A stretch of 64,000 nt of DNA from an uncultured Planctomycetales bacterium (GTDB taxonomy: Bacteria > Omnitrophota > Gorgyraeia > Zapsychrales > JAHFFX01). The first letter of the stretch is position 1. Every line of letters begins with the position of its first letter. This document shows positions 1-64,000 of the stretch, in pieces. The stretch covers positions 128,969-192,968 of the forward strand of contig CAZTCI010000003.1 of the NCBI GenBank assembly GCA_964612665.1. Direction: 5' to 3'. The position numbers and the translations under genes are program-made. The notes under the pieces were generated by a model. The model saw only the letters and a list, made by a program, of their open reading frames with translations. It did not search any database and had not been told where the DNA came from.

Positions 1-817
1 GGAAAGGAATCGGCAGATCAATCCCCTTAATTTCCTTTAAAATGGCTTTAAACATCCGTTCGGTCAGCGAAAAAACATCTTCTTCTTCGGCGAACGACAT
101 TTCCATATCAATCTGAGTGAATTCCGGCTGACGGTCAGCCCGCAAATCCTCATCGCGGAAACATTTGACGATCTGGTAATATTTATCCATGCCAGAGACC
201 ATCAAGATTTGCTTGAAAAGCTGTGGTGACTGCGGCAGCGCAAAAAATTCACCTGGGCGCAAACGCGAAGGCACCAAAAAATCCCGCGCGCCTTCGGGCG
301 TTGATTTGGTGAGAACCGGTGTTTCAATTTCCATAAAATTTTCTTTGTTAAGAAACTGACGAATGGTGTTACAAAGTTTATGCCGCGTCAAAAACGCTTT
401 GGCAACACTAGGCCGGCGCAAATCCAGATAACGGTATTCTAAACGTAATTCTTCCGACGGATTAACCGCATCATCAATTTCAAAAACCGGCACGAGCGCT
501 GGATTAAGGATTTCGAGTCCCATTGCCAAAAGTTCAATCTCCCCGGTCGAAACATCAGGATTGACATTTTTAGGCGGCCGGACATTGACTTTGCCTGTAA
601 TCTTGACCACAAATTCCGGCCCCAATGTCTGCGCGACTTTATGCGCCTCGGGCGCGACCGACGGCACAAACACAACCTGCGTCATGCCGTAGCGGTCTCG
701 GATATCAATAAAAATCAATTTCCCATGATCCCGCCGGCGGTGAACCCATCCGCACAAAATGACTTCCTGATCTTTATGATCTTTATTAAGTTCTCCGCAA
801 GTATGAGTACGCAGCAT
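1..817 (-). CDS. aspS: Aspartyl-tRNA synthetase, N-terminal part; the gene continues past the window start
   Basis: My own minus-strand translation begins MLRTHTCGELNKDHKDQEVILCGWVHRRRDHGKLIFIDIRDRYG and reaches ...FRDEDLRADRQPEFTQIDMEMSF. These are the AspRS anticodon-binding OB fold and class II motifs. The start lies 17 nt downstream of the hisS stop. Confidence 0.85.
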   Translation of the reverse strand, partial: MLRTHTCGELNKDHKDQEVILCGWVHRRRDHGKLIFIDIRDRYGMTQVVFVPSVAPEAHKVAQTLGPEFVVKITGKVNVRPPKNVNPDVSTGEIELLAMGLEILNPALVPVFEIDDAVNPSEELRLEYRYLDLRRPSVAKAFLTRHKLCNTIRQFLNKENFMEIETPVLTKSTPEGARDFLVPSRLRPGEFFALPQSPQLFKQILMVSGMDKYYQIVKCFRDEDLRADRQPEFTQIDMEMSFAEEEDVFSLTERMFKAILKEIKGIDLPIPF

Positions 818-833
818 GGATGATTCCTTTCAA

Positions 834-2174
834 TTATTTCTTTAACAGATTAATAACTTCGTTTGAGTCAACTTTTTCTTGTGTGCCTGCCTGCATATTT
901 TTTAAAGTAATATAATTATTTTTCAATTCATCTTCCCCAATAATAATAACGCGCCGGGATTGGAGTTTGTCGGCGAGACGCATTTGGCTTTTCATGGAGG
1001 CGCGGTTGTAATTCATTTCCGCGGCAATGCCGTTTGAACGGAGTTGATTAAGCAGTTTGAAAGCTGCTTTGTAAGCGTCGTCTTTTCCTTCTGAATCAAG
1101 CGTTACTATAAAAGCATCCAACCCAGAGGCTTGTTTTTTTTGATCATCGGGCTGGACCAGTAGAATCCGTTCGATGCCTAACGCAAAACCGATCGCGCCG
1201 ATCTCACCTTTGGGATCGCCGCCTAATTCTTGGACCAATCCATTGTAGCGGCCGCCTGCGCCGACGGCATCCTGGCTGCCTAAACCGGCATGGGAAATCT
1301 CAAAAACCGTGTGCGTGTAATAATCAAGCCCGCGGACTAAAAGCGATTCAACTTCAAAGGGAATGTTAAGCAAGGTCAATGCTTCTTTGACTTTGGAAAA
1401 ATACGCCCGGCTTTCCGGCGACAAATGATCTTCGCCCAAAGAAAGCTGGCTCACGACTTTTTTGCAGGATTCATTCTTACAATCCAAAATTCGAAAGACA
1501 TTGCGTTCAAATCGGTCCTGACAATCTTGGCAGAGTTTCGATAGATCATTGCACAAACGATCGCGCAAAATAACGGAAAGATTATTTTTATCGTCTTTAG
1601 TGCCGAGACTGTTGATTTTTAATTTATAGCCACTTAATCCAAAAGCGTTTAATAAACGAACGCTTAAGGCGATCACTTCGGCATCGAGGTAAGGTGAAAA
1701 TGATTCGGGGCCGATCGCTTCGACACCAATCTGGTGGAATTGGCGCAGACGTCCTTTTTGCGGGCGTTCACCGCGGAACATCGGGCCGATGTAGTAGAAT
1801 TTGGAAAGACCTTCTTTATGAGCAAAACTGTTTTGAATGTAGGAACGAACGATTGAGGCGGTGCCTTCGGGGCGAAGCGACAGGCCGTCGCGGGCCTCGG
1901 CGCTTTCCGTTGAATCGCCGGCGCCGAGGCCCGTCGCCATTTTCGCCGCCGCAGCGCCAGCTAAATTCAACATCTGCTTCTGCACAACATCACTAGTCGT
2001 CCCCAACGACCGCGCAAACAGCGCCGTTTCTTCAAAATAAGGCGTGCGGATTTCTTTATAGCCGTAATTTTTGAGAATAGTATGCGCGTCCGATTCGATA
2101 TTATGCCAACGTGAAATTTCTTCCGGCAAAATATCATTGGTACCGCGAGGATTATTATATTTCTTAGAGGTCAT
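834..2174 (-). CDS. hisS: Histidyl-tRNA synthetase with an Ala/Gly-rich insertion
   Basis: Full-length HisRS similarity is seen in LRPEGTAS and GPMFRGERPQKGRLRQFHQIG. An extra segment of about 25 aa, NLAGAAAAKMATGLGAGDSTESAEARDG, is encoded by a GC-rich stretch. Confidence 0.9.
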   Translation of the reverse strand: MTSKKYNNPRGTNDILPEEISRWHNIESDAHTILKNYGYKEIRTPYFEETALFARSLGTTSDVVQKQMLNLAGAAAAKMATGLGAGDSTESAEARDGLSLRPEGTASIVRSYIQNSFAHKEGLSKFYYIGPMFRGERPQKGRLRQFHQIGVEAIGPESFSPYLDAEVIALSVRLLNAFGLSGYKLKINSLGTKDDKNNLSVILRDRLCNDLSKLCQDCQDRFERNVFRILDCKNESCKKVVSQLSLGEDHLSPESRAYFSKVKEALTLLNIPFEVESLLVRGLDYYTHTVFEISHAGLGSQDAVGAGGRYNGLVQELGGDPKGEIGAIGFALGIERILLVQPDDQKKQASGLDAFIVTLDSEGKDDAYKAAFKLLNQLRSNGIAAEMNYNRASMKSQMRLADKLQSRRVIIIGEDELKNNYITLKNMQAGTQEKVDSNEVINLLKK

Positions 2175-2259
2175 ATATGAAATCTTTATAACGATAAAGC
2201 GGAGACAAACTTAAATTTATCTCCGCCTTAGAAAATTTCCATAAAAAACCGCCCAAGGT

Positions 2260-2538
2260 CTATTTGATTTTATATTTCATCTCCAAGCCAGGCTTGAAGA
2301 CAACGACTTTGCGCGGGGGAACCGGAACACTGGCGCCGGTCCTGGGATTTCTTCCAAACCGGGCGCGGCGTTCTTTGATCTTGAAAACACCGAAGTTACG
2401 AAGCTCAACTTTTTCGGAACGGGCCAGACTTTCCACAATCACATCAAAAGTCTTTTGCACGATCTTTTTGACATCAACTTGTTTGATGCCCGTCATATCG
2501 GTGATTTTCAAGACTATATCTTTCTTAGTCATGGTCAT
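2260..2538 (-). CDS. hup: DNA-binding protein HU/IHF family
   Basis: The 92-aa product has the HU fold signature: RNFGVFKIKERRARFGRNPRTGASVPVPPRKVVVFKPG. Confidence 0.85.
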   Translation of the reverse strand: MTMTKKDIVLKITDMTGIKQVDVKKIVQKTFDVIVESLARSEKVELRNFGVFKIKERRARFGRNPRTGASVPVPPRKVVVFKPGLEMKYKIK

Positions 2539-2668
2539 ATGTTTGCTCCCTTTTTAGCAGTCAAAACCAAGAACTCGGTTTCGGATCTGACCTTTTTTAA
2601 CTTAAAATTGCTGATTGACATTTATGGAAAATGCCGCAAAAAAGATTTCTCTACGGTATGACGTAAAC

Positions 2669-2698
2669 ATAGTATCAACAAGCTCTTAGAGTGTCAAG
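2669..2698 (-). promoter_or_regulatory. Putative sigma70 promoter for hup
   Basis: On the minus strand the sequence reads TTGACA, an 18-nt spacer, then TACTAT. An AAGGGAG Shine-Dalgarno lies before the hup ATG. Confidence 0.35.
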
Positions 2699-2738
2699 CA
2701 ATTTATCTGCCGTCGGAGGTACGTTATTTAAAAAATCT

Positions 2739-5700
2739 TTAAATCGTCAATGAAAACCGGTCTTCTCCCACCAACTCTTTTAATTCGGTCATCAATACTT
2801 CACCCGGTTCAACAAAAAGATCTTCACCGACTAAAATTTGTACGCTTTTATAAGCTTTGGTATTTAAACGCAAATAAACCGGCACTTTCCCCGGAAATTT
2901 CGTTAATTTTTCTTTAAGCGCTGTTAAACCTTTTTCATTCAAGTTGGATAAATCCACATTAATCGATTTGATCGCCCGATAAACTTCATCAATCGGTTTC
3001 ATGTCGCTGGCGACAAGTTTGGCCGCCTCTTCGCGGAATCCAACTTTACCTTTTAAAACCACTACGTCTCCCTCCTTTAACATGGGAGCGAGCGTTGGGT
3101 AAGATGACGGGAAGACAACGACTTCTACTTCCCCATCAAGATCTTCAATTTTAAAAATGGCCATGCGTTCATTGGTTTTCTTGGTGACGGTAAGTTTAAC
3201 CATGCTGATTAAGCCCACAATCTTAACTTCTTGACCATCAATCGCTTTTTTTAAATCCTTCGTCGAGTAATCACTGAATTCTTTCGCCTCAGCCCGGTAA
3301 TGCACCAAAGGATGCCCGCTCACATAAAATCCTAACAATTCTTTCTCGTAAGATAAAATTTCTTTCTTGGGCCATTCCTTAATATCGGGTAAAGTTTCCT
3401 GGCCCTGTTGAAACCCTTCAAATCCACCTTCGGGGCCCGCATCAAAAAACGAGAATTGTCCGACGGCCTTTTCTTTCTGCTGCCGCGCGCCCATTTCTAA
3501 AGCTTTCTCAGCGCAAGCCATCATTTGCGAACGCAACGCCTTAAAACAATCAAACGCGCCACATTTAATCAAACTTTCAACCACCTTCCGATTGGCGACC
3601 CGCAAATCGACACGGTTACAAAAATCAAAAATCGATGCAAACGGCCCATTGGTTTTCCGGTTTTCAGCAATCGATTCAATCGCCGTTAGCCCGACATTCT
3701 TAACCGCTAAAAGTCCAAATCGAATTGTCTTTTGATCGACAACGCTAAACTGCGCGACACTTTCATTCACATCCGGCGGCAAAACCTGGATGCCGATCGC
3801 TTCGCATTCCTTAACATATTCCACAATCTTATCGGTGTTATCTTTTTCACTGGTGAGTAACGCGCACATAAATTCAACCGGATAATTCGCCTTCAAATAC
3901 GCTGTCCGGTAAGTGATGAGCGCGTAAGCGGCCGAATGACTGCGGTTAAAACCATAACCAGAGAAATAATCAATCAAATCAAAAAGCTTGTTGCTCATTT
4001 CTTCTTTCATGTGGCTGGTCTTCTTACAGCCTTCCACAAAATCTTTGCGTACTTTTTCCATCTCTTCGGGATTCTTTTTACTCATCGCCCGACGGAGATG
4101 ATCGGCTTGCGTCATGGTAAAACCTGCCAAGCTGGATGCGATTTGCATGACCTGCTCTTGATAAATGATAATGCCGTAGGTGTCTTTGAGAATCGGTTCG
4201 AGTTTTGGATGGTCGTACTTGACGGGAATTTCACCGCGCTTACGCTTACTAAAATCATCCAACATCCCGCTTCCGATCGGCCCGGGGCGGTAAAGTGCTA
4301 GAATGGAAATAATATCTTCAAATTGATTCGGCCGCACCCGCTTTAAAAGATCGCGCATCCCTCCGCTTTCCAACTGGAAAATTCCAAAACTATTGGCCTG
4401 ACCCAACAGGTCGTAAGTTTTTTTATCTTCCAAAGAAACTTTATTGATATCAACATCCATGCCACGCGTCTTTTTAATGAGCTTCACCGTTTCACTAATA
4501 ACGGTCAAAGTCCTTAAGCCCAAGAAATCCATCTTGAGAAGACCAATTTTGGCAATGCCGTCCATGGAAAAGCCGGTTGTGATTTGATCGTCGGAGGTTT
4601 TAAAAAGCGGAACGTATTCAGTTAAAGCTTTGTCAGCGATGACAACACCGGCGGCATGGATTGAGGCGTGGCGGGAAAGTCCTTCGAGAACTTTGGCGGT
4701 TTCGATGATCTGGGCGGCGTTTTGATCTTGTTCGCAAAGTTGCCGCAATTGCGGTTCAATTTTTAAAGCGTCTTCAAGTGTAATATTGGGGTCACCTGGA
4801 ATCATTTTGGCAATTTTATCAACATCCGCATAAGTGACGCCCATGACGCGGCCGACGTCGCGAATGGCGGCGCGGGCCTGCATACTTCCAAAGGTAATGA
4901 TTTGCGCGACGTTGTCTTTGCCATATTTCTTGGTTACATATTCAATGACTTCGCCGCGGCGTTCGAAACAAAAATCAATATCAATATCCGGCATGCTGAT
5001 ACGTTCGGGATTTAAAAACCGTTCAAACAAAAGCCCATATTTTAATGGATCAAGGTCTGTGATTCCTAAAAGATAACTTACCAAACTCCCGGCTGCTGAT
5101 CCACGGCCAGGCCCGACGGGAATTCCGTTTTGCTTAGCATAATGAATAAAATCCCACACAATCAAAAAGTAACTAATAAAACCCATTTTTTCGATTGTCT
5201 TGAGTTCATGCTCAAGCCGGGCCTCTAGTTCAGGGGTCATTCTTTCGTAACGTTCTTTAAACCCTTCCTGACAGAGCTCCCGTAAAAATTCTTCTTTGGT
5301 TTTTCCGACGGGCGTTTCATAACGCGGCAGGTGAAATTTGTTGAATTGCAATTCGAGATTACATTTGTCCGCAATCTCAAGGGTGTTACGGATCGCCTCA
5401 GGCGCGTAACTAAAGGCCTGCTTCATGACTTCCGGATCTTTAAAATAAAATTGATCCGTTTTAAGCCGCATGCGGTTGGGATCATTAAGAAAGGTCTGGG
5501 TTTGAATGCACAAAAGCGCTTCGTGGGCGGTGAAATATGATTGTTCGAGATAATGAACGTCGTTGGTGGCGACAAGCGGCAGGTTTAAATCTTTGGAAAT
5601 TTTAAGCAGGCCTTCATTGACGATTTTCTGGTCGGGAATCCCGTTTTCCATCAATTCCAAATAAAAATTCCCTTTGCCGAAGATTTGGTGGTATTCGTCG

Positions 5701-6209
5701 GCGGCTTTAAGTGCGGCGTTGTAATTGTTGTGGCGGATATTCCAGGCCACTTCGCCGCGAAGACAAGCTGATGTCGCCAGCAATCCTTCTGCATACTGCG
5801 CGAGAATGCTTTTATCCATACGGGGCTTGTAATAAAATCCCTCGAGATAACCAAGCGAAACCAGTTTCATTAAATTCCGGTAACCGGTTTCATCCCGCAC
5901 AAATAAAACTAAATGAGAAATTCCGCCTTGATCGGTCGTTTTATCAAAACGGCTTTTGGGGGCGACGTAAGCTTCGCAGCCAATAATTGGTTTAACGCCT
6001 AATTTAATTGCTGTCTGATAAAAATCGATGGCGCCAAACATATTCCCATGATCGGTCATGCCGAGTGCGGGCATTTTATAGGCGGCGGCTTTTTGGATGA
6101 GTTCTTTAATACGACAGGCGCCATCCAGAAGGCTGTATTGGGTGTGAACGTGGAGGTGGACGAAATCGGAGTGATACATCTTTTTAAAATCCCAATAGAC
6201 AAATTCCAA
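2739..6209 (-). CDS. dnaE: DNA polymerase III alpha subunit
   Basis: The 1156-aa product has a PHP domain (HLHVHTQYSLLDG), a polymerase core and an OB domain. The true start may be the internal MYHSDF. Confidence 0.95.
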   Translation of the reverse strand: MEFVYWDFKKMYHSDFVHLHVHTQYSLLDGACRIKELIQKAAAYKMPALGMTDHGNMFGAIDFYQTAIKLGVKPIIGCEAYVAPKSRFDKTTDQGGISHLVLFVRDETGYRNLMKLVSLGYLEGFYYKPRMDKSILAQYAEGLLATSACLRGEVAWNIRHNNYNAALKAADEYHQIFGKGNFYLELMENGIPDQKIVNEGLLKISKDLNLPLVATNDVHYLEQSYFTAHEALLCIQTQTFLNDPNRMRLKTDQFYFKDPEVMKQAFSYAPEAIRNTLEIADKCNLELQFNKFHLPRYETPVGKTKEEFLRELCQEGFKERYERMTPELEARLEHELKTIEKMGFISYFLIVWDFIHYAKQNGIPVGPGRGSAAGSLVSYLLGITDLDPLKYGLLFERFLNPERISMPDIDIDFCFERRGEVIEYVTKKYGKDNVAQIITFGSMQARAAIRDVGRVMGVTYADVDKIAKMIPGDPNITLEDALKIEPQLRQLCEQDQNAAQIIETAKVLEGLSRHASIHAAGVVIADKALTEYVPLFKTSDDQITTGFSMDGIAKIGLLKMDFLGLRTLTVISETVKLIKKTRGMDVDINKVSLEDKKTYDLLGQANSFGIFQLESGGMRDLLKRVRPNQFEDIISILALYRPGPIGSGMLDDFSKRKRGEIPVKYDHPKLEPILKDTYGIIIYQEQVMQIASSLAGFTMTQADHLRRAMSKKNPEEMEKVRKDFVEGCKKTSHMKEEMSNKLFDLIDYFSGYGFNRSHSAAYALITYRTAYLKANYPVEFMCALLTSEKDNTDKIVEYVKECEAIGIQVLPPDVNESVAQFSVVDQKTIRFGLLAVKNVGLTAIESIAENRKTNGPFASIFDFCNRVDLRVANRKVVESLIKCGAFDCFKALRSQMMACAEKALEMGARQQKEKAVGQFSFFDAGPEGGFEGFQQGQETLPDIKEWPKKEILSYEKELLGFYVSGHPLVHYRAEAKEFSDYSTKDLKKAIDGQEVKIVGLISMVKLTVTKKTNERMAIFKIEDLDGEVEVVVFPSSYPTLAPMLKEGDVVVLKGKVGFREEAAKLVASDMKPIDEVYRAIKSINVDLSNLNEKGLTALKEKLTKFPGKVPVYLRLNTKAYKSVQILVGEDLFVEPGEVLMTELKELVGEDRFSLTI

Positions 6210-6330
6210 ATCACAAATAATTCCAAATTACAATACCAAAATTCAAAACGAATTCAATCTATTTTCAGTTTGGAATTTGATAATTGTATATTGTTTGTAA
6301 TTTGGTGCTTGTGTATTGGAAATTATAAAG
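6181..6330. repeat. CAAAT/ATTTG-rich imperfect palindromic intergenic element, copy A
   Basis: The left half, caaattccaaatcacaaataattccaaattacaataccaaaattc, is mirrored by gtttggaatttgataattgtatattgtttgtaatttggtgcttg. Copy A closely resembles the element at 16200-16350, sharing atttgataattg.a.atttgtttg..atttgg. Confidence 0.5.
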
Positions 6331-6331
6331 A

Positions 6332-8023
6332 TTATTCCCACTCAATTGTAGCTGGCGGTTTGGAGCTGACATCATATACGACACGGTTGACACCGGCCAC
6401 TTCGTTGATAATGCGGTTGGCGATTTTGCCTAAGATATCATAAGGAAGCTGAACCCAGTCGGCGGTCATGCCGTCGATCGAGTTGACGCAGCGGATGGCA
6501 ATGACATTTTCATAGGTTCGCTGGTCGCCCATGACACCGACGGTCTTAAAAGGCAGCAAAACTGCGAACGATTGCCAAATATCATTATAGAGATTTGATT
6601 TTTTAATTTCCTCTAAAACAATTTCATCAGCCTCGCGCAGCATTTCCAAACGTTCTTTAGTCAATTCGCCAATGATGCGAATCGCCAATCCCGGCCCGGG
6701 AAACGGCTGGCGCTTTAAAATATTCTCGGGCATGTTTAGAATCTTGCCAATGACCCGTACTTCATCTTTAAAAAGTTCGCGCAGCGGTTCAACTAGTTTC
6801 ATCTTCATTATTTTCGGAAGCCCACCCACATTATGATGGCTTTTGATCACAACCGATGGTCCGCCGATCGGAGAAAAAGATTCAATGACATCCGGATATA
6901 ACGTCCCTTGTCCTAAGAAATCAGCGCCCTTAATTTTATGCGCGGCGTCTTGAAACACTTTCACAAATTCATCACCGATCGTTTTACGTTTTTCTTCCGG
7001 ATCAGAAACACCCTTGAGCCGGTTTAAAAAGCGGTCTTGCGCGTCGACAGTATGGAGATTCATATTAAAGTGGCCTTTAAAAGTCTTCTGCACACTCGCC
7101 ACTTCATTTTTACGCAACAATCCATTGTCAACGAATATACAATGCAAACGGTTGCCAATGGCCTTTTGAATAATAGCCGCCGCGACGGCGGAATCAACGC
7201 CACCACTTAATCCTAAAACGACTTTACCGGTATTACCGACGTTTTCATTGATCTCTTTCACTGCAGCGTGGACAAATTTATCCATAGTCCAGCGCGGCAG
7301 GCATCCGCAGATTTGAAAAAGAAAATTAGCGATGATCTGATTACCACGTTGCGTGTGTACGACTTCAGGATGAAATTGAACGCCATATATCTTTTTATGA
7401 CGGTTAGCAATCGCGGCGATGGGGGCATTTAAGGTATGAGCAATTTTTATGAAGCCAGCAGGCATTTTCTTTATTGCATCCCCATGGCTCATCCAGCAGG
7501 TTAAATTCGTCGGGAGATTAAGAAAAAGATCTTTGTTGCTATCAATAAAAAGCTCGGCGCGGCCGAATTCACGCTCCTTACTTTTTTCAACGCTGCCGTC
7601 AAAAAGATGTGTGATCGCCTGCATGCCGTAGCAAACACCAAGAATAGGTTTGTTTAATTTAAAAAGTTCTTTGCGGGGTAAAGGCGCACCTTTGTCATAA
7701 ACACTCATCGGTCCGCCCGAGAAAATCAATCCTTTCGGGTTGATCGCCAAGACTTCTTCAGGAGTAATATTATAGGGAACAATCTTACTATAAACTTTAT
7801 TTTCCCGTACCCGACGGGCAATCAACTGAGTATATTGAGAACCAAAATCTAAGACAAGAATAACATCTTTAACACGGTTGGAAGTTGTACTAACTGAGGC
7901 CTTATGCATAAGACCTTTTCGAAGAGTAGAAAATCCTTTTTTGAAGAATTTCTTTGGTTTGTGAATTTTACGCAGGGGTCTTGGGGAAAATTTTTTTACT
8001 TTCTTGACGGATTTTTTCTTCAT
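6332..8023 (-). CDS. guaA: GMP synthase (glutamine-hydrolysing) with a Lys-rich N-terminal extension or a mis-called start
   Basis: GATase (GVCYGMQ), the ATP-PPase SGGVDS motif and the C-terminal dimerisation domain are present. The first ~38 aa, [29 protein letters not shown], are non-canonical, and MHKASV is an alternative start. Confidence 0.9.
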
Positions 8024-8090
8024 AGTTTCATCTTTGTAATGGGTTAACCTTATGAGCGCATTTTAAGTTCTAAACTGTTTGTCATTCGCA

Positions 8091-9251
8091 TTACTTTCCC
8101 ATCCCCACGCGTTGGCCGACCTGAAAGACCTTCCCTTCAGTTTGGATGGAAGGCGCGATAATTATTTCCACATCATGCATTTGTCTTATGTTTGAAGCGC
8201 CCAATGATCCCATTGAGGTGCGTAAAGCTCCCACTAAATTTTGAGATCCGTCATCAACTTGAGCAGGGCCGAAAAGAATTTCTTTAAGAGTTCCGGTTGT
8301 TCCGACCCGAATGCGCGTGCCTCTGGGTAAATTGGCATGCGAGGTCGCCATTCCCCAATGATAACCTTTGCCAGGAGCTTCTTTGGCCTTGGCAAAAGCT
8401 GAACCGACCATTACCGCATCAGCACCCGCCGCAAAGGCCTTACAGATTTCTCCACCAATCCGCATGCCCCCGTCGGTAATAATTGGAATATACTTTCCTT
8501 GTTTTTTATAAAAATAATCACGAGCCGCACCCGCATCAACTGTCGAGGTTATTTGCGGGACACCGATCCCCAGGACACCGCGTGTTGTGCAGGCGGCACC
8601 AGGGCCAATGCCAACTAAAAGCGCTGAGGCTCCGGCTTCCATTAATTCAAGTGAAACATCATAAGTAACACAATTGCCAATGATGACGGGGATTTTTAAT
8701 TCCTGGCAAAATTTGGCAATGTCTAAGGCTTTATATTCAGTAGCGATATGTTTGATTGTGGCCACGGTTGACTGCATAACAAAAATATCACAGCCCGCTT
8801 CTTGGGCTATTTCTGCAAACCGTTTGGCATTTTGAGGAATACAACTGACAATGGAAGGAACTTTTTTTGATTTGATTTCTTTAATACGCTTAGCAATTAA
8901 TTTTTCTTTGACGGGTTTGAGGTAAACGCTTTGAAGAAGTTTGGTGGCTTCTTCAGGTGTGGCATGAGCAATTTCGGTTAGTACTTCATCGGGATTTTCA
9001 TAACGGGTTTGAATACCATCGAGATTTAAAACCGCCATGGCACCTAACTGTCCCATGGCAACAGCAAAATCAACATTAACAACGCCATCCATCCCTGAAG
9101 CGAGGATTGGAATATCAAATTTTTTATCACCGATGGCCCAGCTTATATCAACTTCATTGGGATTAACTGTAACACGTCCAGGTACAAGTGCTATTTCATC
9201 AAAACCATAACAGCGTCGTGCGCGGCGCCCGATTCCAATCCACTCCGCCAT
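8091..9251 (-). CDS. IMP dehydrogenase / GMP reductase family protein, short form without the CBS pair
   Basis: The 386-aa product has a TIM barrel with the active-site loop [11 protein letters not shown] and lies adjacent to guaA. Confidence 0.7.
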
Positions 9252-9340
9252 ACAAAGAACCTCCAGCTTTTTTCAAAAAATTGCTAAAGAAGTAAAAAAT
9301 AATTAGCAATAATATAAAGAGTTTAAAGTCAAATGTCAAC

Positions 9341-9372
9341 AATAAAAACAAAAGCCCCGTCTAGAACGGGGC
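9341..9372 (-). terminator. Rho-independent terminator after groEL
   Basis: On the minus strand, the hairpin gccccgttctagacggggc is followed by TTTTGTTTTTATT. Confidence 0.5.
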
Positions 9373-9417
9373 GTTTGTTTCTTCTTAACTCCAAGAGCAA
9401 TAAATACTTCCAACCAA

Positions 9418-11064
<1,647 letters not shown>

Positions 11065-11164
11065 TTATATCCTCCTTGAGTGAGTCTTCGCGAGTTTTAA
11101 GGGCTTAGCGGGCACCTTCACTTCGCTTTAGAATGAATTCTAATATAAAAATTTACAATGCCTC

Positions 11165-11455
11165 TTATTTAATCACCGCCAAAACGTCTTCTTCTCTCAT
11201 AATTAAAAGCTCATCACCCTCTTTAGTTGTAATCTCATTACCGCTGTATTTTCCGTAGAGGATTCTGTCGCCTACTTTAACTTCCAAAGGTTGGAGCTGG
11301 CCGTTTTCCATATATTTTCCTTTGCCAACGGCAACGATTTTGCCTTCTTGAGGTTTTTCCTTGGCTGTGTCAGGTAAAACAATGCCGCCCTTAGTCTTTT
11401 CTTCGGCTTCCAAGGGTTTTACAACAATTCGATCTCCTAGCGGTTTAATATCCAC
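11165..11455 (-). CDS. groS: Co-chaperonin GroES
   Basis: The 96-aa product begins [29 protein letters not shown]. Confidence 0.95.
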
Positions 11456-11526
11456 TTTGGCACCTCCTTTTAAAATTTTTCTTTGTATGGTTTATAGTTT
11501 GATTGGTTATTTTGCTCTTTTTCTAC

Positions 11527-11553
11527 TTAGCACTAAATCTATGGGAGTGCTAA
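11527..11553 (-). promoter_or_regulatory. CIRCE operator (HrcA binding site) upstream of groES
   Basis: The sequence TTAGCACTAAATCTATGGGAGTGCTAA matches the consensus TTAGCACTC-N9-GAGTGCTAA with one mismatch. An isolated half-site, TTAGCACTC, sits at about 11610-11618. Confidence 0.8.
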
Positions 11554-11580
11554 TATATAAATTAAAATTTTTTTTGTCAA
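11552..11580 (-). promoter_or_regulatory. Putative sigma70 promoter for groESL, abutting CIRCE
   Basis: On the minus strand the sequence is TTGACA, then aaaaaaaattttaattt, then (T)ATATAT. CIRCE follows immediately. Confidence 0.4.
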
Positions 11581-11655
11581 GATTTTTTTGTGTACAAAAA
11601 ACCAATTTCTTAGCACTCGTCGCAAAAAGCGCAAAAAACTACTTTCCAATTTTTA

Positions 11656-12453
11656 TTAATTAAAATCAACGCGGCGGGAAAGCAATGATATTCCTTTAAA
11701 AACAAGAAAAGGATCAATGCGGTGAATCTTTTTGCTGATAAATTTTTTCATTATATGACTGTAACCGCCTGTAACGATAATCTGGGCGGAAATTTTCAAA
11801 GATTTTTCGATTAAATCAATCAAGCCGTCAGCCAGAGCTCCATAGCCAAAAAAGATACCACTTAAAATACTATTTTTTGTATCACGGCCGATCAACTCTT
11901 TGGGCGGCATGATACGCACTTTGGGCAGCATTGCGGTTTTTTTGAAAAGCGATTCAGCCGTCAAACGGATTCCCGGAACAATAATGCCGCCTAAATAAAA
12001 TCCTTTGGGTGAAACCACATCAAAAGTAATCGCCGTGCCAAAATCAATGACAATAATTGGACGTCCATACAACTCTTTCGCCGCAAAAGCACAGACCAGA
12101 CGGTCTTGGCCGACTTGCTTGGGATTACGGTAATGATTTCGAATTGGAACGATCACATCTTTTCCGATGACAAGAGGTTTTAAACCGCACTTCTGTAAAA
12201 CAAGGAAGACAACAGCAAGAGCCGTGGGAACAACACTACAAATAATAACTTGGTCAAAGATGAATTCTTTTCGAAGAATACTAAGTGTTTGAAATAATTT
12301 TTGCATTAGGATCTTTTGAGACAAGCCGGTTTCAATCTGACGGGTCAATAAAACGTGATCCTGTTTCAGGACGCCAAGTGAAATCGTAGTATTCCCGATA
12401 TCAACGGCCAGCAAAGTCTTCTTTGATTTTAAGCGTGAAAGTTTCTTATGCAT
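11656..12453 (-). CDS. coaX: Type III pantothenate kinase
   Basis: The N-terminus has LLAVDIGNTTISLGV, the ASKHA fold and Bvg accessory factor family signature. The start overlaps the uvrB stop by 8 nt. Confidence 0.85.
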   Translation of the reverse strand: MHKKLSRLKSKKTLLAVDIGNTTISLGVLKQDHVLLTRQIETGLSQKILMQKLFQTLSILRKEFIFDQVIICSVVPTALAVVFLVLQKCGLKPLVIGKDVIVPIRNHYRNPKQVGQDRLVCAFAAKELYGRPIIVIDFGTAITFDVVSPKGFYLGGIIVPGIRLTAESLFKKTAMLPKVRIMPPKELIGRDTKNSILSGIFFGYGALADGLIDLIEKSLKISAQIIVTGGYSHIMKKFISKKIHRIDPFLVFKGISLLSRRVDFN

Positions 12454-14524
12454 TCAATCCGGATTTTCTTTTCTTGGACGACGAGAAACGCCGGGCGCCC
12501 CCGCGGGCTGGCCGATCCGCTGGCCTCTTAAAATCCGACGAAGACGCCCCCGCAGGGGCGCCTATCTCCTTCATCTCTCTAATCTTATCCCTAATCATCG
12601 CCGCTTTCTCAAATTGCAAATTCCGCGCCGCCACTTCCATCTGCCGTTCCAAATCCGCAAGAAGCGACGACATTGCGTAAGCTTCTTCATCTTGTCCGAC
12701 GATATTCATGACAAACTCCTTGGCCTCAGCAAGTTCTTCAATGCCTTCGCGGATCGCTTTTTCTATAGAACGCGGTGTAATGTTATGCGTTTTATTAAAT
12801 TCAATTTGAATTTTCCGACGGCGTTCGCTCTCATCGATCGTTGCTTTCATAGCTGGCGTTCTTTTATCGGCGTACATGATCACCATGCCGTTAACATTGC
12901 GCGCGGCACGTCCCGCGGTTTGAATCAACGATGTTTGCGACCGTAAAAATCCTTCTTTGTCGGCATCCAAAATAACTACAAGAGAAACTTCTGGCAAATC
13001 CAACCCTTCTCTTAACAGATTCACGCCCACCAGGCAATCGAATTTTTTTAAACGTAATTCTTTTAGAATTTGAGAACGCTCGATGGTTTCAATGTCGGAG
13101 TGAAGATACTTTACTTTGACGCCGCGCTCCTCGAGAAAACTGGTTAAATCTTCGGACATTTTCTTAGTTAAAGTTGTCACAAGGGTACGCTCGCTGCGTT
13201 TGACACGCTCTTGGATTTCGAAAAGAAGGTCTTCAATTTGACCCGTCGTTGGCCTCACTTCAATCGGCGGATCGACAATACCCGTCGGACGGATGATTTG
13301 TTCAACAACATAATTCTTGCTTTCTTTATATTCAAAACCGCCCGGCGTTGCTGAGACATAAATCCGCTGCCCCATAATAGACATGAGTTCGTGAAATTTA
13401 AGCGGCCGGTTATCCAAACACGACGGCAAACGGAATCCGTAGTTGACCAGCATGTCCTTGCGTGAACGATCGCCTTCGTACATGCCGTTTAATTGCGGAA
13501 CGGTGACATGCGATTCATCAATGACAACTAGAAAATCTTTTGGAAAATAATCGAGTAAACAAAACGGCCGGCTGCCCGGCGGGCGGCCGGCTAAAATCCT
13601 CGAATAGTTTTCAATCCCGTGACAAAATCCCATTTCGCGTAACATTTCCATGTCATAACGGGTCCGGGAATTTAAACGCTGGGATTCCAATAATTTTCCC
13701 TGCTTGTTAAGTTCAACGACGCGGGCAACTAATTCCCGTTCTATTTCATTCAACGCTTCTTCCAATCGCGGTTGAGAGACAATAAAATGTTTCGCCGGAT
13801 AAATAGCAATTTTTTCTAAATCCGCTATGACTTCGGCAGAAACCGGATTGATTTGGACAATACTTTCAATGTGATCGTCGTTAAACTGAATGCGAAGCGC
13901 GTCTTGACGATAAGCTGGAAAAACTTCCACAACATCGCCACGAACACGGAATTTGCCGCGGCTAAAATCAACATCGTTACGTTCATATTGAATGCCGACT
14001 AAGCTACGCAAGACTTCATCGCGGTCAACGGTTTGGCCTTTCGCCAAATAAATTAAAAATTCTTTGTAATCTTCCGGTGAGCCGAGATTGTAAATGCAAG
14101 AAACGCTCGCCACGATTAAAACGTCCCGGCGGGACATTAAAGAAGTGGTCGCCGCCAAACGCAAACGGTCCAAGCGGTCGTTGATTGAAGCGTCCTTCTC
14201 TATATAGACGTCGGTTTGAGGCACATAAGCTTCAGGCTGATAATAATCGTAGTAACTGACAAAATATTCAACAGCGTTTTGGGGAAAGAATTCTTTGAAT
14301 TCGCTGTAAAGCTGGGCGGCGAGCGTTTTATTGTGGGAAATTACTAGCGTTGGGCGGTTAATCTTTTCGATGGCGTTGGCTAAGGTAAAAGTCTTGCCGC
14401 TTCCAGTCACGCCAAGCAAAACCTGCGACGAAACACCCTGATTAATATTCTTAACCAGCTGATCGATCGCTTTGTCTTGTTCGATGATGGGTTTGAAGTT
14501 GCTTTTGAGGAGGAATTTTTCCAT
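12446..14524 (-). CDS. uvrB: Excinuclease ABC subunit B
   Basis: The 692-aa product has helicase motifs (GVTGSGKT), a beta-hairpin and a UvrC-binding domain. It also carries an unusual basic Ser/Arg-rich C-terminal tail. Confidence 0.95.
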   Translation of the reverse strand: MEKFLLKSNFKPIIEQDKAIDQLVKNINQGVSSQVLLGVTGSGKTFTLANAIEKINRPTLVISHNKTLAAQLYSEFKEFFPQNAVEYFVSYYDYYQPEAYVPQTDVYIEKDASINDRLDRLRLAATTSLMSRRDVLIVASVSCIYNLGSPEDYKEFLIYLAKGQTVDRDEVLRSLVGIQYERNDVDFSRGKFRVRGDVVEVFPAYRQDALRIQFNDDHIESIVQINPVSAEVIADLEKIAIYPAKHFIVSQPRLEEALNEIERELVARVVELNKQGKLLESQRLNSRTRYDMEMLREMGFCHGIENYSRILAGRPPGSRPFCLLDYFPKDFLVVIDESHVTVPQLNGMYEGDRSRKDMLVNYGFRLPSCLDNRPLKFHELMSIMGQRIYVSATPGGFEYKESKNYVVEQIIRPTGIVDPPIEVRPTTGQIEDLLFEIQERVKRSERTLVTTLTKKMSEDLTSFLEERGVKVKYLHSDIETIERSQILKELRLKKFDCLVGVNLLREGLDLPEVSLVVILDADKEGFLRSQTSLIQTAGRAARNVNGMVIMYADKRTPAMKATIDESERRRKIQIEFNKTHNITPRSIEKAIREGIEELAEAKEFVMNIVGQDEEAYAMSSLLADLERQMEVAARNLQFEKAAMIRDKIREMKEIGAPAGASSSDFKRPADRPARGGARRFSSSKKRKSGLNA

Positions 14525-14542
14525 GATTGGATGAATTTAGCG

Positions 14543-14590
14543 CGTTGGGCCGGCCTGAATTTAAATCACCGGCCGGCCCACAGGCGCTTT
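14543..14590 (-). terminator. GC-rich hairpin between the splB-like gene and uvrB
   Basis: The hairpin gggccggcc-N14-ggccggccc is flanked by agcgc/gcgct. It has no clear U-tract, so it could be a terminator or an attenuator. Confidence 0.3.
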
Positions 14591-14592
14591 AT

Positions 14593-15696
14593 TTAAAAAG
14601 CTCCAACTAACTGTCCTAAACTTACTTTCCGAAATGCTTGGGTTGACAATTGCACCCCATGTTCTTTAATGCCAGCCCGGCGGCAGCCAATGACAAATAA
14701 ATCCGCCAGCTGCTCGGCAAAAACACCTTTCCCTTCCATCCTAGAATTAAAATTGGGGTCATTCAATTTCCCACCGCGCATCGCTCGAATACGATTTAAA
14801 ATTTTGTCCTTACGTTCCGGAAAATGTTGTCCCAGCCATTGTTCAAAAATTTCTTTAACGGCATAAAGCAATCGTACAGGAATATAACCAGCCGACTGCG
14901 CGCCCGCTTCGACAGCCGCTTTGATAATATCCGGCATTTGATGATCAGTCAATCCTGGAATAACCGGGGCCACATTAACCCCGACGGGAATCCCCGCTTG
15001 CGACAATTTTTTAATCGCTTCAAGCCGGCGCCAAGGTGGACACGCTCGTGGTTCCATTAATCGAAACAATTGACCATCCAACGTCGTGACAGAAACACAA
15101 ACGACAACTGCGTGATACTTGGCCAGTTCTTGTAAAACATCAATGTCACGTGTCACCAAAAAGTTTTTCGTAATGATCACAACCGGATTACGGAATTCGG
15201 CCAACACCTCCAAACATTGCCGCGTCAGTTTAAAATAACGCTCCGCCGGCTGATAACAATCCGTGATACCGCTCATACCAATGACCTGCGGCTGCCAATT
15301 TTTCGCGCTTAATTCCTTGCGCAATAAAACCGGCGCGTTTTCTTTAACCATAATTTTTGATTCAAAATCCAATCCCGAAGAAAATCCAAGATATTCATGC
15401 GTCGGGCGGGCATAACAATAGATGCATCCGTGTTCACAGCCGCGGTAAGGATTCACCGACGCGCCCATGCCAACATCAGGACTGTCATTATAAGCAATAA
15501 TACTTTTCGTTTTCTCGCGCAAAAAAATTGTCTTAGGCGAAATGCGTTCATAAGTGTCAACTTCCTCGAGCAACGCGTCTTTCTCAAAATAAATTTGTTC
15601 AAAGCGGTTAATAGGATTATCGGACGCCCCCCGGCCATGAAAAGGCTCGGCGATACCACGGCTTTTAGAAAGCTTATTAAAAGATGGGCTGTTCAT
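14593..15696 (-). CDS. Radical SAM DNA repair photolyase (SplB-like, COG1533 family)
   Basis: A CEHGCIYCY radical-SAM cluster motif is present. The overall layout resembles spore-photoproduct lyase-like proteins, and the gene sits immediately upstream of uvrB. Confidence 0.75.
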   Translation of the reverse strand: MNSPSFNKLSKSRGIAEPFHGRGASDNPINRFEQIYFEKDALLEEVDTYERISPKTIFLREKTKSIIAYNDSPDVGMGASVNPYRGCEHGCIYCYARPTHEYLGFSSGLDFESKIMVKENAPVLLRKELSAKNWQPQVIGMSGITDCYQPAERYFKLTRQCLEVLAEFRNPVVIITKNFLVTRDIDVLQELAKYHAVVVCVSVTTLDGQLFRLMEPRACPPWRRLEAIKKLSQAGIPVGVNVAPVIPGLTDHQMPDIIKAAVEAGAQSAGYIPVRLLYAVKEIFEQWLGQHFPERKDKILNRIRAMRGGKLNDPNFNSRMEGKGVFAEQLADLFVIGCRRAGIKEHGVQLSTQAFRKVSLGQLVGAF

Positions 15697-15751
15697 AAGT
15701 CCGATTTAAAATAAATTTAATGTTGAGCCAAAACGAGGATTTGTTTTGGCC

Positions 15752-16351
15752 TTAATTGCCTAACGCGGTGGCGATTTGATCTAACAAACGGTTGGCGTAA
15801 TGGTCGTTACGGTAGCCGCGTAATTGTTTCAAAGGCAACGCGGTGATCACGCCGTAACGGATTTCTACTTCAGTGGCGTTTTGTAACGAACGGACATAAA
15901 CATTAAGCTGAGTGTAACGCGAATACAAAAACATGGAAGTTTCTTTAAGTTCAGTCAAGATGATCGTCTGTTTGGAGGCAGGATGTCGTTCACTTTGAAC
16001 CTCTTCATACACCGATGGGTCGGTCGTTTTGGCAATTTTCCAATTATTGTTTTTTAAAACTTTTTTTACAACTCTAAGAGTTTGATCATAACTGGCATAG
16101 TATTCACGTGTGTAAGGATTTTTGTCTTGAAGATACTGGGACATTGGAGTGCTGACGCAGCTACTTAACGATAGAAGAACTGGAATATATAGAATTCTCC
16201 GTCGCCAAGCTAAACTCCAAATCCTAAATACCAAATTACAAATAATTATCAAATTCCAATAACCAAAATTCCAAACCGCTGAATTCTTCGAAAAATTTGA
16301 TAATTGAAATTTGTTTGCGATTTGGGATTTGAGATTTGAAAATTGATTCAT
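15752..16351 (-). CDS. Hypothetical lipoprotein; the start is uncertain
   Basis: A signal peptide RRRILYIPVLLSLSSC carries a lipobox. The annotated N-terminal ~45 aa are the translation of the repeat element at 16200-16350. Confidence 0.4.
   Translation of the reverse strand: MNQFSNLKSQIANKFQLSNFSKNSAVWNFGYWNLIIICNLVFRIWSLAWRRRILYIPVLLSLSSCVSTPMSQYLQDKNPYTREYYASYDQTLRVVKKVLKNNNWKIAKTTDPSVYEEVQSERHPASKQTIILTELKETSMFLYSRYTQLNVYVRSLQNATEVEIRYGVITALPLKQLRGYRNDHYANRLLDQIATALGN
16200..16350. repeat. CAAAT/ATTTG-rich imperfect palindromic intergenic element, copy B
   Basis: One half reads ccaaattacaaataattatcaaattccaataaccaaaattccaaacc. The other reads aaaaatttgataattgaaatttgtttgcgatttgggatttgagatttg. 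It is similar to copy A. Confidence 0.5.
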
Positions 16352-16369
16352 CGTTTTTACGTCGAGTTT

Positions 16370-16684
16370 TTAACAAATCTTCCCATGTTTATACGGCCGT
16401 TGCTTATTGCGCAGAGCCTTCTTTTCAATCTCGGAAGCAATATCAATATTCAATCCGCCGCACAAATCAAATAAACGAATAAAAGTATCGGCCAGCTCTT
16501 CTTTAAAGTTGGCCTGATCTTGAACGCGGTGCGCCTCCATAGCCTCGGCGAGTTCTGTGACAATTAACATTAAAGCCTCGCCAATATTCCGCTGTTCATC
16601 CCAAAATCCCTTTTCTTTAGCGGTTTGGTGACATAACTCAGTTAACTCTTGAAGATTTTTTTCTTTAATATTGATCGTTTCCAT
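16370..16684 (-). CDS. MazG-like nucleotide pyrophosphohydrolase
   Basis: The 104-aa product has the EALMLIVTELAEAMEAHR and EELADTFIRLFDL helices, matching the MazG EExxE pattern. Confidence 0.7.
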   Translation of the reverse strand: METINIKEKNLQELTELCHQTAKEKGFWDEQRNIGEALMLIVTELAEAMEAHRVQDQANFKEELADTFIRLFDLCGGLNIDIASEIEKKALRNKQRPYKHGKIC

Positions 16685-16686
16685 AG

Positions 16687-17370
16687 TTAATTTTTGGAAC
16701 GGAATTGTCCCATATCCTCCGGTAAAGGTGAGTTGATGTTGATTTGTCTTTTAATAATGGGATGAATAAATTGAAGGTTAAGTGCATGCAAAGCGGTGCG
16801 GCGGAACTTTAAATCATAATCACGTCCAAAAGCATATTTGCGTTCTCCGACTAATGGATGTCCCATTTCACTAAACTGAATTCTAATTTGATTTGTACGG
16901 CCAGTCAAGGGAGTGACCTCCACTACACAAAATTTTTTCTTAACTTCAAGGACTTTGTAACGCGTAATACTTAATTTAGGAGCTGATTTCTTATGAAACC
17001 TCTTTTCATCGAAATCTTTAATGACACTTTTAATTTCACCGGCCATGTGCCGCAATCGGCCATGCACGAAGGTGATGTAGGTTTTTTTAATTTTTTGATA
17101 TTTAAAAAGATCCATCATGACCTGCTGATTCCTCTTACCCTTAGCAAAAAGGATAACACCGGAGGTGTCGCGGTCTAAACGATGGCAGGGATGCAGTCCA
17201 TATTCAGGTTGACCATAACTATGATTGACAAGTGTTTGCAGAGTGTGTTTTTCTTTTTTCGGGGTGGGAATAACCAAAAGTCCAGCGGGTTTATTAAAGG
17301 CCATGAGGTGGTCGTCTTCATACAAAACCGGAATCGCCGCGGCGGCGCCGGTTATGCGGTTATCATTCAT
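16687..17370 (-). CDS. RluA-family pseudouridine synthase
   Basis: The catalytic motif HRLDRDTSGVILFAKG is present. Confidence 0.85.
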   Translation of the reverse strand: MNDNRITGAAAAIPVLYEDDHLMAFNKPAGLLVIPTPKKEKHTLQTLVNHSYGQPEYGLHPCHRLDRDTSGVILFAKGKRNQQVMMDLFKYQKIKKTYITFVHGRLRHMAGEIKSVIKDFDEKRFHKKSAPKLSITRYKVLEVKKKFCVVEVTPLTGRTNQIRIQFSEMGHPLVGERKYAFGRDYDLKFRRTALHALNLQFIHPIIKRQININSPLPEDMGQFRSKN

Positions 17371-17373
17371 GTA

Positions 17374-17538
17374 TTAAGATTCTTCTTCCTGCGTCGGCAA
17401 GTAGGCTTCCAAAAGAGTTGTCAGATTGTTGAGCTTGCGAATGACCAACAAAGGAAAAATCACGAACAGCCACACCTGAAGTGTCAGGGCTATGTATGTT
17501 TGTATCGGTGCATAAGCCAAACTGCTCATCGGATCCAT
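17374..17538 (-). CDS. Small hydrophobic protein of 54 aa
   Basis: My translation gives MDPMSSLAYAPIQTYIALTLQVWLFVIFPLLVIRKLNNLTTLLEAYLPTQEEES. It is preceded by a strong Shine-Dalgarno, TAAGGAGG, and its stop is 4 nt from the rluA start. The ORF is absent from the supplied track because it is under 60 aa. Confidence 0.4.
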   Translation of the reverse strand: MDPMSSLAYAPIQTYIALTLQVWLFVIFPLLVIRKLNNLTTLLEAYLPTQEEES

Positions 17539-17563
17539 GTGGACCTCCTTACAACCTTAAGTA

Positions 17564-17947
17564 TCAGCTTTTAGCTTTAGCTACTTTTCTTTGTTCAAGA
17601 ACTGAAAGGATATAAGCGTTTAAACTATCTACATCACGCTGCTGAATGTCGTTAAAAAAGATGGCAACATTGAAATAAGGTTCGCCCGGTACTGACTCTG
17701 AGCGAACAATCACCCCTTGGCAGGAAATTTTCTTAGTGGTGACTTTATTGTACTTTTTAATGGGTAAAAGCAGATGAATTTTAAGCTTCGACATCGGTTC
17801 CAAGTATTTATTGACCCTGCAATAAGCCCCGCTGCAGCTTAAGTTTTGGGTCTCGGTCACCAAATCAAACTCATCACTGCAAATTTTAAGCGGAATATTG
17901 CCTTCTAAACGCGGATGACGACGACGTTCGGGAGTAGGATTAGCCAC
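17564..17947 (-). CDS. PilZ domain protein (c-di-GMP receptor)
   Basis: The RRHPRL and (D)LSCSGAY motifs match the PilZ RxxxR and DxSxxG signatures. Confidence 0.7.
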   Translation of the reverse strand: MANPTPERRRHPRLEGNIPLKICSDEFDLVTETQNLSCSGAYCRVNKYLEPMSKLKIHLLLPIKKYNKVTTKKISCQGVIVRSESVPGEPYFNVAIFFNDIQQRDVDSLNAYILSVLEQRKVAKAKS

Positions 17948-18131
17948 CTTTATCCTCTTTCTTAGCTGCTTTGCCTTTACCTTTAAAGCAATTGTTATTG
18001 CAATAATATTTGCCGTTACGATAATAACGCCGGGCTCTTTTAATGGGTTTGCCGCAGCCGGCGCAACTTTTTACTTCTTCAAGTACTGCTTCTTTTTTTT
18101 CATCTGCCATGTTACTTAAAACTCCTTTCAA
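17940..18131 (-). CDS. Small zinc-ribbon protein with a Lys-rich tail
   Basis: The sequence contains CAGCGK...CNNNC. It is translationally coupled to the downstream PilZ gene by an 8-nt overlap. Confidence 0.45.
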   Translation of the reverse strand: MKGVLSNMADEKKEAVLEEVKSCAGCGKPIKRARRYYRNGKYYCNNNCFKGKGKAAKKEDKGG

Positions 18132-18157
18132 ACTACCGTGTCTGTGATGTTAATGTT

Positions 18158-18529
18158 TTATGCTGTTTGAGTGGTAACGTATTCATAGATTTCTTGTTGG
18201 GCGTGAACGTAAGAATCGGTGGGAGAAAATTGAATACCTAGTTGATAGCGGTCCGAATAAGGGGTCATCGCGATCCAAACGACTTTTCCCATGACATCAA
18301 TAATTCTGGCGCCAGGCTTGGTGCCCAGACGTAATTTAAAGGATATATCCTTATTGATAGGAACGAAATCCTCAAAATGGATTTTCAAACCGCCTTCACT
18401 TATATCTTGTGCCAGACAGCCGCCGAAACCATGCCGTGCTTCTAAGGAAAACTGCACAGCTTCACGAAACGAAATCCGCTGGAATCGGCGTCTTTCTTCT
18501 CTAACTTTAACATCTTGGGGAAAAACCAT
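18158..18529 (-). CDS. PilZ domain protein (c-di-GMP receptor)
   Basis: The RRRFQR and DISEGG motifs are present. Confidence 0.7.
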   Translation of the reverse strand: MVFPQDVKVREERRRFQRISFREAVQFSLEARHGFGGCLAQDISEGGLKIHFEDFVPINKDISFKLRLGTKPGARIIDVMGKVVWIAMTPYSDRYQLGIQFSPTDSYVHAQQEIYEYVTTQTA

Positions 18530-18572
18530 GGGAGCCTTTTTTAGAAAAATTAGAGGTGTTGAAAAACGGTGT

Positions 18573-18622
18573 GATTATAGCATAAGAATTTTGCTTAACA
18601 AATATTTTCTTATGCTATAATC
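18573..18622. promoter_or_regulatory. 16-bp perfect inverted repeat in the divergent PilZ / gspA control region
   Basis: The arms are GATTATAGCATAAGAA and TTCTTATGCTATAATC with an 18-nt spacer. Each arm contains a TATAAT-like -10 element facing the divergent genes. Confidence 0.4.
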
Positions 18623-18628
18623 CGCCTA

Positions 18629-19432
18629 ATGTATCAACAATTCTATCAACTTAAAAAAAATCCTTTCAATATTACGGCTGATCCTGAGTTCTTTTTTTCA
18701 AGCAGCCGTCATACCGAAGCTTTTAATCATCTAATGTACGGTATCAAAGAACGTAAAGGGATTATAGTCTTGACGGGCGAAATTGGAACCGGAAAAACCA
18801 CCGTTTGCCGGACGATTTTAAACAGCTTGGATGAAACCGCCACCAAAACCGCCTTTATCATGAATCCAAATCTATCCGAAAGCCAATTATTGCAAATGAT
18901 TTTAAAAGATTTAGGCTTAACCACCAAAAATTCTAATAAATTCTTGCTCATTAATATTCTCAATGAATTTCTCCTGGAACAAAGCAGTCTAGGCAACAAT
19001 GTGGTCATCATTATTGATGAAGCCCAAAATCTCAGGGTCTCTCAGCTTGAATATGTACGCCTCCTCTCCAATTTGGAAACAGAAAAAGATAAATTACTCC
19101 AAATCATTCTCGTTGGGCAACCCGAACTTTTTGATAAGCTTAAACTTTCAGAATTACGCCAGCTTAACCAACGTGTTTCCGTCCGGTTCCATATGTTGCC
19201 TTTAGAACAAGCTGAAGTACGGGATTATATTTTTCACCGGCTGCGCGTCGCTAATGCTCATCTTCAGTTGCACTTTACACCAGACGCAATTGAAGCCATT
19301 TATAACCATTCACATGGGACACCAAGGCTCATCAATATTATCTGTGACCGGGCCCTTTTGGCTGGCTACACTGAGGAAACTTTTATTATTAATGATAAAA
19401 TTATTGATCGTTGCGCCAGGGAGGTAAGATAA
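18629..19432 (+). CDS. ExeA/GspA-like AAA ATPase (secretin assembly / MshM family)
   Basis: A Walker A motif, GEIGTGKTT, is present. The family signatures are IIIDEAQNL and ...TPRLINIICDRAL. Confidence 0.75.
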   Translation: MYQQFYQLKKNPFNITADPEFFFSSSRHTEAFNHLMYGIKERKGIIVLTGEIGTGKTTVCRTILNSLDETATKTAFIMNPNLSESQLLQMILKDLGLTTKNSNKFLLINILNEFLLEQSSLGNNVVIIIDEAQNLRVSQLEYVRLLSNLETEKDKLLQIILVGQPELFDKLKLSELRQLNQRVSVRFHMLPLEQAEVRDYIFHRLRVANAHLQLHFTPDAIEAIYNHSHGTPRLINIICDRALLAGYTEETFIINDKIIDRCAREVR

Positions 19433-20121
19433 CGATGAGTATCATCAATGATGCTTTAAAAAAGACTCAGGAAAAGTTAAAACAAGCGGCTGACGGAACA
19501 AACTCTACCGCTCCAACACAACCTGTTAAAAAAACATTAGCGACCATTGAACAAGAAGAAAAAGATAGACAACAGCGCGAAGCACATCAAAAGCCAGCCG
19601 CGCCGTCAGCTTCTCAAACGGCAGCTAAACCCGCCTCCTCATTTTCTAAAGCAACTCTTCTGCTATTCGTTCTGCTGATCTGTGCCGGCATTCTTGCTTA
19701 TATCTGTTATCCTCAATACAAATCTAAAATTCCAAATATTAAAAGAATGTTTGCTAAGTTTTTCCATCATCAGAACTCGGGCCTTTCGTCAATTCAGTTA
19801 GAAACGAAAAAGCAACTCCCCAAAATTGTTTCTTTATCAGCCAGTAAACCAGCAATTGGACAGGTGTCGATGAGTCAATCGCCCACTTCTGTCCAAACAA
19901 CGCTGCCCACCGCATCGAATAATTCTACTCAAACCACAAAAATTCCTGGACTTGTCCTAAAAGGCATCTTAAAACAAGACAACAAAAACACCGCGCTTAT
20001 CAATGATTCTGTTTATGAAGAAGGTTCAACAGTTTTGGAAAGAAAAATTTTGAAAATCGAATCAGACCGGGTGGAATTATCCGACAATGGAAAAGTAGAA
20101 ATTCTTACGATTAATCCCTGA
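19411..20121 (+). CDS. GspB/ExeB-like single-pass membrane protein; putative, with the real start likely MSIINDAL near 19435
   Basis: It lies immediately downstream of the ExeA-like gene. It has one TM helix and a Thr/Ser/Gln-rich linker. The conserved C-terminal region reads LVLKGILKQDNKNTALINDSVYEEG...VELSDNGKVEIL. Confidence 0.4.
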   Translation: MRQGGKITMSIINDALKKTQEKLKQAADGTNSTAPTQPVKKTLATIEQEEKDRQQREAHQKPAAPSASQTAAKPASSFSKATLLLFVLLICAGILAYICYPQYKSKIPNIKRMFAKFFHHQNSGLSSIQLETKKQLPKIVSLSASKPAIGQVSMSQSPTSVQTTLPTASNNSTQTTKIPGLVLKGILKQDNKNTALINDSVYEEGSTVLERKILKIESDRVELSDNGKVEILTINP

Positions 20122-20133
20122 TGCTCATTAAAT

Positions 20134-21222
20134 TCAAGCTTCACATTCCTTAAGAGCGGCTTCAATAATTTTTAACGGGATATCCATTACCACTTGAACT
20201 TTTCCAATATCACGTGCCAGGACAAAACGATTTTTTCCCGCCACAAACTTCTTGTCATGACGCATGGCTTTTAAAATATCAGATGTGGAAATCTTTTTAA
20301 AATAAAGCGGCAATCCGACGGCTTGTATCAAATCCTTTAAACGTTTTAATTGAACCCTAGAAAATAATTGCAGATTAACTGAAATCAATGCCGCCGCATG
20401 AATTCCGATCGCGATAGCTTCCCCATGCTGATATTGATTGTAACGGCCTGCAGACTCAATCGCATGGCCGAGCGTGTGGCCAAAGTTTAGAATGGTGCGT
20501 ATCCCTTTTGTTTCTTTCTCATCGCGTTTAACCACATCCGCTTTAATACGGCTGCAAACAGTTACCAATTTTATTAAAGCTGCCGGTTTTAAACTCAAAA
20601 TGTCTTTATAATCTTTTTCTAAATAATTAAAAAGATTTTTATCCGTGATGACACCATACTTAATGGCCTCAGCCAGGCCGTTGCGGATTTGACGTTCGCT
20701 TAATGTCGATAAAACTGCTACGTCACTGACAACAGCCCTCGGTTGGCAAAAACTTCCGACTAAATTCTTTCCGACCGGCAAATCGATGGCAACCTTTCCT
20801 CCAATGGCCGAATCGATTTGAGCCAATAATGTCGTTGGAATTTGAATATACGGAATTCCCCGCTTATACACACTAGCCACAAACCCAGCCAAATCGCCAA
20901 CCACACCACCGCCAAATGCTAGAATAAAAATCTTTCTCCCGACATCATAGGCAGCGATTTGATTTAAAAGTTTAAAGGCTTGCTCGGCCGATTTACTTCG
21001 CTCGCCATCAGGAACAACTAAGAATTTGGCTGAAAACTTTTCACGCTCTAATCCGGAGCTGATGCTATTTTTGTACCGTCGTAAAATACCGGGGTTCGTA
21101 ATAACAACGGCATCATGTCCGACGTTTAACGGTTTAATAATCGTCCCCAATTTTTCTAAAATTTTATACCCGACGTGTATATCATAACTATTTTCTTTTA
21201 ACGCTAACTTGATTTTGTTCAT
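20134..21222 (-). CDS. aroB: 3-dehydroquinate synthase
   Basis: The motif GGGVVGDLAGFVASVYKRGIPYIQIPTTLLAQIDSAIGGKVAIDL is present. Confidence 0.9.
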   Translation of the reverse strand: MNKIKLALKENSYDIHVGYKILEKLGTIIKPLNVGHDAVVITNPGILRRYKNSISSGLEREKFSAKFLVVPDGERSKSAEQAFKLLNQIAAYDVGRKIFILAFGGGVVGDLAGFVASVYKRGIPYIQIPTTLLAQIDSAIGGKVAIDLPVGKNLVGSFCQPRAVVSDVAVLSTLSERQIRNGLAEAIKYGVITDKNLFNYLEKDYKDILSLKPAALIKLVTVCSRIKADVVKRDEKETKGIRTILNFGHTLGHAIESAGRYNQYQHGEAIAIGIHAAALISVNLQLFSRVQLKRLKDLIQAVGLPLYFKKISTSDILKAMRHDKKFVAGKNRFVLARDIGKVQVVMDIPLKIIEAALKECEA

Positions 21223-21839
21223 ACGAGTTCAACTCCCAAATATCTAGCTAACCAAACGACAATAGGCAAAACTACACGTTGAAATCCCCCGCCCGAATAT
21301 AAAAAAAGGACAACCAGTAAAAGTCCGTATGGTTCCAATTGCGCATACCAATAGGCCAGAGGCTTCGGCAGTATTCCCAAAATAAATCTCGACCCGTCCA
21401 AAGGCGGAATGGGCATCAAATTAAATACCGCCAATAAAAGATTAATAAAAACCGCCGACGCTGCGATTTCCAAAATGATTGGTGAGGATTTAAGCCTTAA
21501 CAATTGACTAAAGATAATGGCAAAAACAATATTAACCGCTGGACCAGCCAGCGCCACCAAAATCATATCGCGTTTAGGATTTCTTAATGCGTTAAAATTA
21601 ACCGGCACGGGCTTCGCCCAGCCTAATATCGGAAGCTGCGCTCCTAACGAACGCAAAACTAAAATGATTCCAGGCAGCACAATTGTTCCCATCGGATCAA
21701 TATGCTTAAGCGGGTTTAACGTCAATCGCCCAGCGATCTTGGCCGTCGGATCACCCAAACGCCACGCTACCCATCCGTGAGCACATTCATGCAGGATAAC
21801 CGCGGGTATTAAAATAAAAAGTAGGACAAAAATTTCCAT
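21219..21839 (-). CDS. Site-2 protease family (peptidase M50) zinc metalloprotease
   Basis: An HECAHG (HExxH) motif sits in a TM helix. The LDG motif appears as PIPPLDGSR. The protein is polytopic. Confidence 0.75.
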   Translation of the reverse strand: MEIFVLLFILIPAVILHECAHGWVAWRLGDPTAKIAGRLTLNPLKHIDPMGTIVLPGIILVLRSLGAQLPILGWAKPVPVNFNALRNPKRDMILVALAGPAVNIVFAIIFSQLLRLKSSPIILEIAASAVFINLLLAVFNLMPIPPLDGSRFILGILPKPLAYWYAQLEPYGLLLVVLFLYSGGGFQRVVLPIVVWLARYLGVELV

Positions 21840-21845
21840 GGAAAT

Positions 21846-22679
21846 TTACAAAACTAATTGGATTTTTGAAACATCCAGGGCTGAAGGATTAGCCCAATCA
21901 GGAAGAGATTTTTTGAGAACACCCTCAACCGTTACTTGCGCGTTAACAAACTGTTCGAAGACATCGTTGGTGTTTTCTATATTGTATACAGTTCCATCTT
22001 GCGTCATCAATTTATATTTAAAATGAAATGATGGATCTGAAAAGTGGACGAGGTGACCAACGATGGTTAAGTTTGATTCCGGCTCCGGCGTTGGTGCGGG
22101 CGGATTGTTTCCTATCTCCGGTTTGGCAGCCGTTTCTACCGTCGGAGCTGAGGTATTAATGGTTTTTCGGGCAGATTCCGGAACAATTTTGGCCGTGACA
22201 GTTTCAGGAATTTGAACTGATTTGAATTTTAAGAATTGCACCGAAACCCAGCCAAAGGTTCCTTCCACTGCTTCAATTTGGATCCACCCATTTATTTTTT
22301 GAACCACGTGAACCCGCGCGCCCTGCACCAATTGTCCCAGCGACACAAAATTCGGACCGGCACCAGCTCGGATATTGACCCGGTGACCAGTGATCTCAGC
22401 GGTATGTTCGTCGATCATCGAGACAAAATCTTGACTGATAAAACTCTTAGCCTCCGCTGGAAGTTTGATTTTATACCAATCAAAACTTTTTCCAACGACA
22501 ATGACTTCTGAACCACGGCTTAAACGGCAGAGTTTTTCAAAATTTGTATTCTGTCCGGCACGGACGTTGACACTTTCAACACTCACTTCGGCGAGAAACG
22601 GAAATTTTTCTTCAGCATTCGCAATAAAAAAAGGCAACAGGCAAAAAAATAGTATTGTTAAAACTAATTTCTTTGCCAT
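21846..22679 (-). CDS. Secreted protein with two bacterial SH3 domains
   Basis: A signal peptide is present. The SH3b-like segments are VNVRAGQNTNFEKL...WYKIKLP and VNIRAGAGPNF...GWIQIE. Confidence 0.6.
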   Translation of the reverse strand: MAKKLVLTILFFCLLPFFIANAEEKFPFLAEVSVESVNVRAGQNTNFEKLCRLSRGSEVIVVGKSFDWYKIKLPAEAKSFISQDFVSMIDEHTAEITGHRVNIRAGAGPNFVSLGQLVQGARVHVVQKINGWIQIEAVEGTFGWVSVQFLKFKSVQIPETVTAKIVPESARKTINTSAPTVETAAKPEIGNNPPAPTPEPESNLTIVGHLVHFSDPSFHFKYKLMTQDGTVYNIENTNDVFEQFVNAQVTVEGVLKKSLPDWANPSALDVSKIQLVL

Positions 22680-22709
22680 GTTGCCCTCAATTGATTTGAA
22701 TAGAAAGGA

Positions 22710-23003
22710 TTACTTCTTAGCGCCAGCTTCAGGTTTTTTGGCTGCTTCCGGTTTCTTAGCGGCAGCGTCGGCTTTGGGTGCCGCGGCACCACCGGCGGCT
22801 GGAGCGGCCCCTTCTTTAGCTTCGGCTTTGGCAGCCTTCTTGGCTTTAAGCCTGACCACCTTTGTTTTCGGTAAACCAGTTGGACGTTGACTTTCTTTCC
22901 ACAAATTTTTCTTCATTAAATCTTTAAGGCGTTCAATACGGGAAAGAACCGAACGCTGCTGGCTTCCAGCGGGATCAGTCTTTAATGACGGGTGTAATGA
23001 CAT
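22710..23003 (-). CDS. Hypothetical basic protein with a histone H1-like Ala/Lys-rich tail
   Basis: The C-terminus reads KAKKAAKAEAKEGAAPAAGGAAAPKADAAAKKPEAAKKPEAGAKK. The stop abuts the SPOR gene. Confidence 0.4.
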   Translation of the reverse strand: MSLHPSLKTDPAGSQQRSVLSRIERLKDLMKKNLWKESQRPTGLPKTKVVRLKAKKAAKAEAKEGAAPAAGGAAAPKADAAAKKPEAAKKPEAGAKK

Positions 23004-23659
23004 TACATTCTCCTTACCAAGCTGTCTTTGTATTGTTTTCTTAGTTTACCTAAAATTTTGTCTGCTTCATTCTTATTAGCAAACTTACCGACGCACAAAA
23101 TAAAATAATTTCCTTTTTGCATGAGGAAACCGGTGGTTCCTTTTTTCTTTAACAACTCGATTTCCTGCTGGCCGTATTTCTCGGCTTTATAAGAAGCAAC
23201 CTGAATAGTATATCCGGTTTCTTCGGCGGGTGCCATAGAAGTTTGCGCCGTCGGCAAATTGGAAGGTGACATTCTATCATTAATTTCTAAATGGTCAACG
23301 TTATTTTCAGGGGAAGAAACAGAAACGGGAACGATTTGCGCGACGGAAGGCTGAGGATGAACAGCTGTCGCGCCGTTAACTCGGGTAATGGTTTGATTTT
23401 GAACCGGCGCCGTGACTTTAACAATAGGAGCAGGCCGCTGTGCCGAAATCTGGGGAACCTGTTTTATGTTCTTACCCCGCTCAACACCCATCGAAAAAAC
23501 CAAAACCATCGACATTAACGCGACAATACTTACGACAACCAAATTTTCCAACGATAATGTTAAGTTCGCAAAAAGATACCGCGGCTTACCGGCCTCCGAC
23601 GAACTTCCAGGGGTTCCTGGGAAAAGTTCGAATTGGGATTGCTTGTAGGTGATATTCAT
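23003..23659 (-). CDS. SPOR domain membrane protein (septal peptidoglycan binding)
   Basis: It has an N-terminal TM helix. The C-terminal SPOR fold reads GYTIQVASYKAEKYGQQEIELLKKKG...FILCVGKFANKNEADKI. Confidence 0.7.
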   Translation of the reverse strand: MNITYKQSQFELFPGTPGSSSEAGKPRYLFANLTLSLENLVVVSIVALMSMVLVFSMGVERGKNIKQVPQISAQRPAPIVKVTAPVQNQTITRVNGATAVHPQPSVAQIVPVSVSSPENNVDHLEINDRMSPSNLPTAQTSMAPAEETGYTIQVASYKAEKYGQQEIELLKKKGTTGFLMQKGNYFILCVGKFANKNEADKILGKLRKQYKDSLVRRM

Positions 23660-23778
23660 ACATCCTCTTTCTTGATATCTATCTTTCTTAGCCTAAATAA
23701 TTTTATATTTGAGCTTCGAACTATGTTCGGTCAAAAATAAGCTGATGTAAATAATTGGAATTGATCGCTATTATAAAA

Positions 23779-24849
23779 TCATCGTTGAATTGAACTCAAG
23801 TACTTTCTAAACTTTTTTTGACGAGCGAGATCACAAAAAGAATCGACCACTTTGGGATCAAATTGGGTGCCGCTGTTTTGCTTAATTTCATGAACGGCTT
23901 CATCCAATGTTAATGTTCCCTTATAAGGCCGGCCTAAAATCATCGCTTCAAAAGCATCGACGAGTGCCATAACGCGCGCTCCGAGCGGAATCTCTTCTTT
24001 CTTTAACCCCGACGGGTAGCCCGTTCCGTCGTATTTTTCATGATGATATAAAATAATCGGTAAGACTGGTTTAAGAAAATCAACCGGCCGAATCAATTCA
24101 ACACTTTTAGCCGGATGATTGCGGATGATTTTAAATTCCTCCGGCGTTAAACGGCTGGCTTTGGAAAGGATTTCAAACGGCACGTCGATCGCGCCGGCGT
24201 CGTGCAGGACGCTCGCATAATAAAGCGATTCAATCCCATCTTGTCCCATGGATAATTTTTCAGCCAAGGCCTTGGCAATTTTGAAATAGATAGGTGTGTG
24301 TTTGGAACTCAAATGGCTTTGCTTTTCCAAAAGATTTCCAATAAATTTCATGCTGCCTAAAATGGCGCGCTGATGTTCTTCATGCAGCTGCAAATTTTTA
24401 ATGGCGGTCACGGCCTGCTCGGCAAAAACGGTCAGCATCTCTTTGTCGAATTCGGTAAAGGCCGGTTCGTACGGTTTACGCCGCACTAAAATTGATCCAA
24501 TATTGTCGTCGCCAACAAGCGGTAACGCAATTAAATGTTTTTCAGAAATCGCAAGCCCTATTGTAACTTTTCTTTCCCTCAAGGGAATTTTAAAAAGGTC
24601 CTTTTTTTTATCAATCACTGTATTGATTTCATTATTAAAGACGGCGACCAAGCTGATCCGCTTTTTGACAGGATCCAAAATGTAAACGCTCGCCGAACTG
24701 GCATGAATAAATTGGCACAACAGGCGGGTCAAACGCAAAGAAAGTTCTTTGACGTTATACGTCGAATTCACCAGCCGGTACACCATGTGCACGGCGGATA
24801 AAATCTTTTTATACTTTTTCGTATGGATTGAAGAGTTTCTTGTGCTCAT
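23779..24849 (-). CDS. GAF-domain HD-GYP phosphodiesterase (c-di-GMP hydrolysis)
   Basis: The HD...HHEKYDGTGYP motif is present, with an N-terminal GAF-like region. The alternative start MVYRLV would remove the 41-nt overlap with the upstream dGTPase-like gene. Confidence 0.8.
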   Translation of the reverse strand: MSTRNSSIHTKKYKKILSAVHMVYRLVNSTYNVKELSLRLTRLLCQFIHASSASVYILDPVKKRISLVAVFNNEINTVIDKKKDLFKIPLRERKVTIGLAISEKHLIALPLVGDDNIGSILVRRKPYEPAFTEFDKEMLTVFAEQAVTAIKNLQLHEEHQRAILGSMKFIGNLLEKQSHLSSKHTPIYFKIAKALAEKLSMGQDGIESLYYASVLHDAGAIDVPFEILSKASRLTPEEFKIIRNHPAKSVELIRPVDFLKPVLPIILYHHEKYDGTGYPSGLKKEEIPLGARVMALVDAFEAMILGRPYKGTLTLDEAVHEIKQNSGTQFDPKVVDSFCDLARQKKFRKYLSSIQR

Positions 24850-25978
24850 CTAAAGCAAACCGGTCGGTCATGCCGGCGATATGGTTGCAAATAATTTCAT
24901 ATTCAGCCTTTTTAGTATATTTTTTGTCACGCAAATAAATAGAATACGGCAGCTGCGTTGGATTTTCTTTATAGACTTCGAACAAGTCATAAATAATCCG
25001 TCGAGCTTTGGAGGTCATCCGCTCGACGCGGTAATGATGATACAGCTTTTCATTTAACAGCAGCTGCAAACGGTTGCGCTGATTTTCCATCGTTGGACTA
25101 AAGGCGATAGTTCTTTTTTTACTTTTTTTAACATCCTTAGAAGATTTAAATCCCGATGAGCTGATATTCTGACTTGATGCCTTTAAAAGGTCTTTGACCT
25201 GCATATCGATTAGTTCCTTGACGATTTGATACTTTATCATCTCACGGTTGTGCGCTTTTAAAGTGGCGGTCACTTTATTAAGCGCAGCCTGCCACAAACC
25301 GCTTTCACGCAAATCATCTTCACAAATGCATCCCGACGTCAATCCGTCATCGATATCATGATTCAAATACGCCAGCGAATCCGCGATATCGACGATCTGC
25401 GCTTCCAGCGTCGGTCCTTCCTGTGTCAGGCGCTTTTCAATGCTAGGCATATCAAACGGTGTATGGTGTTTTAAAATGCCGACCAGGACTTCGCGCGAAA
25501 GATTTAATCCGTCAAAATTAGGATAGCGCTTTTCAAATTTGGTTACAATTTCAAAGCTGCGCTTGTTGTGGTTGAACCCTTTAAACCCGGCCGTGACCAT
25601 AATTTTATTTAAAGCTTCTTCGCCGGCGTGGCCGAAAGGCGGATGCCCCAAATCATGCGCGAGGGCGATTGCTTCAATCAGATCTTCGTTAAGACATAAA
25701 TTCCGGCCGATCGTGCGGCCGATTTGGGCAACTTCAATTGTGTGTGTGAGGCGCGTGCGGTAATAATCACCTTCAAAAATAATAAAAACCTGCGTCTTAT
25801 ATTCAAGTTTCCGGAAAGCTTCTGAGTGAATAATCCGGTCACGGTCGCGCTGATACGCGGTGCGCGTTTCGTGCGGCGCTTCAAAATATTCACGCCCCGA
25901 CGAATCCTTGCTTTTCATGGCGTACGGCGCCAAAATTCTATCTTCGAGCTCTTCGAGGTTTTGCCTGGTTCGCATCAT
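24809..25978 (-). CDS. dGTP triphosphohydrolase-like HD-domain protein
   Basis: The HD motif HDLGHPPFGHAGE is present, with dGTPase family architecture in a protein of about 380 aa. Confidence 0.85.
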   Translation of the reverse strand: MMRTRQNLEELEDRILAPYAMKSKDSSGREYFEAPHETRTAYQRDRDRIIHSEAFRKLEYKTQVFIIFEGDYYRTRLTHTIEVAQIGRTIGRNLCLNEDLIEAIALAHDLGHPPFGHAGEEALNKIMVTAGFKGFNHNKRSFEIVTKFEKRYPNFDGLNLSREVLVGILKHHTPFDMPSIEKRLTQEGPTLEAQIVDIADSLAYLNHDIDDGLTSGCICEDDLRESGLWQAALNKVTATLKAHNREMIKYQIVKELIDMQVKDLLKASSQNISSSGFKSSKDVKKSKKRTIAFSPTMENQRNRLQLLLNEKLYHHYRVERMTSKARRIIYDLFEVYKENPTQLPYSIYLRDKKYTKKAEYEIICNHIAGMTDRFALDEHKKLFNPYEKV

Positions 25979-26447
25979 AAAGTCGCTGCCACAGATCTAA
26001 AAGCGATTGAGAAACAATTTTAGTGTTCGCCACAACCGGCATAAAATTGACATCACCTTTCCAGCGGGGCACAATATGAATATGCAGGTGCCCAGGAAAA
26101 CCGGCACCCGCCGCCTTGCCTAAATTGATACCAATATTATAACCGTTAGGCTTCATGGTTTTATCTAATAATTTTTTTGTTTTTTCCATGAGCTCAAACA
26201 ATTCCAATTTCTCCGGCGAAGTCAATTTCGTCAAATCAGCAACATGACGATACGGAACAATCATAATGTGCCCATTATTATAAGGATAAATATTTAAAAC
26301 TGAAAATGTATGCTGAGCGCGTTCCACAATAAATGTGGCTTTATCGTTTTTTTGTTTAATCATCTGGCAAAAAACACATTGCCCCTGATCCCGTTTCTTC
26401 AAACGAAAAATATACTTAACACGCCAAGGCGCCCAAAGATAATCCAT
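25938..26447 (-). CDS. HIT family nucleotide hydrolase/transferase
   Basis: The histidine triad HLHIHIV and a CxxC zinc site are present. Confidence 0.75.
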   Translation of the reverse strand: MDYLWAPWRVKYIFRLKKRDQGQCVFCQMIKQKNDKATFIVERAQHTFSVLNIYPYNNGHIMIVPYRHVADLTKLTSPEKLELFELMEKTKKLLDKTMKPNGYNIGINLGKAAGAGFPGHLHIHIVPRWKGDVNFMPVVANTKIVSQSLLDLWQRLYDANQAKPRRARR

Positions 26448-26930
26448 TTATTTGACCTTAATAATTTTGCTGCGAATTGTTTTGCCGGAGTTGACTTCTA
26501 ATATGCCATAAGACCGGTAAGGAGCGGTGATGGTATCGGTGGGACTTCCAGGATTAAAATATAAAACGTCACCCACTCTCTCATTAAACGCCATATGCGA
26601 GTGGCCAAAAACCACACATTCAACCGCATCACTTTTAAATTCTCGACGGACACTATCTAAAACCTGCTGAGGCGAACCGGTACCATGGAAGACGCCAATC
26701 GCATGTCCTTCGAGATTTAAAATTTGCTTACCCGGCAGACGGCGCGCCAAAGAAACCTCATCCATATTTCCATGCACGGCTTTAATTTCTTTAATTTCTG
26801 CCAATCTTTCAAAATCCTTAAGTGTACAAAAATCTCCCGCATGAATAATCAAATCCAGCCGGTTAAATTCTTTCACCATTTGCTGTGGCAAAAGACCTGA
26901 ATGCGTATCAGCGACAACGCCTATTTTCAT
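26448..26930 (-). CDS. YfcE-like metallophosphoesterase
   Basis: Motifs VADTHSG, ...GDF..., and GHSH are present. Confidence 0.75.
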   Translation of the reverse strand: MKIGVVADTHSGLLPQQMVKEFNRLDLIIHAGDFCTLKDFERLAEIKEIKAVHGNMDEVSLARRLPGKQILNLEGHAIGVFHGTGSPQQVLDSVRREFKSDAVECVVFGHSHMAFNERVGDVLYFNPGSPTDTITAPYRSYGILEVNSGKTIRSKIIKVK

Positions 26931-28573
26931 TTCACAATAAAAGGTTTATCATAAAAACTTAAAAGCGCGTTTAATTCTTTCTCATTCCAAATCCACATGC
27001 GTTCTTGCAAGGCCTTGACCCGCGTATTTTCGTCTAAATTTTCTAACGAAATAATTATCCGTCGCTGAGGTTTCTCTTGGGACTTTTTTAAGGCGGCCAA
27101 AAAAGTATTAACGTCATTTTCACATAAGCCGTCTTTTTTAAAGACAATGAACCAAGGCCCTTCTTCGCTGACCGCTTTAATCACTTCAAACTCGGTTTTC
27201 GTTGTATCTTCCCATGAAATCGGCATGATCTCTTGAAAGGCCGGCAATTTATATTTCCGGCCGTTGAGACTGAAAGCTTCATTATCAAAACACGTTAAAA
27301 GCTCGACGATACGCGAAGAAAATTCCTGCTCAGAAATCAGCTGAAAATTATTAACCGCTCGTCTTAGGTCTTCGCGCAAGCGTTCTTTTTGTTTTGAGAA
27401 CGGGCGTTCAACCGATTGGATTCTTTTTTGAAACACATACTGAATCCAATATTTGAGCAGTTTATCCTGAAAATGAAAAAGCTGGCCGTGCTTAACAATC
27501 ACACCTATTTCCAAAAGACAGTTAATGCGGTTATTAAGTGTCGCAGATTTAATACCCAAATGATCGGAAATGTCTTTAATTTTATTTTTGCCGTTGGCTA
27601 AGGCAATCAAAAGTGACGCCATGCCATGATTATTTTTCCCCTGGCACAAATCGCGCACAATCGTTTCGAAATGCCGACTTAAAATCCCCCAGCTGTCTAA
27701 AATTACATTTTCAATCGCCTCGGTCACGAGAGGCATATAAACTTCCGTCTGCTTATGCAGAAGACTTAAACGGCTTAATTCTTTAACAATTAAATTCAAG
27801 TAAAGTGGATGCCCGCCAGTAAAATCGGCCAGAAAGTTACGCGGCTGTTCGTTGATATGCACTTCATTAAGATGGTATTGAATAAACTGCTGGCTGGTTT
27901 GGGAATCAAATGGTTCAATCTCGATAACTTCGAAATTGCCGAAAAGCAGTGAAAGTTTTTCAGAAAGGATTTTTTTGGCGATAATGGGAAATGAACTGGT
28001 CACGATATAAATACATTTTTGCTGGGTCATGATTTTTTTACCCAGTTCTTGAAATACCTCCAGGATATCAAACCCCTGTAGATCCTGGAACTCATCCAAA
28101 ATAATGACGCAGTATTTGCCCGATTCAATGGTGAAAACATCCGGCAACGAAATCAACTGACGGTAAGCTTCATCGACCTTCTCTTTGGCAAGATGCGCTT
28201 GAACACTTTTAATCACTTCAATTGTCTGCGGAATAAACGGATGGGCATTTTCGATAAGCAGTGTTATGTCGTCGAATAAAGGAAGATTTTTGGATTTAGA
28301 AAAATTATATAAAAGACTGCGGATAAATTTCGCGAAAAAATAATAAAGATCTTTATGATCCAAATCAATGTCAATAACAATAAGAGAATCTTCTTCAAGT
28401 TCAGCGGTAAACTTTTCCAAAATTGAGGTTTTACCGACAAACCGGTTGCCTAAAAAAGCAACATTCTGCCGGTACCCTTCTTTAAGGTCAAGGACCCGGC
28501 GTTTCAATATCTCTAGAGTTGTTTTGCGTCCAAAAAAATGACTGCCCATAAAACCTACATGTACGGATTGCAC
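26927..28573 (-). CDS. Archaeal-type P-loop ATPase (ATPase_2/DUF234-like) with a C-terminal winged helix-turn-helix
   Basis: A Walker A motif, GNRFVGKTS, and Walker B, VIILDEFQD, are present. A C-terminal wHTH reads NRINCLLEIGVIV. The stop overlaps the phosphoesterase start by 4 nt. Confidence 0.6.
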   Translation of the reverse strand: MQSVHVGFMGSHFFGRKTTLEILKRRVLDLKEGYRQNVAFLGNRFVGKTSILEKFTAELEEDSLIVIDIDLDHKDLYYFFAKFIRSLLYNFSKSKNLPLFDDITLLIENAHPFIPQTIEVIKSVQAHLAKEKVDEAYRQLISLPDVFTIESGKYCVIILDEFQDLQGFDILEVFQELGKKIMTQQKCIYIVTSSFPIIAKKILSEKLSLLFGNFEVIEIEPFDSQTSQQFIQYHLNEVHINEQPRNFLADFTGGHPLYLNLIVKELSRLSLLHKQTEVYMPLVTEAIENVILDSWGILSRHFETIVRDLCQGKNNHGMASLLIALANGKNKIKDISDHLGIKSATLNNRINCLLEIGVIVKHGQLFHFQDKLLKYWIQYVFQKRIQSVERPFSKQKERLREDLRRAVNNFQLISEQEFSSRIVELLTCFDNEAFSLNGRKYKLPAFQEIMPISWEDTTKTEFEVIKAVSEEGPWFIVFKKDGLCENDVNTFLAALKKSQEKPQRRIIISLENLDENTRVKALQERMWIWNEKELNALLSFYDKPFIVK

Positions 28574-28589
28574 CGTTTAAAAAAAATTT

Positions 28590-29279
28590 TTATTGCGGCA
28601 GATAAAATAATGGATTATCTGCCCGAGCATTTCTTCTTATTTCAAAATGTTCAAACGCTAAATCGCCTTTTTTACCAACTTGCGCAACTGGCTTCCCTTG
28701 GTCGACTGCCTCATCCAAACCAACGAGCAGTTTGGAATTCTGCGCATAAACTGAATGATATCCGTCGGAGTGGGCAACAATAACGGTATAAGCATAGCCG
28801 TTTAAATAATCGGCAAAAACAACTTTGCCGGAACGGGCCGCTTTCACAACCTCACCTTCACTGGCCTGAATATCAATGCCTCGGTTGACATCCAAGCCTT
28901 TATGATTTCCAAAATAAGAAATAACAGTTCCCTTGATTGGCCATTGAAAGTCATTATCCTTAGGTCCTTTTTCAGGGATAGTGACCGTCCGGACTTCATC
29001 AGCGCCAGGAATAAAAATCAGTTGGTCTTTTTCAATTTTGGCGACATTAGGAATATTGTTGCTTTTGATGACTTCGTCAATACCGACCCCATACGTCTGT
29101 GCGATCCGCCAAAGCGTTTCACCGGGATGAACTTTGTGGTAAACACCCTTGCCTACCGGCTTGGTTGCCGTGGGCAAGACAGCTGTTTTCGTTGCCGACG
29201 GGGGTGTTGTGGTCGCGCAACCGGCGATGATTGAAACTAAGCCCAGCAAAATTCCGGTCAGGATTTTTTTAGTGCTCAA
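28590..29279 (-). CDS. LysM plus degenerate M23 (LytM) lipoprotein, NlpD/EnvC-like
   Basis: A lipobox IIAGC is present. The LysM segment is GETLWRIAQTYGVGIDEV. The M23 fold lacks the catalytic HxxxD and HxH residues. Confidence 0.75.
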   Translation of the reverse strand: MSTKKILTGILLGLVSIIAGCATTTPPSATKTAVLPTATKPVGKGVYHKVHPGETLWRIAQTYGVGIDEVIKSNNIPNVAKIEKDQLIFIPGADEVRTVTIPEKGPKDNDFQWPIKGTVISYFGNHKGLDVNRGIDIQASEGEVVKAARSGKVVFADYLNGYAYTVIVAHSDGYHSVYAQNSKLLVGLDEAVDQGKPVAQVGKKGDLAFEHFEIRRNARADNPLFYLPQ

Positions 29280-29360
29280 TTTTATACCTTTAATTTCATG
29301 CTGGGTTTTTCCTTCACGAAAAATTTAGTCTTTTAATCAAAGGAAAAACCTTAGCATTAA

Positions 29361-29391
29361 ATTTTGTCATCCCTTGGGACGACAAAATTTA
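29361..29391 (-). terminator. Hairpin terminator downstream of tRNA-Gly
   Basis: The sequence aaattttgtc-atcccttgggac-gacaaaattt has a perfect 10-bp stem, followed by T-rich sequence on the minus strand. Confidence 0.4.
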
Positions 29392-29463
29392 AGCGAGGGA
29401 CGGGGATTGAACCCGCGACGTCAAGCTTGGGAAGCTTGCATTCTACCACTGAATTACCCTCGC
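29392..29463 (-). tRNA. tRNA-Gly (anticodon CCC)
   Basis: The sequence folds by hand into a cloverleaf: GCGAGGGTAATTCAGTGGTAGAATGCAAGCTTCCCAAGCTTGACGTCGCGGGTTCAATCCCCGTCCCTCGCT. The acceptor is 7 bp, the anticodon loop is TTCCCAA, and the T-loop is GTTCAATCC. CCA is not encoded. Confidence 0.8.
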
Positions 29464-29481
29464 ATATTCGTTGGTCCGTTG

Positions 29482-29546
29482 TTCGTTGTTCGGGGAATTC
29501 ATGTTTTTATTTAAAAAAATAGAAGAACGAATTCCACGAACAACGA
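29482..29546. repeat. Interrupted hairpin between thiE and tRNA-Gly
   Basis: The stems ttcgttgttcg / cgaacaacgaa (11 bp) and ggaattc / gaattcc flank an AT-rich loop. Confidence 0.4.
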
Positions 29547-29575
29547 AAGCAGAGACTGTTGAATGATAACATTTG

Positions 29576-29645
29576 AACGCGAATTCTCGCGAATTGCACA
29601 CAAATATTCGCGAATATTAGTGTGCAATTCGCGAGAATTCGCGTT
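29576..29645. repeat. 70-bp near-perfect palindrome upstream of tRNA-Gly
   Basis: The 26-bp arms are aacgcgaattctcgcgaattgcacac and gtgtgcaattcgcgagaattcgcgtt. They flank a self-palindromic core, aatattcgcgaatatt. There is one mismatch overall. The TCGCGA and GAATTC sub-motifs recur. Confidence 0.6.
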
Positions 29646-29687
29646 AACCTTTCGATTTTTCAACAATCTCAAAGCACGAACGACGAT

Positions 29688-30317
29688 TCAACTCATGACC
29701 TTCAAAAATCTTTTAGTTGCCTCTAACGGCGAAGGCGCTTCACAAATCGCCCGGCAAACAGCGATACGATTAATCCCTTGCGTTTTCAAAATCTGCGCTT
29801 TTTTTAAATCAATCCCGCCGATCGCAAAAATAGGCAGCGGCGTTTTTCGAATCGCTACTGTTAGCAAATTTAAATCCATCGGCTCACGGTCTGGTTTGGT
29901 TTTCGTTTTAAAGACTGAACCAAACCCGATGTAATCAGCACCCTCATGCACGGCGTTTTTTAGCTGCGGCCATTTCTGACAAGAAGTCCCGATAATCGCT
30001 TGAGGTCCTAAGATTTTTCTCGCCAGCGAAACGGGTAAATCATCTTGTCCGACATGAACTCCGTCGGCGCCTGAAGCCGAGGCCAAATCCGCGCGGTCAT
30101 TTAAGATAAAAGGCACGCGGCCTTTTAACAATTTAACGAGCTTCTTAGAAAAATCGAAAATTGCTTTGGCCGAACTCTGTTTATCGCGAAGCTGTATAAT
30201 ATCAATACCGCCGGCAACCGCCTGCCGCGCGGTTTCAAACAACGCCTCGAAACCCGCCACATCTCGGTCTAAAATCAAATAAATCTTAGCGCCCAACAAT
30301 TTTTGTTTCGACTGCAT
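29688..30317 (-). CDS. thiE: Thiamine-phosphate synthase
   Basis: The 209-aa product has a TIM barrel. The motifs are IIQLRDK and GADGVHVGQDD. Confidence 0.85.
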   Translation of the reverse strand: MQSKQKLLGAKIYLILDRDVAGFEALFETARQAVAGGIDIIQLRDKQSSAKAIFDFSKKLVKLLKGRVPFILNDRADLASASGADGVHVGQDDLPVSLARKILGPQAIIGTSCQKWPQLKNAVHEGADYIGFGSVFKTKTKPDREPMDLNLLTVAIRKTPLPIFAIGGIDLKKAQILKTQGINRIAVCRAICEAPSPLEATKRFLKVMS

Positions 30318-30699
30318 AAGTCTGATAACGCAATTTCTTTAACCGTTCGGCGGTGCGGGTATCGATCAGCTTCACGAATTCTTCCAAAACCCGTAACGAT
30401 TCTTTAAGCCGCTGTGAATTTGCGTAAAGAATGTCGTCGACATCTTCCCGCTTTAGTTCTGAAACTTGCGAACGAACGCCGATATCGCCTTCAATGTTAC
30501 GTTCTTTTATTAACTTTTTTACATCTAAAGCTTCAACCGCCGCGGTTAATTCGTGGCGGATTCTTTTATAAGCCCGCGTGTTGGCTGAATCATCCCGGAT
30601 AAAACGGCAAACATCTTCACAAACCCGCGCCGCTTCTTTGGCCCGGTTAAAATTAGCATCGATCGTCCGCCAAATTTTCTTGTCATCTATTTTGGACAC
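30286..30699 (-). CDS. Hypothetical protein overlapping the thiE start; possibly a ThiE-associated domain
   Basis: The 137-aa product is helical and charged. Its stop overlaps the thiE start by 32 nt. No confident family match was made by eye. Confidence 0.35.
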   Translation of the reverse strand: MSKIDDKKIWRTIDANFNRAKEAARVCEDVCRFIRDDSANTRAYKRIRHELTAAVEALDVKKLIKERNIEGDIGVRSQVSELKREDVDDILYANSQRLKESLRVLEEFVKLIDTRTAERLKKLRYQTYAVETKIVGR

Positions 30700-31175
30700 T
30701 GCTTTAAAATATTTTCGATGATATTCGTCGTGGAGAATGAATCCACATATTTGATAAATTCAACCCGGCCGCCGTTTTTCTTAACGATATCAGCACCGAC
30801 GACTTCTTTGCCTTTCCAATCCGCACCTTTAATCAAGACATCAGGTTTAAGAGCTTCAATAACTTTAATCGGCGTTGGTTCGTCAAAAATGGTGACAAAA
30901 TCAACACACGCAAGTCCTGCCATTAAGGCCGCGCGTTCCTTTTGACCAACAATAGGTCTTAGCGGTCCTTTAATCGCCTGCACGGATTGATCACTATTTA
31001 AAGCCACAATCAAAATACGGTTATTCTTTTTAGCGCTTTCTAAATAACTAACATGACCAAAATGTAAAATATCAAAACACCCATTAGTCAACGCAATTGC
31101 TTGTCCTTTGCGACGTAATGGCGCAAGACGTTTTTTCAAAGAAGCCAGATTTAAAATTTTGTTTTGCGAATTCAT
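30687..31175 (-). CDS. D-beta-D-heptose 1-phosphate adenylyltransferase (RfaE domain II / HldE C-terminal domain, stand-alone)
   Basis: The cytidylyltransferase-like motif GCFDILHFGH is present in a 162-aa protein. Confidence 0.8.
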   Translation of the reverse strand: MNSQNKILNLASLKKRLAPLRRKGQAIALTNGCFDILHFGHVSYLESAKKNNRILIVALNSDQSVQAIKGPLRPIVGQKERAALMAGLACVDFVTIFDEPTPIKVIEALKPDVLIKGADWKGKEVVGADIVKKNGGRVEFIKYVDSFSTTNIIENILKQCPK

Positions 31176-31216
31176 TTTGTCAAATTACGAGCATCCACAA
31201 AACGCGGAATGTTTTC

Positions 31217-31792
31217 TTAAGAAAATTGATTTTCAACGAGTTCGCAAATGGTATGCGCCATACAGATGTGTGATTCTTGAATGCGGGCGGTTATTTTTGA
31301 AGCGGCAATTAAATTGACATCGCATAGCGGCGCCAAATTTCCGCCGCTGCCACCGGTCAAAGAAATAACTTTAAGCCCTAGCTCCTTAGCTTTTTTTACA
31401 CCTTCAATAACATCTTTGGAATTACCACTGGTTGAAATCGCGACAACCACATCACCGGGGCGGCCAAGGGCTTCGAGCTGGCGGGCAAAAACGATGTCGA
31501 AGCTGTAATCATTTCCGAGGGCGGTTAGAATGGAGGTGTCGGTCGTTAAGGCCAAAGCGGCTAAAGCGCGTCTTTCCTTTTGGAAACGCCCGACGAATTC
31601 AGCTGCAATATGCTGACTGTCGGCGGCAGACCCGCCGTTTCCCATAAATAAAATCTTGCTGTTATTCTTTAAAGCGGCAGCAATGATCTCAACCGCTTTA
31701 ATCATGGCATCAAGATTATTCTTTAACGTTTCTTGTTTAACGCGGATCGATTCCGCGAAAATGGATTGAATAATTTCTTTCATAAATATCAC
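31217..31792 (-). CDS. gmhA: Phosphoheptose isomerase (SIS domain)
   Basis: The motif GNGGSAADSQHIAAEFVGRF is present. The likely start codon is GTG. Confidence 0.85.
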   Translation of the reverse strand: MIFMKEIIQSIFAESIRVKQETLKNNLDAMIKAVEIIAAALKNNSKILFMGNGGSAADSQHIAAEFVGRFQKERRALAALALTTDTSILTALGNDYSFDIVFARQLEALGRPGDVVVAISTSGNSKDVIEGVKKAKELGLKVISLTGGSGGNLAPLCDVNLIAASKITARIQESHICMAHTICELVENQFS

Positions 31793-31796
31793 GAAA

Positions 31797-31905
31797 CAGC
31801 GGGTCCTGCCACGATGATACGTTCGTGGGCCCCTCCGCCCGGTGTAGATCCTCCCACTCTCTCCTCACCGCGTCACCCGCTGTCAACGAATGGCTTTAAT
31901 AATTA
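31797..31905 (-). promoter_or_regulatory. GC-rich structured 5' leader upstream of gmhA; candidate cis-regulatory RNA
   Basis: The minus-strand RNA has a 9-bp closing helix, ACAGCGGGU...ACCCGCUGU, which encloses about 75 nt. Inner hairpins are GUGGG...CCCAC and CACGA...UCGUG. The 3' arm of the helix lies next to an AGGA Shine-Dalgarno and the start codon. Confidence 0.25.
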
Positions 31906-31911
31906 TAGTGA

Positions 31912-32946
31912 TTAATAAGCGCAAAAAACTTTGGCCATGTCATAAAGATCCATGTCAACTGTCTTACGGCGCTTTAAGGCCTCTTCAATTTCAACGGATT
32001 GGAGTTTGTTATCTCGGATGCTCACCATCTTGCCGAATTTATTTTCTTTAACCAATTCAACCGCTTTAACTCCAAAACGGGTCGCGATGATGCGGTCATA
32101 GGCACTGGGCGCGCCACCGCGTTGAATGTGGCCCAAAACACTCACGCGCGTGTCGTAGCCGGTGTTTTCTTCAATGGCTTGCGCTAAAATTTCACCGACC
32201 GCGCCGAAACGAAAATGCCCAAAATCATCGACGTGATTTTTGCGTTTCGTGTCCGGACAACCCTGCACTTGGGTTCCTTCGGCGATCACAATCAAGGTTG
32301 AATTTTTTCCGCGTTTATGGCGGATCTTAACCAAATCGCAGATGTCTTTAATATCGACGGGAATTTCAGGAATCAAAATCATGTCCGCGCCGCCGGCAAT
32401 TCCCGATTCAAGTGCGATCCATCCGGTATAAATTCCCATGACTTCGATAACCATGATCCGGTGATGGCTTTCGGCGGTTGTATGCAAACGATCGATGCAT
32501 TCAGTTGCGATATTAACCGCGGTGTCGAATCCAAAAGCGTAATCCGTTCCCCACAACGCGTTGTCAATCGATTTAGGAACTCCGACGACCTTCACAATAT
32601 TTTCCTGCTGAAAATTCAAAGCAACCCGCAGTGTATCTTCACCACCGATCGCAATCAGCGCATCGATGCCGCTGCGTTTGTAATTTTCCTTAATTTGTTT
32701 AATGGATTCGTCATCTTTGAGAGGATTAATGCGGCTTGTGCCCAGGATCGTACCGCCGCGGTCCAAAATGCCGGAAACCGCGCGCAAATCCAAAACGCGC
32801 ATGTCATTTTCGATCAATCCGGCCCAGCCGTTTTTGATTCCCGTCACAACGTAACCTTCTTGCATCGCCTTACGCACGACGGCGCGGATAACCGAGTTTA
32901 GCCCCGGACAATCCGCTCCTCCTGTTAGCACGCCAATTTTTTTCAT
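31912..32946 (-). CDS. pfk: 6-phosphofructokinase, likely PPi-dependent type
   Basis: The PFK fold is clear. The motifs GGEDT and PKSIDNA have Lys at the position diagnostic for PPi-PFKs, in place of the ATP-PFK motifs GGDGS and PGTIDND. Confidence 0.85.
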   Translation of the reverse strand: MKKIGVLTGGADCPGLNSVIRAVVRKAMQEGYVVTGIKNGWAGLIENDMRVLDLRAVSGILDRGGTILGTSRINPLKDDESIKQIKENYKRSGIDALIAIGGEDTLRVALNFQQENIVKVVGVPKSIDNALWGTDYAFGFDTAVNIATECIDRLHTTAESHHRIMVIEVMGIYTGWIALESGIAGGADMILIPEIPVDIKDICDLVKIRHKRGKNSTLIVIAEGTQVQGCPDTKRKNHVDDFGHFRFGAVGEILAQAIEENTGYDTRVSVLGHIQRGGAPSAYDRIIATRFGVKAVELVKENKFGKMVSIRDNKLQSVEIEEALKRRKTVDMDLYDMAKVFCAY

Positions 32947-32976
32947 AGATCAAACTTTCTCAAGGTTAGCGTAAAT

Positions 32977-33600
32977 TCATGCCCGATACCCCTGGAAGGG
33001 AATCGTTGGTGTCGGTTGATCAGGACGCTCCGGGAAATCACCTTTATAACGTTTTGATTTAACTTCTTCCGTCGATATTTTCATGACGTGAATACGGACG
33101 GTCACGGTTTCTTCGAGGCCGATCATTTCTTGAATTTTGTATTTAATAGAATCTTGTAGACGAGCGGTCAATTCGGGGATATTGACATCAGCTTTCAAAG
33201 TTAAACGCGCTTCAATGTCGAGTCCTTTTTTGGTGGCGATCATATTGGCTCGTACTTCCTTAACTTCTGGTTCGCGCATCGCTAAACGCTTGACCATATC
33301 TTCCATCGCGAATAGCGAGATCGTAACACGGCCGGAAGGATTATCGAAGGCAATCGTTCGTTCTTTCTGACGGGCGCCGGAAATAATACGGGCGAACAGA
33401 AAACTCAACATGATAAAAGCTATACCGACGACACCAATAATAAGTCGAATTTGTAAATCATTAGCGGTGATATTCAAATAATAGGTAGCTTGGCTTACTA
33501 AATTAGAATCAATTCGTGAGGCAAATAAAATCATTAAAACCCCAATGGCGGTTATGGTGATCACATAAAAAAGCAACGCAATCCTGGTAAAAAATTTCAT
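32977..33600 (-). CDS. Asp23/Gls24-family membrane anchor protein (AmaP-like)
   Basis: Two N-terminal TM helices precede a DUF322-like domain. Confidence 0.55.
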   Translation of the reverse strand: MKFFTRIALLFYVITITAIGVLMILFASRIDSNLVSQATYYLNITANDLQIRLIIGVVGIAFIMLSFLFARIISGARQKERTIAFDNPSGRVTISLFAMEDMVKRLAMREPEVKEVRANMIATKKGLDIEARLTLKADVNIPELTARLQDSIKYKIQEMIGLEETVTVRIHVMKISTEEVKSKRYKGDFPERPDQPTPTIPFQGYRA

Positions 33601-33956
33601 GTCTTCCCCCTCTCTATACCTTGGACGTTGACATTGACTTCACGTAAATGAACATCCGTGGATTTTTCAACCGCCATACGGACAACATCTTGAACCTGGC
33701 GCGCCGCTTCGGGAATATTAATGCCGTAACGGACATAAACTTTGAGTTCGATCGTGACTTGATTATTTTTGTCGACGGAAACGAGTACTCCGGGCGTTTT
33801 TTTATGACCGAATAAATCCAAAAATTGAAGACCCATATCTTTGGGGATTAAAGAAACACCGTCGATTTCTTCTACAGCGAGTGCTGCAATATCGCCGATG
33901 ACTTTTTTATGGATCTGAATCGATCCGAGATCAACTTTTTGGTCGGTAAGCATCAA
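33597..33956 (-). CDS. Asp23/Gls24 family stress protein
   Basis: The 119-aa product begins ...[15 protein letters not shown].... Confidence 0.75.
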
Positions 33957-35311
33957 TGTCCCTCCGCGTCATTTTTCATTAATTTTTCCAGGAAATGCGT
34001 TGAGACCGTCCCATTTAAAAAGTCCGGATGATGCAGGATGTCTTGATGAAGACCAATCGTTGTTTTAATGGGACTGACATAAAATTCTTCCAAAGCGCGA
34101 AGCATAATGCGAATCGCTTCCCCTCTATTTTTACCATAAGTAATTAATTTGGCAACCATAGAATCATAGTACGGGCCGATCACATAGCCGGGATAAATAT
34201 GCGTGTCGATACGCAAACCTGGCCCGCCGGGCAAATTCAGTTCTTCAATCTTGCCGGGAGACGGCATAAAATTATTTTGCGGATCTTCGGCGTTAATCCG
34301 GCATTCGATGGCAGCGCCGGTCATTTTTACGTCATCTTGTTTTAGTTTAAGCTTTTCGCCGGCGGCAATCTTGATTTGTTCCTTAACTAAATCTATGCCG
34401 GTCACCATTTCAGTCACCGGGTGTTCGACTTGAATCCGTGTATTCATTTCCATGAAATAAAATTCACCGGAAGCATCCAATAAAAATTCAACTGTTCCCA
34501 ATCCACGGTAGTTAACGCTTTTGGCCGCCCGCACTGCTGTTTCGCCCATTTTCCGTCGGAGTTTAACGTTAAGTCCGGGTGACGGCGCTTCTTCCAATAA
34601 TTTTTGGTGGCGGCGTTGAATGCTGCAATCCCGTTCGCCTAAATGGATGATATGCCCGTGATGATCACCCATGATTTGAATTTCAACATGGCGCGGTTCG
34701 TTGACATATTTTTCGATGTAAACATCTGGATTGCCGAAGTTCGCTTCCGCTTCGGTGCGAGCCATATTAAAAGAACTGATCAAGCTCACATCATTATGAC
34801 AAACCCGCATGCCTTTACCGCCGCCGCCGGCCGCGGCTTTGATAATAACAGGATATCGAATCCGCTTCGCGATATCGAGCGCTTCTTCTTGGCCCTTGAT
34901 GACACCTTTACCGCCGGGCGTTAAAGGGACGCCGATTTTACGGACCGTTTCGCGCGCGATCACTTTGTCACCCATCGCACGGATGGCTTGCGGTGTCGGA
35001 CCTATGAATTTAATGTTACAAGATTCACAAATCTCGGCAAAGTGGGCGTTCTCCGCCAAAAATCCGTAACCGGGATGAATCGCTTCGACATCGGTAATTT
35101 CGGCGGCGGATATGATGGCTGGAATATTTAAATAACTCTCCCGGCTCGCCGGAGCGCCGATACAAATCGCCTCGTCGGCAAAACGAACATGCAATGAGTT
35201 TCGGTCCGCCTGCGAATAAATCGCAACCGTGCGGATGTTCATTTCTTTACAAGCGCGAATAATGCGCAGGGCAATTTCCCCGCGGTTAGCAATCAGAATT
35301 TTTGAAAACAT
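33953..35311 (-). CDS. accC: Acetyl-CoA carboxylase biotin carboxylase subunit
   Basis: An ATP-grasp fold is present. The N-terminus is [23 protein letters not shown]. Confidence 0.92.
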
Positions 35312-35326
35312 AGATTTGATTTGAGA

Positions 35327-35800
35327 TTAAACCGGTTCTACAACAAAAAGAACCTGACCGAATTCAACCGGCTCCGCATTTTGAACCGTTACTTCGATAA
35401 CCTTACCTCTAACCTCAGATTTAATTTCATTCATGAGTTTCATGGCTTCAATAATACAAACGACTTGCCCTACTTCAACGGTTTGACCAACTTCAACAAA
35501 AGGGGCTGACTCTGGTGAAGGGGCGCGATAAAAAGTTCCGACCATGGGCGAGGTAATTTCAACTGTTTTTCTAGATGATACTGGCGCAGCGGAGGGTATT
35601 TCAGCGGAGGGTTTGGATGGAGTTGCGGAAGGAAGCGATTCGACACGGTACGACGGGGGTTGGAGGCGAAAAGATTCTGGAATGTCGTAGGAGATCGCTT
35701 TTTTAATCCTAATTTTTGTCCCTTCTTTTTCGATCTCCAATTCGGTTAGGTCGTTCTCATTCATGAGATTGACCATTTCCTTGATCTCTTTTAAGTTCAT
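35327..35800 (-). CDS. accB: Biotin carboxyl carrier protein
   Basis: The biotinylation motif EAMKLMNEI is present. Confidence 0.85.
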   Translation of the reverse strand: MNLKEIKEMVNLMNENDLTELEIEKEGTKIRIKKAISYDIPESFRLQPPSYRVESLPSATPSKPSAEIPSAAPVSSRKTVEITSPMVGTFYRAPSPESAPFVEVGQTVEVGQVVCIIEAMKLMNEIKSEVRGKVIEVTVQNAEPVEFGQVLFVVEPV

Positions 35801-36363
35801 TTTTGTACCCTTTCGACGTATTGGCCGTTACGGGTATCGATTTTTACCCAATCACCTTTATCAATAAAAAGTGGAACCTGCACAACAGCGCTTGTGTCAA
35901 TCGTGGCCGGTTTGTTGCCTGAACGGGAAGAATCCCCGCGGATACCGGGTTCACTTTCGATGATTTGAGCAATGATGAAATTGGGGAGATAAATTCGTTG
36001 GATTTGGCTGTTATAGTAAACGCCGATCACTTCCATATTGTCCTGCAGAAATTTGACGGCGTCGCCGATTTGTTTAAGGGTAAGCGTTTTTTCTTCAAAG
36101 CTGTTTTGATCCATGAAATGAAAATCATCGCCGGAGCGATAGAGATATTGCAGTTTGTTTTCTTCTAAGTTAACATCGTCGATTTTATCGGCAGAACGAA
36201 AGGTACGTTCGAGATTTAAATCTGTTTTGAGATTTTTCAGTTTGAGCCGGACAAAGGCCGCGCCTTTTCCGGGTTTGACGTGGGTCACTTCATTTACAAT
36301 ATAAACTTCATTATTAACTAAAATGCCAATGCCTGTACTTATTTCGTTAATGGATATCGTCAC
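35797..36363 (-). CDS. efp: Elongation factor P
   Basis: The product is 188 aa and contains KPGKGAAFVRLKLKNL. Confidence 0.9.
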   Translation of the reverse strand: MTISINEISTGIGILVNNEVYIVNEVTHVKPGKGAAFVRLKLKNLKTDLNLERTFRSADKIDDVNLEENKLQYLYRSGDDFHFMDQNSFEEKTLTLKQIGDAVKFLQDNMEVIGVYYNSQIQRIYLPNFIIAQIIESEPGIRGDSSRSGNKPATIDTSAVVQVPLFIDKGDWVKIDTRNGQYVERVQK

Positions 36364-37399
36364 TTAAGACCTCACATCCTTTTTGGGTTACCAGAACCAT
36401 TTCTTCAAGTCGAATGCCAAATTTCCCCGGCAGGTAAACCGCCGGCTCAACTGTCACAATCATCCCTGCTTTCAAAATAGCATTCGAATGAGGCGAAAGC
36501 CGCGGAGCTTCATGAATTTCAAGACCAACCCCGTGTCCCAAACCATGCCCGAAAAATTTATCTAAACGGTTTTTCTTTAAAAAGTTACGCGCTTCAAAGT
36601 CGACTTCTTTGGCCGGGATGCCAGCCGTAATCTTTTGGATTGCTCTTTGCTGCGCTTCCTTCACCAAATCATTAATTTGGCTCACAAAGCGCGGTATTCT
36701 ACCCAAAAAGAACATACGTGTCAAGTCGGACTTATAGCCATTTATGTCGATTCCCATATCAAGAAGAACCGGCTCGTCTCGACGGATTTTACGGGTTGTT
36801 GGCTTGGCATGCGGGTAGGCGGCATTCGGGCCTGAGGCGATAATCGGTGGGAAAGAAAACGTCACATCTTTAAATTTTACAAAAGTTTCTAGCTTACTTA
36901 AAATTTCTTTTTCGGTTACACCTGGTTTAATGGAAGGCTTGATAAAGTTCAGGGCTTCTTGGTGTAGACTTAAGGCCTGTCGCATCATGTCGACTTCAGC
37001 AGGCGATTTTATTTCTCGTAAGTATTCAACCAAATTGTTCACTGGCTTTAAAGTAACTGTCTTAGGACAATGATGGGCTAATTGCTTAAAAGCAGCGAAT
37101 GAAATATGCCGATCATCGAATCCAATTGCTTTAATTTTTAGGGTATCCGCAATCTCAAAAACCGTCTCATCCATTATTTTATGATAACGTTTAACGCTAA
37201 TGCCTTTCAACCCCTGCTGGGCTTCTGAGATGTAACGAAAATCGGTGATATAAAAAGTTTTCTTAGGCGTGACGAAAAGCCAAGATTCTGAAGCGGGAAA
37301 GTCCGTTAAATACCGGATATTAACATCTTTGGTAACGAGATAAGCATCAATTGTTTGTTTTTGGAAAGATGAAACGAGTTGTTTAAGGCATGGATTCAC
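36347..37399 (-). CDS. Xaa-Pro aminopeptidase (M24 family)
   Basis: The M24 metal ligands appear as HGLGHGVGLEIHE. Confidence 0.8.
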   Translation of the reverse strand: MNPCLKQLVSSFQKQTIDAYLVTKDVNIRYLTDFPASESWLFVTPKKTFYITDFRYISEAQQGLKGISVKRYHKIMDETVFEIADTLKIKAIGFDDRHISFAAFKQLAHHCPKTVTLKPVNNLVEYLREIKSPAEVDMMRQALSLHQEALNFIKPSIKPGVTEKEILSKLETFVKFKDVTFSFPPIIASGPNAAYPHAKPTTRKIRRDEPVLLDMGIDINGYKSDLTRMFFLGRIPRFVSQINDLVKEAQQRAIQKITAGIPAKEVDFEARNFLKKNRLDKFFGHGLGHGVGLEIHEAPRLSPHSNAILKAGMIVTVEPAVYLPGKFGIRLEEMVLVTQKGCEVLSDDIH

Positions 37400-37405
37400 T
37401 TCGAA

Positions 37406-37855
37406 TTAATTATCTTTTTGAGACAAAAAACTTATGATGGCTTGTAGACCTAGCACATAGCTAAGAACGCCAAAGCCGCTAATCTGACCGACGGCCACTG
37501 GCGCAATGAGTGATGTGTGGCGGAAATGTTCCCGTGCGTAAATGTTGGATAAGTGAACTTCAACGGTAGGAATGCGAACAGCAAGCAAGGCATCGCGAAT
37601 CGCCACACTGGTATGTGTATATGCAGCCGGATTGATTAAAATCGCGTTTACCCCGTCAGTTTTTGCTTGCCCGATCGTATCGACAATGTCGCCTTCGTGG
37701 TTGGATTGCATGATCTTTAAAGAGAACTCATATTTAGCGGCAAGATCTTCGAGTTTCGCATTAATGTCAGCGAGTGTTGCTTTTCCATAAATTTCGGTTT
37801 CACGCTGGCCGAGAAGATTCAAGTTCGGCCCGTGAATGACTAAAATTTTCTTCAT
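37406..37855 (-). CDS. aroQ: Type II 3-dehydroquinate dehydratase
   Basis: The N-terminus is [19 protein letters not shown]. Confidence 0.9.
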
Positions 37856-37858
37856 AAA

Positions 37859-38014
37859 CTATTTCTCCGCTTCATCAATCAGCAAAACCGGAATGCCGTC
37901 TTTAATCGGATATTTGCGGCCGCATTTGGTGCAGACAATCTTGTTATCTTTTAAAATGACATCCGCCTGACAGGCCGGACACGCTAAAATCGCTAACAGT
38001 TCTTTATCGATCAT
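37859..38014 (-). CDS. Trm112/YcaR-like small zinc-finger protein of 51 aa
   Basis: My translation gives MIDKELLAILACPACQADVILKDNKIVCTKCGRKYPIKDGIPVLLIDEAEK. The ORF is missing from the supplied track because it is under 60 aa. Confidence 0.6.
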   Translation of the reverse strand: MIDKELLAILACPACQADVILKDNKIVCTKCGRKYPIKDGIPVLLIDEAEK

Positions 38015-38406
38015 GTGGTCGGTTTCCCTTCCTTACCAGCCAATTCCACATAACGCAGCTGCAATTGGTATAAGGAATTGGTTAGAAGCTCATTTTCTTC
38101 CTGGGTGAGATTACCGACGGTCTTTTCTTTAAGTAACCCGAGTGTATCGATTAAAAACCGCGCTTGTTTTAAATTCTTTTCCGTTTGATTGGTCAAGGGA
38201 TGGGGCATGTCGCCTAAAAAAATCATGGCTTGGAACGCCAGGCTTGAGATATAACTAAAAAAATCGAGCCCGGAAAAATCATCTGGATCGGAGGCTTGGG
38301 GATTGGACTGGTTGTCTACCGGGGATTGAGACGCTACTGGCTCTTTTGTTTTTTCGCTTTCAACAGCGTCTTTCCAAGATTCATCTACAAATTTATCGTC
38401 GTGCAT
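38011..38406 (-). CDS. DUF1844-like protein
   Basis: It has an acidic N-terminus and the conserved segment LDFFSYISSLAFQAMIFLG. Confidence 0.6.
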   Translation of the reverse strand: MHDDKFVDESWKDAVESEKTKEPVASQSPVDNQSNPQASDPDDFSGLDFFSYISSLAFQAMIFLGDMPHPLTNQTEKNLKQARFLIDTLGLLKEKTVGNLTQEENELLTNSLYQLQLRYVELAGKEGKPTT

Positions 38407-38419
38407 AGGAATATCCTTA

Positions 38420-38480
38420 TTAAGTGGTAAGCATCAAATTTCCAATTCCAATGTTATTAGAATTTGGTGCTTGAAATTTT
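38420..38480. repeat. Partial copy of the CAAAT/ATTTG-rich element, copy C
   Basis: The segment caaatttccaattccaat ... aatttggtgcttg shares the aatttggtgcttg block with copy A. Confidence 0.3.
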
Positions 38481-38548
38481 TTGTTAAGTTCAATAGCGGT
38501 CTAGAATATCATTTGCCCTCTAAGTTGTCAACCGACCCTCTGCTATCT

Positions 38549-39073
38549 TTATTCCCTTAAAATCTGTGCAGCCACTTTTAAAATATCATACTGGGTGACA
38601 ATACCTGCCAGATAAAAATTTTTGTCTACAATAGGAATACAGCCATATTTATTATCCACCATAAGCATGATCGCCTTGGCCACGGCATCTTCGGGATGAA
38701 GTGTACAAGGATTTTTTGTCATAACATTTTTTAAAATATGTGTATTCAGACTATTTTGATCATAATACCAGCTTCCGTCATCCAAAATCCGGGGCGCCTG
38801 AATCCGGTATAAGTCCCGCTGAGTTACGAGCCCGGTCAATTTATTGTTCTTGTCTATAATGGGCAGATGCCGGATTGTAAATTGGCGAAATCTGTCTTCA
38901 ACGCAACTAAACGGTTCATCCTCATGAAGGCCTATCACTTTAGTGGTCATAATTTCTTGTAAGGTTACTTTATTCAGGAGAAGCTTAATGTAATAATCTT
39001 CAGGATGGTTCAGCGCCATTAGTATTACCTTTTTTCGAACCGTTAATTTTTTCATAAATCGCCTTAATCTCAA
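38549..39073 (-). CDS. CBS-pair domain protein
   Basis: Two CBS motifs are present. Confidence 0.7.
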   Translation of the reverse strand: MRLRRFMKKLTVRKKVILMALNHPEDYYIKLLLNKVTLQEIMTTKVIGLHEDEPFSCVEDRFRQFTIRHLPIIDKNNKLTGLVTQRDLYRIQAPRILDDGSWYYDQNSLNTHILKNVMTKNPCTLHPEDAVAKAIMLMVDNKYGCIPIVDKNFYLAGIVTQYDILKVAAQILRE

Positions 39074-39992
39074 AAGGCTTTAAAGCCCGGCGATAATACC
39101 GAAAATCATCAATGGCGCCTTTAAAAAAGGAATCCTCACCTTTCCCGGCCATATTTCTCGAGCCAATTCTTCCATTATTAAAATTCGGATAATCTACAAA
39201 CCACGTTGTAAAATTGTCTTTCTCGTCAATACCATTTAAGGGCACTGGTTGTCCATTTAAGTATATCTGGGGTTTAATCCCATCTTGAACTAAAGCGAAA
39301 TGCCACCAAGGATTACTAACAGACTTTCTTTTGGTGATTAAATTCCAGGAGGGATTTAATCGACCTTTGAAACCTGAAATTATCTGCTCCGTACGAGTAT
39401 CTTCATTTATGATAAATTTCAGTGATTCACTATAACTTCCAAATGAAAGTAGCGTTCCATCCCCTCCATCACTTTTAGCCCAAAACATGATTGTGCCAAT
39501 AGCATCATGACTAACAGCTTTCTGAAGGCTATCAATATTAATGCTCTGATTAAAACCATTGAAGCTCAAAGCATTGCCAACGACCCCAGCGACAATTATA
39601 AATTGCGGCCCAATCAAAAAACCATTATGTCCGCCGGTACCTTTATCAAGAATGATATTTCCTTGGATACTGTCAAAAGTGTAATAAACATAGGGCTCAT
39701 TCAAATCCTGAGAAATTTCTTCTTCATTTCTCGAGGGAAACAATCGTTCAGCCTGATTCAGCCTTAACCCTAAGTTTTTTACAACATCATTCTTCGCTTC
39801 TAAGCGGTCAACTTTCCAAGTTATAGACGAAAGGTTTTGGAGCTCCGTTTCCATAGGAACTATTTTAGAACTTGTAGCCTCAATATTTTTAAGACGACTT
39901 TCTAGCTGTTGTAAACGCTGACCTTGGTAATCAACAATAACGCCAAAAATAATAATTATAATTATAGAAATGAAAAAATATTGTGTTTTCAT
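39000..39992 (-). CDS. Membrane-anchored LamG-like (concanavalin A-like lectin) domain protein
   Basis: An N-terminal TM helix and a coiled coil precede the LamG-like segment LSFNGF...IMFWAKSDGG...FRYY. Confidence 0.5.
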   Translation of the reverse strand: MKTQYFFISIIIIIIFGVIVDYQGQRLQQLESRLKNIEATSSKIVPMETELQNLSSITWKVDRLEAKNDVVKNLGLRLNQAERLFPSRNEEEISQDLNEPYVYYTFDSIQGNIILDKGTGGHNGFLIGPQFIIVAGVVGNALSFNGFNQSINIDSLQKAVSHDAIGTIMFWAKSDGGDGTLLSFGSYSESLKFIINEDTRTEQIISGFKGRLNPSWNLITKRKSVSNPWWHFALVQDGIKPQIYLNGQPVPLNGIDEKDNFTTWFVDYPNFNNGRIGSRNMAGKGEDSFFKGAIDDFRYYRRALKPFEIKAIYEKINGSKKGNTNGAEPS

Positions 39993-41404
39993 ACTGATTC
40001 AATTTGATTGTGGTCTTTAGAAAGTTTTTTGTCAATTTCTATACAAGCCACCACAACGGCCATAAGGACCCACATTAAATTCCCCAATTGAACAGAATAA
40101 AAATTGGTATCAACAAAACTATGAACGAGAAACCCAAACAGCCCATATAAACTTCCCGAAGCGGTTAAAAACAAAAAAGGGTCATGAACCTTAGACAAAT
40201 TAAAAAGGGCATATCGAAAAAGAGTCCAGATAATAAAAAGCAACGATATTAATCCAACAAGACCCATTTCAGCTGTCAGCTGCAAATAGCAATTATGCGG
40301 GTATCCGCCCCAAATAATTTTATAATTCTTAGCGACCATAGAATAAGCATTGATGCCAATGCCAAAAACTGGATAGCGTCGAATAATAGATAACGCTTCT
40401 TCCCAATAGGTGGATCTTCCTGAACCGCTAAAATGCAAAAAGAATTCTGAAATTTTTCCCCAAGGAGATGAGACATTTAATAACATCCTCTCAGCTTCTA
40501 GTTCTTCATGTGTTTCCGGTGTTCCTTCACGTAATAAAGATATATTGCGTTCCTCTTTCATTTTCGGAAAAAAAATAAGCCAAAAAATAATAATTGTAAT
40601 TACTGATAAATAAAATTTTCTGGGATGATGAATTCCCCAAAACAACAACGCCAAAAAGAAAGCCAGCCAAGCACCCCGGGAATATGTCCAACCTAAACAG
40701 GCCGCCGTCAATAAGAAAAACACAGCGCAAAAAATCTGCAGCCAGATCAACGAATTTTGATTTTGGGAGGCAACGTGATCTTTTTTTGTCAAAAAAATAA
40801 AATTAAATAATATAAGACAAATGACTACCAAATAACCCCCAAAATCATTCGGATGACGAAAAGATGACATAATCCGTCCAAATTCAATAGCTTTATGCCA
40901 GATAAATTCCCGGCCAGTGATCAATTGAACAATACCATTGATCGTCGCCAACAAAGCCGAAACAAAAAAGACGCCCATAAAAATTTTCAGCGACCTTTTA
41001 TCTTTAAAAGCTTCAACGAATATAAAATACGTAAAGGTCCATTCTAACAATTTAAACATAAACCCTTTAATACTTAGCATTTTGTATTGACTTACAAAAA
41101 TAGAAACGAATCCAGCCAAAATAAATAAAGCCATCGGCCCACTAAGGCAGCTTGAATAAGGTTTTATTGTTATAAGAAACTTCTGGAGACGCTGTTTAAA
41201 CGATTGGAAGTGTTCTGATGAAGATTTACTGAAAAATGCAAAAGTGAGAATCACCCGCTTTATAAGGAAAAAAAAAAGAGCCAAAGAAAAAAAACTCTCT
41301 ACAAGCCCAATTGATATTGGGACGGAATATATCATCGCGCATAATGAGAAAACCATTACCCGCTCGCAACAAGCAATGGAACGCTCAATCGACATAAAGG
41401 ACAA
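39989..41404 (-). CDS. O-antigen ligase/polymerase family (Wzy_C) membrane protein
   Basis: It is a multi-TM protein with a loop motif GWTYSRGAWLAFFLAL. Confidence 0.65.
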   Translation of the reverse strand: MSFMSIERSIACCERVMVFSLCAMIYSVPISIGLVESFFSLALFFFLIKRVILTFAFFSKSSSEHFQSFKQRLQKFLITIKPYSSCLSGPMALFILAGFVSIFVSQYKMLSIKGFMFKLLEWTFTYFIFVEAFKDKRSLKIFMGVFFVSALLATINGIVQLITGREFIWHKAIEFGRIMSSFRHPNDFGGYLVVICLILFNFIFLTKKDHVASQNQNSLIWLQIFCAVFFLLTAACLGWTYSRGAWLAFFLALLFWGIHHPRKFYLSVITIIIFWLIFFPKMKEERNISLLREGTPETHEELEAERMLLNVSSPWGKISEFFLHFSGSGRSTYWEEALSIIRRYPVFGIGINAYSMVAKNYKIIWGGYPHNCYLQLTAEMGLVGLISLLFIIWTLFRYALFNLSKVHDPFLFLTASGSLYGLFGFLVHSFVDTNFYSVQLGNLMWVLMAVVVACIEIDKKLSKDHNQIESV

Positions 41405-41410
41405 ATTAGT

Positions 41411-42697
41411 TCAAATATGTTTATGATTTAGTTGGACGACCGCAACTTCTAAGGCAGCCATTATCCAAAATAAAGCCACAAGCTGTAGAGAAAAGAAATT
41501 CGTATCGACAAAGCTATGTAGCAAAAATGCTAGCAGACCACTTAAGACCGCAGCACTTAAAGTTTGAAATTTATCTAGTGGTACCTTGCCGCGAATAAAT
41601 TTTAAACTGTTAGTAAATAAAGCGCCCAGAATAGTTCCAAAGGCCAAAAGTCCTAAAAAACCCACCTCCGCAGCCAATTGGATATAACAGTTATGCGCAT
41701 AAGTCGGCGTATAATAAGCGGGACCTCTTAATAAACGCCCAAATTCGCTGAAGGTCGTCATGAAAGTATTCGGACCGTAACCGAAACAAGGGCGGATTAA
41801 AATCATTTTTAAACTATCAAGCCATAGTTGCGTGCGCCAGCTCGCCGTTAAATGAAGATTTTGTTGATCCAGTCTAGCGGCTTTTAAATGAATTGTAAAG
41901 AAAATACCCACCGAAATTAAGGCAATTATGCTACTTATGATAATAAAAAATCTAAACTTCTGCGCCGCTTTTATCCAAATAAAAAAGACGACTAATCCCA
42001 CCATCACCGCTACCCAAGCCCCCCGTGAAAATGTCAGGAACAAACTGCATAAACTCAAAACGAATAAAACCTCATAAACTATTCTTAATTTCCGGTTCAC
42101 TTCTTTAAGGCAAAACCATAAATTAACAAAAACCACAAAAATCAAATAGGCCGAAAGATTGTTAGCGTGTTGTAAGCTGGCCGTCGCACGGCCATCGGTT
42201 ATCCGATAACCCAAGAAAATATCTCTATTAGTCACGAAGAATTGTTGGAGTGTGTCCAATATAATTGCCGCCGATGTAATCAAAAATATATTAAAAGCCC
42301 ACATAATGTGTTTCTTCTCTCGAAAAACTTCTAAAAAAAGAAAATAAATTACAAACCATTCGAGTGTCTTAAAAGCTAACCCATTCAAGCAATAAACAGG
42401 CATTGCACTCGTAATGGCGGAAACAAAAGCGAAAATGATAAAAATACTTATTGGGATGTTGAGAAAACTGGCTGGTAGTTTAAAGGCTTCAGCTAACCGA
42501 GATCGAGTGGTTAAGGTTTTATCTTGGAATGAATAGATATAAAGCCAAGTTTTTTTGACAACGAATAATAGTAAGGCTGTTACAACTGAACTTTCGACGA
42601 CAGCTTTGCTGTAAGGCAGCCAAAAAATCAATACATACAAAAAAAATCGGATCGCTGTATCGATCCGCCGCGCGACATTCTCTTTTTGAAAAATCAT
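41411..42697 (-). CDS. O-antigen ligase/polymerase family (Wzy_C) membrane protein, paralog
   Basis: It is a multi-TM protein with the motif TFSRGAWVAVMVGL. Confidence 0.65.
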   Translation of the reverse strand: MIFQKENVARRIDTAIRFFLYVLIFWLPYSKAVVESSVVTALLLFVVKKTWLYIYSFQDKTLTTRSRLAEAFKLPASFLNIPISIFIIFAFVSAITSAMPVYCLNGLAFKTLEWFVIYFLFLEVFREKKHIMWAFNIFLITSAAIILDTLQQFFVTNRDIFLGYRITDGRATASLQHANNLSAYLIFVVFVNLWFCLKEVNRKLRIVYEVLFVLSLCSLFLTFSRGAWVAVMVGLVVFFIWIKAAQKFRFFIIISSIIALISVGIFFTIHLKAARLDQQNLHLTASWRTQLWLDSLKMILIRPCFGYGPNTFMTTFSEFGRLLRGPAYYTPTYAHNCYIQLAAEVGFLGLLAFGTILGALFTNSLKFIRGKVPLDKFQTLSAAVLSGLLAFLLHSFVDTNFFSLQLVALFWIMAALEVAVVQLNHKHI

Positions 42698-42703
42698 TTC
42701 TGG

Positions 42704-44131
42704 CTAATATGCCCCTTTCCCTTTAATAACTACAGGAAAAGTCTGAAATAAAATGTTTAGATCCAACCAAAAAGACCAGTTATTAATGTACCAAATATCC
42801 CATCTTAATAGACGGGAAAAAGAAATATCGCTGCGGCCGCGAATCTGCCATAATCCGGTGATTCCTGGCCGGACCTCTAAGCGTTTTAGCTGCCGGAAAT
42901 CTTCTTTTTCCACCTGATGAATCGGCAGCGGCCGCGGTCCGACAAAACTCATTTCTCCTTTAACCACATTAATAATCTGGGGCAACTCATCTAAGCTGTA
43001 CTTCCGCAAAATTTGTCCAAAAGGTGTAACCCTCGGATCTTTCTTAATTTTAAAAATCGGACCGTCCACTTCATTTTGGTGGTGTAATTTAGGCAACAAA
43101 TCATCGGCATTGAAAACCATGCTGCGGAATTTATACATTTTAAAAATCCGTCCTCCCCGGCCATACCGCTGAGACTGATAGAAAACCGGTCCGGGGCTAT
43201 CAAGCTTAATCATCAAAGCAATCACGAGCAAAATAGGCAAAAATAATATAAAAGCGCATAAGCCCATAAAAAGGTCAAAAATTCTTTTGCCCGATTGTTT
43301 GCTAGAATGTTCCGCATCACAATATTCCAAAATGGGAATGAAACCAATGTTGTATTTACAAAATTCTCCCGTCGTCAATTCGAATCCCTGCGGCACAACG
43401 CGGACAGTCACGTGCAGATCTTTGGCTTGTTCAAGCAAATTTAGAAAGACCCGGCTGTCATGGTGAATCGTAATAAAAACTTTATTAACAAATTCTTTTC
43501 GCGATATTTGCATGAAATCGGAAAGCTTTCCCAATACTTTTAAAGATGAATCCGGATAAGGTGTCCCGATTTTAAAATCATCCAGAAAACCGATGACCTT
43601 AATTCCAAGCTCGGGCTTGGCCTGAATTTCATGGGCCAGCGCCCGTCCGACTTTACCGGCGCCGATAATAACTGCGTTGAAATTATTATAACCACGTGAC
43701 ACAAGGAAATTCACAAAATACCGTTTCAAGATCCGCCACAACGACAAAAAGAAAATCTGCGACAAAACGGTAATTACAAAAATCGTCCGCGGAAAGCCTT
43801 CGATCTTAAAAATATATTTGACCACAATAATTAAAAGCGCAGCCAATCCCACCGATTTCACAACCGTCCAAACCTCAACCGATTCGCCTAATTCCCGTCG
43901 GGTTTGATATAGATTGTTGGCGTTATTGACAAAAATAACAGAGACTAACCAGGCGATAAAAATCAAACGGAAATAATTGGAGGATTCAAATAATAAATAA
44001 TCAAACCGGACGGGGAAAGATAAAAGCTCTTGTCGGGCCCAACAAGCGCCGTAGATAGATAAATAGAGGAAGAATAAATCAATGCCGATGTAGGCAAGTT
44101 GGATAACAACGTGTTTAGAAATGAATTTCAT
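42704..44131 (-). CDS. Initiating polyprenyl-phosphate sugar-1-phosphate transferase (WbaP/WcaJ family)
   Basis: Four or five N-terminal TM helices precede a Rossmann-like domain. The C-terminal sugar transferase domain reads KRIFDLFMGLCAFILF...GPRP...PGITGLWQI. Confidence 0.85.
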   Translation of the reverse strand: MKFISKHVVIQLAYIGIDLFFLYLSIYGACWARQELLSFPVRFDYLLFESSNYFRLIFIAWLVSVIFVNNANNLYQTRRELGESVEVWTVVKSVGLAALLIIVVKYIFKIEGFPRTIFVITVLSQIFFLSLWRILKRYFVNFLVSRGYNNFNAVIIGAGKVGRALAHEIQAKPELGIKVIGFLDDFKIGTPYPDSSLKVLGKLSDFMQISRKEFVNKVFITIHHDSRVFLNLLEQAKDLHVTVRVVPQGFELTTGEFCKYNIGFIPILEYCDAEHSSKQSGKRIFDLFMGLCAFILFLPILLVIALMIKLDSPGPVFYQSQRYGRGGRIFKMYKFRSMVFNADDLLPKLHHQNEVDGPIFKIKKDPRVTPFGQILRKYSLDELPQIINVVKGEMSFVGPRPLPIHQVEKEDFRQLKRLEVRPGITGLWQIRGRSDISFSRLLRWDIWYINNWSFWLDLNILFQTFPVVIKGKGAY

Positions 44132-44136
44132 AACAA

Positions 44137-44916
44137 TTAATGTGATTGTACCGACTGTGGTTTCGGTTTAAATAGATCGCCCAAGGCCAGATAAATAAAA
44201 ATACTGTTGCCAACCAGATACCTTTTCCACAAACGCCGTGGTTCACAAATCAGACGGAAAAACCATTCGAGCCCGGCTCGCTGCATCCAACGCGGGGCCT
44301 GCTTTTTAACGCCCGATAGAAAATCAAACGCGGCGCCCACGCCTATCATGACCGGCACATCCAATTTATCGCGGTGGTTTTTCATCCAAAAATCTTGTTT
44401 GGGCGAACCTAAACTAACCCACAAAATATCCGGCTGTGATTTATTAATCAATTCTAAAACATCTTCTTTCTCCGGATGAAAATCTTTCGTAAATTCCGGT
44501 GAATAATGGCCGACAATATTGATCTGTGGAAATTCCGTTTTTAATTTAGTTATCAATTTTAAACAAACTTCTGCCGTTGAGCCATAAAAAAAATGTTTAT
44601 AATCTTCGCGCTGGCTGACCAAACAAACTTCTTGCATCAAATCCGGGCCATAAGTCCGGGCGATTGTTTTGTGACCTTTGAGTCTGGCGAGCCAAACAAC
44701 AGGAACTCCATCGGGCGTTACCATTCCTGCTTCATTCACGATCTTATAGTAAGCTGAATCTCTACGGCATTCAACGATCGTTGAAACCGGCGCTACGCAA
44801 ATATACGTTTTATATTTATTTTTGATCCAAGTACCAATGTAGTCCGCTGCAGAAGATAAATTCACCGCGCTGACGCGCACGCCGCAGATGTCGACTGAAG
44901 GAATCGGGTTTGTCAT
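44137..44916 (-). CDS. WecB/TagA/CpsF family glycosyltransferase
   Basis: Family similarity runs over the full 259 aa. Confidence 0.8.
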   Translation of the reverse strand: MTNPIPSVDICGVRVSAVNLSSAADYIGTWIKNKYKTYICVAPVSTIVECRRDSAYYKIVNEAGMVTPDGVPVVWLARLKGHKTIARTYGPDLMQEVCLVSQREDYKHFFYGSTAEVCLKLITKLKTEFPQINIVGHYSPEFTKDFHPEKEDVLELINKSQPDILWVSLGSPKQDFWMKNHRDKLDVPVMIGVGAAFDFLSGVKKQAPRWMQRAGLEWFFRLICEPRRLWKRYLVGNSIFIYLALGDLFKPKPQSVQSH

Positions 44917-46166
44917 GAGGTTAATAATTTCTCATAAATGCCGCAAGCTCGTTTAGCGATATTATCCCAGTCATATGCCTGCACAATCTCCCGCGAAATG
45001 CGTCCTTGAGTTTTTAGTTGATTAAGCTTAAAAAGTTTAATGACCGCGGCACTAATCGTCGCCGGATCATTGTTAGCTAACACAAGGCCATTACGTTCCT
45101 GGTCAACGAGCCAAGGTTGAGCGGTCGTGATAACCGGTAAACCGCAGGCCATGGCTTCAAGCGTGCTGACACTGGAACCGGGATAAGAAAACGCACAAAT
45201 ATAAATATCAGACAAAGCATAATAGCGATACAAATCTTTTTCCGGGACTTCTTGAAAATGCCGGATGTGAGTTTGTAATCCGTTGGCGTCAATTAATTGT
45301 TTCAATTCTCCTTCGAGATAACCTTTGCCTACAATTATTAGTTTGGCTTGAGGGATTTGTTGAAGAATTTCCGGTAAAGCCAGAATAATTTTGTCAACCC
45401 CTTTGTCCGCTGCCAGCCGATTGACGGTAATTAAAACCAAGTCGTTGTCTTTTAAACCAAGCGTCTCGCGTTTTATCTGCGTATTTAAAAAGCTGTCGAC
45501 CGAACCAACGTCTGTCCCGACGGGCAATACATGGCTGCGTTTAAGATCCAGCTCAAAAAGGTTTGAAACTTCCTTAAGATACACCTCTTCTTCAAATAAA
45601 ACCGCCTCTGATTTTTTAAAAATAGTTTCCATCGGTTTGATTTTGAAAAAATATTGAACAGGATATTTTAATATAAGACTGTTGTTCTCACGAGTGGAAA
45701 TTTTTACTTTTTCTTTTTTAATATTCTGCGTTCGACGTCCGATAAGACTTAGAATATTTAAAGGATTAATAATGGAAATCGGATTGGTGAGATAATTGTC
45801 CGTAAAAATTTGCGAAACAACCAGCTTGCGTTTAGACAATTGTAAATATTGGTAACTCACCATATCAAAGCTGTGCAGGATATCAAAATTAATTTTTTGC
45901 AGATAACCGGCGAGCTTTTGGTTAAAAAGGTGAACGCCGAACCAGCCGATAGGATACTCTAAATACCAGTAAATCGCCGGCGGCAAAAAGGTGTATTGAA
46001 TCGATTCGAAATTTTCCAAACGCGGGTTTCCCTTATCTAACGGCGCGACAATTTCAACATCAAGGCCTTTTTTCTTTAAAGCTTTCGCGAAATAATAAAC
46101 ATATTTTTGAACGCCGCCTACAGGGTGAAACGGATAAACGCTTTTGGCCGCTAGAATAATTTTCAT
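44913..46166 (-). CDS. Glycosyltransferase family 4
   Basis: A C-terminal GT-B domain with an EAMACGLPVI-type motif is present. Confidence 0.75.
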   Translation of the reverse strand: MKIILAAKSVYPFHPVGGVQKYVYYFAKALKKKGLDVEIVAPLDKGNPRLENFESIQYTFLPPAIYWYLEYPIGWFGVHLFNQKLAGYLQKINFDILHSFDMVSYQYLQLSKRKLVVSQIFTDNYLTNPISIINPLNILSLIGRRTQNIKKEKVKISTRENNSLILKYPVQYFFKIKPMETIFKKSEAVLFEEEVYLKEVSNLFELDLKRSHVLPVGTDVGSVDSFLNTQIKRETLGLKDNDLVLITVNRLAADKGVDKIILALPEILQQIPQAKLIIVGKGYLEGELKQLIDANGLQTHIRHFQEVPEKDLYRYYALSDIYICAFSYPGSSVSTLEAMACGLPVITTAQPWLVDQERNGLVLANNDPATISAAVIKLFKLNQLKTQGRISREIVQAYDWDNIAKRACGIYEKLLTS

Positions 46167-46921
46167 AGTTTACAAGCGACTGCTGTCACATCCCAAGTAT
46201 TAGAACTAATTTTCCCGTCGATATTAAGAAAAGGATAAAAGTCCAAGACTTCTAGCCCGCATTGCTTAAAAGTGGTTTTGATTTCCTCAGGCGAGAAATA
46301 ACGCAAGATATGCTTCTCTCTCAAAAGATTTTTTGTATTTTTCGAATCTAATAACCGGCATGTGTATTTCACTTCACATAGGTTTCGCTTGGTTAATAAA
46401 CGTGTTTCAGACCGGCGTTCAACTTTTTTATTGTTCCACTCAAAAACTTTCCGTTTTTTCGCCGTGTAATGTTTCACAACCGCGGGAGCATTCCAAAAAT
46501 CCAGAATAAAAAGCGATCGTTGACCCATGTGATTACTAATATTCATCAAGGTTTGCTTAATGTCGTGGTCTTTTATTAAATAATCAAAGACCGAGAACAT
46601 ACAAATAATCAGATCAAATTTTTGTGAGAATTGAAACCGTTGCAACGGTTGGCAAGACAACTTTGCTTGCAACATTTTCTGCTTCAATTTCATTTTAGCC
46701 ACGCTCAACATATCTTTCGATGCGTCCATGCCGGTCACTACATATCCTCGTTCGGCCAATGGGATTAAATGATTCGCCGTGCCACAACCTAAATCGAGAA
46801 TGGTTTTGAAAGAATTAATGTTATGCCGACGGGCTAAGGCTTCTAGGAAAAGACATTCTTCCTTGTAATCTTTGGTTTGATAGAACGCGTCGTAATAGCG
46901 GGCGTAGGTTTTAAAAACCAT
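46163..46921 (-). CDS. Class I SAM-dependent methyltransferase
   Basis: The SAM-binding motif ILDLGCGTANH is present. Confidence 0.7.
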   Translation of the reverse strand: MVFKTYARYYDAFYQTKDYKEECLFLEALARRHNINSFKTILDLGCGTANHLIPLAERGYVVTGMDASKDMLSVAKMKLKQKMLQAKLSCQPLQRFQFSQKFDLIICMFSVFDYLIKDHDIKQTLMNISNHMGQRSLFILDFWNAPAVVKHYTAKKRKVFEWNNKKVERRSETRLLTKRNLCEVKYTCRLLDSKNTKNLLREKHILRYFSPEEIKTTFKQCGLEVLDFYPFLNIDGKISSNTWDVTAVACKL

Positions 46922-48094
46922 TTAGGCATGACCTTTAATTTTTTTGATGGCGTGGCAGACGGTTCGAATTTCTGACTCAGTTAAACCACTTGAGGAAGGA
47001 AGATAAAATCCGGTTTGCGAAATGCGTTCAGTTACTGGGAATTTTTCTTTAGGGCACAAACCCATTTTCTTAAAAATAGGCTGACGGTGCATCGGAATAA
47101 AAAATGTCCGGGTTTCGATGCCGCTTTCATACAGCTTTGTCATTAATGTATCGCGGTTCATGCCAAAATTTTTGTCGACCAAAACACCGTACATCCAATA
47201 AACGTTTTTTGTTTCTGGTCTTTCAATTGGCAAAGTAAGACCTCGAACATCTTTTAATAAGGTTTGATACTTTGAAGCATTGTTCCGACGGCGTTCAATA
47301 AATTCATTGATTTTTTCAAACTGGGCCAGACCTAACGCGGCTTGAAGATTGGTCATCCGGAAATTAAATCCGATTTCTTTGTGAAAAAATCTTTTTTTCT
47401 TCAGAAACGCCAGGTTTCTCAGCAAGCGAGCGCGTTCAGCGATGCGCGGATTATTGGTAATGACCATTCCACCTTCGCCGCTCGTTATAATTTTGTTAGC
47501 GTAAAAACTAAAAATACCGACGTGACCGATGCCGCCGGCCACTTTTCCTTTATACGTCGCGCCGTGCGCTTCGGCGGCGTCTTCAATCACCATGAGTTTG
47601 TATTTCTTCGCCAGCGCTATAATCGAATCCATATCACAAGGATGCCCGTAGATATGAACCGGCATAATCGCTTTGGTACGTTTGGTTATTTTCTTTTCGA
47701 TTAAAGCCGGATTAAGGTTCCAGGTGTCAGGCTCAACATCCACGAAGATAGGTTTCGCTCCACAATAAATGACCGCAAAGGCGCAGGCGGCGATTGTAAA
47801 ATCTGGAATAATTACTTCATCGCCAGGGCCAATGCCTAGCGCGGCGACAGCCAGATGTAACGCGGTTGTGCCGCTTGTTGTCCCGACGCCAAAATGAACG
47901 CCGCAATAAGCACTAAATGCGTTTTCAAAGGCTTCCAGGTAACGCCCCCCAGATGAAATCTCGTTTTTCTCGATACAGTCGACGAGATATTTTTTTTCGT
48001 TGCCGGTTATGAGTGGTGTGCAGACTTGAATCATAATGATAAATGATTTTTTACACTTGGGGCGCTTCACGTGCCGTAAAAGTCGGCGCCCCAA
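46922..48094 (-). CDS. DegT/DnrJ/EryC1-family PLP-dependent sugar aminotransferase
   Basis: The motif DAAEAHGATYKGK...SFYANKIITSGEGG is present. The start is probably the internal MIQVCTP. Confidence 0.9.
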   Translation of the reverse strand: MGRRLLRHVKRPKCKKSFIIMIQVCTPLITGNEKKYLVDCIEKNEISSGGRYLEAFENAFSAYCGVHFGVGTTSGTTALHLAVAALGIGPGDEVIIPDFTIAACAFAVIYCGAKPIFVDVEPDTWNLNPALIEKKITKRTKAIMPVHIYGHPCDMDSIIALAKKYKLMVIEDAAEAHGATYKGKVAGGIGHVGIFSFYANKIITSGEGGMVITNNPRIAERARLLRNLAFLKKKRFFHKEIGFNFRMTNLQAALGLAQFEKINEFIERRRNNASKYQTLLKDVRGLTLPIERPETKNVYWMYGVLVDKNFGMNRDTLMTKLYESGIETRTFFIPMHRQPIFKKMGLCPKEKFPVTERISQTGFYLPSSSGLTESEIRTVCHAIKKIKGHA

Positions 48095-48113
48095 GCCCGC
48101 GTTTTTATTAGCG

Positions 48114-48512
48114 CTACAAATCCCGCCGATTCTCCGGCGTATACGGTCCTTGCTTCACTTCGAGCATGACGGTTTTTTCCAACATTTCAAAACTATGCCC
48201 GCCGTTCATTAAAAGCAGTGTGTCACCTGTCTTAACAATACGCGAACAAACCCATTTATCTTCCGTCGAATAAAACGCCACCTTCACTTTTCCCGTCTCA
48301 ATATACAAAACCTCCTGCGGCGGTTGATCCGACTCGATATGCACCGGCGTATGCTTATGCGGCTTAATTCTTTTTCCCGGCGGATGGATAAGTTTACCGA
48401 TTTGAATAAGGCTGTCGTTAGAAGTGTAAAAATGCACGCCCTCTTCCAAATCATTTTTGTAAACGATCTTCGCCAGAATAACACCGTCGTGCTGGATTGT
48501 TTCTTTTTCCAT
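48114..48512 (-). CDS. Cupin-fold protein, possibly a sugar keto-isomerase/epimerase (WxcM/FdtA-like)
   Basis: The 132-aa cupin has HKH. It lies adjacent to the DegT aminotransferase. Confidence 0.45.
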   Translation of the reverse strand: MEKETIQHDGVILAKIVYKNDLEEGVHFYTSNDSLIQIGKLIHPPGKRIKPHKHTPVHIESDQPPQEVLYIETGKVKVAFYSTEDKWVCSRIVKTGDTLLLMNGGHSFEMLEKTVMLEVKQGPYTPENRRDL

Positions 48513-48525
48513 AAATTTTAGAGCT

Positions 48526-49428
48526 TTAAGCGAACTTTAGCACAGCCCGCATTTTATCCATCACTTTATTTCTTAATCTCATTCGGTTTTTAAAATAATT
48601 AGCCACCGCTTCAAAAACTTCCGGTGTTTCTTTAATGATCTCAGGATATCTAGTCACAGGATGATCCAAAAGGGAAGTTTCAAATCGTTTCGTCCTATAA
48701 GTATTGGTGCCCGTTCCATCAAGACCGATATTTTTGACGAGAGAAAAGGTTGGCACCAGAGTCAAACCATTTCGAAAAAATATACTGGCGGCCCACCGGA
48801 TATCCCAGCCCCCAATCCGCCCCTTCACCTGGTCTTGTAATAGACCATAATAATCATGAGAATTCTTAAAATTATACTCATACTTCATTTTCTCGTCAGT
48901 GAATCTAGCCAATAATTTGGTGCCGCTGGGTTCAAAATATTTCCACGCGCGGGCCCACGTGGCCCATCCCCACCCGACACTGCCGCGCAAAAATCCGGAT
49001 TCGGCGTTCAGGGATTTTATAGGATACATATATCCGCTGATTTCCATAACTTTCTCTTCGTTTGAGTACCGTTCCAAAGCTGCGTTCATATAATTCAAAA
49101 AATGCGAAGACAATACCAGATCATCTTCCAACACGATCACCCGTCCATGCTCAGCACAAAAACGTGTTACAGTATCAATGACTTGCCGCGGACAACCGCG
49201 GTTCTCCACAGAAGCATGTATCTCAACTTTTTGACACCACATTCTGCTTTTAACGACATCTTTGACCGCATTAATTTTTTCTTGGTCAGCCTCAGTCTTA
49301 GGCCCGTCGATAAAGACATGTAATTCACTCGATTTCGCTTCGGCATTTGCGGTTAAAGATTCTAAAACATTACGCACATGATCCGGACGTTTATAAGCAA
49401 ATAAAACAATGGGGGCTAACTTTGTCAT
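48526..49428 (-). CDS. Putative GT-A fold glycosyltransferase
   Basis: The N-terminal motif PIVLFAYKRPDHVRNVLESL and an acidic VLEDDLVL motif are present. Confidence 0.5.
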   Translation of the reverse strand: MTKLAPIVLFAYKRPDHVRNVLESLTANAEAKSSELHVFIDGPKTEADQEKINAVKDVVKSRMWCQKVEIHASVENRGCPRQVIDTVTRFCAEHGRVIVLEDDLVLSSHFLNYMNAALERYSNEEKVMEISGYMYPIKSLNAESGFLRGSVGWGWATWARAWKYFEPSGTKLLARFTDEKMKYEYNFKNSHDYYGLLQDQVKGRIGGWDIRWAASIFFRNGLTLVPTFSLVKNIGLDGTGTNTYRTKRFETSLLDHPVTRYPEIIKETPEVFEAVANYFKNRMRLRNKVMDKMRAVLKFA

Positions 49429-49443
49429 TGAATTATCCAGACT

Positions 49444-50610
49444 TCATGGTCTCCATTTTGAAATCGGCGGGATCTTATTGATATTCACACGATCTTTGTA
49501 CCGGTTGGCCACGTCCATAATCTCAACCAAAAGACTGTCATCTAAAGTCGTCGGCGTTAAACCTTTCTTCAGAAAACATTCGTTGGACACCTTCAGATCA
49601 TTTTTATCCGCTTCCCGGCGAGGATTTTCAATAAAAGCAATTTTCGCGCCTGTCAGCGCCGAAACTTTTTTAGCCAGATCAACCAAACGGTGGGTCTCGG
49701 TCATCTGGTTATAAATGTGAACGCGATCGCCTTTTTTCGGCGGATTAATGAGCGCGAGCTCAATACAACGCACGGAATCCTTAATATGGATGAAAGCTCG
49801 CGTCTGTCCGCCGGTCCCATAAACTGTTAAGGGATGCCCGACGGCCGCTTCCATCAAAAATCGGTTCAAAACAGTTCCGTAATCACTATCATAATCAAAA
49901 CGGTTGATCAACCGCTCGTCTTTTTTCGTTTGATCCGTATCGGTTCCCCAGACGATTCCTTGATGAAGGTCGGTAATACGCAGTTCATAATTTTTGTTAT
50001 AAAAATAAAAAAATAAAGCGTCCTGGGTTTTGGTCATATGATAAATACTGCCCGGATCCGCCGGATAAAGAATCTCTTTTTCAATCCCGCCCTCGGGACC
50101 CGTGACATTAATGCGCAGATACCCTTCGGGAATAACCGCACCCAGCGTTCCATAACCATACACACCCATGGTTCCCAAATGAACCACATGAGTATCAAGT
50201 TTCAATTCAACAATGGCGCTGAGCAAATTATTCGTGGCATTTAAATTATTATCAACGGTATACCGGCGGTGTTTGGAGGATTTCATGGAATAAGGCGCCG
50301 CACGCTGCTCGGCGAAATGAACAACCGCATCCGGCTTTTGCTTTTGAAGGACTTCGAGAAGATAGTGGTAATCTTTCGCCAGATCAAAATTAATAAATTC
50401 AATTTTCTTTCCGCTAATCTCCTGCCAAGCTTTAATGCGGTCGCCGATAGGCCGGATGGGGGTTAAAGACCAGCATTCGAGTTCATTATCAATATTCCGA
50501 CGGGATAAATTATCAACAATGACAACGTCATGTCCTTTGTGAGACAAGTGGAGCGATGTAGGCCAGCCACAGAAACCATCCCCACCGAAGATAATTACTT
50601 TCATCGACAA
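49444..50610 (-). CDS. sqdB: UDP-sulfoquinovose synthase (SQD1/SqdB family SDR)
   Basis: Near-collinear similarity to plant SQD1 was recalled from memory. Matching segments are GGDGFCGW, VDNLSRR, VVHFAEQRAAPYSM, LGTMGVYGY, LNRF..EAAVGHPLTVYGTGGQTRAFIHI and the C-terminal KWR. Confidence 0.85.
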   Translation of the reverse strand: MSMKVIIFGGDGFCGWPTSLHLSHKGHDVVIVDNLSRRNIDNELECWSLTPIRPIGDRIKAWQEISGKKIEFINFDLAKDYHYLLEVLQKQKPDAVVHFAEQRAAPYSMKSSKHRRYTVDNNLNATNNLLSAIVELKLDTHVVHLGTMGVYGYGTLGAVIPEGYLRINVTGPEGGIEKEILYPADPGSIYHMTKTQDALFFYFYNKNYELRITDLHQGIVWGTDTDQTKKDERLINRFDYDSDYGTVLNRFLMEAAVGHPLTVYGTGGQTRAFIHIKDSVRCIELALINPPKKGDRVHIYNQMTETHRLVDLAKKVSALTGAKIAFIENPRREADKNDLKVSNECFLKKGLTPTTLDDSLLVEIMDVANRYKDRVNINKIPPISKWRP

Positions 50611-50719
50611 CCTCTCTTTTTATTAAACTCCCATCAAACTGTGTCGTCTAAAGTCCAATCAAACTTTAAAACCAAACCTTCTACGAAATACCATAAAATA
50701 ACGCCTGGATACATTTTTC

Positions 50720-51769
50720 TTAAGCACTCGGTTGATAAATCCGTCCGTTTTTTTTCGACCAAGCGAAATTAATCCGTTTAAATTTACGGATCAAGCTCGT
50801 ATAGCGGTTATCGTTGTTGGTATTGGTAATGGAACACGTGCCGCAGCCTTTTAACTCGCTTCTCTTATTATGAAACATTAAATCCAAGAAATGTCGTCGG
50901 GAAGCCGAATGCCAGATTTGAGCCAGAGTGTTATTCTTTAAGTCCCCGTATTCCGTCGCGCCTTTCAAATCCATACAGCATTTGGAAATAAATCCTGAAC
51001 TCGACAGCGTGACATTATTAAAGACAAAGGAACAAAAACTTTTGGCGGGTTTATAAACTTTCTGCGGTTTGTTAAACGATTCGTTCCAATATTCCGGACG
51101 CCAAAACGTCACATAATCCGCTTCACCGAAGAGCTCTTTAAATTCTTCACATAAAGCCTTGCCCTGCGAGCGATCATCGCGTCCATTATTGATCTGAATA
51201 AAAACCGGATGGCCGAGCTCCTTATTGCGCTTCAATAAATAACGCATGTTCTTTAACATGACAGGAAATTTCGCGGGCGGCCGCATATCTTCAAAGGTCA
51301 GGCCGTCATGGCCGTCGATGCTGCAGATCAATTGACGGACAACACCGGAGGTTAAAATCAAATCCGCCCGGCGCTCATCCATCAAAACCAAATTATCATT
51401 GAGAATAACATGCGGCCGGAAATGCGGGTGCTCATTCATATATTGGCGGGTTATTGCAATCACTTTCTCAAACTCGGGATAAACAAAAAACTCACCGCTG
51501 ATCGGCCAGTCCATGACTTTAATACGGTATTGTGGATTCTCGGCGATTTCCTTAATGAGCTTCTCATAAATTTTGATGTCCAATGTTTTAGGGCGTTCCA
51601 ATTTTTCCAGAAAACAATATTTACAACGCAAATTACATACCGATGAAAATTCCACCGACAAAATTTTGATATCCCCCAAGGTATTAAACCCTAATTTTAA
51701 ACGCAGGTATCGCAACAACCACACGCCATAATAACCTGCCCATGCCATGCGCTTGATTATTTTTTTCAA
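50720..51769 (-). CDS. Radical SAM / SPASM-domain enzyme
   Basis: The radical-SAM motif CNLRCKYC is present. A C-terminal Cys-rich SPASM/twitch segment reads CCMDLKG...CGTCS. Confidence 0.7.
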   Translation of the reverse strand: MKKIIKRMAWAGYYGVWLLRYLRLKLGFNTLGDIKILSVEFSSVCNLRCKYCFLEKLERPKTLDIKIYEKLIKEIAENPQYRIKVMDWPISGEFFVYPEFEKVIAITRQYMNEHPHFRPHVILNDNLVLMDERRADLILTSGVVRQLICSIDGHDGLTFEDMRPPAKFPVMLKNMRYLLKRNKELGHPVFIQINNGRDDRSQGKALCEEFKELFGEADYVTFWRPEYWNESFNKPQKVYKPAKSFCSFVFNNVTLSSSGFISKCCMDLKGATEYGDLKNNTLAQIWHSASRRHFLDLMFHNKRSELKGCGTCSITNTNNDNRYTSLIRKFKRINFAWSKKNGRIYQPSA

Positions 51770-51867
51770 CTTGCCTCACATTTTGTTGATAAAAATTTTA
51801 TTTGCCTAAATTCTCTCAAAAAAAATTTTGAGTTCAAGCTCTTTCTTCTTTAGCTTGCTAACCTGCA

Positions 51868-53079
51868 CTAGTTCTTCAACCAACCTACTTGCTTAAGAGA
51901 AATAAATAGTTGTTCGGCTGTAAACCGATGACCATGAGGATTAAAATGAACTTCTCCATTTTTGGGGAAAAACCTCTCTTTTGGTTGACCCTTCATAAGC
52001 GGCAATAAATCCAAAGATTGAATATTGTTTTTCTTAAGCCATGGCTTCAATTCATCAAAATAATTTCTTTCTATCTTAAATTTATCAGATCCCAGGACTT
52101 GTTTTAAAAAATTCGGATCAACCTGGAAATTGATTGGGATCATCAGCAATAAAAATTGGGCGTGGTTCTCTCCAGCAACTTCAGCCATTCCTTTAACCAA
52201 ATCCTTAAAACGCTCTTCTTCTTTAAGCATAACGGCATCACTTTGTTTTTTCAAAATGAATGGAAACGGATCTTCACCCCACCAGGTGTGGTGTTTCTGA
52301 TTTTGTAAATAGGAGCACATTTTTTCCCAGTGGTTATAAAGAAAAACGCAGAAATGACTCTCTCGTAATAATGGGACCCGATAAATTCCTTCACTGCCCA
52401 CGGTTTTATTATCCTCGTTCTTTGAGCGAATAATTCCCTCTCCGTCGACATAGATAGCAGGGTTGCTGACCTGAAGAGGCAGACCTCGTTGATCTTTCTT
52501 AGACCAAACTAAATTTTTGGGATCAATGTCATTACCAATAAAAAAACCATAAATGATAATATCCGGCTTAAATTTAATTCCTTTGTTAACCAGCCAGGCG
52601 TAATGTTCGTCAGGATCCCATCCATCAGCATAACCGGCATTGATCACTTCTACGTTCTGATGATCATGTTGAAAAAGTTTCTCCAGCAACACACTATAAG
52701 TCTCACTGTCATCCACGTACACACCGTAGGTGTAAGAATCGCCCAGAATCAAAATGCGTTTTGTGCCTAGCGGTTTCTGAATCGCAATTTCTTTTCCTCT
52801 TAATCCCAATGAATTCGTGGAAGCCTCGACAAATTTCCCCGGATATTCCATTGAAGGGACCTTATCATGAAAGTTAGGTTTTAATGTGAAGGGAATGATG
52901 TCATCAGGAAGAAAAGTCCCTGTTTGAACCAAGGCTTTAAGCCGAGCGTAAATCGGTTGGGGTTTAAATATCCGCAAGACAACTTCAGCTAACAAAAATA
53001 CAATAAATATAGATAGGCTCGTCGTAAGAATCCAGAAAAATCTTAATTTGCTTGAGGAAATTTTTGGATCATCTTTCAT
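51868..53079 (-). CDS. Membrane-anchored SGNH/GDSL hydrolase
   Basis: An N-terminal TM helix precedes the GDS block ILILGDSYTYG. Confidence 0.6.
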   Translation of the reverse strand: MKDDPKISSSKLRFFWILTTSLSIFIVFLLAEVVLRIFKPQPIYARLKALVQTGTFLPDDIIPFTLKPNFHDKVPSMEYPGKFVEASTNSLGLRGKEIAIQKPLGTKRILILGDSYTYGVYVDDSETYSVLLEKLFQHDHQNVEVINAGYADGWDPDEHYAWLVNKGIKFKPDIIIYGFFIGNDIDPKNLVWSKKDQRGLPLQVSNPAIYVDGEGIIRSKNEDNKTVGSEGIYRVPLLRESHFCVFLYNHWEKMCSYLQNQKHHTWWGEDPFPFILKKQSDAVMLKEEERFKDLVKGMAEVAGENHAQFLLLMIPINFQVDPNFLKQVLGSDKFKIERNYFDELKPWLKKNNIQSLDLLPLMKGQPKERFFPKNGEVHFNPHGHRFTAEQLFISLKQVGWLKN

Positions 53080-53150
53080 TAAACAATCCTTTTTTTAATT
53101 ATTTGGTCATTCTAATACACGCTATACATTCAGAACTAAACCTTAAACAC

Positions 53151-53981
53151 TTATTTATTTTTCATTATGATCCGAAATTCCGGATCATACCAGCCTTTGC
53201 CATTGGCTAAAATTGTGGTCTGTTTAAATTGCTTCATCCAGAAAGGATCACCGGATTGATCTTTATAATTTTCGCAAATAAAACAATAACACCAATACAA
53301 TCCAGCACTATAAGAACCTAAAGGCTTGCCTATAATCTGCAGAAGCCTCATGACAACTTGCAACAACCGCAGTAATACCAGACAAAGCCAATTGTATCTA
53401 ACCTTTGTTTTTAACCATATTCCAACGTTGTCTTTATTCCAGACCGCTCCCCACATCCGAAAGCGAATAATCTTAAAAAAATTCTGATGTAGAAAGGCGC
53501 GAAGAAATCTTGATGTCATTAAGCCTGGATAAATCATGAGATGGCCGCCCCAAGAATTCGGGATACTTAAAACTAATTTCCCCCGGGGTTTTAGAACCCG
53601 CTGGATTTCCGCCAGCGCCTGATAAGGATTTTGCAGATGTTCAAAAACCTCCAGGCATATTACCGTATCAAATTGATTATCTTTAAACTTTAATTTCTGA
53701 TTAGAAATATCAGCCAGCTGACTGTCTTTTGTAAATTCTTTTATGCCTTCTAACGCCGATTCCGAAACATCAACAGCGTAAAATTCTACTTTCTTATGTT
53801 GTCGAATATGCTGAGCAATCTCTCCTTTGCCGACTCCAATTTCTAAAACGCAATCATTGTCTTGCACTTCGTCCACGGCCCACTTAAGACGGTCGGTAAG
53901 GATATTGTTCTGTGTTTGGTAGATTGTTTTGGAGGCGGTAATAATATTATTCATTTGGTCAGTTTGAGACAAGCAATACAC
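53151..53981 (-). CDS. Class I SAM-dependent methyltransferase
   Basis: The motif VLEIGVGKGE is present, with a Methyltransf_11-like core. Confidence 0.75.
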   Translation of the reverse strand: MYCLSQTDQMNNIITASKTIYQTQNNILTDRLKWAVDEVQDNDCVLEIGVGKGEIAQHIRQHKKVEFYAVDVSESALEGIKEFTKDSQLADISNQKLKFKDNQFDTVICLEVFEHLQNPYQALAEIQRVLKPRGKLVLSIPNSWGGHLMIYPGLMTSRFLRAFLHQNFFKIIRFRMWGAVWNKDNVGIWLKTKVRYNWLCLVLLRLLQVVMRLLQIIGKPLGSYSAGLYWCYCFICENYKDQSGDPFWMKQFKQTTILANGKGWYDPEFRIIMKNK

Positions 53982-54832
53982 TCCGAGGCTGCCAGGTTTT
54001 TGGGATTAGAAGTAACGGTGTTATCGCGAACGTCAAAATAGATTCCTGTTTGGCAAGAAGCTTTGTCGGCATAATTCCATTGATTGTTTTCATATTTAAA
54101 ATAAGCCGTTGTCATCGATTCAGGCGCGAAGGTCTCCTGCAATTTATCAATCATAGATTCATCAAAAATCTGAAACCACCGGTGATTTTTATAGAGCCCA
54201 TACGGCACCGTAATATAAACCGTTCCTCCTTTTTTTAAAATACGTTTAAATTCTGTAATAGCCTTCAGATATTCATATTTTTGATAATTGAAGCGGTCTT
54301 CTTTTCCCGTATAAAATGAATTGTCCATGCCAACGTGTTCCAAACTTGAAATACAAACAACGGCGTCGAAGTAGTCGGATTGAAAACAAGTTGACCGCAG
54401 ATCGCCATATATATAGGAAGGCGACTGGGCGGAAAAGCACATTCCCTCATAGGCGAGCGTCATAATATATAATTGCCGGTCTCGTAAATTGGCCGTGGAT
54501 AAAATTTCGCCGTGGTTGAGACTCGAACCGGCATCGAGAATAATTTTGTCAGAAGCTTTAAGCTGCGCGAAAACCCATGGATATTCAACCGCGCGTTCAT
54601 CCAGCCCTCGGGCGTAACCCTTAGGCAATTGGGATCGACGAAAAGTTTCCAGATTCTTTTGAATAACTTGAAAAATATAATTAAATTTATAAATTGAATA
54701 ACCTAAACTCCATGGCCGCTGACCGCTCATCTGATAATAAAAACATAGTAAATTTCTTAAAGGTTGGCATCGCGAGACGACAGATCTCAGAAACTTTTTA
54801 AAATCAGTCATTTTAGATAATAGATTTATCAA
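53951..54832 (-). CDS. Putative SAM-dependent methyltransferase-like protein
   Basis: It has a Rossmann-like ILDAGSSLNHG motif. Confidence 0.45.
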   Translation of the reverse strand: MINLLSKMTDFKKFLRSVVSRCQPLRNLLCFYYQMSGQRPWSLGYSIYKFNYIFQVIQKNLETFRRSQLPKGYARGLDERAVEYPWVFAQLKASDKIILDAGSSLNHGEILSTANLRDRQLYIMTLAYEGMCFSAQSPSYIYGDLRSTCFQSDYFDAVVCISSLEHVGMDNSFYTGKEDRFNYQKYEYLKAITEFKRILKKGGTVYITVPYGLYKNHRWFQIFDESMIDKLQETFAPESMTTAYFKYENNQWNYADKASCQTGIYFDVRDNTVTSNPKNLAASECIACLKLTK

Positions 54833-56123
54833 AAAGAAGCATAGGGTTAAAGGCCCTCAGCTGTAAAAAAAACATATCGCGTGTTTTTCGGCTAAACAGG
54901 TTTGACAAAGAAGTCGCGAAGAATTGGGAAATGACCGTCGCGATAGCTGCGCCGTTGATTCCCCATTTAGGGATTAAGAAAAGATTTAAAATGATATTAA
55001 AAACGGCGCCAGCCACCGCATAAATCAGCGTATAGATCTGAAGTTTTTCGGTGATCATCCATTTGCTCCGGGCAACGCCCAAGAACACAAAAATCCCGGC
55101 CCACACATGAATCACCAAAACCTGCGCCGCCGGCAAATAAGCCTGCCCAAATAAAATCTTAATTAACGGGCCCGCCAAAAACATTAAACTCAATGAAAAC
55201 CCAATTGCCAGCCACACGAGAACGGAAAATAAAACTTCCAAACGGTTTAAATACAAAACCTCATCTCTTTTCTTGGCGTTCACAATCGCCGGGAACAAAG
55301 ACGCGGTAACCAACATGGGGATAAAATAAAAGCCCTCACTAATTTTGACCGCAGCAGAGTAATATCCGACGGCAGCAACGCCCAGCATATTCTTGATCAT
55401 GATCTGATCAATCCGCATATAAATAGAAATCGCAACGCCTGACAGCGCGAGCGGCCACGATTCTCTAAACAACTGAGCAAGTCTATCCCAGTTAAAAAGC
55501 AATTTGATGGGAGCTACTTTTTTAAGCTCATAAAGAAAAATGAGACCAATACAAATCAACACCGCTTCCAGCAATAAGACTTCGGCGAACGCTATAAGCG
55601 GGGCCTTGATATAAATGAGAAAAATATAAATTAACGATGTAACGAACAATGAAAACAGTTGCGCATAAGTAACATACTTTGAAGCCACCTTAGACTGAAA
55701 ATAGAAATCAATAACATCCGCCGTCTGAAAAAACATCCGCAACGACATAATCCAAACCATAACCGCCGTATAAAAGGGGATAGAAAAAATCCAAATACAT
55801 AAGCTGATAAGAATGAACGCCAAAAAACTTCCAATCAACTTTAAAAAAAAAGCCTCCGTTAAAATCTGGTTTTTTGCCCCGGCATGATGAACCAGATCCC
55901 TGACCACAACCGCTTCCAGTCCCAAATCTGAAAAAAGATTAAACAGAAAAACAAAGCTTAAAGCATAACTGTACAACCCGAAACGCTCCGGCCCGAGATA
56001 GCGAACGACCATCGCCCAAACAGTCACAACCATTACCGCGCGGATAATTTTTTCTAAAAAAAGAAATCCCGTATTGCTCGCGTATTTTTGAAATCCGGAA
56101 GACTGTAAAAGCGTCTTGATCAT
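54813..56123 (-). CDS. Wzx-type oligosaccharide flippase (polysaccharide biosynthesis / MOP family)
   Basis: The protein is 436 aa with about 12 TM helices. Confidence 0.7.
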   Translation of the reverse strand: MIKTLLQSSGFQKYASNTGFLFLEKIIRAVMVVTVWAMVVRYLGPERFGLYSYALSFVFLFNLFSDLGLEAVVVRDLVHHAGAKNQILTEAFFLKLIGSFLAFILISLCIWIFSIPFYTAVMVWIMSLRMFFQTADVIDFYFQSKVASKYVTYAQLFSLFVTSLIYIFLIYIKAPLIAFAEVLLLEAVLICIGLIFLYELKKVAPIKLLFNWDRLAQLFRESWPLALSGVAISIYMRIDQIMIKNMLGVAAVGYYSAAVKISEGFYFIPMLVTASLFPAIVNAKKRDEVLYLNRLEVLFSVLVWLAIGFSLSLMFLAGPLIKILFGQAYLPAAQVLVIHVWAGIFVFLGVARSKWMITEKLQIYTLIYAVAGAVFNIILNLFLIPKWGINGAAIATVISQFFATSLSNLFSRKTRDMFFLQLRAFNPMLLFDKSII

Positions 56124-57304
56124 CGTTTGGCGTAACGTTCTTTAGCTTGTTCGTAAATTTTCATCAAATATTCATAATTACGGCCGGGGGTGTAGTGGCT
56201 TTCATATTCTCGACGGGCTTCTTGGCCCATGAATGCCATTCTTTTTTTATCATTCAGGAATTTTTGAAGCTGCTTTGCTAAATCCGCTGCATTGCCTGTC
56301 TCAAACAGAAGCCCAGTTCTCCCTTCAGCAATATATTCTTTAATTCCATCGAGCCGACTCGCGATCACTGGCACACCATAAGAGAACGCTTCAACAATCG
56401 TGCGCGGAAAATTGTCGTGGCAGATCGACGGCACAACAACACACGCGGCAGATTTCAAATGACGAATATAATCTTCATCGGAACAATAGCCCAGGACTTG
56501 AACGCGTTTTAAATTTTCTTGAGCAACGGATTCTTTTATTTCCGTAAGGAGCGGACCTTCACCGATGATTTTCAAAGGGACATCCGGCAGTGAAGTCCAG
56601 GCCCTTAAAAGCACGCGCACACCTTTTTCTGCAGAAATGCGGCCGATGTAAAGTGCGTAACCTTGGTCATTTTCACGGCGGCCGTTTTGGTTTTCATAAA
56701 AATGCGGTTTGACGGTGACCTTTTCCGCTGGAATTCCCGCTTCGCCATGTTTGCGCCGGCTGAATTCCGTCGCCGTAATGTAACCGTCGATCAATTGGTT
56801 CCAAGTTCCTTTCTGCCAGTGCTTGTTTAACATCCGAACAACGAGCGCTGTAAAAAGTTTTGAACCTTTATAACAACCATACTTCACCCCGCGCCAGCGC
56901 GAATGATGCAGACATTCTTCACAATGCCGTCCCTCTCTTAAAAACAACGCATTAGCGCACATCAAACGGTAATTATAAAGACTCTGCACAACCGGGACCT
57001 TTGCGTCACGGCAGGCATAATAAACCGCGGGTGTCACCATAAAGAACGTATTGTAAACATGACAAATATCCGCGGCAAAACCTTTAAGAATGCCTTGAAT
57101 CTCATTGTAAGTCTTTTTGGACCAATCCATTTGAAGGATATGTCTTTGCTTTTCAAGAAAATTGTACTGATTAATTTCAGCGTTGCTACGTTCATATAAA
57201 TAAACCTCATGACCATGCCGTCGGAGTAATTCGCTTTCCGCCTGAAAAACAGCATCTTCGCCGCCGAATTGCTGATAGCGGTTGTGGACCATTAGGATTT
57301 TCAT
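56120..57304 (-). CDS. Glycosyltransferase family 4
   Basis: A GT-B C-terminal domain with EAFSYGVPVI-type motif is present. Confidence 0.8.
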   Translation of the reverse strand: MKILMVHNRYQQFGGEDAVFQAESELLRRHGHEVYLYERSNAEINQYNFLEKQRHILQMDWSKKTYNEIQGILKGFAADICHVYNTFFMVTPAVYYACRDAKVPVVQSLYNYRLMCANALFLREGRHCEECLHHSRWRGVKYGCYKGSKLFTALVVRMLNKHWQKGTWNQLIDGYITATEFSRRKHGEAGIPAEKVTVKPHFYENQNGRRENDQGYALYIGRISAEKGVRVLLRAWTSLPDVPLKIIGEGPLLTEIKESVAQENLKRVQVLGYCSDEDYIRHLKSAACVVVPSICHDNFPRTIVEAFSYGVPVIASRLDGIKEYIAEGRTGLLFETGNAADLAKQLQKFLNDKKRMAFMGQEARREYESHYTPGRNYEYLMKIYEQAKERYAKR

Positions 57305-57418
57305 AACTCGAAATTAAGGAGAGAGTTCTTCTTCGCTCTTATACTTTTGTGTAAGAGCTTCGAAGGAATTCCTGCGAAGCCCAAACATAAGAATATTTGG
57401 GCGAAGCAGAACTCCTCG

Positions 57419-58135
57419 CTACTCTTTAAAGAATTGAGTCTTATTCTTCTCAAAAACATCCTGTGCCGCTTGGAGATCAACCATACGGCCCAAATCAAAC
57501 CACATATCGTTCATCTCAAAGCAGTAAACGGACTGGTTGTTTTGTTTTATACGAAGCATCAATTCAGGCATGCCCAAAATTTCTTTGGAGCGGACAAATT
57601 CCGTGCATTGTTTATTGAGAACATTGATTCCTAAACTTAAAAAAGATTCCGCCTTCGGTTTCTCAACGTAATCCGTCATGAGCAAATTTTTATTAAAAGT
57701 GATGACGCCAAAATCGTTTTGCGTCACGCATTTCTTAACGGCAATCGTCGCCAGGCCTTTTCTTTTTTTGTGGAAGTCGAACAGACTGCGGAAATTTAAA
57801 TCGGTCAACGTATCACCGTTGATGACCAGAAAATTATCTTTCAGTTTTGGAATCGCTTTAAGCGCGCCGGCGGTCCCCAGCGGTTCGTCTTCACGCACGT
57901 AACGGATGGAAACGCCCCAGCGTTTTCCGTCGGCAAAATAAGCTTCAATCAATTCCGCCAGATGCCCGGTTGAAATCACAATATCGGTGATACCATAAAA
58001 TTTAAGCTGGCGGATGATAATTTCAGCGATGGGAAATTCACCGATTGGAATGAGCGGTTTGGGTAAAATCGTTGTGTATGGCCGCAAGCGCGATCCTTTT
58101 CCGCCGGCGAGAATGACCGCCTGCCAATTAGACAT
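57419..58135 (-). CDS. Sugar-1-phosphate nucleotidyltransferase
   Basis: The motif AVILAGGKGSRLRPYTTILPKPL is present. Confidence 0.85.
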   Translation of the reverse strand: MSNWQAVILAGGKGSRLRPYTTILPKPLIPIGEFPIAEIIIRQLKFYGITDIVISTGHLAELIEAYFADGKRWGVSIRYVREDEPLGTAGALKAIPKLKDNFLVINGDTLTDLNFRSLFDFHKKRKGLATIAVKKCVTQNDFGVITFNKNLLMTDYVEKPKAESFLSLGINVLNKQCTEFVRSKEILGMPELMLRIKQNNQSVYCFEMNDMWFDLGRMVDLQAAQDVFEKNKTQFFKE

Positions 58136-59120
58136 TGTAGATCTCCGCTTTATAGTGTTTTAATTTTTCCTGAATCCACGCGCAGGTTTTTTGAAGGCCG
58201 TCTTCCAAAGAAACATCGGGTTTCCAGCGGCAGACTTTTGTTAGTGCGGTGCTGTCGCAGACCAAACGCTCCACTTCACTTTTTCCGGGCCGGAAACGTT
58301 TTTCATCCGTCGTGATTTCAACCGGTTTATCCAAGATTTTTCCGATCAGCGCGGCTAATTCGCGGATGGAAATTTCTCGGTTGCTGCCGCTGTTAAACGT
58401 GAAACCGATCGTTTTGTCATGGAGGGCCACAGTTAAGAAAGCATCGACGGTGTTTGTGACATAATTAAAATCGCGGGTAGTTTCGACATTGCCTAATTTA
58501 ATTTTCTTCTGCCCGGAAAAAATTTGGGTGATGATCGTCGGAATAACTGCGCGGGCGGATTGGCGCGGACCAAAGGTGTTGAAAGGACGAAGTACGGTGA
58601 CAGGAAGATTAAAGGAACGGTAAAAAGAAATCGCAAGCTGGTCGGCGGCGGCTTTGGTTGCCGCGTAAGGTGATTGAGGTTCAATCGGATGTTTCTCATC
58701 CATCGGCACGTATTGAGCTGTGCCAAAAACTTCGCTGGTTGAGGTATGAATAATCCGTCCAACATTCAGCCGGCGCGCCGCTTGCAAAATATTAAGCGTC
58801 CCTTTGACATTGGTGTCGACGTAACTATCCGGAGAATGAAAACTAAATGGAATCCCAATAAGCGCGGCCAAATGAAAAACAATATCTATTCCTTCCATCG
58901 CCTTGGCAACGCCGTGCGGATCGCGGACGTCGCCGGTAAAAACATCCAGTTTACTCAAGAGCTTCGGCGGCAGCGTCTCAAGCCAGCCCCAGCTATTAAA
59001 GGAATTGTAATAAACAAATGCTCTGACTTCGGCGCCTTCTTTAGCTAAACGTTCAGTTAAATGACTTCCAATGAATCCATCAGCACCTGTTACAAGAATC
59101 TTACGTTTTTTCCAAGACAT
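58128..59120 (-). CDS. NAD-dependent sugar epimerase/dehydratase (extended SDR)
   Basis: The nucleotide-binding glycine motif is GADGFIGSH. The catalytic YxxxK appears as YAATKAA. Confidence 0.85.
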   Translation of the reverse strand: MSWKKRKILVTGADGFIGSHLTERLAKEGAEVRAFVYYNSFNSWGWLETLPPKLLSKLDVFTGDVRDPHGVAKAMEGIDIVFHLAALIGIPFSFHSPDSYVDTNVKGTLNILQAARRLNVGRIIHTSTSEVFGTAQYVPMDEKHPIEPQSPYAATKAAADQLAISFYRSFNLPVTVLRPFNTFGPRQSARAVIPTIITQIFSGQKKIKLGNVETTRDFNYVTNTVDAFLTVALHDKTIGFTFNSGSNREISIRELAALIGKILDKPVEITTDEKRFRPGKSEVERLVCDSTALTKVCRWKPDVSLEDGLQKTCAWIQEKLKHYKAEIYNV

Positions 59121-59187
59121 AATTTTTTTCTCAGCCTTTTTCTGTAGACCACTGCTTTTTAAAAAAAATTCCGGAGCATTATAGAGC

Positions 59188-61389
59188 TCACACTTTCTGA
59201 GCGATAGTCGAGGATAAAAGATAATGACAATACGCCAGCGTCATGCCAAATAAGCTCCAGAACAAAATCGCATGATACGGCACTTCTAAAATCACACTCA
59301 CGTTAGCCATGGCCATCCAATAAATCAAAGCGCCCGTCAACAAAATACCCGGCACTGATTTTAAACGTATAAAATTCTTAATCATATAAACGAGAACAAC
59401 CAACACGGTAATAATAAAAGCTATACTTATTAAACCAGCCCGATAAATCATATCAAAAAAAGCATTATGCATCTCAATCCAGCCATCGCGCCTCCATTCG
59501 CCTTCAGCCCACGAAAGAATTTCCAGCCGTTTTGAGCGAAACGGCTTTCCAAAATTAAAACCGACAAACGGCTTCTCTTTAATCAGGTCATCCCAAATAT
59601 CCTGCCAAATAAAAACGCGAAAAAGACTATTGCCGATGGCCGCTTCTTCGCTTCTTTTTCGAACAAGAATAGTTCCAATCACCCACCCAGCCGTTTCGTC
59701 ATCTCTAAGGTAAAGTACTTTCCTTAGTTTTATAGGAAGCAGACCTTTTTCTTCCGTGTTTTTTAGATTAAAACGATTTTCAAGCTCTTCCGTTATTTGA
59801 TTTCTCGCCTCATCAGAACCACTGACGAGTCTGGATTCCAAATTCTTGTCGAGATTATAACGTTTAATAAGATCTTTGATTATTCTTAGCTTTATCTGCA
59901 ATGCTTTAATATCATCGCTGGATAAGCCGCTGGGAGGATTTTGAATATTATCTGTTAAATAAAGATCCGGTCTTAGCGTCGGAATCTTTCCAGCCAGGGT
60001 AGTTAGCTTTTCCATTAATTCGGGCGAAATGGTTGAAATATCTATATTAATTGTTTTCAGAAATGCTGGTTGATTATTTATGGATTGATTTGGAACAGCT
60101 CTGGGCGGAAGAATTTCATGCATTGTTGTTTGGGTTTTAACTTTCTCTAACGTATGGTTGGACGTCGCGGTCTTAACGGGCGTCGTCTGATTTTTTTGGT
60201 CTTTTGCATGGGAGGGATTGACGGGGCTAGCAACATAAGCCGTTGTCTTGTGATTTGTTGCTTCAAGAGCAATCTTTGTCTCATTAGATCGCTCTTTGAT
60301 ATGAATTGGATTGACAGGGGTCTTTACATCAGTCGTTGTTTGATGATTCACTGCTCCGAGCGCAATCTTTGTCTCATCGGATTTAGTTATTTCTTTTCTT
60401 TTTTGCGTTGTATCGACAGCATTAACGGACTCGGTTTCTGGTTTCGATAAAGTTGTCTTTTGTTGTTGGGAATAGACATTTGTTAAAAACTGATTTTGGG
60501 CATCCTTTACGGCCTGGGTCTTTTCTTTATTGTAAAGTTTGACTTCCTTTAATGGCTTAAAATGAAATGTGGGCAAATCAGCTTGGATTTTTTGATTATT
60601 AACGTCATATTCGGCTTTTGTTTTATCGATTTTAAACAAAGAATTAAGATTACTTTTATTCTCAAGAAAAAATAAACTCACCACAAAAGCCCCAAGCAAA
60701 GACAATCCAATCACAATTTTAAGTCTGGGGTCGCATTTTAAAATAATCGAAAAAGCAATAAAAAGATATAGACTCGTAAGCATGATAGCAACCAGTTCTG
60801 TTCTTGATACCAATACAAAATGTTTATACGGAAGGACGACCAAAAGGATTAATGCCGCGATCAGCTTAAATCTCTTCTCAGGATGCGTCAGAATAAGAAC
60901 ACCCGTCAAAAAGAACCCCAGCAGAAAATCCGGCCGCAGAAAGGCGTCCAGTTTAAATGTGATCATCATCAAAAGCACGAGTCCCGCTTTTTTCCAAGAG
61001 GTAAAAAAGCGGTGATTAAAAAAAGCATAGCCTAAGACGGCAAATAAAGAATAATAAAACAACGCCGCGTGCCGAAAGGCCAATGGTCCAAAAAGATGAC
61101 AGCCCCATAAAGCCTTTAGCCCAATAAACGCTATCCAAGTTAAAATACTAATCTGAAAAACTGGAGCGATCTTTCTTAAATTTTCTTGGCGATTTAGAAA
61201 AAACAGAATTAGACAGATGCCCAGCAGAATCTCTCCAATAAAAATTGGGAATCCAAACCCTGGAATGACAATACTTTTCTCGGCAAAATAACGGCTCCAA
61301 ACAAAATAACAATAAGACGCCAAGCCTATCAAGATCAATCCCAGGTCGTTGGTTGTTAAAGAAAAACGCTTGAAGTATTCACTCATCAT
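59188..61389 (-). CDS. Large Wzy/WaaL-like polytopic membrane protein with a repeat-containing periplasmic loop
   Basis: The 733-aa protein has TM bundles at both ends. A hydrophilic central region contains two tandem copies of about 31 aa, ETKIAL(G/E)A(V/T)NH(Q/K)TT...PVNP. Confidence 0.5.
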   Translation of the reverse strand: MMSEYFKRFSLTTNDLGLILIGLASYCYFVWSRYFAEKSIVIPGFGFPIFIGEILLGICLILFFLNRQENLRKIAPVFQISILTWIAFIGLKALWGCHLFGPLAFRHAALFYYSLFAVLGYAFFNHRFFTSWKKAGLVLLMMITFKLDAFLRPDFLLGFFLTGVLILTHPEKRFKLIAALILLVVLPYKHFVLVSRTELVAIMLTSLYLFIAFSIILKCDPRLKIVIGLSLLGAFVVSLFFLENKSNLNSLFKIDKTKAEYDVNNQKIQADLPTFHFKPLKEVKLYNKEKTQAVKDAQNQFLTNVYSQQQKTTLSKPETESVNAVDTTQKRKEITKSDETKIALGAVNHQTTTDVKTPVNPIHIKERSNETKIALEATNHKTTAYVASPVNPSHAKDQKNQTTPVKTATSNHTLEKVKTQTTMHEILPPRAVPNQSINNQPAFLKTINIDISTISPELMEKLTTLAGKIPTLRPDLYLTDNIQNPPSGLSSDDIKALQIKLRIIKDLIKRYNLDKNLESRLVSGSDEARNQITEELENRFNLKNTEEKGLLPIKLRKVLYLRDDETAGWVIGTILVRKRSEEAAIGNSLFRVFIWQDIWDDLIKEKPFVGFNFGKPFRSKRLEILSWAEGEWRRDGWIEMHNAFFDMIYRAGLISIAFIITVLVVLVYMIKNFIRLKSVPGILLTGALIYWMAMANVSVILEVPYHAILFWSLFGMTLAYCHYLLSSTIAQKV
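60190..60400. repeat. In-frame tandem repeat of about 93 bp, two copies, inside the Wzy-like gene
   Basis: Direct DNA repeats (ttgacrggg...caatctttgtctcat...) encode the duplicated 31-aa peptide. Confidence 0.6.
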
Positions 61390-61417
61390 AGTTAATTAAA
61401 ACTGTGCGATTGATTTT

Positions 61418-62503
61418 TTATCCCAGGGACAAAGCGCCCAATGAATTTTGAAATTTGGGATTATTGAAAAAATAAACTTTCAGAATCTTTCTATAAAACT
61501 TGGAATCAAAAACTAAGCCGGGATACTTCAAAAAGATTTTCAAGGCAGAAATCATGCTGAAGCACTTGGTCGTCTTAAAAAGCACCGGCACATAAAAAAG
61601 TTTCATCCGCTCTATCGTCCGTCGGACAATCGGTGATGAATAATCGCTGCCCATGTAGGCTTTAATGTATTCATCAAAGAGCCGGAAGACTTGTTTACAA
61701 TCGGCCGCGGATTGTTGAGGCTGATATTCCAACATGCGTAAAATAATTTTGGTCTCTTGAGATTGAACTGCTGGTAAATACGTTTGGATTTTTTTAAGAC
61801 TGACTTCTTGTCTGGCATCTATCTGTCTTCGGTTATCAAGACGGGAATCAGAACGTTCTAGTATACGATACTGTAATAAAACTCTTCCAATATTAGCAAA
61901 TTGATGTTTCGGTAAAATCCTGGACCATAATTCGTAATCCTGAGGAAAACCGCTGCCTTGACCGTTCATCTCATCGTAAAGCCCAACCTCTTTAAAAACT
62001 GACCGCCGTATCAAAACACTCGGGTGAGTGATACACCAAAAAGAAAGATCACCGCACGCGGCCATGAAACATTTGATTTCCAAAGGATCAACCGGCACTT
62101 TAAAAACGCTTAGCGGCTGCCCAGACTCATTCATGTCCAAACGCCATGTCCCGACGACCGCGGCCGTGGGATGCGCGTCCAAAAAATCACGCTGTAGTTC
62201 CAAACGCTCCGGCAAAGACACATCATCAGCGTCCATACGCGCGATATAAGTCCCGCGGCTGGCCCGAATCCCGATGTTTAATGATTTCGTTTGGCCAAAA
62301 TTTTTTTCGTTCTTCAGTGAAACAATACGGTCGTCCAGAAATGAGGCAATGATATCTTCTGTTGCGTCACTGCTGGCATCATTAACAATGATGAATTCAA
62401 AATCAGTAAAAGTTTGATTCAAAATGCTTTCAATCGCTTCTCTAAGATATTTTTCCCCGTTAAAAACGGTCATGACAACGCTTATTTTGGGATTATTTAT
62501 CAT
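61418..62503 (-). CDS. Glycosyltransferase family 2
   Basis: The GT-A N-terminal motif ISVVMTVFNGEKYL is present, with a DxD-type motif RMDADD. Confidence 0.85.
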   Translation of the reverse strand: MINNPKISVVMTVFNGEKYLREAIESILNQTFTDFEFIIVNDASSDATEDIIASFLDDRIVSLKNEKNFGQTKSLNIGIRASRGTYIARMDADDVSLPERLELQRDFLDAHPTAAVVGTWRLDMNESGQPLSVFKVPVDPLEIKCFMAACGDLSFWCITHPSVLIRRSVFKEVGLYDEMNGQGSGFPQDYELWSRILPKHQFANIGRVLLQYRILERSDSRLDNRRQIDARQEVSLKKIQTYLPAVQSQETKIILRMLEYQPQQSAADCKQVFRLFDEYIKAYMGSDYSSPIVRRTIERMKLFYVPVLFKTTKCFSMISALKIFLKYPGLVFDSKFYRKILKVYFFNNPKFQNSLGALSLG

Positions 62504-62537
62504 GCGCTTCGGAGAGTTTAGAATCTAAAACGATTCT

Positions 62538-63323
62538 TTACTTTAAGTCTTTGATCAAGAATGCCTGGCCCGAAGGAAGAGGGATTAAAAATCCGCCGCC
62601 GATTTCCGCAAGATGTTGATCGACAGCCTTTTTCGCGCCGGGGAATTGCATACAACCGTAATCATCGAAAACCATAACGCCGTGCTTCACAAGCCGCGGA
62701 TAAAAAAACTTGATCGAATCATAAATCGGTTGATAAAGATCAACATCAACATGAACAAAAGAAAATTTTTTATTCTGAACGTCAGGAAATTTAGTTGGAA
62801 TCCACCCTTTATGATATTGGATAAAGTTAAACTCACATAAATTTTGACTGACAATTTCAAGTGGACAAGCGTATTCCTTGCGCAAAGTTTCATTATTTTG
62901 ACGACGATCATGAGGCACATCAACAGGCAAAAGTTCTGACAATCCTTCGAAGGAATCAAAAATATGAAAAATGATTTTTCTGTTCAGCGTTTTGATATGA
63001 GTGGCAATTTGGTAAGCGGATAAACCCCGGCGGCAACCGAGCTCGCAGACCTCTCCATCATTTAAATTCGTGTTCCATAAAAGATAATTGAGCGTGTAAT
63101 GACGCTGGCGGCGGATCGGATGGTCAGTGTCCCGCATCTGCGTTTTATTCTGTGCAAACTCATACAGATCATGAAATTTTTCATCGATTTCAAAATAAGT
63201 TTGTGCAATCTGTTCTTGCCCCGGCCAACAAGGCCATCGGGTATCGCGGTTATTATATTTTCTTATTCGGGTTAACTGATAACCGGTTGTGCTGATGGCC
63301 TGCTGAATCAACTGCTTTAACAT
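62538..63323 (-). CDS. TylF/MycF-family (macrocin-type) sugar O-methyltransferase
   Basis: The C-terminal block VMVFDDYGCMQFPGAKKAVD is typical of the TylF family. Confidence 0.8.
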   Translation of the reverse strand: MLKQLIQQAISTTGYQLTRIRKYNNRDTRWPCWPGQEQIAQTYFEIDEKFHDLYEFAQNKTQMRDTDHPIRRQRHYTLNYLLWNTNLNDGEVCELGCRRGLSAYQIATHIKTLNRKIIFHIFDSFEGLSELLPVDVPHDRRQNNETLRKEYACPLEIVSQNLCEFNFIQYHKGWIPTKFPDVQNKKFSFVHVDVDLYQPIYDSIKFFYPRLVKHGVMVFDDYGCMQFPGAKKAVDQHLAEIGGGFLIPLPSGQAFLIKDLK

Positions 63324-63331
63324 GCTTCCCC

Positions 63332-64000
63332 CTAGGTTAATGAAAGCGTTATGGTTTCTCTATTATCTGCAAGTTTGTTAACAGCTTGATAGAAATTATC
63401 GTAGTATTGTTTAGGATCCGGATAAATCGACAAATAATCGGACATGACTTTCCGGTATTCAAGAACATCAACGGATCTTTTGCCAGCCATGATTTCATTG
63501 ACGACAGACAACAACTTCTCGGCACTGTTTACATAAATCGGAATCCGGCTGATTCCAGAGAGAGGACACAAGTCCACAATCTCATAAAGGTTCGGCACAA
63601 TAACTGGGATTTCATGATGAACCGCCCAAAACACCGACGAGGATTCTTTAACCATCATCACGCTTGATTCCGGCACAATCTCCTGCAGATCGCGGGTGGT
63701 CAGTTCAAAATTCTTCTCATTGAATTTCAAACCGATTCTGTCAATTGTCTTTTGAAGCGGATCGCACGGATGGCCTTTAAGCAAAATTTTATAATTCAAC
63801 GTCTGATTGTTAAACGCATCATGAAGCAAACGTAACATTTCAATATTCTCAAAAGGCGACAGTGAAAAGGCGACAACAATATGGCGTTTTTTACTGCGCG
63901 TTTCGGTTTCCGCTCCCTCTTTTCTTAAAAGAGCCTGATAACGGAATCCGCCGAGGATGAAAACATCGCTTTCTTTCCAGCCGTTGTTAAGAAAAAGTCT
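63332..64000 (-). CDS. Polysaccharide biosynthesis protein, partial; possibly capsule/teichoic-type transferase-like
   Basis: The reading frame stays open upstream of the annotated Met through the window end (...KRHIVVAFSLSPFENIEMLRLL...). There is no confident family assignment. Confidence 0.35.
   Translation of the reverse strand, partial: RLFLNNGWKESDVFILGGFRYQALLRKEGAETETRSKKRHIVVAFSLSPFENIEMLRLLHDAFNNQTLNYKILLKGHPCDPLQKTIDRIGLKFNEKNFELTTRDLQEIVPESSVMMVKESSSVFWAVHHEIPVIVPNLYEIVDLCPLSGISRIPIYVNSAEKLLSVVNEIMAGKRSVDVLEYRKVMSDYLSIYPDPKQYYDNFYQAVNKLADNRETITLSLT

Follow-up and report, generated by a model that had tools for sequence, protein, structure and literature searches.

The ERIC/IRU elements of enterobacteria and the Correia/NEMIS elements of Neisseria are co-transcribed long RNA hairpins that alter the processing and stability of mRNA. 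The STRR heptamers of cyanobacteria are comparable tandem 7-nt repeats, and at the RNase III sites between the genes of phage T7 a defined internal loop interrupts a stem of about 20 bp. REPINs are mobilized by RAYT transposases and are reported to be mostly inherited vertically (PMC3116915, PMC3337134). Heptameric repeats are over-represented in intergenic DNA; each Xanthomonas genome holds 70–75 inverted pairs of them, and slippage has been proposed to account for them (PMC4692102). For bacterial intergenic DNA, this over-representation of heptamers has no accepted explanation.

We compare with these systems a family of hairpin-forming repeats in the window, the whole 64-kb stretch of DNA that was analyzed, from an uncultured Omnitrophota bacterium. 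The reading that we favor, with moderate confidence, is a dispersed palindromic repeat of the REP/ERIC/MITE-like kind that is gained and lost and, transcribed along with its neighbor genes, forms a long RNA hairpin between cistrons, with A, B, and probably C as its copies in the window. Two full copies and one partial copy can be counted there, with the following features.

6180–6331, both flanking genes on the minus strand: element A, in the guaA–dnaE spacer; covariance model 118.8 bits (minus strand) and 117.4 bits (plus strand)
6268–6325, minus strand: 5′ arm of A (sense), CA-rich, with the box CCAAATTACAAACAA at 6305–6291; lag-7 autocorrelation 0.55, matched in 1 of 1000 shuffles
6250–6267: variable loop of A, with GAATTC at 6250
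6190–6249, minus strand: 3′ arm of A (sense), UG-rich as RNA; lag-7 autocorrelation 0.53, matched in 4 of 1000 shuffles
16205–16351, flanking genes on the minus strand: element B, in the mazG–lipoprotein spacer; covariance model 118.9 and 117 bits
16291–16345 and 16205–16268: the two arms of B
16269–16290: loop of B, with GAATTC at 16281
16231–16245 (plus strand) and 16311–16325 (minus strand): boxes of B
16232–16234, minus strand: candidate TTG start codon of the lipoprotein gene, inside the 3′ arm of B
38415–38486: element C, in the 5′-UTR of a DUF1844 gene (ATG 38406–38404); covariance model 29.7 bits, E-value 0.003–0.02
38503–38531, minus strand: conserved promoter-like site, TTGACA-17-TATTCT (extended −10 TG), outside the repeat, with C and the DUF1844 gene downstream of it

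Members of the family are AT-rich, nearly symmetric palindromes of about 130–150 nt. The entire element is an inverted repeat with terminal inverted repeats, its outermost conserved ends reading AAAWTYCCAA ... TTGGRAWTT, and its arms of about 55 bp form an imperfect hairpin. The arms are the conserved part and the loops vary freely. Degenerate heptamers in tandem make up the arms, CAAATNN on the 5′ arm and NNATTTG on the 3′ arm, whichever strand is read; an arm is nearly free of G on one strand and nearly free of C on the other, and it cannot pair with itself. Autocorrelation at a lag of 7 peaks at 0.53–0.65 in all eight arms tested (at most 4 of 1000 shuffles match), and Tandem Repeats Finder calls period-7 arrays in A and B, with unit matches of 71–89% that mark them as degenerate. 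A 15-nt box, CCAAATNNCAAAYAA, is conserved in both arms of all full-length members. Each arm of A and B holds it exactly once and the rest of the window has none, which makes four occurrences where 0.03 are expected; in the 3′ arm of A it reads CCAAATCACAAATAA on the plus strand (6206–6220). The elements have a G+C content of 26–34% in genomes of 53–58%. The GAATTC found in the loop of both A and B, in the center of each element, may be a variant of a GAATTTG unit; the hexamer is not enriched in the whole window (35 observed, 37 expected).

With the ERIC/IRU and Correia elements the family shares a format, imperfect palindromes of 100–155 bp dispersed in intergenic DNA inside transcription units, as well as presence or absence between related strains and, presumably in our case, co-transcription and folding of the RNA. 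However, the elements in the window have no sequence similarity to those and belong to other phyla, their arms are heptamer arrays with a box in both, they score equally on both strands and thus have no orientation, neither a TA target duplication nor an IHF site is seen, and phage modules of structural genes hold members too. The likeness to REPs and REPINs (PMC3116915, PMC3337134) lies in non-coding hairpins between genes, made of two inverted halves around a variable spacer, with several families per genome. The halves of a REPIN are short palindromic REPs, whereas the arms here are CA-only or TG-only and cannot self-fold; GTAG-type REP motifs are absent from the elements, no RAYT (Y1 transposase) gene was found among the ORFs scanned, and the family is common to several phyla and phages. 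The paired heptamers GGGAATC of Xanthomonas and GGGGAYT of Nostoc (PMC4692102) are similar in being tandem 7-nt units in intergenic DNA, in forming two convergent arrays close together that could make a stem–loop, in being transcribed (as ours probably are), and in differing in length and sequence between related species. Those arrays are near-perfect, G-rich, and quadruplex-capable, while the arrays here are degenerate, AT-rich, and without GGG runs, and across distant genomes they keep the same conserved box and the same succession of irregular units.

Element A occupies the entire 152-nt spacer between the stop codon of guaA (6334–6332) and the ATG of dnaE (6179–6177), both genes lying on the minus strand. 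Its core hairpin spans 6190–6325, and the element folds as RNA with −36.7 kcal/mol (z-score −5.15). When A is folded with 30 nt of flanking sequence on each side, the predicted stem reaches just past the guaA stop and covers the dnaE start codon. If the base of the stem pairs the sequence after the guaA stop with the dnaE start region in this way, translation of dnaE would need ribosomes or nucleases to open the stem.

Element B lies between the stop of a gene for a MazG-like pyrophosphohydrolase (16372–16370) and a conserved lipoprotein gene. It folds with −37.2 kcal/mol in the sense direction as against −27.9 kcal/mol in antisense, and a second, independent assembly of the organism (L001) has it in identical form. 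The translated lipoprotein ORF shows a signal peptide, RRRILYIPVLLSLSSC, and there is no canonical start codon between B and the lipobox. The sole other in-frame start upstream of the signal peptide, the ATG at 16351–16349, would require translation of the entire element, and the TTG at 16234–16232 is the likely start codon of the gene. Gene callers do extend ORFs into such elements, as at 16351 in the window and in the start calls of L135 and L136, which makes the family worth masking in annotation.

A and B are real repeats, far beyond chance. They share an ungapped block of 51 nt at 76% identity, both arms are collinear, and a two-block search pattern made from the arms gives three matches where 0.00 are expected. 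Their sense-strand fold z-scores are −5.2 and −3.8, and no shuffled sequence folds equally well. When the order of the heptamer units is shuffled, the A–B arm scores fall, with the observed score reached in 9 of 500 and 15 of 500 shuffles for A against B and in 3 of 500 for A against L007, the element of a Victivallaceae metagenome-assembled genome (MAG). The two arms inside one element share the units and not their order (56 of 500 and 218 of 500). Corresponding arms of A, B, and L007 thus share a unit order that arms within an element do not, which fits copying of whole elements. The similarity of A and B exceeds that of shared CAAAT words, yet shared heptamer units explain most of the similarity of the arms.

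We built a covariance model from A, B, and L007 and ran it over the other fetched loci. It finds nine further hairpins: a Fibrobacter MAG (L006) has one, and the Omnitrophota-like loci, about 0.37 Mb in all, have eight. Of all cells in the matches to the model, 87% are paired, compared with 74% in shuffles, and changes on both sides are seen in 24 of 35 pairs. Slid controls lie at 29–53%.

The sequence-only reading had described at least three copies of about 150 bp each, with mutually reverse-complementary halves built from CAAAT words and with long blocks in common. A and B bear this out: they have about the length given (6180–6331 and 16205–16351), each folds into one long imperfect hairpin, and the collinear 51-nt block is shared. 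The third copy stands less well, C being marginal and truncated, with a mini hairpin of 45–70 nt in place of 150 bp. The statement that the copies encode no protein does not fully hold for B, where the ORF 16351–15752 reads through the entire element. The copies do lie just upstream of a gene start, as had been noted, and A and B in addition follow closely on a stop codon of the same strand. The same reading had allowed that the resemblance could be low-complexity AT-rich chance with no collinearity; the unit-shuffle test supports real collinearity. It had passed over the heptamer arrays of the arms, the start of the elements directly behind stop codons, and the broader group of hairpins to which they belong.

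How stable are these elements in evolution? Gene order around them is conserved in related genomes, where the elements are missing or are replaced by hairpins of other short repeats. At the site of B, the mazG stop overlaps the lipoprotein start or comes within about 10 nt of it in six relatives; a CAAAT-type hairpin is present in the window and in L135, and a hairpin of different heptamers in L132. Spacers at the site of A are unrelated in L129 and L138, and L165 carries a 9-mer hairpin there. In L145, two copies of another family of the same class lie 3.2 kb apart and are 86% identical, including the loop. On the scale of divergence between related Omnitrophota species, copies are gained and lost. 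In this Omnitrophota lineage the elements represent one flavor among a broader set of hairpins built from tandem repeats. Members of the family begin 0–27 nt past a stop codon and end 3–50 nt ahead of the next start, groES and groEL being one of the flanking pairs; the elements either land in short stop-to-start gaps or survive only there.

Judged by its sequence, the same family is present in the Victivallaceae MAG and in two phages. The element of L007 has 34% G+C in a genome of 58% G+C and scores 126.8 bits. One phage contig (L227, the same phage as L337) carries portal, capsid, and tail-tube genes and an element of 94 bits. The other (L338) has three copies in 4.5 kb, each in a stop-to-start gap, in the neighborhood of the portal, major-head, and structural genes and of its scaffold-position and capsid genes. 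It is tempting to compare these with the T7 RNase III hairpins, which are likewise intercistronic stem–loops in long polycistronic phage messages; the T7 sites, however, are not dispersed repeats common to bacterial chromosomes.

Wider searches gave little beyond this set. GenBank phage and plasmid records hold no homolog, and a family-specific pattern for a single arm has no match in viral contigs. Viral and giant-virus contigs often hold plain (CAAATNN)4 arrays, which are mostly unrelated, with a real element in 1 of 119 loci. Two acidobacterial loci (L004, L008) share CAATTATCAAATT and were rejected as members, having the opposite topology with the TG arm first and being missed by the covariance model. 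At the gathering threshold, Rfam 15 reports nothing but tRNA in the window; with E-values up to 10, element A gives only chance matches to microRNA precursors (E 0.6–9), and loci L003–L008 have no match. The Acido-Lenti-1 motif or another long-hairpin motif of Rfam, suggested by the hits in Acidobacteria and a Lentisphaerae relative, was discarded, with no Rfam match at any threshold. Our literature search found no paper on repeats in Omnitrophota. The family is an undescribed one of the REP/ERIC/MITE-like kind, not a new kind of system.

Since the elements sit inside strings of same-strand genes, with space for neither a promoter nor a canonical terminator, they are probably co-transcribed. 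Between the two cistrons, a transcribed element would fold into a duplex of about 55 bp interrupted by scattered mismatches. Such a duplex would act as a barrier to 3′-exonucleases, as an RNase III-type processing site, or as both, and the stability of the upstream message would then be uncoupled from that of the downstream message. A part in processing, in stability, or in masking of start codons is inferred for the hairpin. We see no excess of G–U pairs on the sense strand (20 G–U pairs, 17 A–C mismatches) and no consistent bias between sense and antisense folding energies, so neither measure gives a signal of RNA-specific selection, and the pairing could be kept at the DNA level or reflect the origin of the element. 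Several other candidates were tried and dropped: a sigma-70 promoter inside the 3′ arm, with scans at or below chance; an IHF site, a CsrA GGA sponge, a Rho-loading site, and a Bacteroidetes-type promoter, for which inspection by eye gives no consensus match or a motif sequestered in the stem; and an integron attC site, as the GTTTGG/CCAAAC words adjoin the loop instead of the outer ends and the neighbors are housekeeping genes. Gene regulation in the uncultured Omnitrophota is unstudied, and a dispersed hairpin in stop-to-start gaps would offer a concrete handle on the processing and differential expression of their long same-strand gene strings; at one site it would bury the start codon of the gene for the replicative polymerase (dnaE).

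Could the arrays have arisen where they stand? A heptamer repeat might grow by replication slippage and be mirrored by template switching at a quasi-palindrome or by fold-back copying; hairpins would then develop on the spot at the ends of genes, with no transposition. All arms are strictly 7-nt periodic, and among the tandem arrays of the Omnitrophota-like loci, 39 of 71 have period 7, with 11 of period 6 and 9 of period 8. Many inverted array pairs have different units (AGTAGAG, GCGTATG, TGTGTAA, CGAAATC, AGGTGAT, and others), and the same orthologous spacer bears 7-, 8-, or 9-mer hairpins in different relatives, as local origin would permit; on this account the phenomenon would be that of the Xanthomonas paired heptamers (PMC4692102). 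Among the 29 window ORFs scanned against Pfam there is no transposase, and the flanks of A, B, L007, L227, and L338 show no direct repeat in common; the empty orthologous sites, with protein identities of at most 86%, are too diverged to place the junctions to the base. On the other hand, a non-repetitive 15-nt box and an order of irregular units are common to unrelated loci, another phylum, and phages, the two L145 copies remain alike through the loop, and the elements are AT-rich within far more G+C-rich genomes. Because these three observations need copying between sites, we regard a purely local origin as possible and rather doubtful. Slippage may still explain how the arms gained or keep their heptamer structure, and to that extent it is partly complementary to the dispersed-repeat reading. 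With its many flavors, inverted pairs, turnover at orthologous sites, and phage copies, the lineage makes slippage and mobility, and DNA and RNA function, testable by comparison.

As to function, dispersal favors the MITE/REP-like candidate among the three that the sequence-only reading had offered, on the strength of multiple collinear copies, presence or absence at orthologous sites, and occurrence in another phylum and in phages, even if palindromic REP halves of the REPIN type are not found. Its other two, a regulator-binding array and a conserved 5′-UTR motif of riboswitch type, have become unlikely, the former by the unrelated flanking genes and the position inside gene strings, the latter by unconserved loops and the lack of an Rfam match. 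A DNA-level site for a nucleoid-associated, replication, or recombination protein or an extruded cruciform, would suit the box in both arms of all full-length members, the nearly equal model scores on the two strands, and the missing RNA-type G–U bias. It is nonetheless improbable: no candidate protein was found, the neighbors (dnaE, lipoprotein, DUF1844, groEL, and phage capsid genes) have nothing in common, stop-to-start gaps are filled and not promoter regions, and absence at orthologous sites of close relatives speaks against a locus-specific regulatory role. A weak or partial terminator (attenuator) that lowers the downstream gene, e.g., dnaE relative to guaA, appears quite unlikely. Elements do begin directly after stop codons, the 3′ arm ends in ...ATTT in the members read (...GGGATTTT in A), which would leave three or four U after the stem, and a related hairpin in L004 sits between convergent genes. 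Yet a terminator scan finds none at A, B, or C; in place of the short G+C-rich stem and T run to be expected, the elements have long AT-rich stems with mismatches; the downstream gene follows 3–50 nt past the element with no promoter found; and termination would be harmful between groES and groEL or ahead of the phage major-head gene. Highly improbable is a reading as AT-rich low-complexity DNA that is alike by chance, or as a conserved cis-acting regulatory RNA, a riboswitch or leader, that belongs to the downstream genes. The sequences are indeed AT-rich and made of few words, and a 16-mer from the element has more than 120 matches in viral contigs, chance and coding matches only, none an element; chance is excluded by the box and pattern statistics, and the real collinearity, the strong covariation, the unconserved loops, the unrelated downstream genes, and the want of a matching Rfam family all run against this reading. 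It is also unlikely that an undescribed system is at work, in which tandem 7–9-nt-repeat hairpins are made or moved by a dedicated enzyme, or recognized at the conserved CCAAATNNCAAAYAA box by one RNA- or DNA-binding factor common to them, and are exchanged by phages between phyla as a portable intercistronic expression signal for both phage and bacterium.

Element C is probably a truncated or marginal member of the family. Its mini hairpin (38432–38476) has a fold z-score of only about −2.5, and the 13-mer CAAGCACCAAATT is common to C, A, and L007. In front of the DUF1844 gene, the string TTGACAAC...TGATATTCT is found in the relative L342 as well, and L339 has a similar string.

Nearly all genes of the window (G+C content 42%) lie on the minus strand, and this bias, with a cumulative GC skew that falls steadily over positions 1-64000, is consistent with one replichore arm and strong gene co-orientation. 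The CAAAT-type palindromic elements A, B and C lie between these genes as follows.

Element A, 6180-6331, minus strand: between the guaA stop (6334-6332) and the dnaE ATG (6179-6177), filling the 152-nt spacer (site A).
Element B, 16205-16351, between minus-strand genes: downstream of the stop of a MazG-like pyrophosphohydrolase (16372-16370) and ahead of a conserved lipoprotein gene (site B).
Element C, 38415-38486: flanked by CBS-domain and DUF1844 genes, a 45-nt mini hairpin in the 5'-UTR.
Promoter-like site, 38503-38531, minus strand: a strong TTGACA-17-TATTCT with TG-n before TATTCT, upstream of C and the DUF1844 gene; near-identical in one relative (L342) and similar in another (L339).

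The sequence-only reading had proposed a CAAAT-rich palindromic family in at least three copies. The family is real, and two of the copies are full. A and B match along both arms, with a 51-nt ungapped block of 76% identity, while their loops are unlike each other. Each forms a single long imperfect hairpin with arms of approximately 55 nt, and none of 200 shuffles is as stable as the sense-strand fold of either A (-36.7 kcal/mol, z = -5.15) or B (-37.2 kcal/mol, z = -3.82). Reading either strand gives a CA-rich 5' arm and a TG-rich 3' arm. The arms are degenerate arrays of CAAATNN heptamers: all eight arms of A, B and the elements of a Victivallaceae MAG (L007) and a phage (L227) show a lag-7 autocorrelation peak (0.53-0.65), which at most 4 of 1000 shuffles reach. 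Inside the heptamer array lies a 15-nt box, CCAAATNNCAAAYAA, found four times in the window against 0.03 expected; each arm of A and B has one, and there are no others. Element C has the 13-mer CAAGCACCAAATT in common with A and L007 but reaches only 29.7 bits with a covariance model of the family; we class it as marginal or truncated.

That model, seeded with A, B and L007, matches nine more hairpins among the other loci fetched: eight come from Omnitrophota-like relatives and one from a Fibrobacter MAG (L006; a related element, 52 bits). A pattern scan of one genome per species picked up L006, L007 and the Acidobacteriota hairpins described below. The L007 element is very similar (126.8 bits) and has 34% G+C within a locus of 58% G+C. 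Paired cells make up 87% of the model alignment, compared with 74% in shuffles, and 24 of 35 pairs change on both sides (slid controls: 29-53%). Because this alignment is fitted to the model and includes both strands of each element, these values indicate that complementarity is maintained and do not imply that it operates in RNA. Two Acidobacteriota MAGs hold hairpins (L004, 1310-1432; L008, 4425-4532) that were not counted, since their TG-rich arm comes first, the opposite order. These are AT-rich in genomes of 57% G+C or more and have CAATTATCAAATT in common with the window elements; one separates two convergent genes and the other precedes clpB.

Scans of viral contigs place the family in two phages. 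L227, which is 99.99% identical to contig L337 and encodes portal, capsid and tail-tube proteins, has one element (94 bits) between two tail-region genes. L338, with portal and major-head genes, has three copies in 4.5 kb (777-913, 1384-1510, 3890-4016), each lying between a stop codon and the next start. They flank the gene between portal and major-head and follow a structural-protein gene; copies 2 and 3 differ very little in their arms. Among GenBank phages and plasmids no homolog of the family was found.

Are the elements fixed at their gene junctions? The order PilZ - RluA - MazG - lipoprotein - radical SAM - UvrB - PanK - GroES - GroEL - IMPDH - GuaA - DnaE is conserved in relatives. At site B six of them (L129, L139, L140, L141, L142, L143) have no element, and the mazG stop overlaps the lipoprotein start or lies within approximately 10 nt of it. 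A CAAAT-type hairpin occupies the exact junction in the window and in L135, where the model matches both this site and the groES-groEL spacer. In a third arrangement (L132), a 93-nt hairpin of other heptamers (GCGTATG/GCTAATG) lies between TAG and ATG. Site A holds unrelated spacers of 145-171 nt in L129 and L138, and in L165 a hairpin with 43-nt arms of 9-mers (GTTAAAAAG/GTTAAGGAT; 12870-12963); the groES-groEL spacer of L165 (7723-7823) holds a hairpin of 8-mers (GTGTGTAA), so that the class is not strictly heptameric. Orthologous sites are thus empty or otherwise filled, and the elements are not site-conserved but gained, lost or replaced. The site-B element of L135 carries in its 5' arm a nested G+C-rich hairpin (CCTGCCCGCCCTGG...CCAGGGAGCG; approximately 10330-10412), to judge by its sequence a small element that appears to have inserted in another.

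Element B bears on the start of the lipoprotein gene. Two sequencing runs yield an identical copy of the locus in their Logan assemblies. The MazG-like protein has homologs at 76-77% identity that NCBI names Candidatus Omnitrophica/Omnitrophota, so the window probably derives from an uncultured Omnitrophota genome. The minus-strand reading frame 15752-16351 is open across all of B and has just two in-frame start candidates. One is the TTG at 16234-16232, within the 3' arm; the other is the ATG at 16351, use of which would translate the entire element and add about 40 element-encoded residues. The ancestral start, overlapping the mazG stop in relatives, has apparently been displaced by insertion of B. 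Gene callers place the lipoprotein start differently among assemblies.

The CAAAT family belongs to a wider class. In approximately 0.37 Mb of Omnitrophota-like loci, 39 of 71 tandem arrays have period 7 (period 6, 11; period 8, 9). Many are hairpin-forming inverted pairs, each with its own unit (for example AGTAGAG, GCGTATG, TGTGTAA, CGAAATC, AGGTGAT or AGTTCAT), and many members begin 0-35 nt past a stop codon and finish just ahead of the next ribosome-binding site. Two TGTGTAA hairpins in one contig (L145) are 86% identical, loop included, which indicates that class members form dispersed families. At L165 3891-4124, perfect AGGTGAT/ATCACCT arrays surround approximately 160 nt of coding-like sequence; this tandem-repeat hairpin may therefore sit inside or across a gene rather than between genes.

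How did these hairpins arise? Mere low complexity might be suspected, and shared heptamer units do account for most of the arm-to-arm similarity. However, in addition to the collinear A-B match, matching arms of different elements agree in their order of irregular units more than unit shuffling predicts (A-B, 9/500 and 15/500 shuffles; A-L007, 3/500). Within one element the arms show no such excess (56/500, 218/500). This is expected of whole-element copying and not of separate growth of each hairpin. Slippage, possibly with template switching in a quasi-palindrome, best explains the origin of the heptamer structure and may also explain the many unit flavours. In our view slippage and dispersal complement each other; for the question of how individual hairpins originated, slippage ranks as the main rival. 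Of the three readings offered from sequence alone, a MITE/REP-like repeat is the best supported. No target duplication was seen at the elements and no transposase among the window ORFs scanned, so a MITE is not demonstrated, and a strict REPIN is rejected because the arms are unable to self-fold. No Rfam family matches the elements. For the Xanthomonas/Nostoc heptamer repeats, intergenic over-representation of heptamers, with 70-75 inverted pairs per genome and function unknown, has been reported (PMC4692102). Membership in that type is rejected, those repeats being of the G-quadruplex type. The family is an undescribed one in an uncultured phylum, kin in kind to REP/ERIC/MITE-like hairpins and to paired heptameric repeats. 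It is dispersed and palindromic, and its arms have a heptamer period and contain a conserved box. It occurs only in stop-to-start gaps, varies between related genomes, and is shared with another phylum and with phages. Three things are unusual: an architecture of heptamer arrays that come in many flavours, elements that turn over at identical gene junctions, and an occurrence that spans phyla and extends to phages.

The elements are probably co-transcribed with their neighbours, since the gaps offer neither space nor signals for transcription units of their own; scans for terminators and promoters gave no canonical site at A or B. As RNA, an element would form a mismatched duplex of approximately 55 bp between cistrons, which might block exonucleases or offer a processing site of the RNase III type. 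In a predicted extended fold at site A, sequence just past the guaA stop pairs with the dnaE start region, and dnaE translation would then await opening of the stem. That some copies occupy the groES-groEL spacer and the compact structural operons of phages seems to favour expression tuning over pure junk. Two results speak against a purely RNA reading: G-U pairs are not in excess on the sense strand (20 versus 17), and sense and antisense fold energies show no consistent bias.

Other palindromes of the window lie near tRNA-Gly(CCC) (29463-29392, minus strand) and in a further gene gap. The first two below are adjacent, between the tRNA and a thiE-like stop (29688).

Palindrome, 29482-29547: 31-nt arms, 84% complementarity, TTGTTCG heptamers, GAATTC twice.
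Palindrome, 29576-29645: 35-nt arms, 97% complementarity, no loop, weak match to the CAAAT model (32-33 bits), GAATTC twice.
Hairpin, 29357-29392: 17-nt arms, 94% complementary, directly 3' of tRNA-Gly in a terminator-like position.
Palindrome, 57323-57414: 92 nt, 78% complementary, centre GGAATTCC, filling a minus-strand gene gap (stop 57419, start 57304); placed like A and B but without heptamer periodicity.

GAATTC is central in hairpins of differing families (window 6250, 16281, 29495, 29529, 29581, 29635 and 57366; L132, approximately 10345; L160, approximately 5130), although the window as a whole contains about the expected number (35 versus 37). The central position may be trivial, GAATTC being both palindromic and a GAATTTG variant, or it could mark a nucleation or recognition site.

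What the first reader, a model, noticed from the sequence alone, without database searches (positions are those of the whole stretch)
23779..28573. Tightly overlapping five-gene operon: AAA ATPase with wHTH, metallophosphoesterase, HIT, dGTPase-like and GAF–HD-GYP
Five minus-strand genes are arranged with 4-nt and 41-nt overlaps or direct abutment, so they are almost certainly co-transcribed. Every product acts on nucleotides. The first is an archaeal-type P-loop ATPase with a C-terminal winged helix and the second a YfcE phosphoesterase. The third is a HIT hydrolase (for NpnN or nucleotidyl transfer). The fourth is a dGTP triphosphohydrolase-like HD protein and the fifth a GAF-regulated HD-GYP c-di-GMP phosphodiesterase. 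dGTPases and STAND/AAA ATPases are established components of anti-phage dNTP-depletion systems. HIT, MPE and HD-GYP enzymes degrade signalling nucleotides. The combination could be a nucleotide-signal turnover or defence-like module, not five unrelated housekeeping genes.
Basis: inference. Interest (0 to 1): 0.6.

Follow-up and report, generated by a model that had tools for sequence, protein, structure and literature searches.

The report
Housekeeping gene run in conserved Omnitrophota backbone
The five tightly packed nucleotide-handling genes are real and correctly identified, but they are an ordinary stretch of a much longer, vertically inherited housekeeping gene array of an Omnitrophota bacterium, not a separate anti-phage or signalling module.

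Summary
Observation confirmed. Five minus-strand genes (AAA+ ATPase with winged helix, YfcE phosphoesterase, HIT, dGTPase, GAF–HD-GYP) lie at the stated coordinates with 4-nt, 0-nt, 41-nt and 41-nt junctions.

The defence or dedicated-module reading is not supported. The window comes from an Omnitrophota genome in which 58 of 60 large ORFs share one strand and 26 of 58 junctions are 10 nt or less.

After the ATPase, all four partners are collinear in 61 of 64 related species genomes. So are the flanking housekeeping genes (PFK, GmhA-like, ThiE, tRNA-Gly, LysM-M23, SPOR, M50 protease, AroB), over at least 21 kb. Unrelated gene pairs in the same block overlap just as tightly.

The dGTPase passes the housekeeping NCBIfam model and fails the anti-phage one. 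Its Thermus ortholog sits behind the fab genes. No flanking gene matches a defence model, and the ATPase has no match on plasmids or phages. The block breaks or takes insertions inside the five genes, at MPE|HIT.

The likely transcription unit starts at the M23 gene, after a hairpin behind tRNA-Gly, and reads on past the fifth gene.

The least understood part is the ATPase. It is an Orc1/Cdc6-like family found in at least 554 species, with an uncharacterised 170-residue C-terminal domain.

The parts
26927..28573 (-). AAA+ ATPase of the ATPase_2 (Orc1/Cdc6-like) type with a winged helix (about residues 310-365) and an uncharacterised C-terminal alpha/beta domain (372-540). The start is GTG 28573 (548 aa) or ATG 28549 (540 aa, public call).
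   Evidence: Pfam ATPase_2 scores 33.8 bits against a cut-off of 33.2, and HTH_24 is weak. A profile hit to PDB 2FNA has E = 1.2e-7. The AF2 model has pLDDT 86. The top Foldseek matches are 2QEN and 2FNA, then Orc1/Cdc6. Walker A GxxxxGK and Walker B DEF are invariant in 22 relatives. For the C-terminal domain the best fold match has E = 5e-3, and DDE_3 is sub-threshold in 7 of 19 members. At least 554 species genomes encode a relative.
26448..26930 (-). YfcE/MJ0936-type metallophosphoesterase, 160 aa. It overlaps the ATPase stop by 4 nt.
   Evidence: Metallophos_2 has E = 9e-37. TIGR00040 scores 103 bits against a cut-off of 56. The PDB matches are 2KKN and MJ0936. The metal motifs DTHs, HaGD, GNMD and GHsH are conserved in 78 sequences (the window copy plus orthologs). 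The ATPase|MPE junction has a median of -4 nt and is 10 nt or less in 86% of loci.
25938..26447 (-). HIT protein of the Ap4A-phosphorylase (Rv2613c-like) branch, 169 aa. It abuts the MPE gene.
   Evidence: Pfam HIT has E = 5e-15. PDB 3ANO/3WO5, an AP-4-A phosphorylase, matches at E = 1e-37 over residues 3-157. The WAPWR, CxFC and HxHxH motifs are conserved. The C-terminal tail that overlaps the dGTPase gene is not conserved.
24809..25978 (-). Short-form dNTP/dGTP triphosphohydrolase (TT1383-like), 389 aa. It overlaps the HIT gene by 41 nt, or 38 nt from its second ATG.
   Evidence: HD plus HD_assoc. NF002326 scores 452 against a cut-off of 390, while antiphage_dGTPase scores 243 against 400. 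PDB 2DQB matches at E = 1.7e-90 over the full length. Mean pairwise identity among the 40 genomes compared (39 loci plus the window) is 0.65.
23779..24849 (-). GAF–HD-GYP protein, 356 aa, with intact HD and HHExxDGxGYP motifs in this genome. It overlaps the dGTPase gene by 41 nt.
   Evidence: HD_5 scores 144.9 bits; GAF_3 scores 26.2 against a cut-off of 27. PDB 4MCW (named only 'Metal dependent phosphohydrolase' in the output; from memory this is PmGH, a GAF–HD-GYP enzyme) matches at E = 6e-31 over residues 82-340, and 5Z7C, a cGAMP phosphodiesterase, also matches. The long N-terminus is supported by codon analysis. Only 17 of 66 sequences keep all the presumed metal ligands.
28590..29279 (-). 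LysM–M23 peptidase gene, 16-40 nt upstream of the ATPase gene. It is the probable first gene of the transcription unit.
   Evidence: Pfam LysM plus Peptidase_M23. It lies directly upstream of the ATPase in 67 of 67 loci. The junction median is 8 nt.
29392..29463 (-). tRNA-Gly(CCC), a conserved landmark between thiE and the M23 gene.
   Evidence: ARAGORN and Rfam detect it. The same tRNA is at the same place in 17 of 20 loci checked.
29357..29392 (-). A 17-bp hairpin directly 3' of tRNA-Gly, followed by a U-rich stretch. It is the probable upstream boundary of the transcription unit.
   Evidence: Inverted repeat I3. Folding gives dG = -24.8 kcal/mol with z = -6.8.
20134..23659 (-). Downstream continuation of the same co-directional array: SPOR protein (23003..23659), 97-aa basic protein (22710..23003), SH3 protein (21846..22679), M50 protease (21219..21839) and AroB (20134..21222). 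It ends at a convergent plus-strand gene (end at 20121).
   Evidence: ORFs are and Pfam assignments. These genes are collinear in 56-60 of 59-62 loci. The spacer between GAF-HD-GYP and SPOR has no significant structure (z = -1.35).
29688..32946 (-). Upstream part of the conserved backbone: ThiE (29688..30317), ThiD2 (30286..30699), cytidylyltransferase (30687..31175), SIS/GmhA-like (31217..31792) and PFK (31912..32946).
   Evidence: Pfam assignments are. These genes are collinear in 52-62 of 56-67 loci. Synteny continues to both ends of the 10-kb flanks.

Best explanation
The five genes are ordinary, vertically inherited housekeeping genes. They lie in the middle of a long co-directional gene array of an Omnitrophota genome.

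The array is most likely transcribed from a start just downstream of the tRNA-Gly hairpin, beginning with the LysM-M23 gene. It runs through ATPase, MPE, HIT, dGTPase and GAF-HD-GYP into SPOR, the small basic protein, SH3, M50 protease and AroB. Transcription then meets a convergent gene. Short overlaps give translational coupling, as they do elsewhere in this compact genome.

Each enzyme most likely does its family's usual job, independently of the others:
- dGTPase (TT1383-type): trims dNTP pools.
- HIT (Rv2613c-type): phosphorolyses Ap4A-like dinucleoside polyphosphates.
- MPE (YfcE/MJ0936-type): a small Mn/Ni-dependent phosphodiesterase.
- GAF–HD-GYP: hydrolyses a cyclic dinucleotide in this genome. 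In many relatives it has lost metal ligands and probably only binds.
- ATPase: an Orc1/Cdc6-like ATP-dependent DNA-binding switch of unknown target.

Shown here: gene content, junctions, conservation and collinearity, family membership, and the absence of defence hallmarks. Inferred: the extent of the transcription unit and every biochemical activity.
For: 1. The whole window is one co-oriented array. 58 of 60 ORFs of 120 aa or more are on the minus strand, GC skew is uniform, 26 of 58 junctions are 10 nt or less, and there is another run of 8 tight junctions.
2. In 80 Omnitrophota species loci, the 16-gene string from PFK to AroB is collinear. All four partners follow the ATPase in 61 of 64 loci, but M23 (67/67), SPOR (60/62), AroB (57/59) and PFK (53/56) are kept equally well. 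tRNA-Gly is in place in 17 of 20 loci. Synteny reaches both ends of the 10-kb flanks.
3. Tight junctions occur between unrelated genes in the same block: cytidylyltransferase|ThiD2 at -13 nt (90% at 10 nt or less), M50|AroB at -1 nt (77%) and SPOR|p97 at 1 nt (95%).
4. Rearrangements fall inside the five genes. L069 and L070 break after the MPE gene, L079 lacks HIT, and L077 has a 173-aa ORF inserted between MPE and HIT.
5. The genes evolve slowly and congruently with their flanks. Mean pairwise identity is 0.65 for the dGTPase, 0.61 for GAF-HD-GYP and 0.59 for HIT, against 0.69 for PFK and 0.57 for AroB. Spearman correlations between the five and the flanks (up to 0.67) match those within the five (0.37-0.72).
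6. The dGTPase passes the housekeeping equivalog and fails the anti-phage model. Its full-length match is TT1383. The Thermus ortholog lies 3 nt behind fabF, with none of the other families within 7 kb.
7. No PADLOC hits occur in 10 flanking proteins, and the ATPase is absent from plasmids and phages.
8. Strong hairpins lie in the thiE|M23 spacer, and none in the GAF-HD-GYP|SPOR spacer.
Against: - The four internal junctions are somewhat tighter and more uniformly conserved than the two junctions that bound the five. Internally 82-86% are 10 nt or less. For M23|ATPase the figure is 55%, and for GAF-HD-GYP|SPOR it is 13% (medians 8 and 16 nt). A weak extra coupling within the five is therefore not excluded.
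- All five do bind or cleave nucleotides, so a loose functional theme is possible.
- The PADLOC dGTPase model matches strongly (E = 3e-95).
- Only the best 80 of at least 554 loci were held, and all lie within one phylum. Only one neighbourhood outside the phylum (Thermus) was examined.
- There are no transcript data.
Confidence: 0.7

Rival explanations
1. The five genes, possibly together with the M23 gene, form a selected functional operon for nucleotide housekeeping or signalling. The wHTH ATPase would sense or regulate. The MPE, HIT, dGTPase and HD-GYP enzymes would jointly clear alarmone-like dinucleotides (Ap4A, cyclic dinucleotides and their linear products) and trim dNTPs.
For: - Conserved overlaps: medians of -4, 1, -23 and -41 nt, with 82-86% of species at 10 nt or less.
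- Catalytic motifs of the MPE, HIT and dGTPase are conserved across 56-78 sequences, the window copy plus orthologs.
- The closest solved relatives all act on nucleotides: TT1383, the Rv2613c Ap4A phosphorylase, MJ0936, and the HD-GYP / cGAMP phosphodiesterases.
- ATPase|MPE stays linked even where the block breaks.
Against: - Collinearity and tight junctions are equally strong for unrelated neighbours.
- HIT can be lost (L079), the block can be split at MPE|HIT (L069, L070), and it can be interrupted there (L077).
- Only 17 of 66 GAF-HD-GYP sequences keep all presumed metal ligands, so hydrolysis by that member is not the conserved feature.
- The Thermus dGTPase ortholog has none of these partners.
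- 'Acts on nucleotides' is a very broad category. This last point is an inference.
Confidence: 0.2
2. The cluster is an anti-phage defence system. A STAND-like ATPase sensor would control dNTP depletion by the dGTPase, and the HIT, MPE and HD-GYP enzymes would degrade immune signalling nucleotides.
For: - The PADLOC dGTPase model matches at E = 3e-95, and the HIT protein matches ThsC2 (HIT family) at E = 4e-11.
- dGTPases are established nucleotide-depleting defence effectors (PMC13519002).
Against: - The dGTPase fails NCBIfam antiphage_dGTPase (243 against 400) and passes the housekeeping equivalog.
- In PADLOC the ATPase matches only through its winged helix (Csa3/CasR-type HTH) and one 19.8-bit N-terminal hit. 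It has no repeat sensor domain, and its fold is ATPase_2 / Orc1-Cdc6.
- The genes are present at the same locus in nearly every related species, they evolve slowly and congruently with PFK and AroB, and there is no compositional anomaly.
- There are no defence neighbours.
- The ATPase has no plasmid or phage copies.
- According to PMC13519002, defence dGTPases act alone or as fusions with immune domains, not with these partners.
Confidence: 0.03
3. Only the ATPase and the MPE form a true two-gene unit: an Orc1/Cdc6-like AAA+ protein with a nuclease-like C-terminal domain working with a small phosphodiesterase on DNA or a nucleotide-linked substrate. The other three genes are passengers.
For: - The ATPase|MPE junction has a median of -4 nt, with 86% of loci at 10 nt or less.
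- The MPE follows the ATPase in 73 of 73 loci, including L069 and L070 where everything downstream is replaced.
- The C-terminal domain has weak nuclease-like similarities: restriction-endonuclease-like structures and DDE_3 in 7 of 19 members.
Against: - The M23 gene is just as constantly linked upstream (67 of 67 loci), so constancy alone does not single out the pair.
- L010 has a spacer of about 230 nt between the two genes (offset 234; maximum gap 230).
- The nuclease-like similarities are all below significance, and the candidate acidic residues are not invariant.
- The MPE is a bare 160-aa core with no DNA-binding addition.
Confidence: 0.12

Closest known systems
Thermus thermophilus TT1383 dNTP triphosphohydrolase (PDB 2DQB; NCBIfam NF002326 / PRK01286 short-form dGTPases)
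   Same: Full-length similarity: E = 1.7e-90, 45% identity, the same length class, HD and HD_assoc domains, and a conserved LAHDLGHPPFGH motif.
   Different: The genomic context differs. In Thermus the gene follows fabH-fabD-fabG-acpP-fabF; here it follows a HIT gene. The activity of the Omnitrophota enzyme has not been tested.
Anti-phage dGTPase defence genes (PADLOC dGTPase; NCBIfam NF041026; PMC13519002)
   Same: The same HD-domain dGTPase superfamily. The PADLOC model matches at E = 3e-95.
   Different: - Below the curated anti-phage cut-off (243 against 400).
- Kept in place at a conserved locus in 66 of 68 loci.
- No defence-island neighbours.
Mycobacterium tuberculosis Rv2613c Ap4A phosphorylase (PDB 3ANO, 3WO5)
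   Same: HIT fold with the HxHxH motif. The alignment covers residues 3-157 at E = 1e-37, including the N-terminal WAPWR-type segment.
   Different: It is below the cut-off of the actinobacterial equivalog NF052622 (160 against 290). Whether it performs phosphorolysis or hydrolysis has not been tested.
HD-GYP cyclic-dinucleotide phosphodiesterases (PDB 4MCW, which I recall as PmGH; 5Z7C, a 3'3'-cGAMP-specific phosphodiesterase, V-cGAP3 from memory; 4R8Z, a cyclic di-GMP phosphodiesterase, PA4781 from memory)
   Same: Sequence similarity that runs from the N-terminal, GAF-assigned part into the HD-GYP domain (query residues 82-340 against 4MCW). That 4MCW itself is a GAF–HD-GYP protein is from memory. 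The HD and HHExxDGxGYP motifs are intact in the window copy.
   Different: In 49 of 66 sequences at least one presumed metal ligand is replaced, and 27 lack the His of the HD motif. The conserved role in this lineage may therefore be binding rather than hydrolysis.
Archaeal ATPase_2 proteins (PF01637; PDB 2FNA SSO1545, 2QEN PABY2304) and Orc1/Cdc6
   Same: An AAA+ core plus lid plus winged helix. These are the top Foldseek matches (E = 2e-12 and 3e-11; Orc1/Cdc6 at 1e-10), and a profile hit to 2FNA has E = 1.2e-7.
   Different: - It is bacterial, with one copy at a fixed locus in each of the 80 loci examined (genome-wide copy number was not checked), and relatives occur in at least 554 Omnitrophota species.
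- It carries an extra 170-residue C-terminal domain that Pfam does not recognise as DUF234 or anything else.
- The Arg of the archaeal LFGR motif is Asn here.
YfcE / MJ0936 metallophosphoesterases
   Same: TIGR00040 is above its cut-off, all metal-binding motifs are present, and the size is the same.
   Different: The substrate is unknown. Here the gene is translationally coupled to an AAA+ ATPase gene.

Membership tests
Anti-phage dGTPase (defence) | Scores above the curated cut-off of the anti-phage dGTPase model (NF041026) | tested here: not met
   243.2 bits against a cut-off of 400. The housekeeping equivalog NF002326 scores 452.2 against 390. The PADLOC dGTPase model does match (E = 3e-95), but that library lists no curated cut-off.
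Anti-phage dGTPase (defence) | Patchy presence, defence-island or mobile context | tested here: not met
   - Present at the same locus in 66 of 68 related species loci.
- The 10 flanking proteins have no PADLOC hit.
- The flanks are PFK, ThiE, AroB and similar genes.
Anti-phage dGTPase (defence) | Protects against phage by dNTP depletion | not testable with these tools
   This needs expression in a phage-sensitive host.
Housekeeping short-form dGTPase/dNTPase (PRK01286, TT1383-like) | Equivalog HMM above its cut-off, full-length similarity to TT1383, and a conserved HD metal site | tested here: met
   NF002326 scores 452 against 390. 2DQB matches at E = 1.7e-90 over residues 4-382. LAHDLGHPPFGH is at least 95% conserved in 69 sequences, the window copy plus orthologs.
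STAND / AVAST-type defence NTPase | STAND NTPase core with a C-terminal repeat sensor and an effector domain; matches to defence models | tested here: not met
   - The fold is ATPase_2 / Orc1-Cdc6 AAA+.
- There are no TPR, WD40 or LRR repeats.
- PADLOC matches only the winged helix, plus one 19.8-bit hit to PDC-S27 over residues 12-87.
ATPase_2 (PF01637) archaeal-type AAA+ ATPase | Pfam gathering score, Walker A and B motifs, structural similarity to 2FNA/2QEN | tested here: met
   33.8 bits against 33.2, which is marginal. GxxxxGK and DEF are invariant. Foldseek gives E = 2e-12 and 3e-11 with a target TM-score of about 0.7.
ATPase_2 (PF01637) archaeal-type AAA+ ATPase | The usual C-terminal DUF234 (PD-(D/E)xK-like) partner domain. 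That this is the usual partner is from memory of Pfam. | tested here: inconclusive
   No DUF234 hit appears even at E = 1. Weak structural hits to restriction-endonuclease-like folds have E of 5e-3 or worse. DDE_3 is sub-threshold in 7 of 19 members.
HIT Ap4A phosphorylase (Rv2613c-like) | The HxHxHxx histidine triad, and similarity to Rv2613c beyond the HIT core | tested here: met
   P.H.H.H.VPRW is conserved. 3ANO matches at E = 1e-37 over residues 3-157. The actinobacterial equivalog NF052622 is below its cut-off (160 against 290). Phosphorylase activity has not been tested.
Thoeris ThsC (HIT) accessory | A HIT protein encoded next to ThsA/ThsB | tested here: not met
   The ThsC2 model matches only at generic HIT level (E = 4e-11). 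No ThsA- or ThsB-like neighbour is present.
YfcE-type metallophosphoesterase | TIGR00040 above its cut-off, and the metal-binding motifs | tested here: met
   103.1 bits against 56.25. The DTH, GD, GNMD and GHSH motifs are conserved.
HD-GYP cyclic-dinucleotide phosphodiesterase | The HD_5 domain with HD and HHExxDGxGYP motifs | tested here: met
   HD_5 scores 144.9 bits. The window copy has H216-D217 and H269-H270-E271…D274-G-T-G-Y-P. Across orthologs the metal ligands are often lost: only 17 of 66 sequences are complete.
Operon (single transcription unit of exactly these five genes) | Its own promoter upstream of the ATPase gene and its own terminator after GAF-HD-GYP | tested here: inconclusive
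   - Only 16-40 nt separate the M23 gene from the ATPase gene.
- The spacer after GAF-HD-GYP has no terminator-like site or significant structure.
- The strong hairpins lie upstream of the M23 gene.
- Consensus scans are not above the shuffled controls.
- Transcripts cannot be tested here.

The most novel reading that the evidence does not exclude
The Orc1/Cdc6-like AAA+ / winged-helix protein with its uncharacterised, possibly nuclease-derived C-terminal domain occupies a fixed locus in at least 554 Omnitrophota species. On this reading it is a phylum-specific core DNA-binding factor. It would work with the translationally coupled YfcE phosphodiesterase, and perhaps govern the downstream HIT, dNTPase and HD-GYP genes as a dedicated circuit for nucleotide signalling and dNTP homeostasis. 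That would make the tight five-gene coupling selected rather than inherited by inertia.
Probability: 0.12. Interest if true: 0.5.

Novelty: new member of a known kind. Interest (0 to 1): 0.2.

Why it matters
As a candidate defence or signalling module it does not hold up, and this shows two things. First, in compact, strongly co-oriented genomes with deep synteny, overlap and conserved adjacency alone cannot be read as shared function. Second, a strong PADLOC dGTPase match can be a housekeeping enzyme.

Three items remain of modest interest:
- A well-conserved bacterial ATPase_2 / Orc1-Cdc6-like family with an unknown C-terminal domain and no known role.
- Widespread loss of metal ligands in an otherwise highly conserved HD-GYP protein.
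- Gene order preserved over at least 21 kb among Omnitrophota species that share only about 50-65% protein identity.

Tried and rejected
- A paper search for PF01637/DUF234 returned only DUF2345 type VI secretion papers because of prefix matching.
- A two-sequence dGTPase profile (window plus TT1383) was meant to pull in many phyla. It returned only Omnitrophota and Thermus proteins, so only one neighbourhood outside the phylum was examined.
- The apparent insertion between MPE and HIT in L061 is a masked stretch (X/N) inside the HIT gene, not a real insertion.
- Promoter and terminator consensus scans were no better than shuffled controls and were given no weight.
- Rfam found nothing but the tRNA.
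- A prophage, plasmid or horizontally acquired island was considered and rejected. Composition is uniform, there are no plasmid or phage matches, and divergence is congruent with the flanks.
- An Mre11/SbcD-like role for the MPE was considered and rejected. The protein is a bare 160-aa YfcE/MJ0936/Vps29-type core.

Full report
**1. Observation**

- ATPase: 26927..28573
- Metallophosphoesterase (MPE): 26448..26930
- HIT: 25938..26447
- dGTPase: 24809..25978
- GAF–HD-GYP: 23779..24849

The junctions are a 4-nt overlap, direct abutment, a 41-nt overlap and a 41-nt overlap.

Public gene calls on identical contigs start the ATPase at ATG 28549 (540 aa). They start the last gene at Met22 (335 aa), which would turn the last overlap into a 22-nt gap. 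Codon analysis of 66 sequences (the window copy plus orthologs) contradicts the short form. Residues 17-21 (LSAVH), upstream of Met22, are conserved in 60-66 of 66 with free third-position variation, and Met22 is Ile in five. The 41-nt overlap therefore stands.

The dGTPase most likely starts at its second ATG, which is the conserved start in orthologs. That gives a 38-nt rather than a 41-nt overlap with the HIT gene.

**2. Gene identities**

- ATPase_2, marginal at 33.8 bits against a cut-off of 33.2, plus a weak winged helix.
- Metallophos_2 / TIGR00040 YfcE.
- HIT.
- HD + HD_assoc / NF002326 dGTPase.
- HD_5, with GAF_3 just below its cut-off.

The closest solved structures are as follows:
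- dGTPase: TT1383 dNTPase (2DQB, E = 1.7e-90, full length).
- HIT: M. tuberculosis Ap4A phosphorylase (3ANO, E = 1e-37).
- MPE: 2KKN and MJ0936.
- GAF–HD-GYP: 4MCW (from memory the HD-GYP enzyme PmGH), a 3'3'-cGAMP phosphodiesterase (5Z7C) and a cyclic di-GMP phosphodiesterase (4R8Z; PA4781 from memory).

Catalytic motifs of the MPE, HIT and dGTPase are conserved in 56-78 sequences, the window copy plus orthologs.

The ATPase model (pLDDT 86) best matches the archaeal AAA+ ATPases PABY2304 and SSO1545, then Orc1/Cdc6.

Modelled on its own (pLDDT 83), this domain has no significant PDB match. The best E-value is 5e-3, with the restriction-endonuclease-like proteins EcoT38I, VC1899 and MspJI, plus Rpb5, among the weak hits. 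It also has only sub-threshold DDE_3 hits, in 7 of 19 family members.

**3. Context in the window**

The window is from an Omnitrophota genome (source names).
- 58 of 60 ORFs of 120 aa or more lie on the minus strand.
- GC content and skew are uniform.
- Of 58 same-strand junctions, 26 are 10 nt or less and 18 are overlaps. Besides the run of four tight junctions in the finding, there is a run of eight at 38.5-48 kb.
- With p = 0.45, about 1.3 runs of four or more are expected in a window of this size (my arithmetic).

Co-orientation and tightness are therefore background properties here.

The five genes are also not bounded:
- A LysM–M23 peptidase gene ends 16-40 nt upstream.
- A SPOR-domain gene starts 119 nt downstream, across a spacer with no significant structure (z = -1.35).
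- The only spacer with obvious signals is thiE|M23. It holds tRNA-Gly(CCC), a 35+35-nt palindrome (dG = -49.8, z = -10.5) and a 17-bp hairpin directly behind the tRNA (dG = -24.8, z = -6.8).

The simplest transcription-unit model runs from the M23 gene, through the five genes, to AroB. There a convergent plus-strand gene ends at 20121. This model is inferred, not shown.

**4. Neighbourhood conservation**

The ATPase belongs to a family of about 545 residues, 41-62% identical to the window protein. It is found in at least 554 species-representative genomes, nearly all labelled Omnitrophota or carrying generic labels.

In the 80 loci held, tblastn with 16 window proteins shows one collinear string: PFK, SIS/GmhA-like, cytidylyltransferase, ThiD2, ThiE, M23, ATPase, MPE, HIT, dGTPase, GAF-HD-GYP, SPOR, p97, SH3, M50 and AroB.

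All four partners follow the ATPase in 61 of 64 loci with enough sequence. The flanks are kept just as well:

| Gene | Collinear loci |
|---|---|
| M23 | 67/67 |
| SPOR | 60/62 |
| AroB | 57/59 |
| PFK | 53/56 |

tRNA-Gly(CCC) is in place in 17 of 20 loci. Collinearity continues to both ends of the 10-kb flanks. The five genes are thus a segment of a conserved backbone of at least 21 kb.

Junction statistics:

| Junction | Median gap (nt) | Loci with gap of 10 nt or less |
|---|---|---|
| ATPase\|MPE | -4 | 86% |
| MPE\|HIT | 1 | 86% |
| HIT\|dGTPase | -23 | 86% |
| dGTPase\|GAF-HD-GYP | -41 | 82% |
| M23\|ATPase | 8 | 55% |
| GAF-HD-GYP\|SPOR | 16 | 13% |
| cytidylyltransferase\|ThiD2 | -13 | 90% |
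| SPOR\|p97 | 1 | 95% |
| M50 protease\|AroB | -1 | 77% |

The last three pairs have no evident functional relation, yet are as tight as the five. Overlap is therefore not evidence of shared function in this lineage.

The rearrangements that do occur fall inside the five genes, at MPE|HIT:
- L069 and L070 replace everything after the MPE gene with a transporter and SmpB.
- L079 lacks HIT.
- L077 has a 173-aa ORF inserted between MPE and HIT.

**5. Evolutionary mode**

Mean pairwise identities among the 40 genomes compared (39 loci plus the window):

| Gene | Mean pairwise identity |
|---|---|
| dGTPase | 0.65 |
| GAF-HD-GYP | 0.61 |
| HIT | 0.59 |
| MPE | 0.52 |
| ATPase | 0.50 |
| PFK | 0.69 |
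| GmhA-like | 0.63 |
| AroB | 0.57 |

Rank correlations of pairwise identities between the five and their flanks are as high as those within the five (0.37-0.72). Examples are ATPase-M50 at 0.67, ATPase-AroB at 0.61, GAF-HD-GYP-PFK at 0.65 and dGTPase-PFK at 0.61. This is the pattern of slow, vertical co-inheritance. It is not that of mobile, fast-evolving defence genes.

**6. Defence tests**

- PADLOC gives a strong dGTPase match (E = 3e-95) and a generic HIT/ThsC2 match.
- PADLOC matches the ATPase only through its winged helix, plus one 19.8-bit hit.
- NCBIfam separates the two kinds of dGTPase. The housekeeping equivalog NF002326 is passed (452 against 390) and antiphage_dGTPase NF041026 is failed (243 against 400).
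- None of ten flanking proteins matches any PADLOC model.
- The ATPase has no tblastn match in 72,556 plasmids or 50,697 phage records.
- The recent survey of defence dGTPases describes stand-alone enzymes or fusions to immune domains, not this company (PMC13519002).
- Outside the phylum, the Thermus antranikianii ortholog lies 3 nt behind fabF, at the end of fabH-fabD-fabG-acpP-fabF. No HIT, MPE, HD-GYP or ATPase_2 gene lies within 7 kb. That is another case of this housekeeping gene riding in an unrelated operon.

**7. Most likely explanation**

Confidence is about 0.7 that these are five housekeeping genes inside a long, vertically inherited, co-transcribed array, each doing its family's usual job:
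- dNTP pool trimming (dGTPase).
- Turnover of Ap4A-type dinucleoside polyphosphates (HIT).
- A small phosphodiesterase (MPE).
- A cyclic-dinucleotide phosphodiesterase (GAF–HD-GYP).
- An Orc1/Cdc6-like ATP-dependent DNA-binding protein of unknown target (ATPase).

A real five-gene nucleotide-homeostasis operon is not excluded (about 0.2). Its internal junctions are somewhat more uniformly tight than the two bounding junctions. But nothing distinguishes it from inherited order, and one member is often catalytically degenerate. A defence system is unlikely (about 0.03). An ATPase-MPE two-gene unit is possible (about 0.12, and not exclusive of the others).

**8. Novelty and score**

All five proteins are members of known families, and the arrangement is explained by lineage-wide synteny. 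Interest as a candidate module is low (0.2).

The residual unknown is the ATPase family. It sits at a fixed locus in the 80 loci examined and has relatives in hundreds of species. In it, Asn replaces the Arg of the archaeal LFGR motif, and the C-terminal domain is unassigned.

Noticed in passing
window 1..64000: Extreme strand co-orientation. 58 of 60 ORFs of 120 aa or more are on the minus strand, and plus-strand GC skew is negative in 30 of 32 2-kb bins. The only plus-strand genes are 18629..20121.
   Followed up: partly
window about 16700..38400; loci L001-L080: Gene order over at least 21 kb (about 30 genes plus tRNA-Gly) is preserved in 80 Omnitrophota species genomes that share only about 50-65% protein identity. 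This is unusually deep synteny for non-ribosomal genes.
   Followed up: partly
window 23779..24849 and orthologs in L001-L079: The GAF–HD-GYP protein is highly conserved, with GYP, E271 and much of the N-terminus invariant. Yet only 17 of 66 sequences (window plus orthologs) keep all presumed metal ligands, and 27 lack the His of the HD motif, mostly replaced by Arg. The window copy is intact. The ligand positions were assigned from motifs, not from a structure.
   Followed up: partly
window 24786..24849: The public gene call for GAF–HD-GYP (335 aa, starting at Met22) is probably 21 codons too short.
   Followed up: yes
window 29576..29645: A near-perfect 35+35-nt palindrome lies between thiE and tRNA-Gly (dG = -49.8 kcal/mol, z = -10.5). 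A second imperfect inverted repeat lies at 29482..29547. Their function is unknown, and their conservation in other loci was not checked.
   Followed up: no
window 29357..29392: A 17-bp hairpin lies directly 3' of tRNA-Gly(CCC), followed by a U-rich stretch (dG = -24.8, z = -6.8). It is the likely terminator that sets the upstream end of the transcription unit containing the five genes.
   Followed up: partly
window 26927..27433 (ATPase residues 372-540): The C-terminal alpha/beta domain has invariant motifs (FDNE…NGRxYKLP and ALQExxWIWxExEL) and no confident relative. Only weak similarities to restriction-endonuclease-like folds and to DDE_3 were found.
   Followed up: partly
window 27935..27961 (ATPase LSLLFGNFE motif): The Arg of the archaeal ATPase_2 'LFGR' motif (2FNA) is Asn in this family, conserved in at least 90% of members. 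If that Arg is the arginine finger, ATP turnover may differ. This is an inference.
   Followed up: no
L077 12201..12722: A 173-aa ORF is inserted between the MPE and HIT genes in one species. By eye it looks KilA-N/ORF6N-like, but no domain search was run.
   Followed up: no
window 18629..19432 (+): A second P-loop ATPase of the AAA_16/AAA_22/ATPase_2 clan lies in the neighbourhood, according to the precomputed Pfam list. It is convergent with AroB and also syntenic, in 39 of 43 loci.
   Followed up: no
window 22710..23003: A 97-aa protein with no Pfam hit has a Lys/Ala/Pro-rich basic tail. It starts at the last base of the SPOR gene's stop codon (1-nt overlap in the window; median gap 1 nt across loci) and is conserved across the loci.
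   Followed up: no

Follow-up and report, generated by a model that had tools for sequence, protein, structure and literature searches.

A near-perfect 70-bp palindrome between thiE and tRNA-Gly of an Omnitrophota lineage, a probable member of a REP/RPE/MITE-like repeat family built from phased octamers

Small palindromic repeats (REP, RPE, and MITE sequences) shape mRNA stability, termination, genome rearrangement, and protein sequences, and they are almost unstudied in uncultivated phyla. Eukaryotic foldback transposons carry inverted repeats composed of short tandem subrepeats, in the kilobase size range. The ParR-parC arrays, the omega heptads, and the Cox boxes of P2 are phased short repeats bound by ribbon-helix-helix or winged-helix proteins, which polymerise along one face of the DNA on direct and inverted units of 7-11 bp, about one helical turn; on plasmids and phages, these arrays lie beside the partition, repressor, or excision genes that belong to them. 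REPs are recognized by a terminal GTAG or CGTC tetranucleotide tag beside an imperfect palindrome of 20-40 bp, and they occasionally lie within genes (PMC3733652). Rickettsia palindromic elements are found in frame and are translated in genes (PMC1779305; MITE review PMC10969869), and the arrays within radical-SAM genes described below are alike. The stoperators of mycobacteriophages are asymmetric repressor sites distributed across cluster A phage genomes as single sites of 13 bp with a known repressor (PMC9283540).

We analyzed a near-perfect palindrome in a 64-kb stretch of an Omnitrophota contig (hereafter the window). We propose that it is probably a copy of an interspersed, non-coding palindromic repeat family of the REP/RPE/MITE kind, which is new and seemingly undescribed; no description of octamer arrays, of TTCGCGAA palindromes, or of comparable Omnitrophota/PVC repeats was found in open-access literature. 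The design of the family is unusual, with conserved octamers that are helically phased and spacers that are free, and the octamer occurs in Omnitrophota, Verrucomicrobiota, Planctomycetota, Chloroflexota, and viral contigs.

Structure and authenticity of the palindrome

The palindrome at 29576-29645 consists of two arms of 35 nt (29576-29610 and 29611-29645; AACGCGAATTCTCGCGAATTGCACACAAATATTCG and CGAATATTAGTGTGCAATTCGCGAGAATTCGCGTT, respectively), which are 97% complementary and separated by a spacer of 0 nt. The symmetry described in the original prediction, namely two exact 26-bp arms around a self-complementary 16-bp core with a single asymmetry, was located here in full: the 26-mer AACGCGAATTCTCGCGAATTGCACAC occurs twice exactly in the window, at 29576-29601 (+) and 29620-29645 (-), and none of 100 shuffles contains it; the core spans 29603-29618; and the sole asymmetric pair is A/A at 29602/29619. 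The three TCGCGA hexamers were likewise recovered (29587, 29608, and 29629, at 21-bp intervals), but of the four GAATTC hexamers originally counted only two (29581 and 29635) lie inside the palindrome, the other two (29495 and 29529) belonging to the neighbouring hairpin HP2. For RNA the folding energy, which had been suggested as a check, was -51.1 kcal/mol (z = -10.3), and for DNA it was -37.3 kcal/mol (z = -10.9). Given a DNA hairpin of -37 kcal/mol and the AT-rich centre, formation of a cruciform by the palindrome is predicted to be physically plausible.

The whole palindrome is composed of eight CRCNRAT octamers (mostly A/T-CGCGAAT), four forward and four reverse, at a spacing of 10-11-10 bp in each arm, and the central CGCG belongs both to the fourth forward unit and to the first reverse unit (table 1). 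The asymmetry is carried by the third unit, which is CACAAAT in module A and CACTAAT in module B. CACTAAT is a unit variant that is present in other genomes too, and CACAAAT merely fits the degenerate pattern. The palindrome is the only phased chain of at least three octamer units within the window, and no second copy of it was found in these 64 kb, which are the part of the source genome that was searched. The other long hairpins of the window, at 16218-16331 and 57323-57414 as well as HP2 and HP3, were considered as further family members and rejected, as none of them is built from phased octamers.

Table 1. Features of the palindrome and its surroundings (positions within the window)
Feature	Position	Strand	Description
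Third hairpin, HP3	29357..29392		17-nt arms, 94% complementary; abuts the tRNA 3' end
LysM/M23 peptidase gene	28590..29279	-	Downstream of the tRNA; syntenic with relatives
tRNA-Gly (anticodon CCC)	29392..29463	-	Same position kept in relatives
Second hairpin, HP2	29482..29547		31-nt arms, 84% complementary, AT-rich loop; two GAATTC (29495, 29529)
Outer inverted repeat, left arm	29552..29563		GAGACTGTTGAA; 12 bp
Left flank	29568..29575		AACATTTG; possible target-site duplication, 6/8 identical to the right flank
Palindrome	29576..29645		Two inverted 41-bp four-octamer modules with a 12-bp overlap (29605-29616) around the central CGCG
Module A	29576..29616	+	Cores at 29578, 29588, 29599, 29609 (10, 11, 10): CGCGAAT, CGCGAAT, CACAAAT, CGCGAAT
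Module B	29605..29645	-	Reverse cores at 29606, 29616, 29627, 29637 (10, 11, 10); third unit CACTAAT
Right flank	29646..29653		AACCTTTC; partner of the possible target-site duplication
Outer inverted repeat, right arm	29659..29670		TTCAACAATCTC; 12 bp
thiE (thiamine-phosphate synthase, PF02581)	29688..30317	-	Stop 42 nt from the palindrome

A palindrome of this kind, rich in hexamers that look like restriction sites, and short-read contigs that end within it, could point to an assembly, cloning-linker, or sequencing artefact, a worry that had been voiced over the restriction-site content. However, the Logan assemblies of three runs (SRR12313477, SRR12313478, and SRR12313479) all contain the palindrome. 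Two contigs (L001 and L002, from SRR12313478/9) approach from thiE, extend over the centre with its asymmetric pair, and end in the second arm, and a third (L138, from SRR12313477) begins at the centre of the palindrome and continues across HP2, the tRNA, and the gene of the M23 peptidase. The contigs of the three runs are thus identical, including the orientation of the asymmetric pair, approach the palindrome from both sides, and overlap across its centre. Contig breaks in the second arm are expected, because k-mer assemblers normally break at perfect inverted repeats. Furthermore, the flanks are syntenic with those of relatives, and blastn of the whole spacer against plasmid and phage collections gave no match. 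The EcoRI, NruI, and SspI hexamers arise from the repeat unit itself (CGCGAAT+TC, T+CGCGA, and GAAT+ATT, respectively), and the restriction-site content is a by-product of octamer and spacer composition and no vector signature. The palindrome is therefore not an assembly artefact, and we regard the probability of any artefact of this class as very low. Perfect palindromes do break short-read assemblies, as in these Logan contigs, and create spurious ORFs.

The thiE-tRNA-Gly spacer and its counterparts in relatives

On the transcribed strand the order is thiE, 42 nt, the palindrome, 112 nt, and tRNA-Gly(CCC), with the palindrome beginning 113 nt ahead of the tRNA 5' end; its position between the thiE stop and the tRNA, originally given as about 110 bp upstream, was thereby borne out. 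A metagenome scan yielded ThiE identities of at most 45%, which were useless for comparing the spacer, and syntenic relatives were obtained instead by a ThiE protein search followed by contig look-up. The nearest ThiE proteins outside this genome showed 57-62% identity, and one cluster among them bears the name Candidatus Omnitrophota. Contigs of four relatives (L134-L137), with ThiE identities of 57-61%, have the same gene order as here: PFK, GmhA-like SIS, RfaE-type cytidylyltransferase, ThiD2, ThiE, tRNA-Gly(CCC), LysM/M23, ATPase_2, and metallophosphatase.

Between the thiE stop and the tRNA 5' end, the four relatives have 4, 22, 50, and 76 nt versus 224 nt here, so the palindrome represents extra DNA, and no long inverted repeats were found in the four syntenic contigs. 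HP2 and HP3 are also missing from these relatives. As judged by synteny, the palindrome is an insert specific to this Omnitrophota lineage, the closest relatives compared having at most 62% ThiE identity. The original prediction had named absence from relatives, together with evidence of an artefact, as grounds for dismissal; the absence was found, and the artefact evidence was not.

The immediate surroundings of the palindrome bear on how it arrived. The flanking 8-mers AACATTTG and AACCTTTC match at 6 of 8 positions, with an empirical P of approximately 0.009 at a fixed offset, so that chance is possible; an 8-bp target duplication (AACNTTT) around the palindrome is therefore suggestive only. 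When the palindrome and one flank copy are taken out, the outer inverted repeat is restored as a hairpin with a 12-bp stem and a 17-nt loop, and the palindrome appears to be seated in the loop of this older hairpin.

With regard to transcription, no sigma-70 promoter was predicted in 29250-29800, by a scan that does not cover Omnitrophota promoters, and no intrinsic terminator, with its short G+C-rich stem-loop and subsequent U tract, was found in the same interval, where the minus-strand sequence after the palindrome is CAAATGTTATC. Because the 4-nt gap in one relative leaves no room for a promoter, tRNA-Gly would belong to the thiE transcription unit, and thiE, the spacer, and tRNA-Gly are probably contained in one transcript. 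No integrase or island was seen between the syntenic genes around the palindrome, and the gene order kept on both sides of the tRNA speaks against an integrated island. The conserved neighbourhood contains only metabolic and envelope genes and no regulator gene. At the Rfam gathering threshold only the tRNA passes in the window, and the sub-threshold matches are to generic microRNA-hairpin models. A replication origin or terminus was ruled out, as the cumulative GC skew is monotonic across the window.

Octamer modules in other Omnitrophota, other phyla, and viral contigs

Fourteen four-unit modules with 10-11-10 spacing were found in two other Omnitrophota contigs, L017 and L164. L017 was found via the window's own 18-mer and is not independent of it; L164, reached through an L017 protein, is independent of the window DNA. 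An nhmmer profile of these 14 modules, containing no window sequence, matched the window only at the two arms and over the full model length, with E values of 6.8e-9 at 29576-29616 (+) and 3e-10 at 29645-29605 (-), the next best match being at approximately 0.9. Across some 370 kb of unrelated loci, the only match of the same profile was to the Logan copy of the window itself. With the L164-only profile, the E values were 4.6e-7 for module A and 4.8e-8 for module B. The closest single module, at 5131 of L017, is identical to the arm at 33 of 42 positions, including the spacers TC and TGC.

Complete 4+4 elements also exist elsewhere, at 12437-12517 of L164 and at 5131-5222 and 5929-6033 of L017, with loops of 14-22 nt and arms that are 73-85% complementary, and they align over the entire palindrome. 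The window copy is the most perfect member among those compared, a 4+4 element without a loop. These observations indicated that the palindrome belongs to a repeat family defined by phased octamers, in which the module comprises four A/T-CGC-K-AAT octamers over 41 bp, about one helical turn from each other, and sets of units can be paired in inverted orientation as 3+3 or 4+4.

The arrays are dense: 4 kb of L017 contain five, and 4 kb of L164 contain seven, which occupy nearly every intergenic gap of a radical-SAM/PqqD/ScmC cluster, and forward-only, reverse-only, and mixed arrays occur together in one operon. The octamers are far better conserved than the 2-3-nt spacers. Part of the unit conservation was forced by the search, but positions that were not forced are conserved too, namely the A before each core and a C-N-A central spacer. 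The two arms of the other copies do not covary.

Two of the L017 arrays lie within a radical-SAM/SPASM ORF, which stays open through to the conserved C-terminal cysteine motif, and a paralogue of this protein is without the array segments. Homologues of the enzyme range from 318 to 427 residues. In an alignment of 17 homologues, the variation falls in the loops after EPYKYRG and DYPKYKI, with an extra insertion near the C-terminus in three. The units are translated in many homologues (AAC GCG AAT as N-A-N, and ATT CGC GAA AAT TCG CG as I-R-E-N-S-R), and other homologues of similar identity carry unrelated sequence at the array positions. RPEs and some REPs show the same behaviour.

More widely, an exact arm 18-mer containing two units was found in 51 contigs of a species-representative genome collection versus approximately 17 expected for a random 18-mer, with matches from Verrucomicrobiota, Planctomycetota, Omnitrophota, Chloroflexota, Nitrospirota, and others. 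About half of these matches have more units at 9-11-bp spacing, often with the direct units first and the inverted units after them. In the 18-mer loci, 152 unit pairs lay 10 bp apart on the same strand, about a third of them forced by the query, versus 1 in 352 kb of unrelated controls. An element of about 75 bp was present at two unrelated loci of one Anaerolineae MAG (L004 and L035) and again in another Chloroflexota MAG; no convincing or consistent target duplications were found at the Anaerolineae copies. Searches of the 137 proteins flanking arrays, with 209 Pfam families, revealed none that recurs and no shared transposase, integrase, or regulator. Nothing was found by Rfam in 19 related loci, permissive thresholds included. 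Systematic scoring of array position against stop codons was spoiled by spurious ORFs in high-GC sequence, and only individual clear cases were used; by a rough count of the array sites with clear ORFs, co-directional or convergent gaps are far commoner than divergent ones, which amounts to a bias toward gene 3' ends.

Three phased units (21 specified bases) were found in 24 IMG/VR contigs, for which the chance expectation is far below 1; the exact 18-mer had no match in viral contigs. The typical viral array is AACCGCGAATGRACGCGAATGRACGCGAAT, located in short intergenic gaps. The arrays of one viral contig share their orientation (three arrays in L161, which is Mu-like, and two each in L139, L141, L142, and L148), and in some cases an array begins at the stop codon of the gene before it. 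Pfam and PHROG searches of the genes beside viral arrays revealed nothing recurrent. A second viral group has (CCTCGCGAAT)x3 paired with other tandem repeats. L163 contains two 3+3 hairpin arrays nested in outer inverted arrays of a different unit, CACAGAG, and L037 is nested likewise.

Candidate explanations and comparison with known systems

The original prediction had offered four candidate identities for the palindrome, of which only a MITE-like remnant fits; the absence from four relatives, the match to Omnitrophota modules, and the possible 8-bp flanking duplication agree with it, and no parent insertion sequence or transposase was found. We propose that two inverted 41-bp modules, fused at a shared central CGCG, would have given a 70-bp palindrome without a loop, and that, in this Omnitrophota lineage, the element would have entered the thiE-tRNA-Gly spacer, which is very short in relatives, at the loop of an older hairpin. 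It would be a selfish or structural element rather than a locus-specific regulator. Its near-perfection may result from recent inverted duplication, or hairpin-templated correction, of one module, and the octamers may be recognition units for a trans-acting protein that spreads or maintains the arrays. A thiE-tRNA co-transcript would carry a perfect hairpin of 26+6 bp at -51 kcal/mol. Such RNA stems are classical 3' barriers and RNase III substrates, and the hairpin would be expected to serve as a 3' barrier for the thiE mRNA and as an RNase III-type site that parts the mRNA from the tRNA. Against this explanation stand the single copy in 64 kb, the distance of the closest relatives, a flank repeat of only 6/8, and the failure to find a transposase or mobilising gene. 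If the arrays are purely selfish, they would provide a new model of palindromic DNA that spreads without a linked transposase.

The arrays could instead be functional platforms on double-stranded DNA, where a conserved protein, possibly with a phage-encoded counterpart, would bind the A-CGC-K-AAT units along one helix face; we consider this reading possible but rather unlikely. The units are conserved while the 2-3-nt spacers vary, and the arms of other copies lack covariation, a combination that argues against neutrally decaying copy-and-paste and points to a binding-site constraint, although unit conservation was partly forced by searching for units. The 10-11-10 spacing (mean 10.3 bp) and the array bias to gene 3' ends are consistent with such a platform, and the coexistence of forward-only, reverse-only, and mixed arrays in one operon argues against a strand-specific RNA signal. 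Octamer arrays in several phyla, and in 24 viral contigs with far less than one expected by chance, in one orientation per contig and in some cases from a stop codon onward, also favor it. However, no candidate binder was found and no gene recurs beside the arrays; the in-frame arrays, which some homologues have and others lack, resemble insertions more than sites put in place; and the window copy is missing from relatives. Binding is moreover compatible with a mobile origin and does not exclude one. The binder could be a nucleoid protein, a DNA-wrapping enzyme (gyrase, for example), or a factor of the roadblock or "stoperator" type, and the palindrome would then be a symmetric site of high occupancy where the thiE transcription unit ends. 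A widespread DNA-binding system would in that case await identification. As a broader and similarly doubtful proposal, the octamer arrays could be a cross-phylum, sequence-specific DNA signal, on which a conserved protein with phage-borne relatives would polymerise, along units one helical turn apart, at gene ends, in some genes, and across phages. If so, the protein could block or silence transcription in the manner of stoperators, or the arrays could serve in DNA wrapping or topology; new arrays would be seeded by this protein or by a partner of it, and the near-perfect 4+4 palindrome would be the strongest, fully symmetric site.

Explanations confined to this locus fared worse. An operator or promoter at which a dimeric or tetrameric regulator controls tRNA-Gly or thiE would account for the dyad symmetry, for the CGCG cores at 10/21-bp spacing on one helical face, and for the placement 113 nt upstream of the tRNA; we consider it very unlikely, as four relatives lack the element in their syntenic spacer (gaps of 4-76 nt), the conserved neighbourhood is without a regulator gene, no promoter-like site was found, and modules elsewhere adjoin unrelated genes, mostly at their 3' ends, or sit inside ORFs. 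The strong regulator operator array originally suggested for this locus is thus unsupported. The octamers themselves may still be protein-binding units. Equally hard to credit is a local accident, in which inverted duplication or quasipalindrome "perfection" of spacer DNA, with neither family nor function, produced the palindrome. The 97% arm identity and zero spacer do look like recent inverted duplication or templated correction, and there is one copy in the window; but each arm matches the module profile of other genomes over its full length (E of 1e-7 to 1e-10), spacer bases of the arms are shared with the module at 5131 of L017, and inverted duplication accounts for the symmetry and not for the content of the arms. 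More improbable still is an attachment or recombination site of a tRNA-associated integrative element, or the target of another site-specific recombinase. It is suggested by the nearby tRNA gene and by direct and inverted units of about 10 bp, which resemble arm-type site arrays. The tRNA-proximal integration site of the original prediction could not be upheld, as the palindrome is on the 5' side of the tRNA, upstream of it, instead of at the 3' end, and the genes after the tRNA (LysM/M23, ATPase_2, and Metallophos) are precisely those of relatives, with no integrase or island between; nor were integron R/L boxes seen by inspection. An integron attC was rejected by inspection in the same way, its boxes (GTTRRRY) being absent. 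The arrangement GCACACAA...CGCG...TTGTGTGC presumably resembles the targets of protelomerases, for example N15 telRL; because the two flanks are unlike each other and keep the synteny of relatives, a hairpin telomere or a resolved site of this type was rejected.

How the favored reading, a REP/RPE/MITE-like family, relates to described systems depends on the feature compared. To foldback transposons the window element is similar in that inverted arms are made from a tandem unit of about 10 bp, but domain of life, size, and mechanism differ, and the analogy is architectural only. The likeness to the ParR-parC, omega, and Cox arrays is one of layout only, the octamer arrays being dispersed, without a linked gene, and sometimes in coding sequence. 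Stoperators are approached by the placement of the viral arrays, with several per genome in short intergenic gaps, in one orientation, and some at an upstream stop (PMC9283540); the octamer arrays differ in being triplets or quadruplets of 8-bp units without a known binder, in occurring also in host chromosomes far from prophages, and, for the window copy, in being symmetric and thus without orientation.

Like RPEs and MITEs (Correia/NEMIS, ERIC), the octamer elements are small palindromic insertions without an ORF, present or absent at homologous sites, with a possible target duplication at the window copy. Terminal inverted repeats, which characterize MITEs, are present trivially, the inverted repeat being the element in its entirety; the searches revealed no parent insertion sequence that shares its ends, no transposase beside the arrays, and no plasmid or phage match. 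In contrast to RPEs and MITEs, with which no relationship in sequence is expected, copies made of phased octamers are unlike decayed replicas of one master, since the units are conserved and the spacers free, and the arrays span several phyla and viral contigs.

REPs, BIMEs, and REPINs are likewise short, non-coding, interspersed palindromic repeats, often in inverted pairs able to form long hairpins, and share with the octamer arrays a location in co-directional or convergent gaps downstream of coding regions, where RNA-hairpin effects on the upstream mRNA are expected. By reading of the sequence, neither end of the palindrome carries the tetranucleotide tag (GTAG or CGTC) of REPs. REPs are mobilised by RAYTs, IS200/IS605-like Y1 transposases whose genes the repeats typically flank; among the 137 genes neighbouring related arrays, neither a RAYT nor any other Y1 transposase was found. 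A REP has a single stem of 8-9 bp within a total of 20-40 bp, whereas the arms here consist of conserved octamers phased at 10-11 bp, and the octamer of the window element is common to several phyla.

Octamer Arrays in Omnitrophota Radical-SAM Clusters

The phased octamer arrays extend into coding sequence in Omnitrophota. In the radical-SAM/SPASM enzymes of three contigs (table below), the hypervariable loops carry either translated octamer arrays (giving, for example, the peptides NANIRESNANPREC and ISENSR) or other repeat-derived inserts, and the homologues range from 318 to 427 aa. Arrays are especially dense in one of these contigs, L164, where seven were observed within ~4 kb (10576–14648); nearly all intergenic gaps of this operon carry an array, in forward-only, reverse-only, or 4+4 form (four forward and four reverse units). 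The RiPP-like clusters that contain these enzymes also include PqqD, ScmC, a peptidase U32, and an ABC transporter.

Coordinates of repeat-associated features in the window and in other contigs
Feature	Location	Position	Description
Inverted repeat, 114 bp	window 16218–16331		CAAAT/ATTTG motifs, spacing 7–14 bp
Hairpin, 17-bp stem	window 29357–29392	starts exactly at tRNA-Gly 3' end	94% complementary
Second long hairpin	window 29482–29547	between palindrome and tRNA	31-nt arms, 84% complementary, AT-rich loop
Structured spacer, 92 bp	window 57323–57414		outer stem around two internal hairpins
Radical-SAM/SPASM enzymes, Omnitrophota	L017 4693–5919; L164 10001–11059; L165 2020–3249	RiPP-like clusters	
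Nested designs	L037 4480–4620; L163 2540–2680; L163 5150–5290		

Other Hairpins in the Window

Neither hairpin flanking the tRNA-Gly gene was found in the four syntenic Omnitrophota relatives. The one with the 17-bp stem has no U tract, no CCA is encoded where it joins the tRNA, and the gap between the tRNA and M23 genes of the relatives spans just ~30–40 nt. The second long hairpin, for which the relatives have no counterpart, carries a pair of GAATTC sites along with repeated CGAACAACGAA-type motifs. Just past the thiE stop (29675–29686) lies a further copy of this motif, CACGAACGACGA, which mirrors 29535–29546 at the symmetric position across the palindrome.

Two longer structures were observed elsewhere in the window. 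The 114-bp inverted repeat, which is not built from phased octamers, falls within the first 45 codons of a mechanically called minus-strand ORF (15752–16351). Either it was inserted in frame, or the ORF start is mis-called and the hairpin is intergenic. The structured spacer occupies the gap between two co-directional minus-strand genes (56120–57304 and 57419–58135). Long intergenic hairpins seem to be abundant in this genome compared with its relatives.

Arrays in Other Bacteria and in Viral Contigs

In an Anaerolineaceae MAG (L010, 520–600), a two-unit array starts 11 nt past the 3' end of a tRNA gene, giving a second example of an octamer array beside a tRNA. Two scaffolds of equal length (21,021 bp; L015 and L049), assigned to the different genera Poseidonocella and Mangrovicoccus, both contain the tandem repeat (CGCGAATTCT)x4, with the same sequence on either side of it. 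The two scaffolds may be a plasmid or phage common to both genera, or may reflect cross-contamination.

In the nested designs, found in contig L037 and viral contig L163, a CGCGAAT array is flanked by outer inverted arrays of a different ~10-bp unit, ACACAGAT or CACAGAG. This arrangement suggests that there are sister families whose units differ in sequence, or that arrays have inserted into one another's loops.

At least three phased CGCGAAT units were present in 24 viral contigs from IMG/VR (L139–L163), including a Mu-like phage (L161) with three octamer arrays, all co-oriented. In a subgroup of these contigs (L144, L145, L149, L155, and L162, together with reverse-complement counterparts), TTGACAAGCC and (CCTCGCGAAT)x3 are combined with another tandem repeat, for example (GGATCAAG)n, and a small conserved protein is encoded downstream of the combined repeats. 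The repeat layout of this subgroup looks iteron-like.
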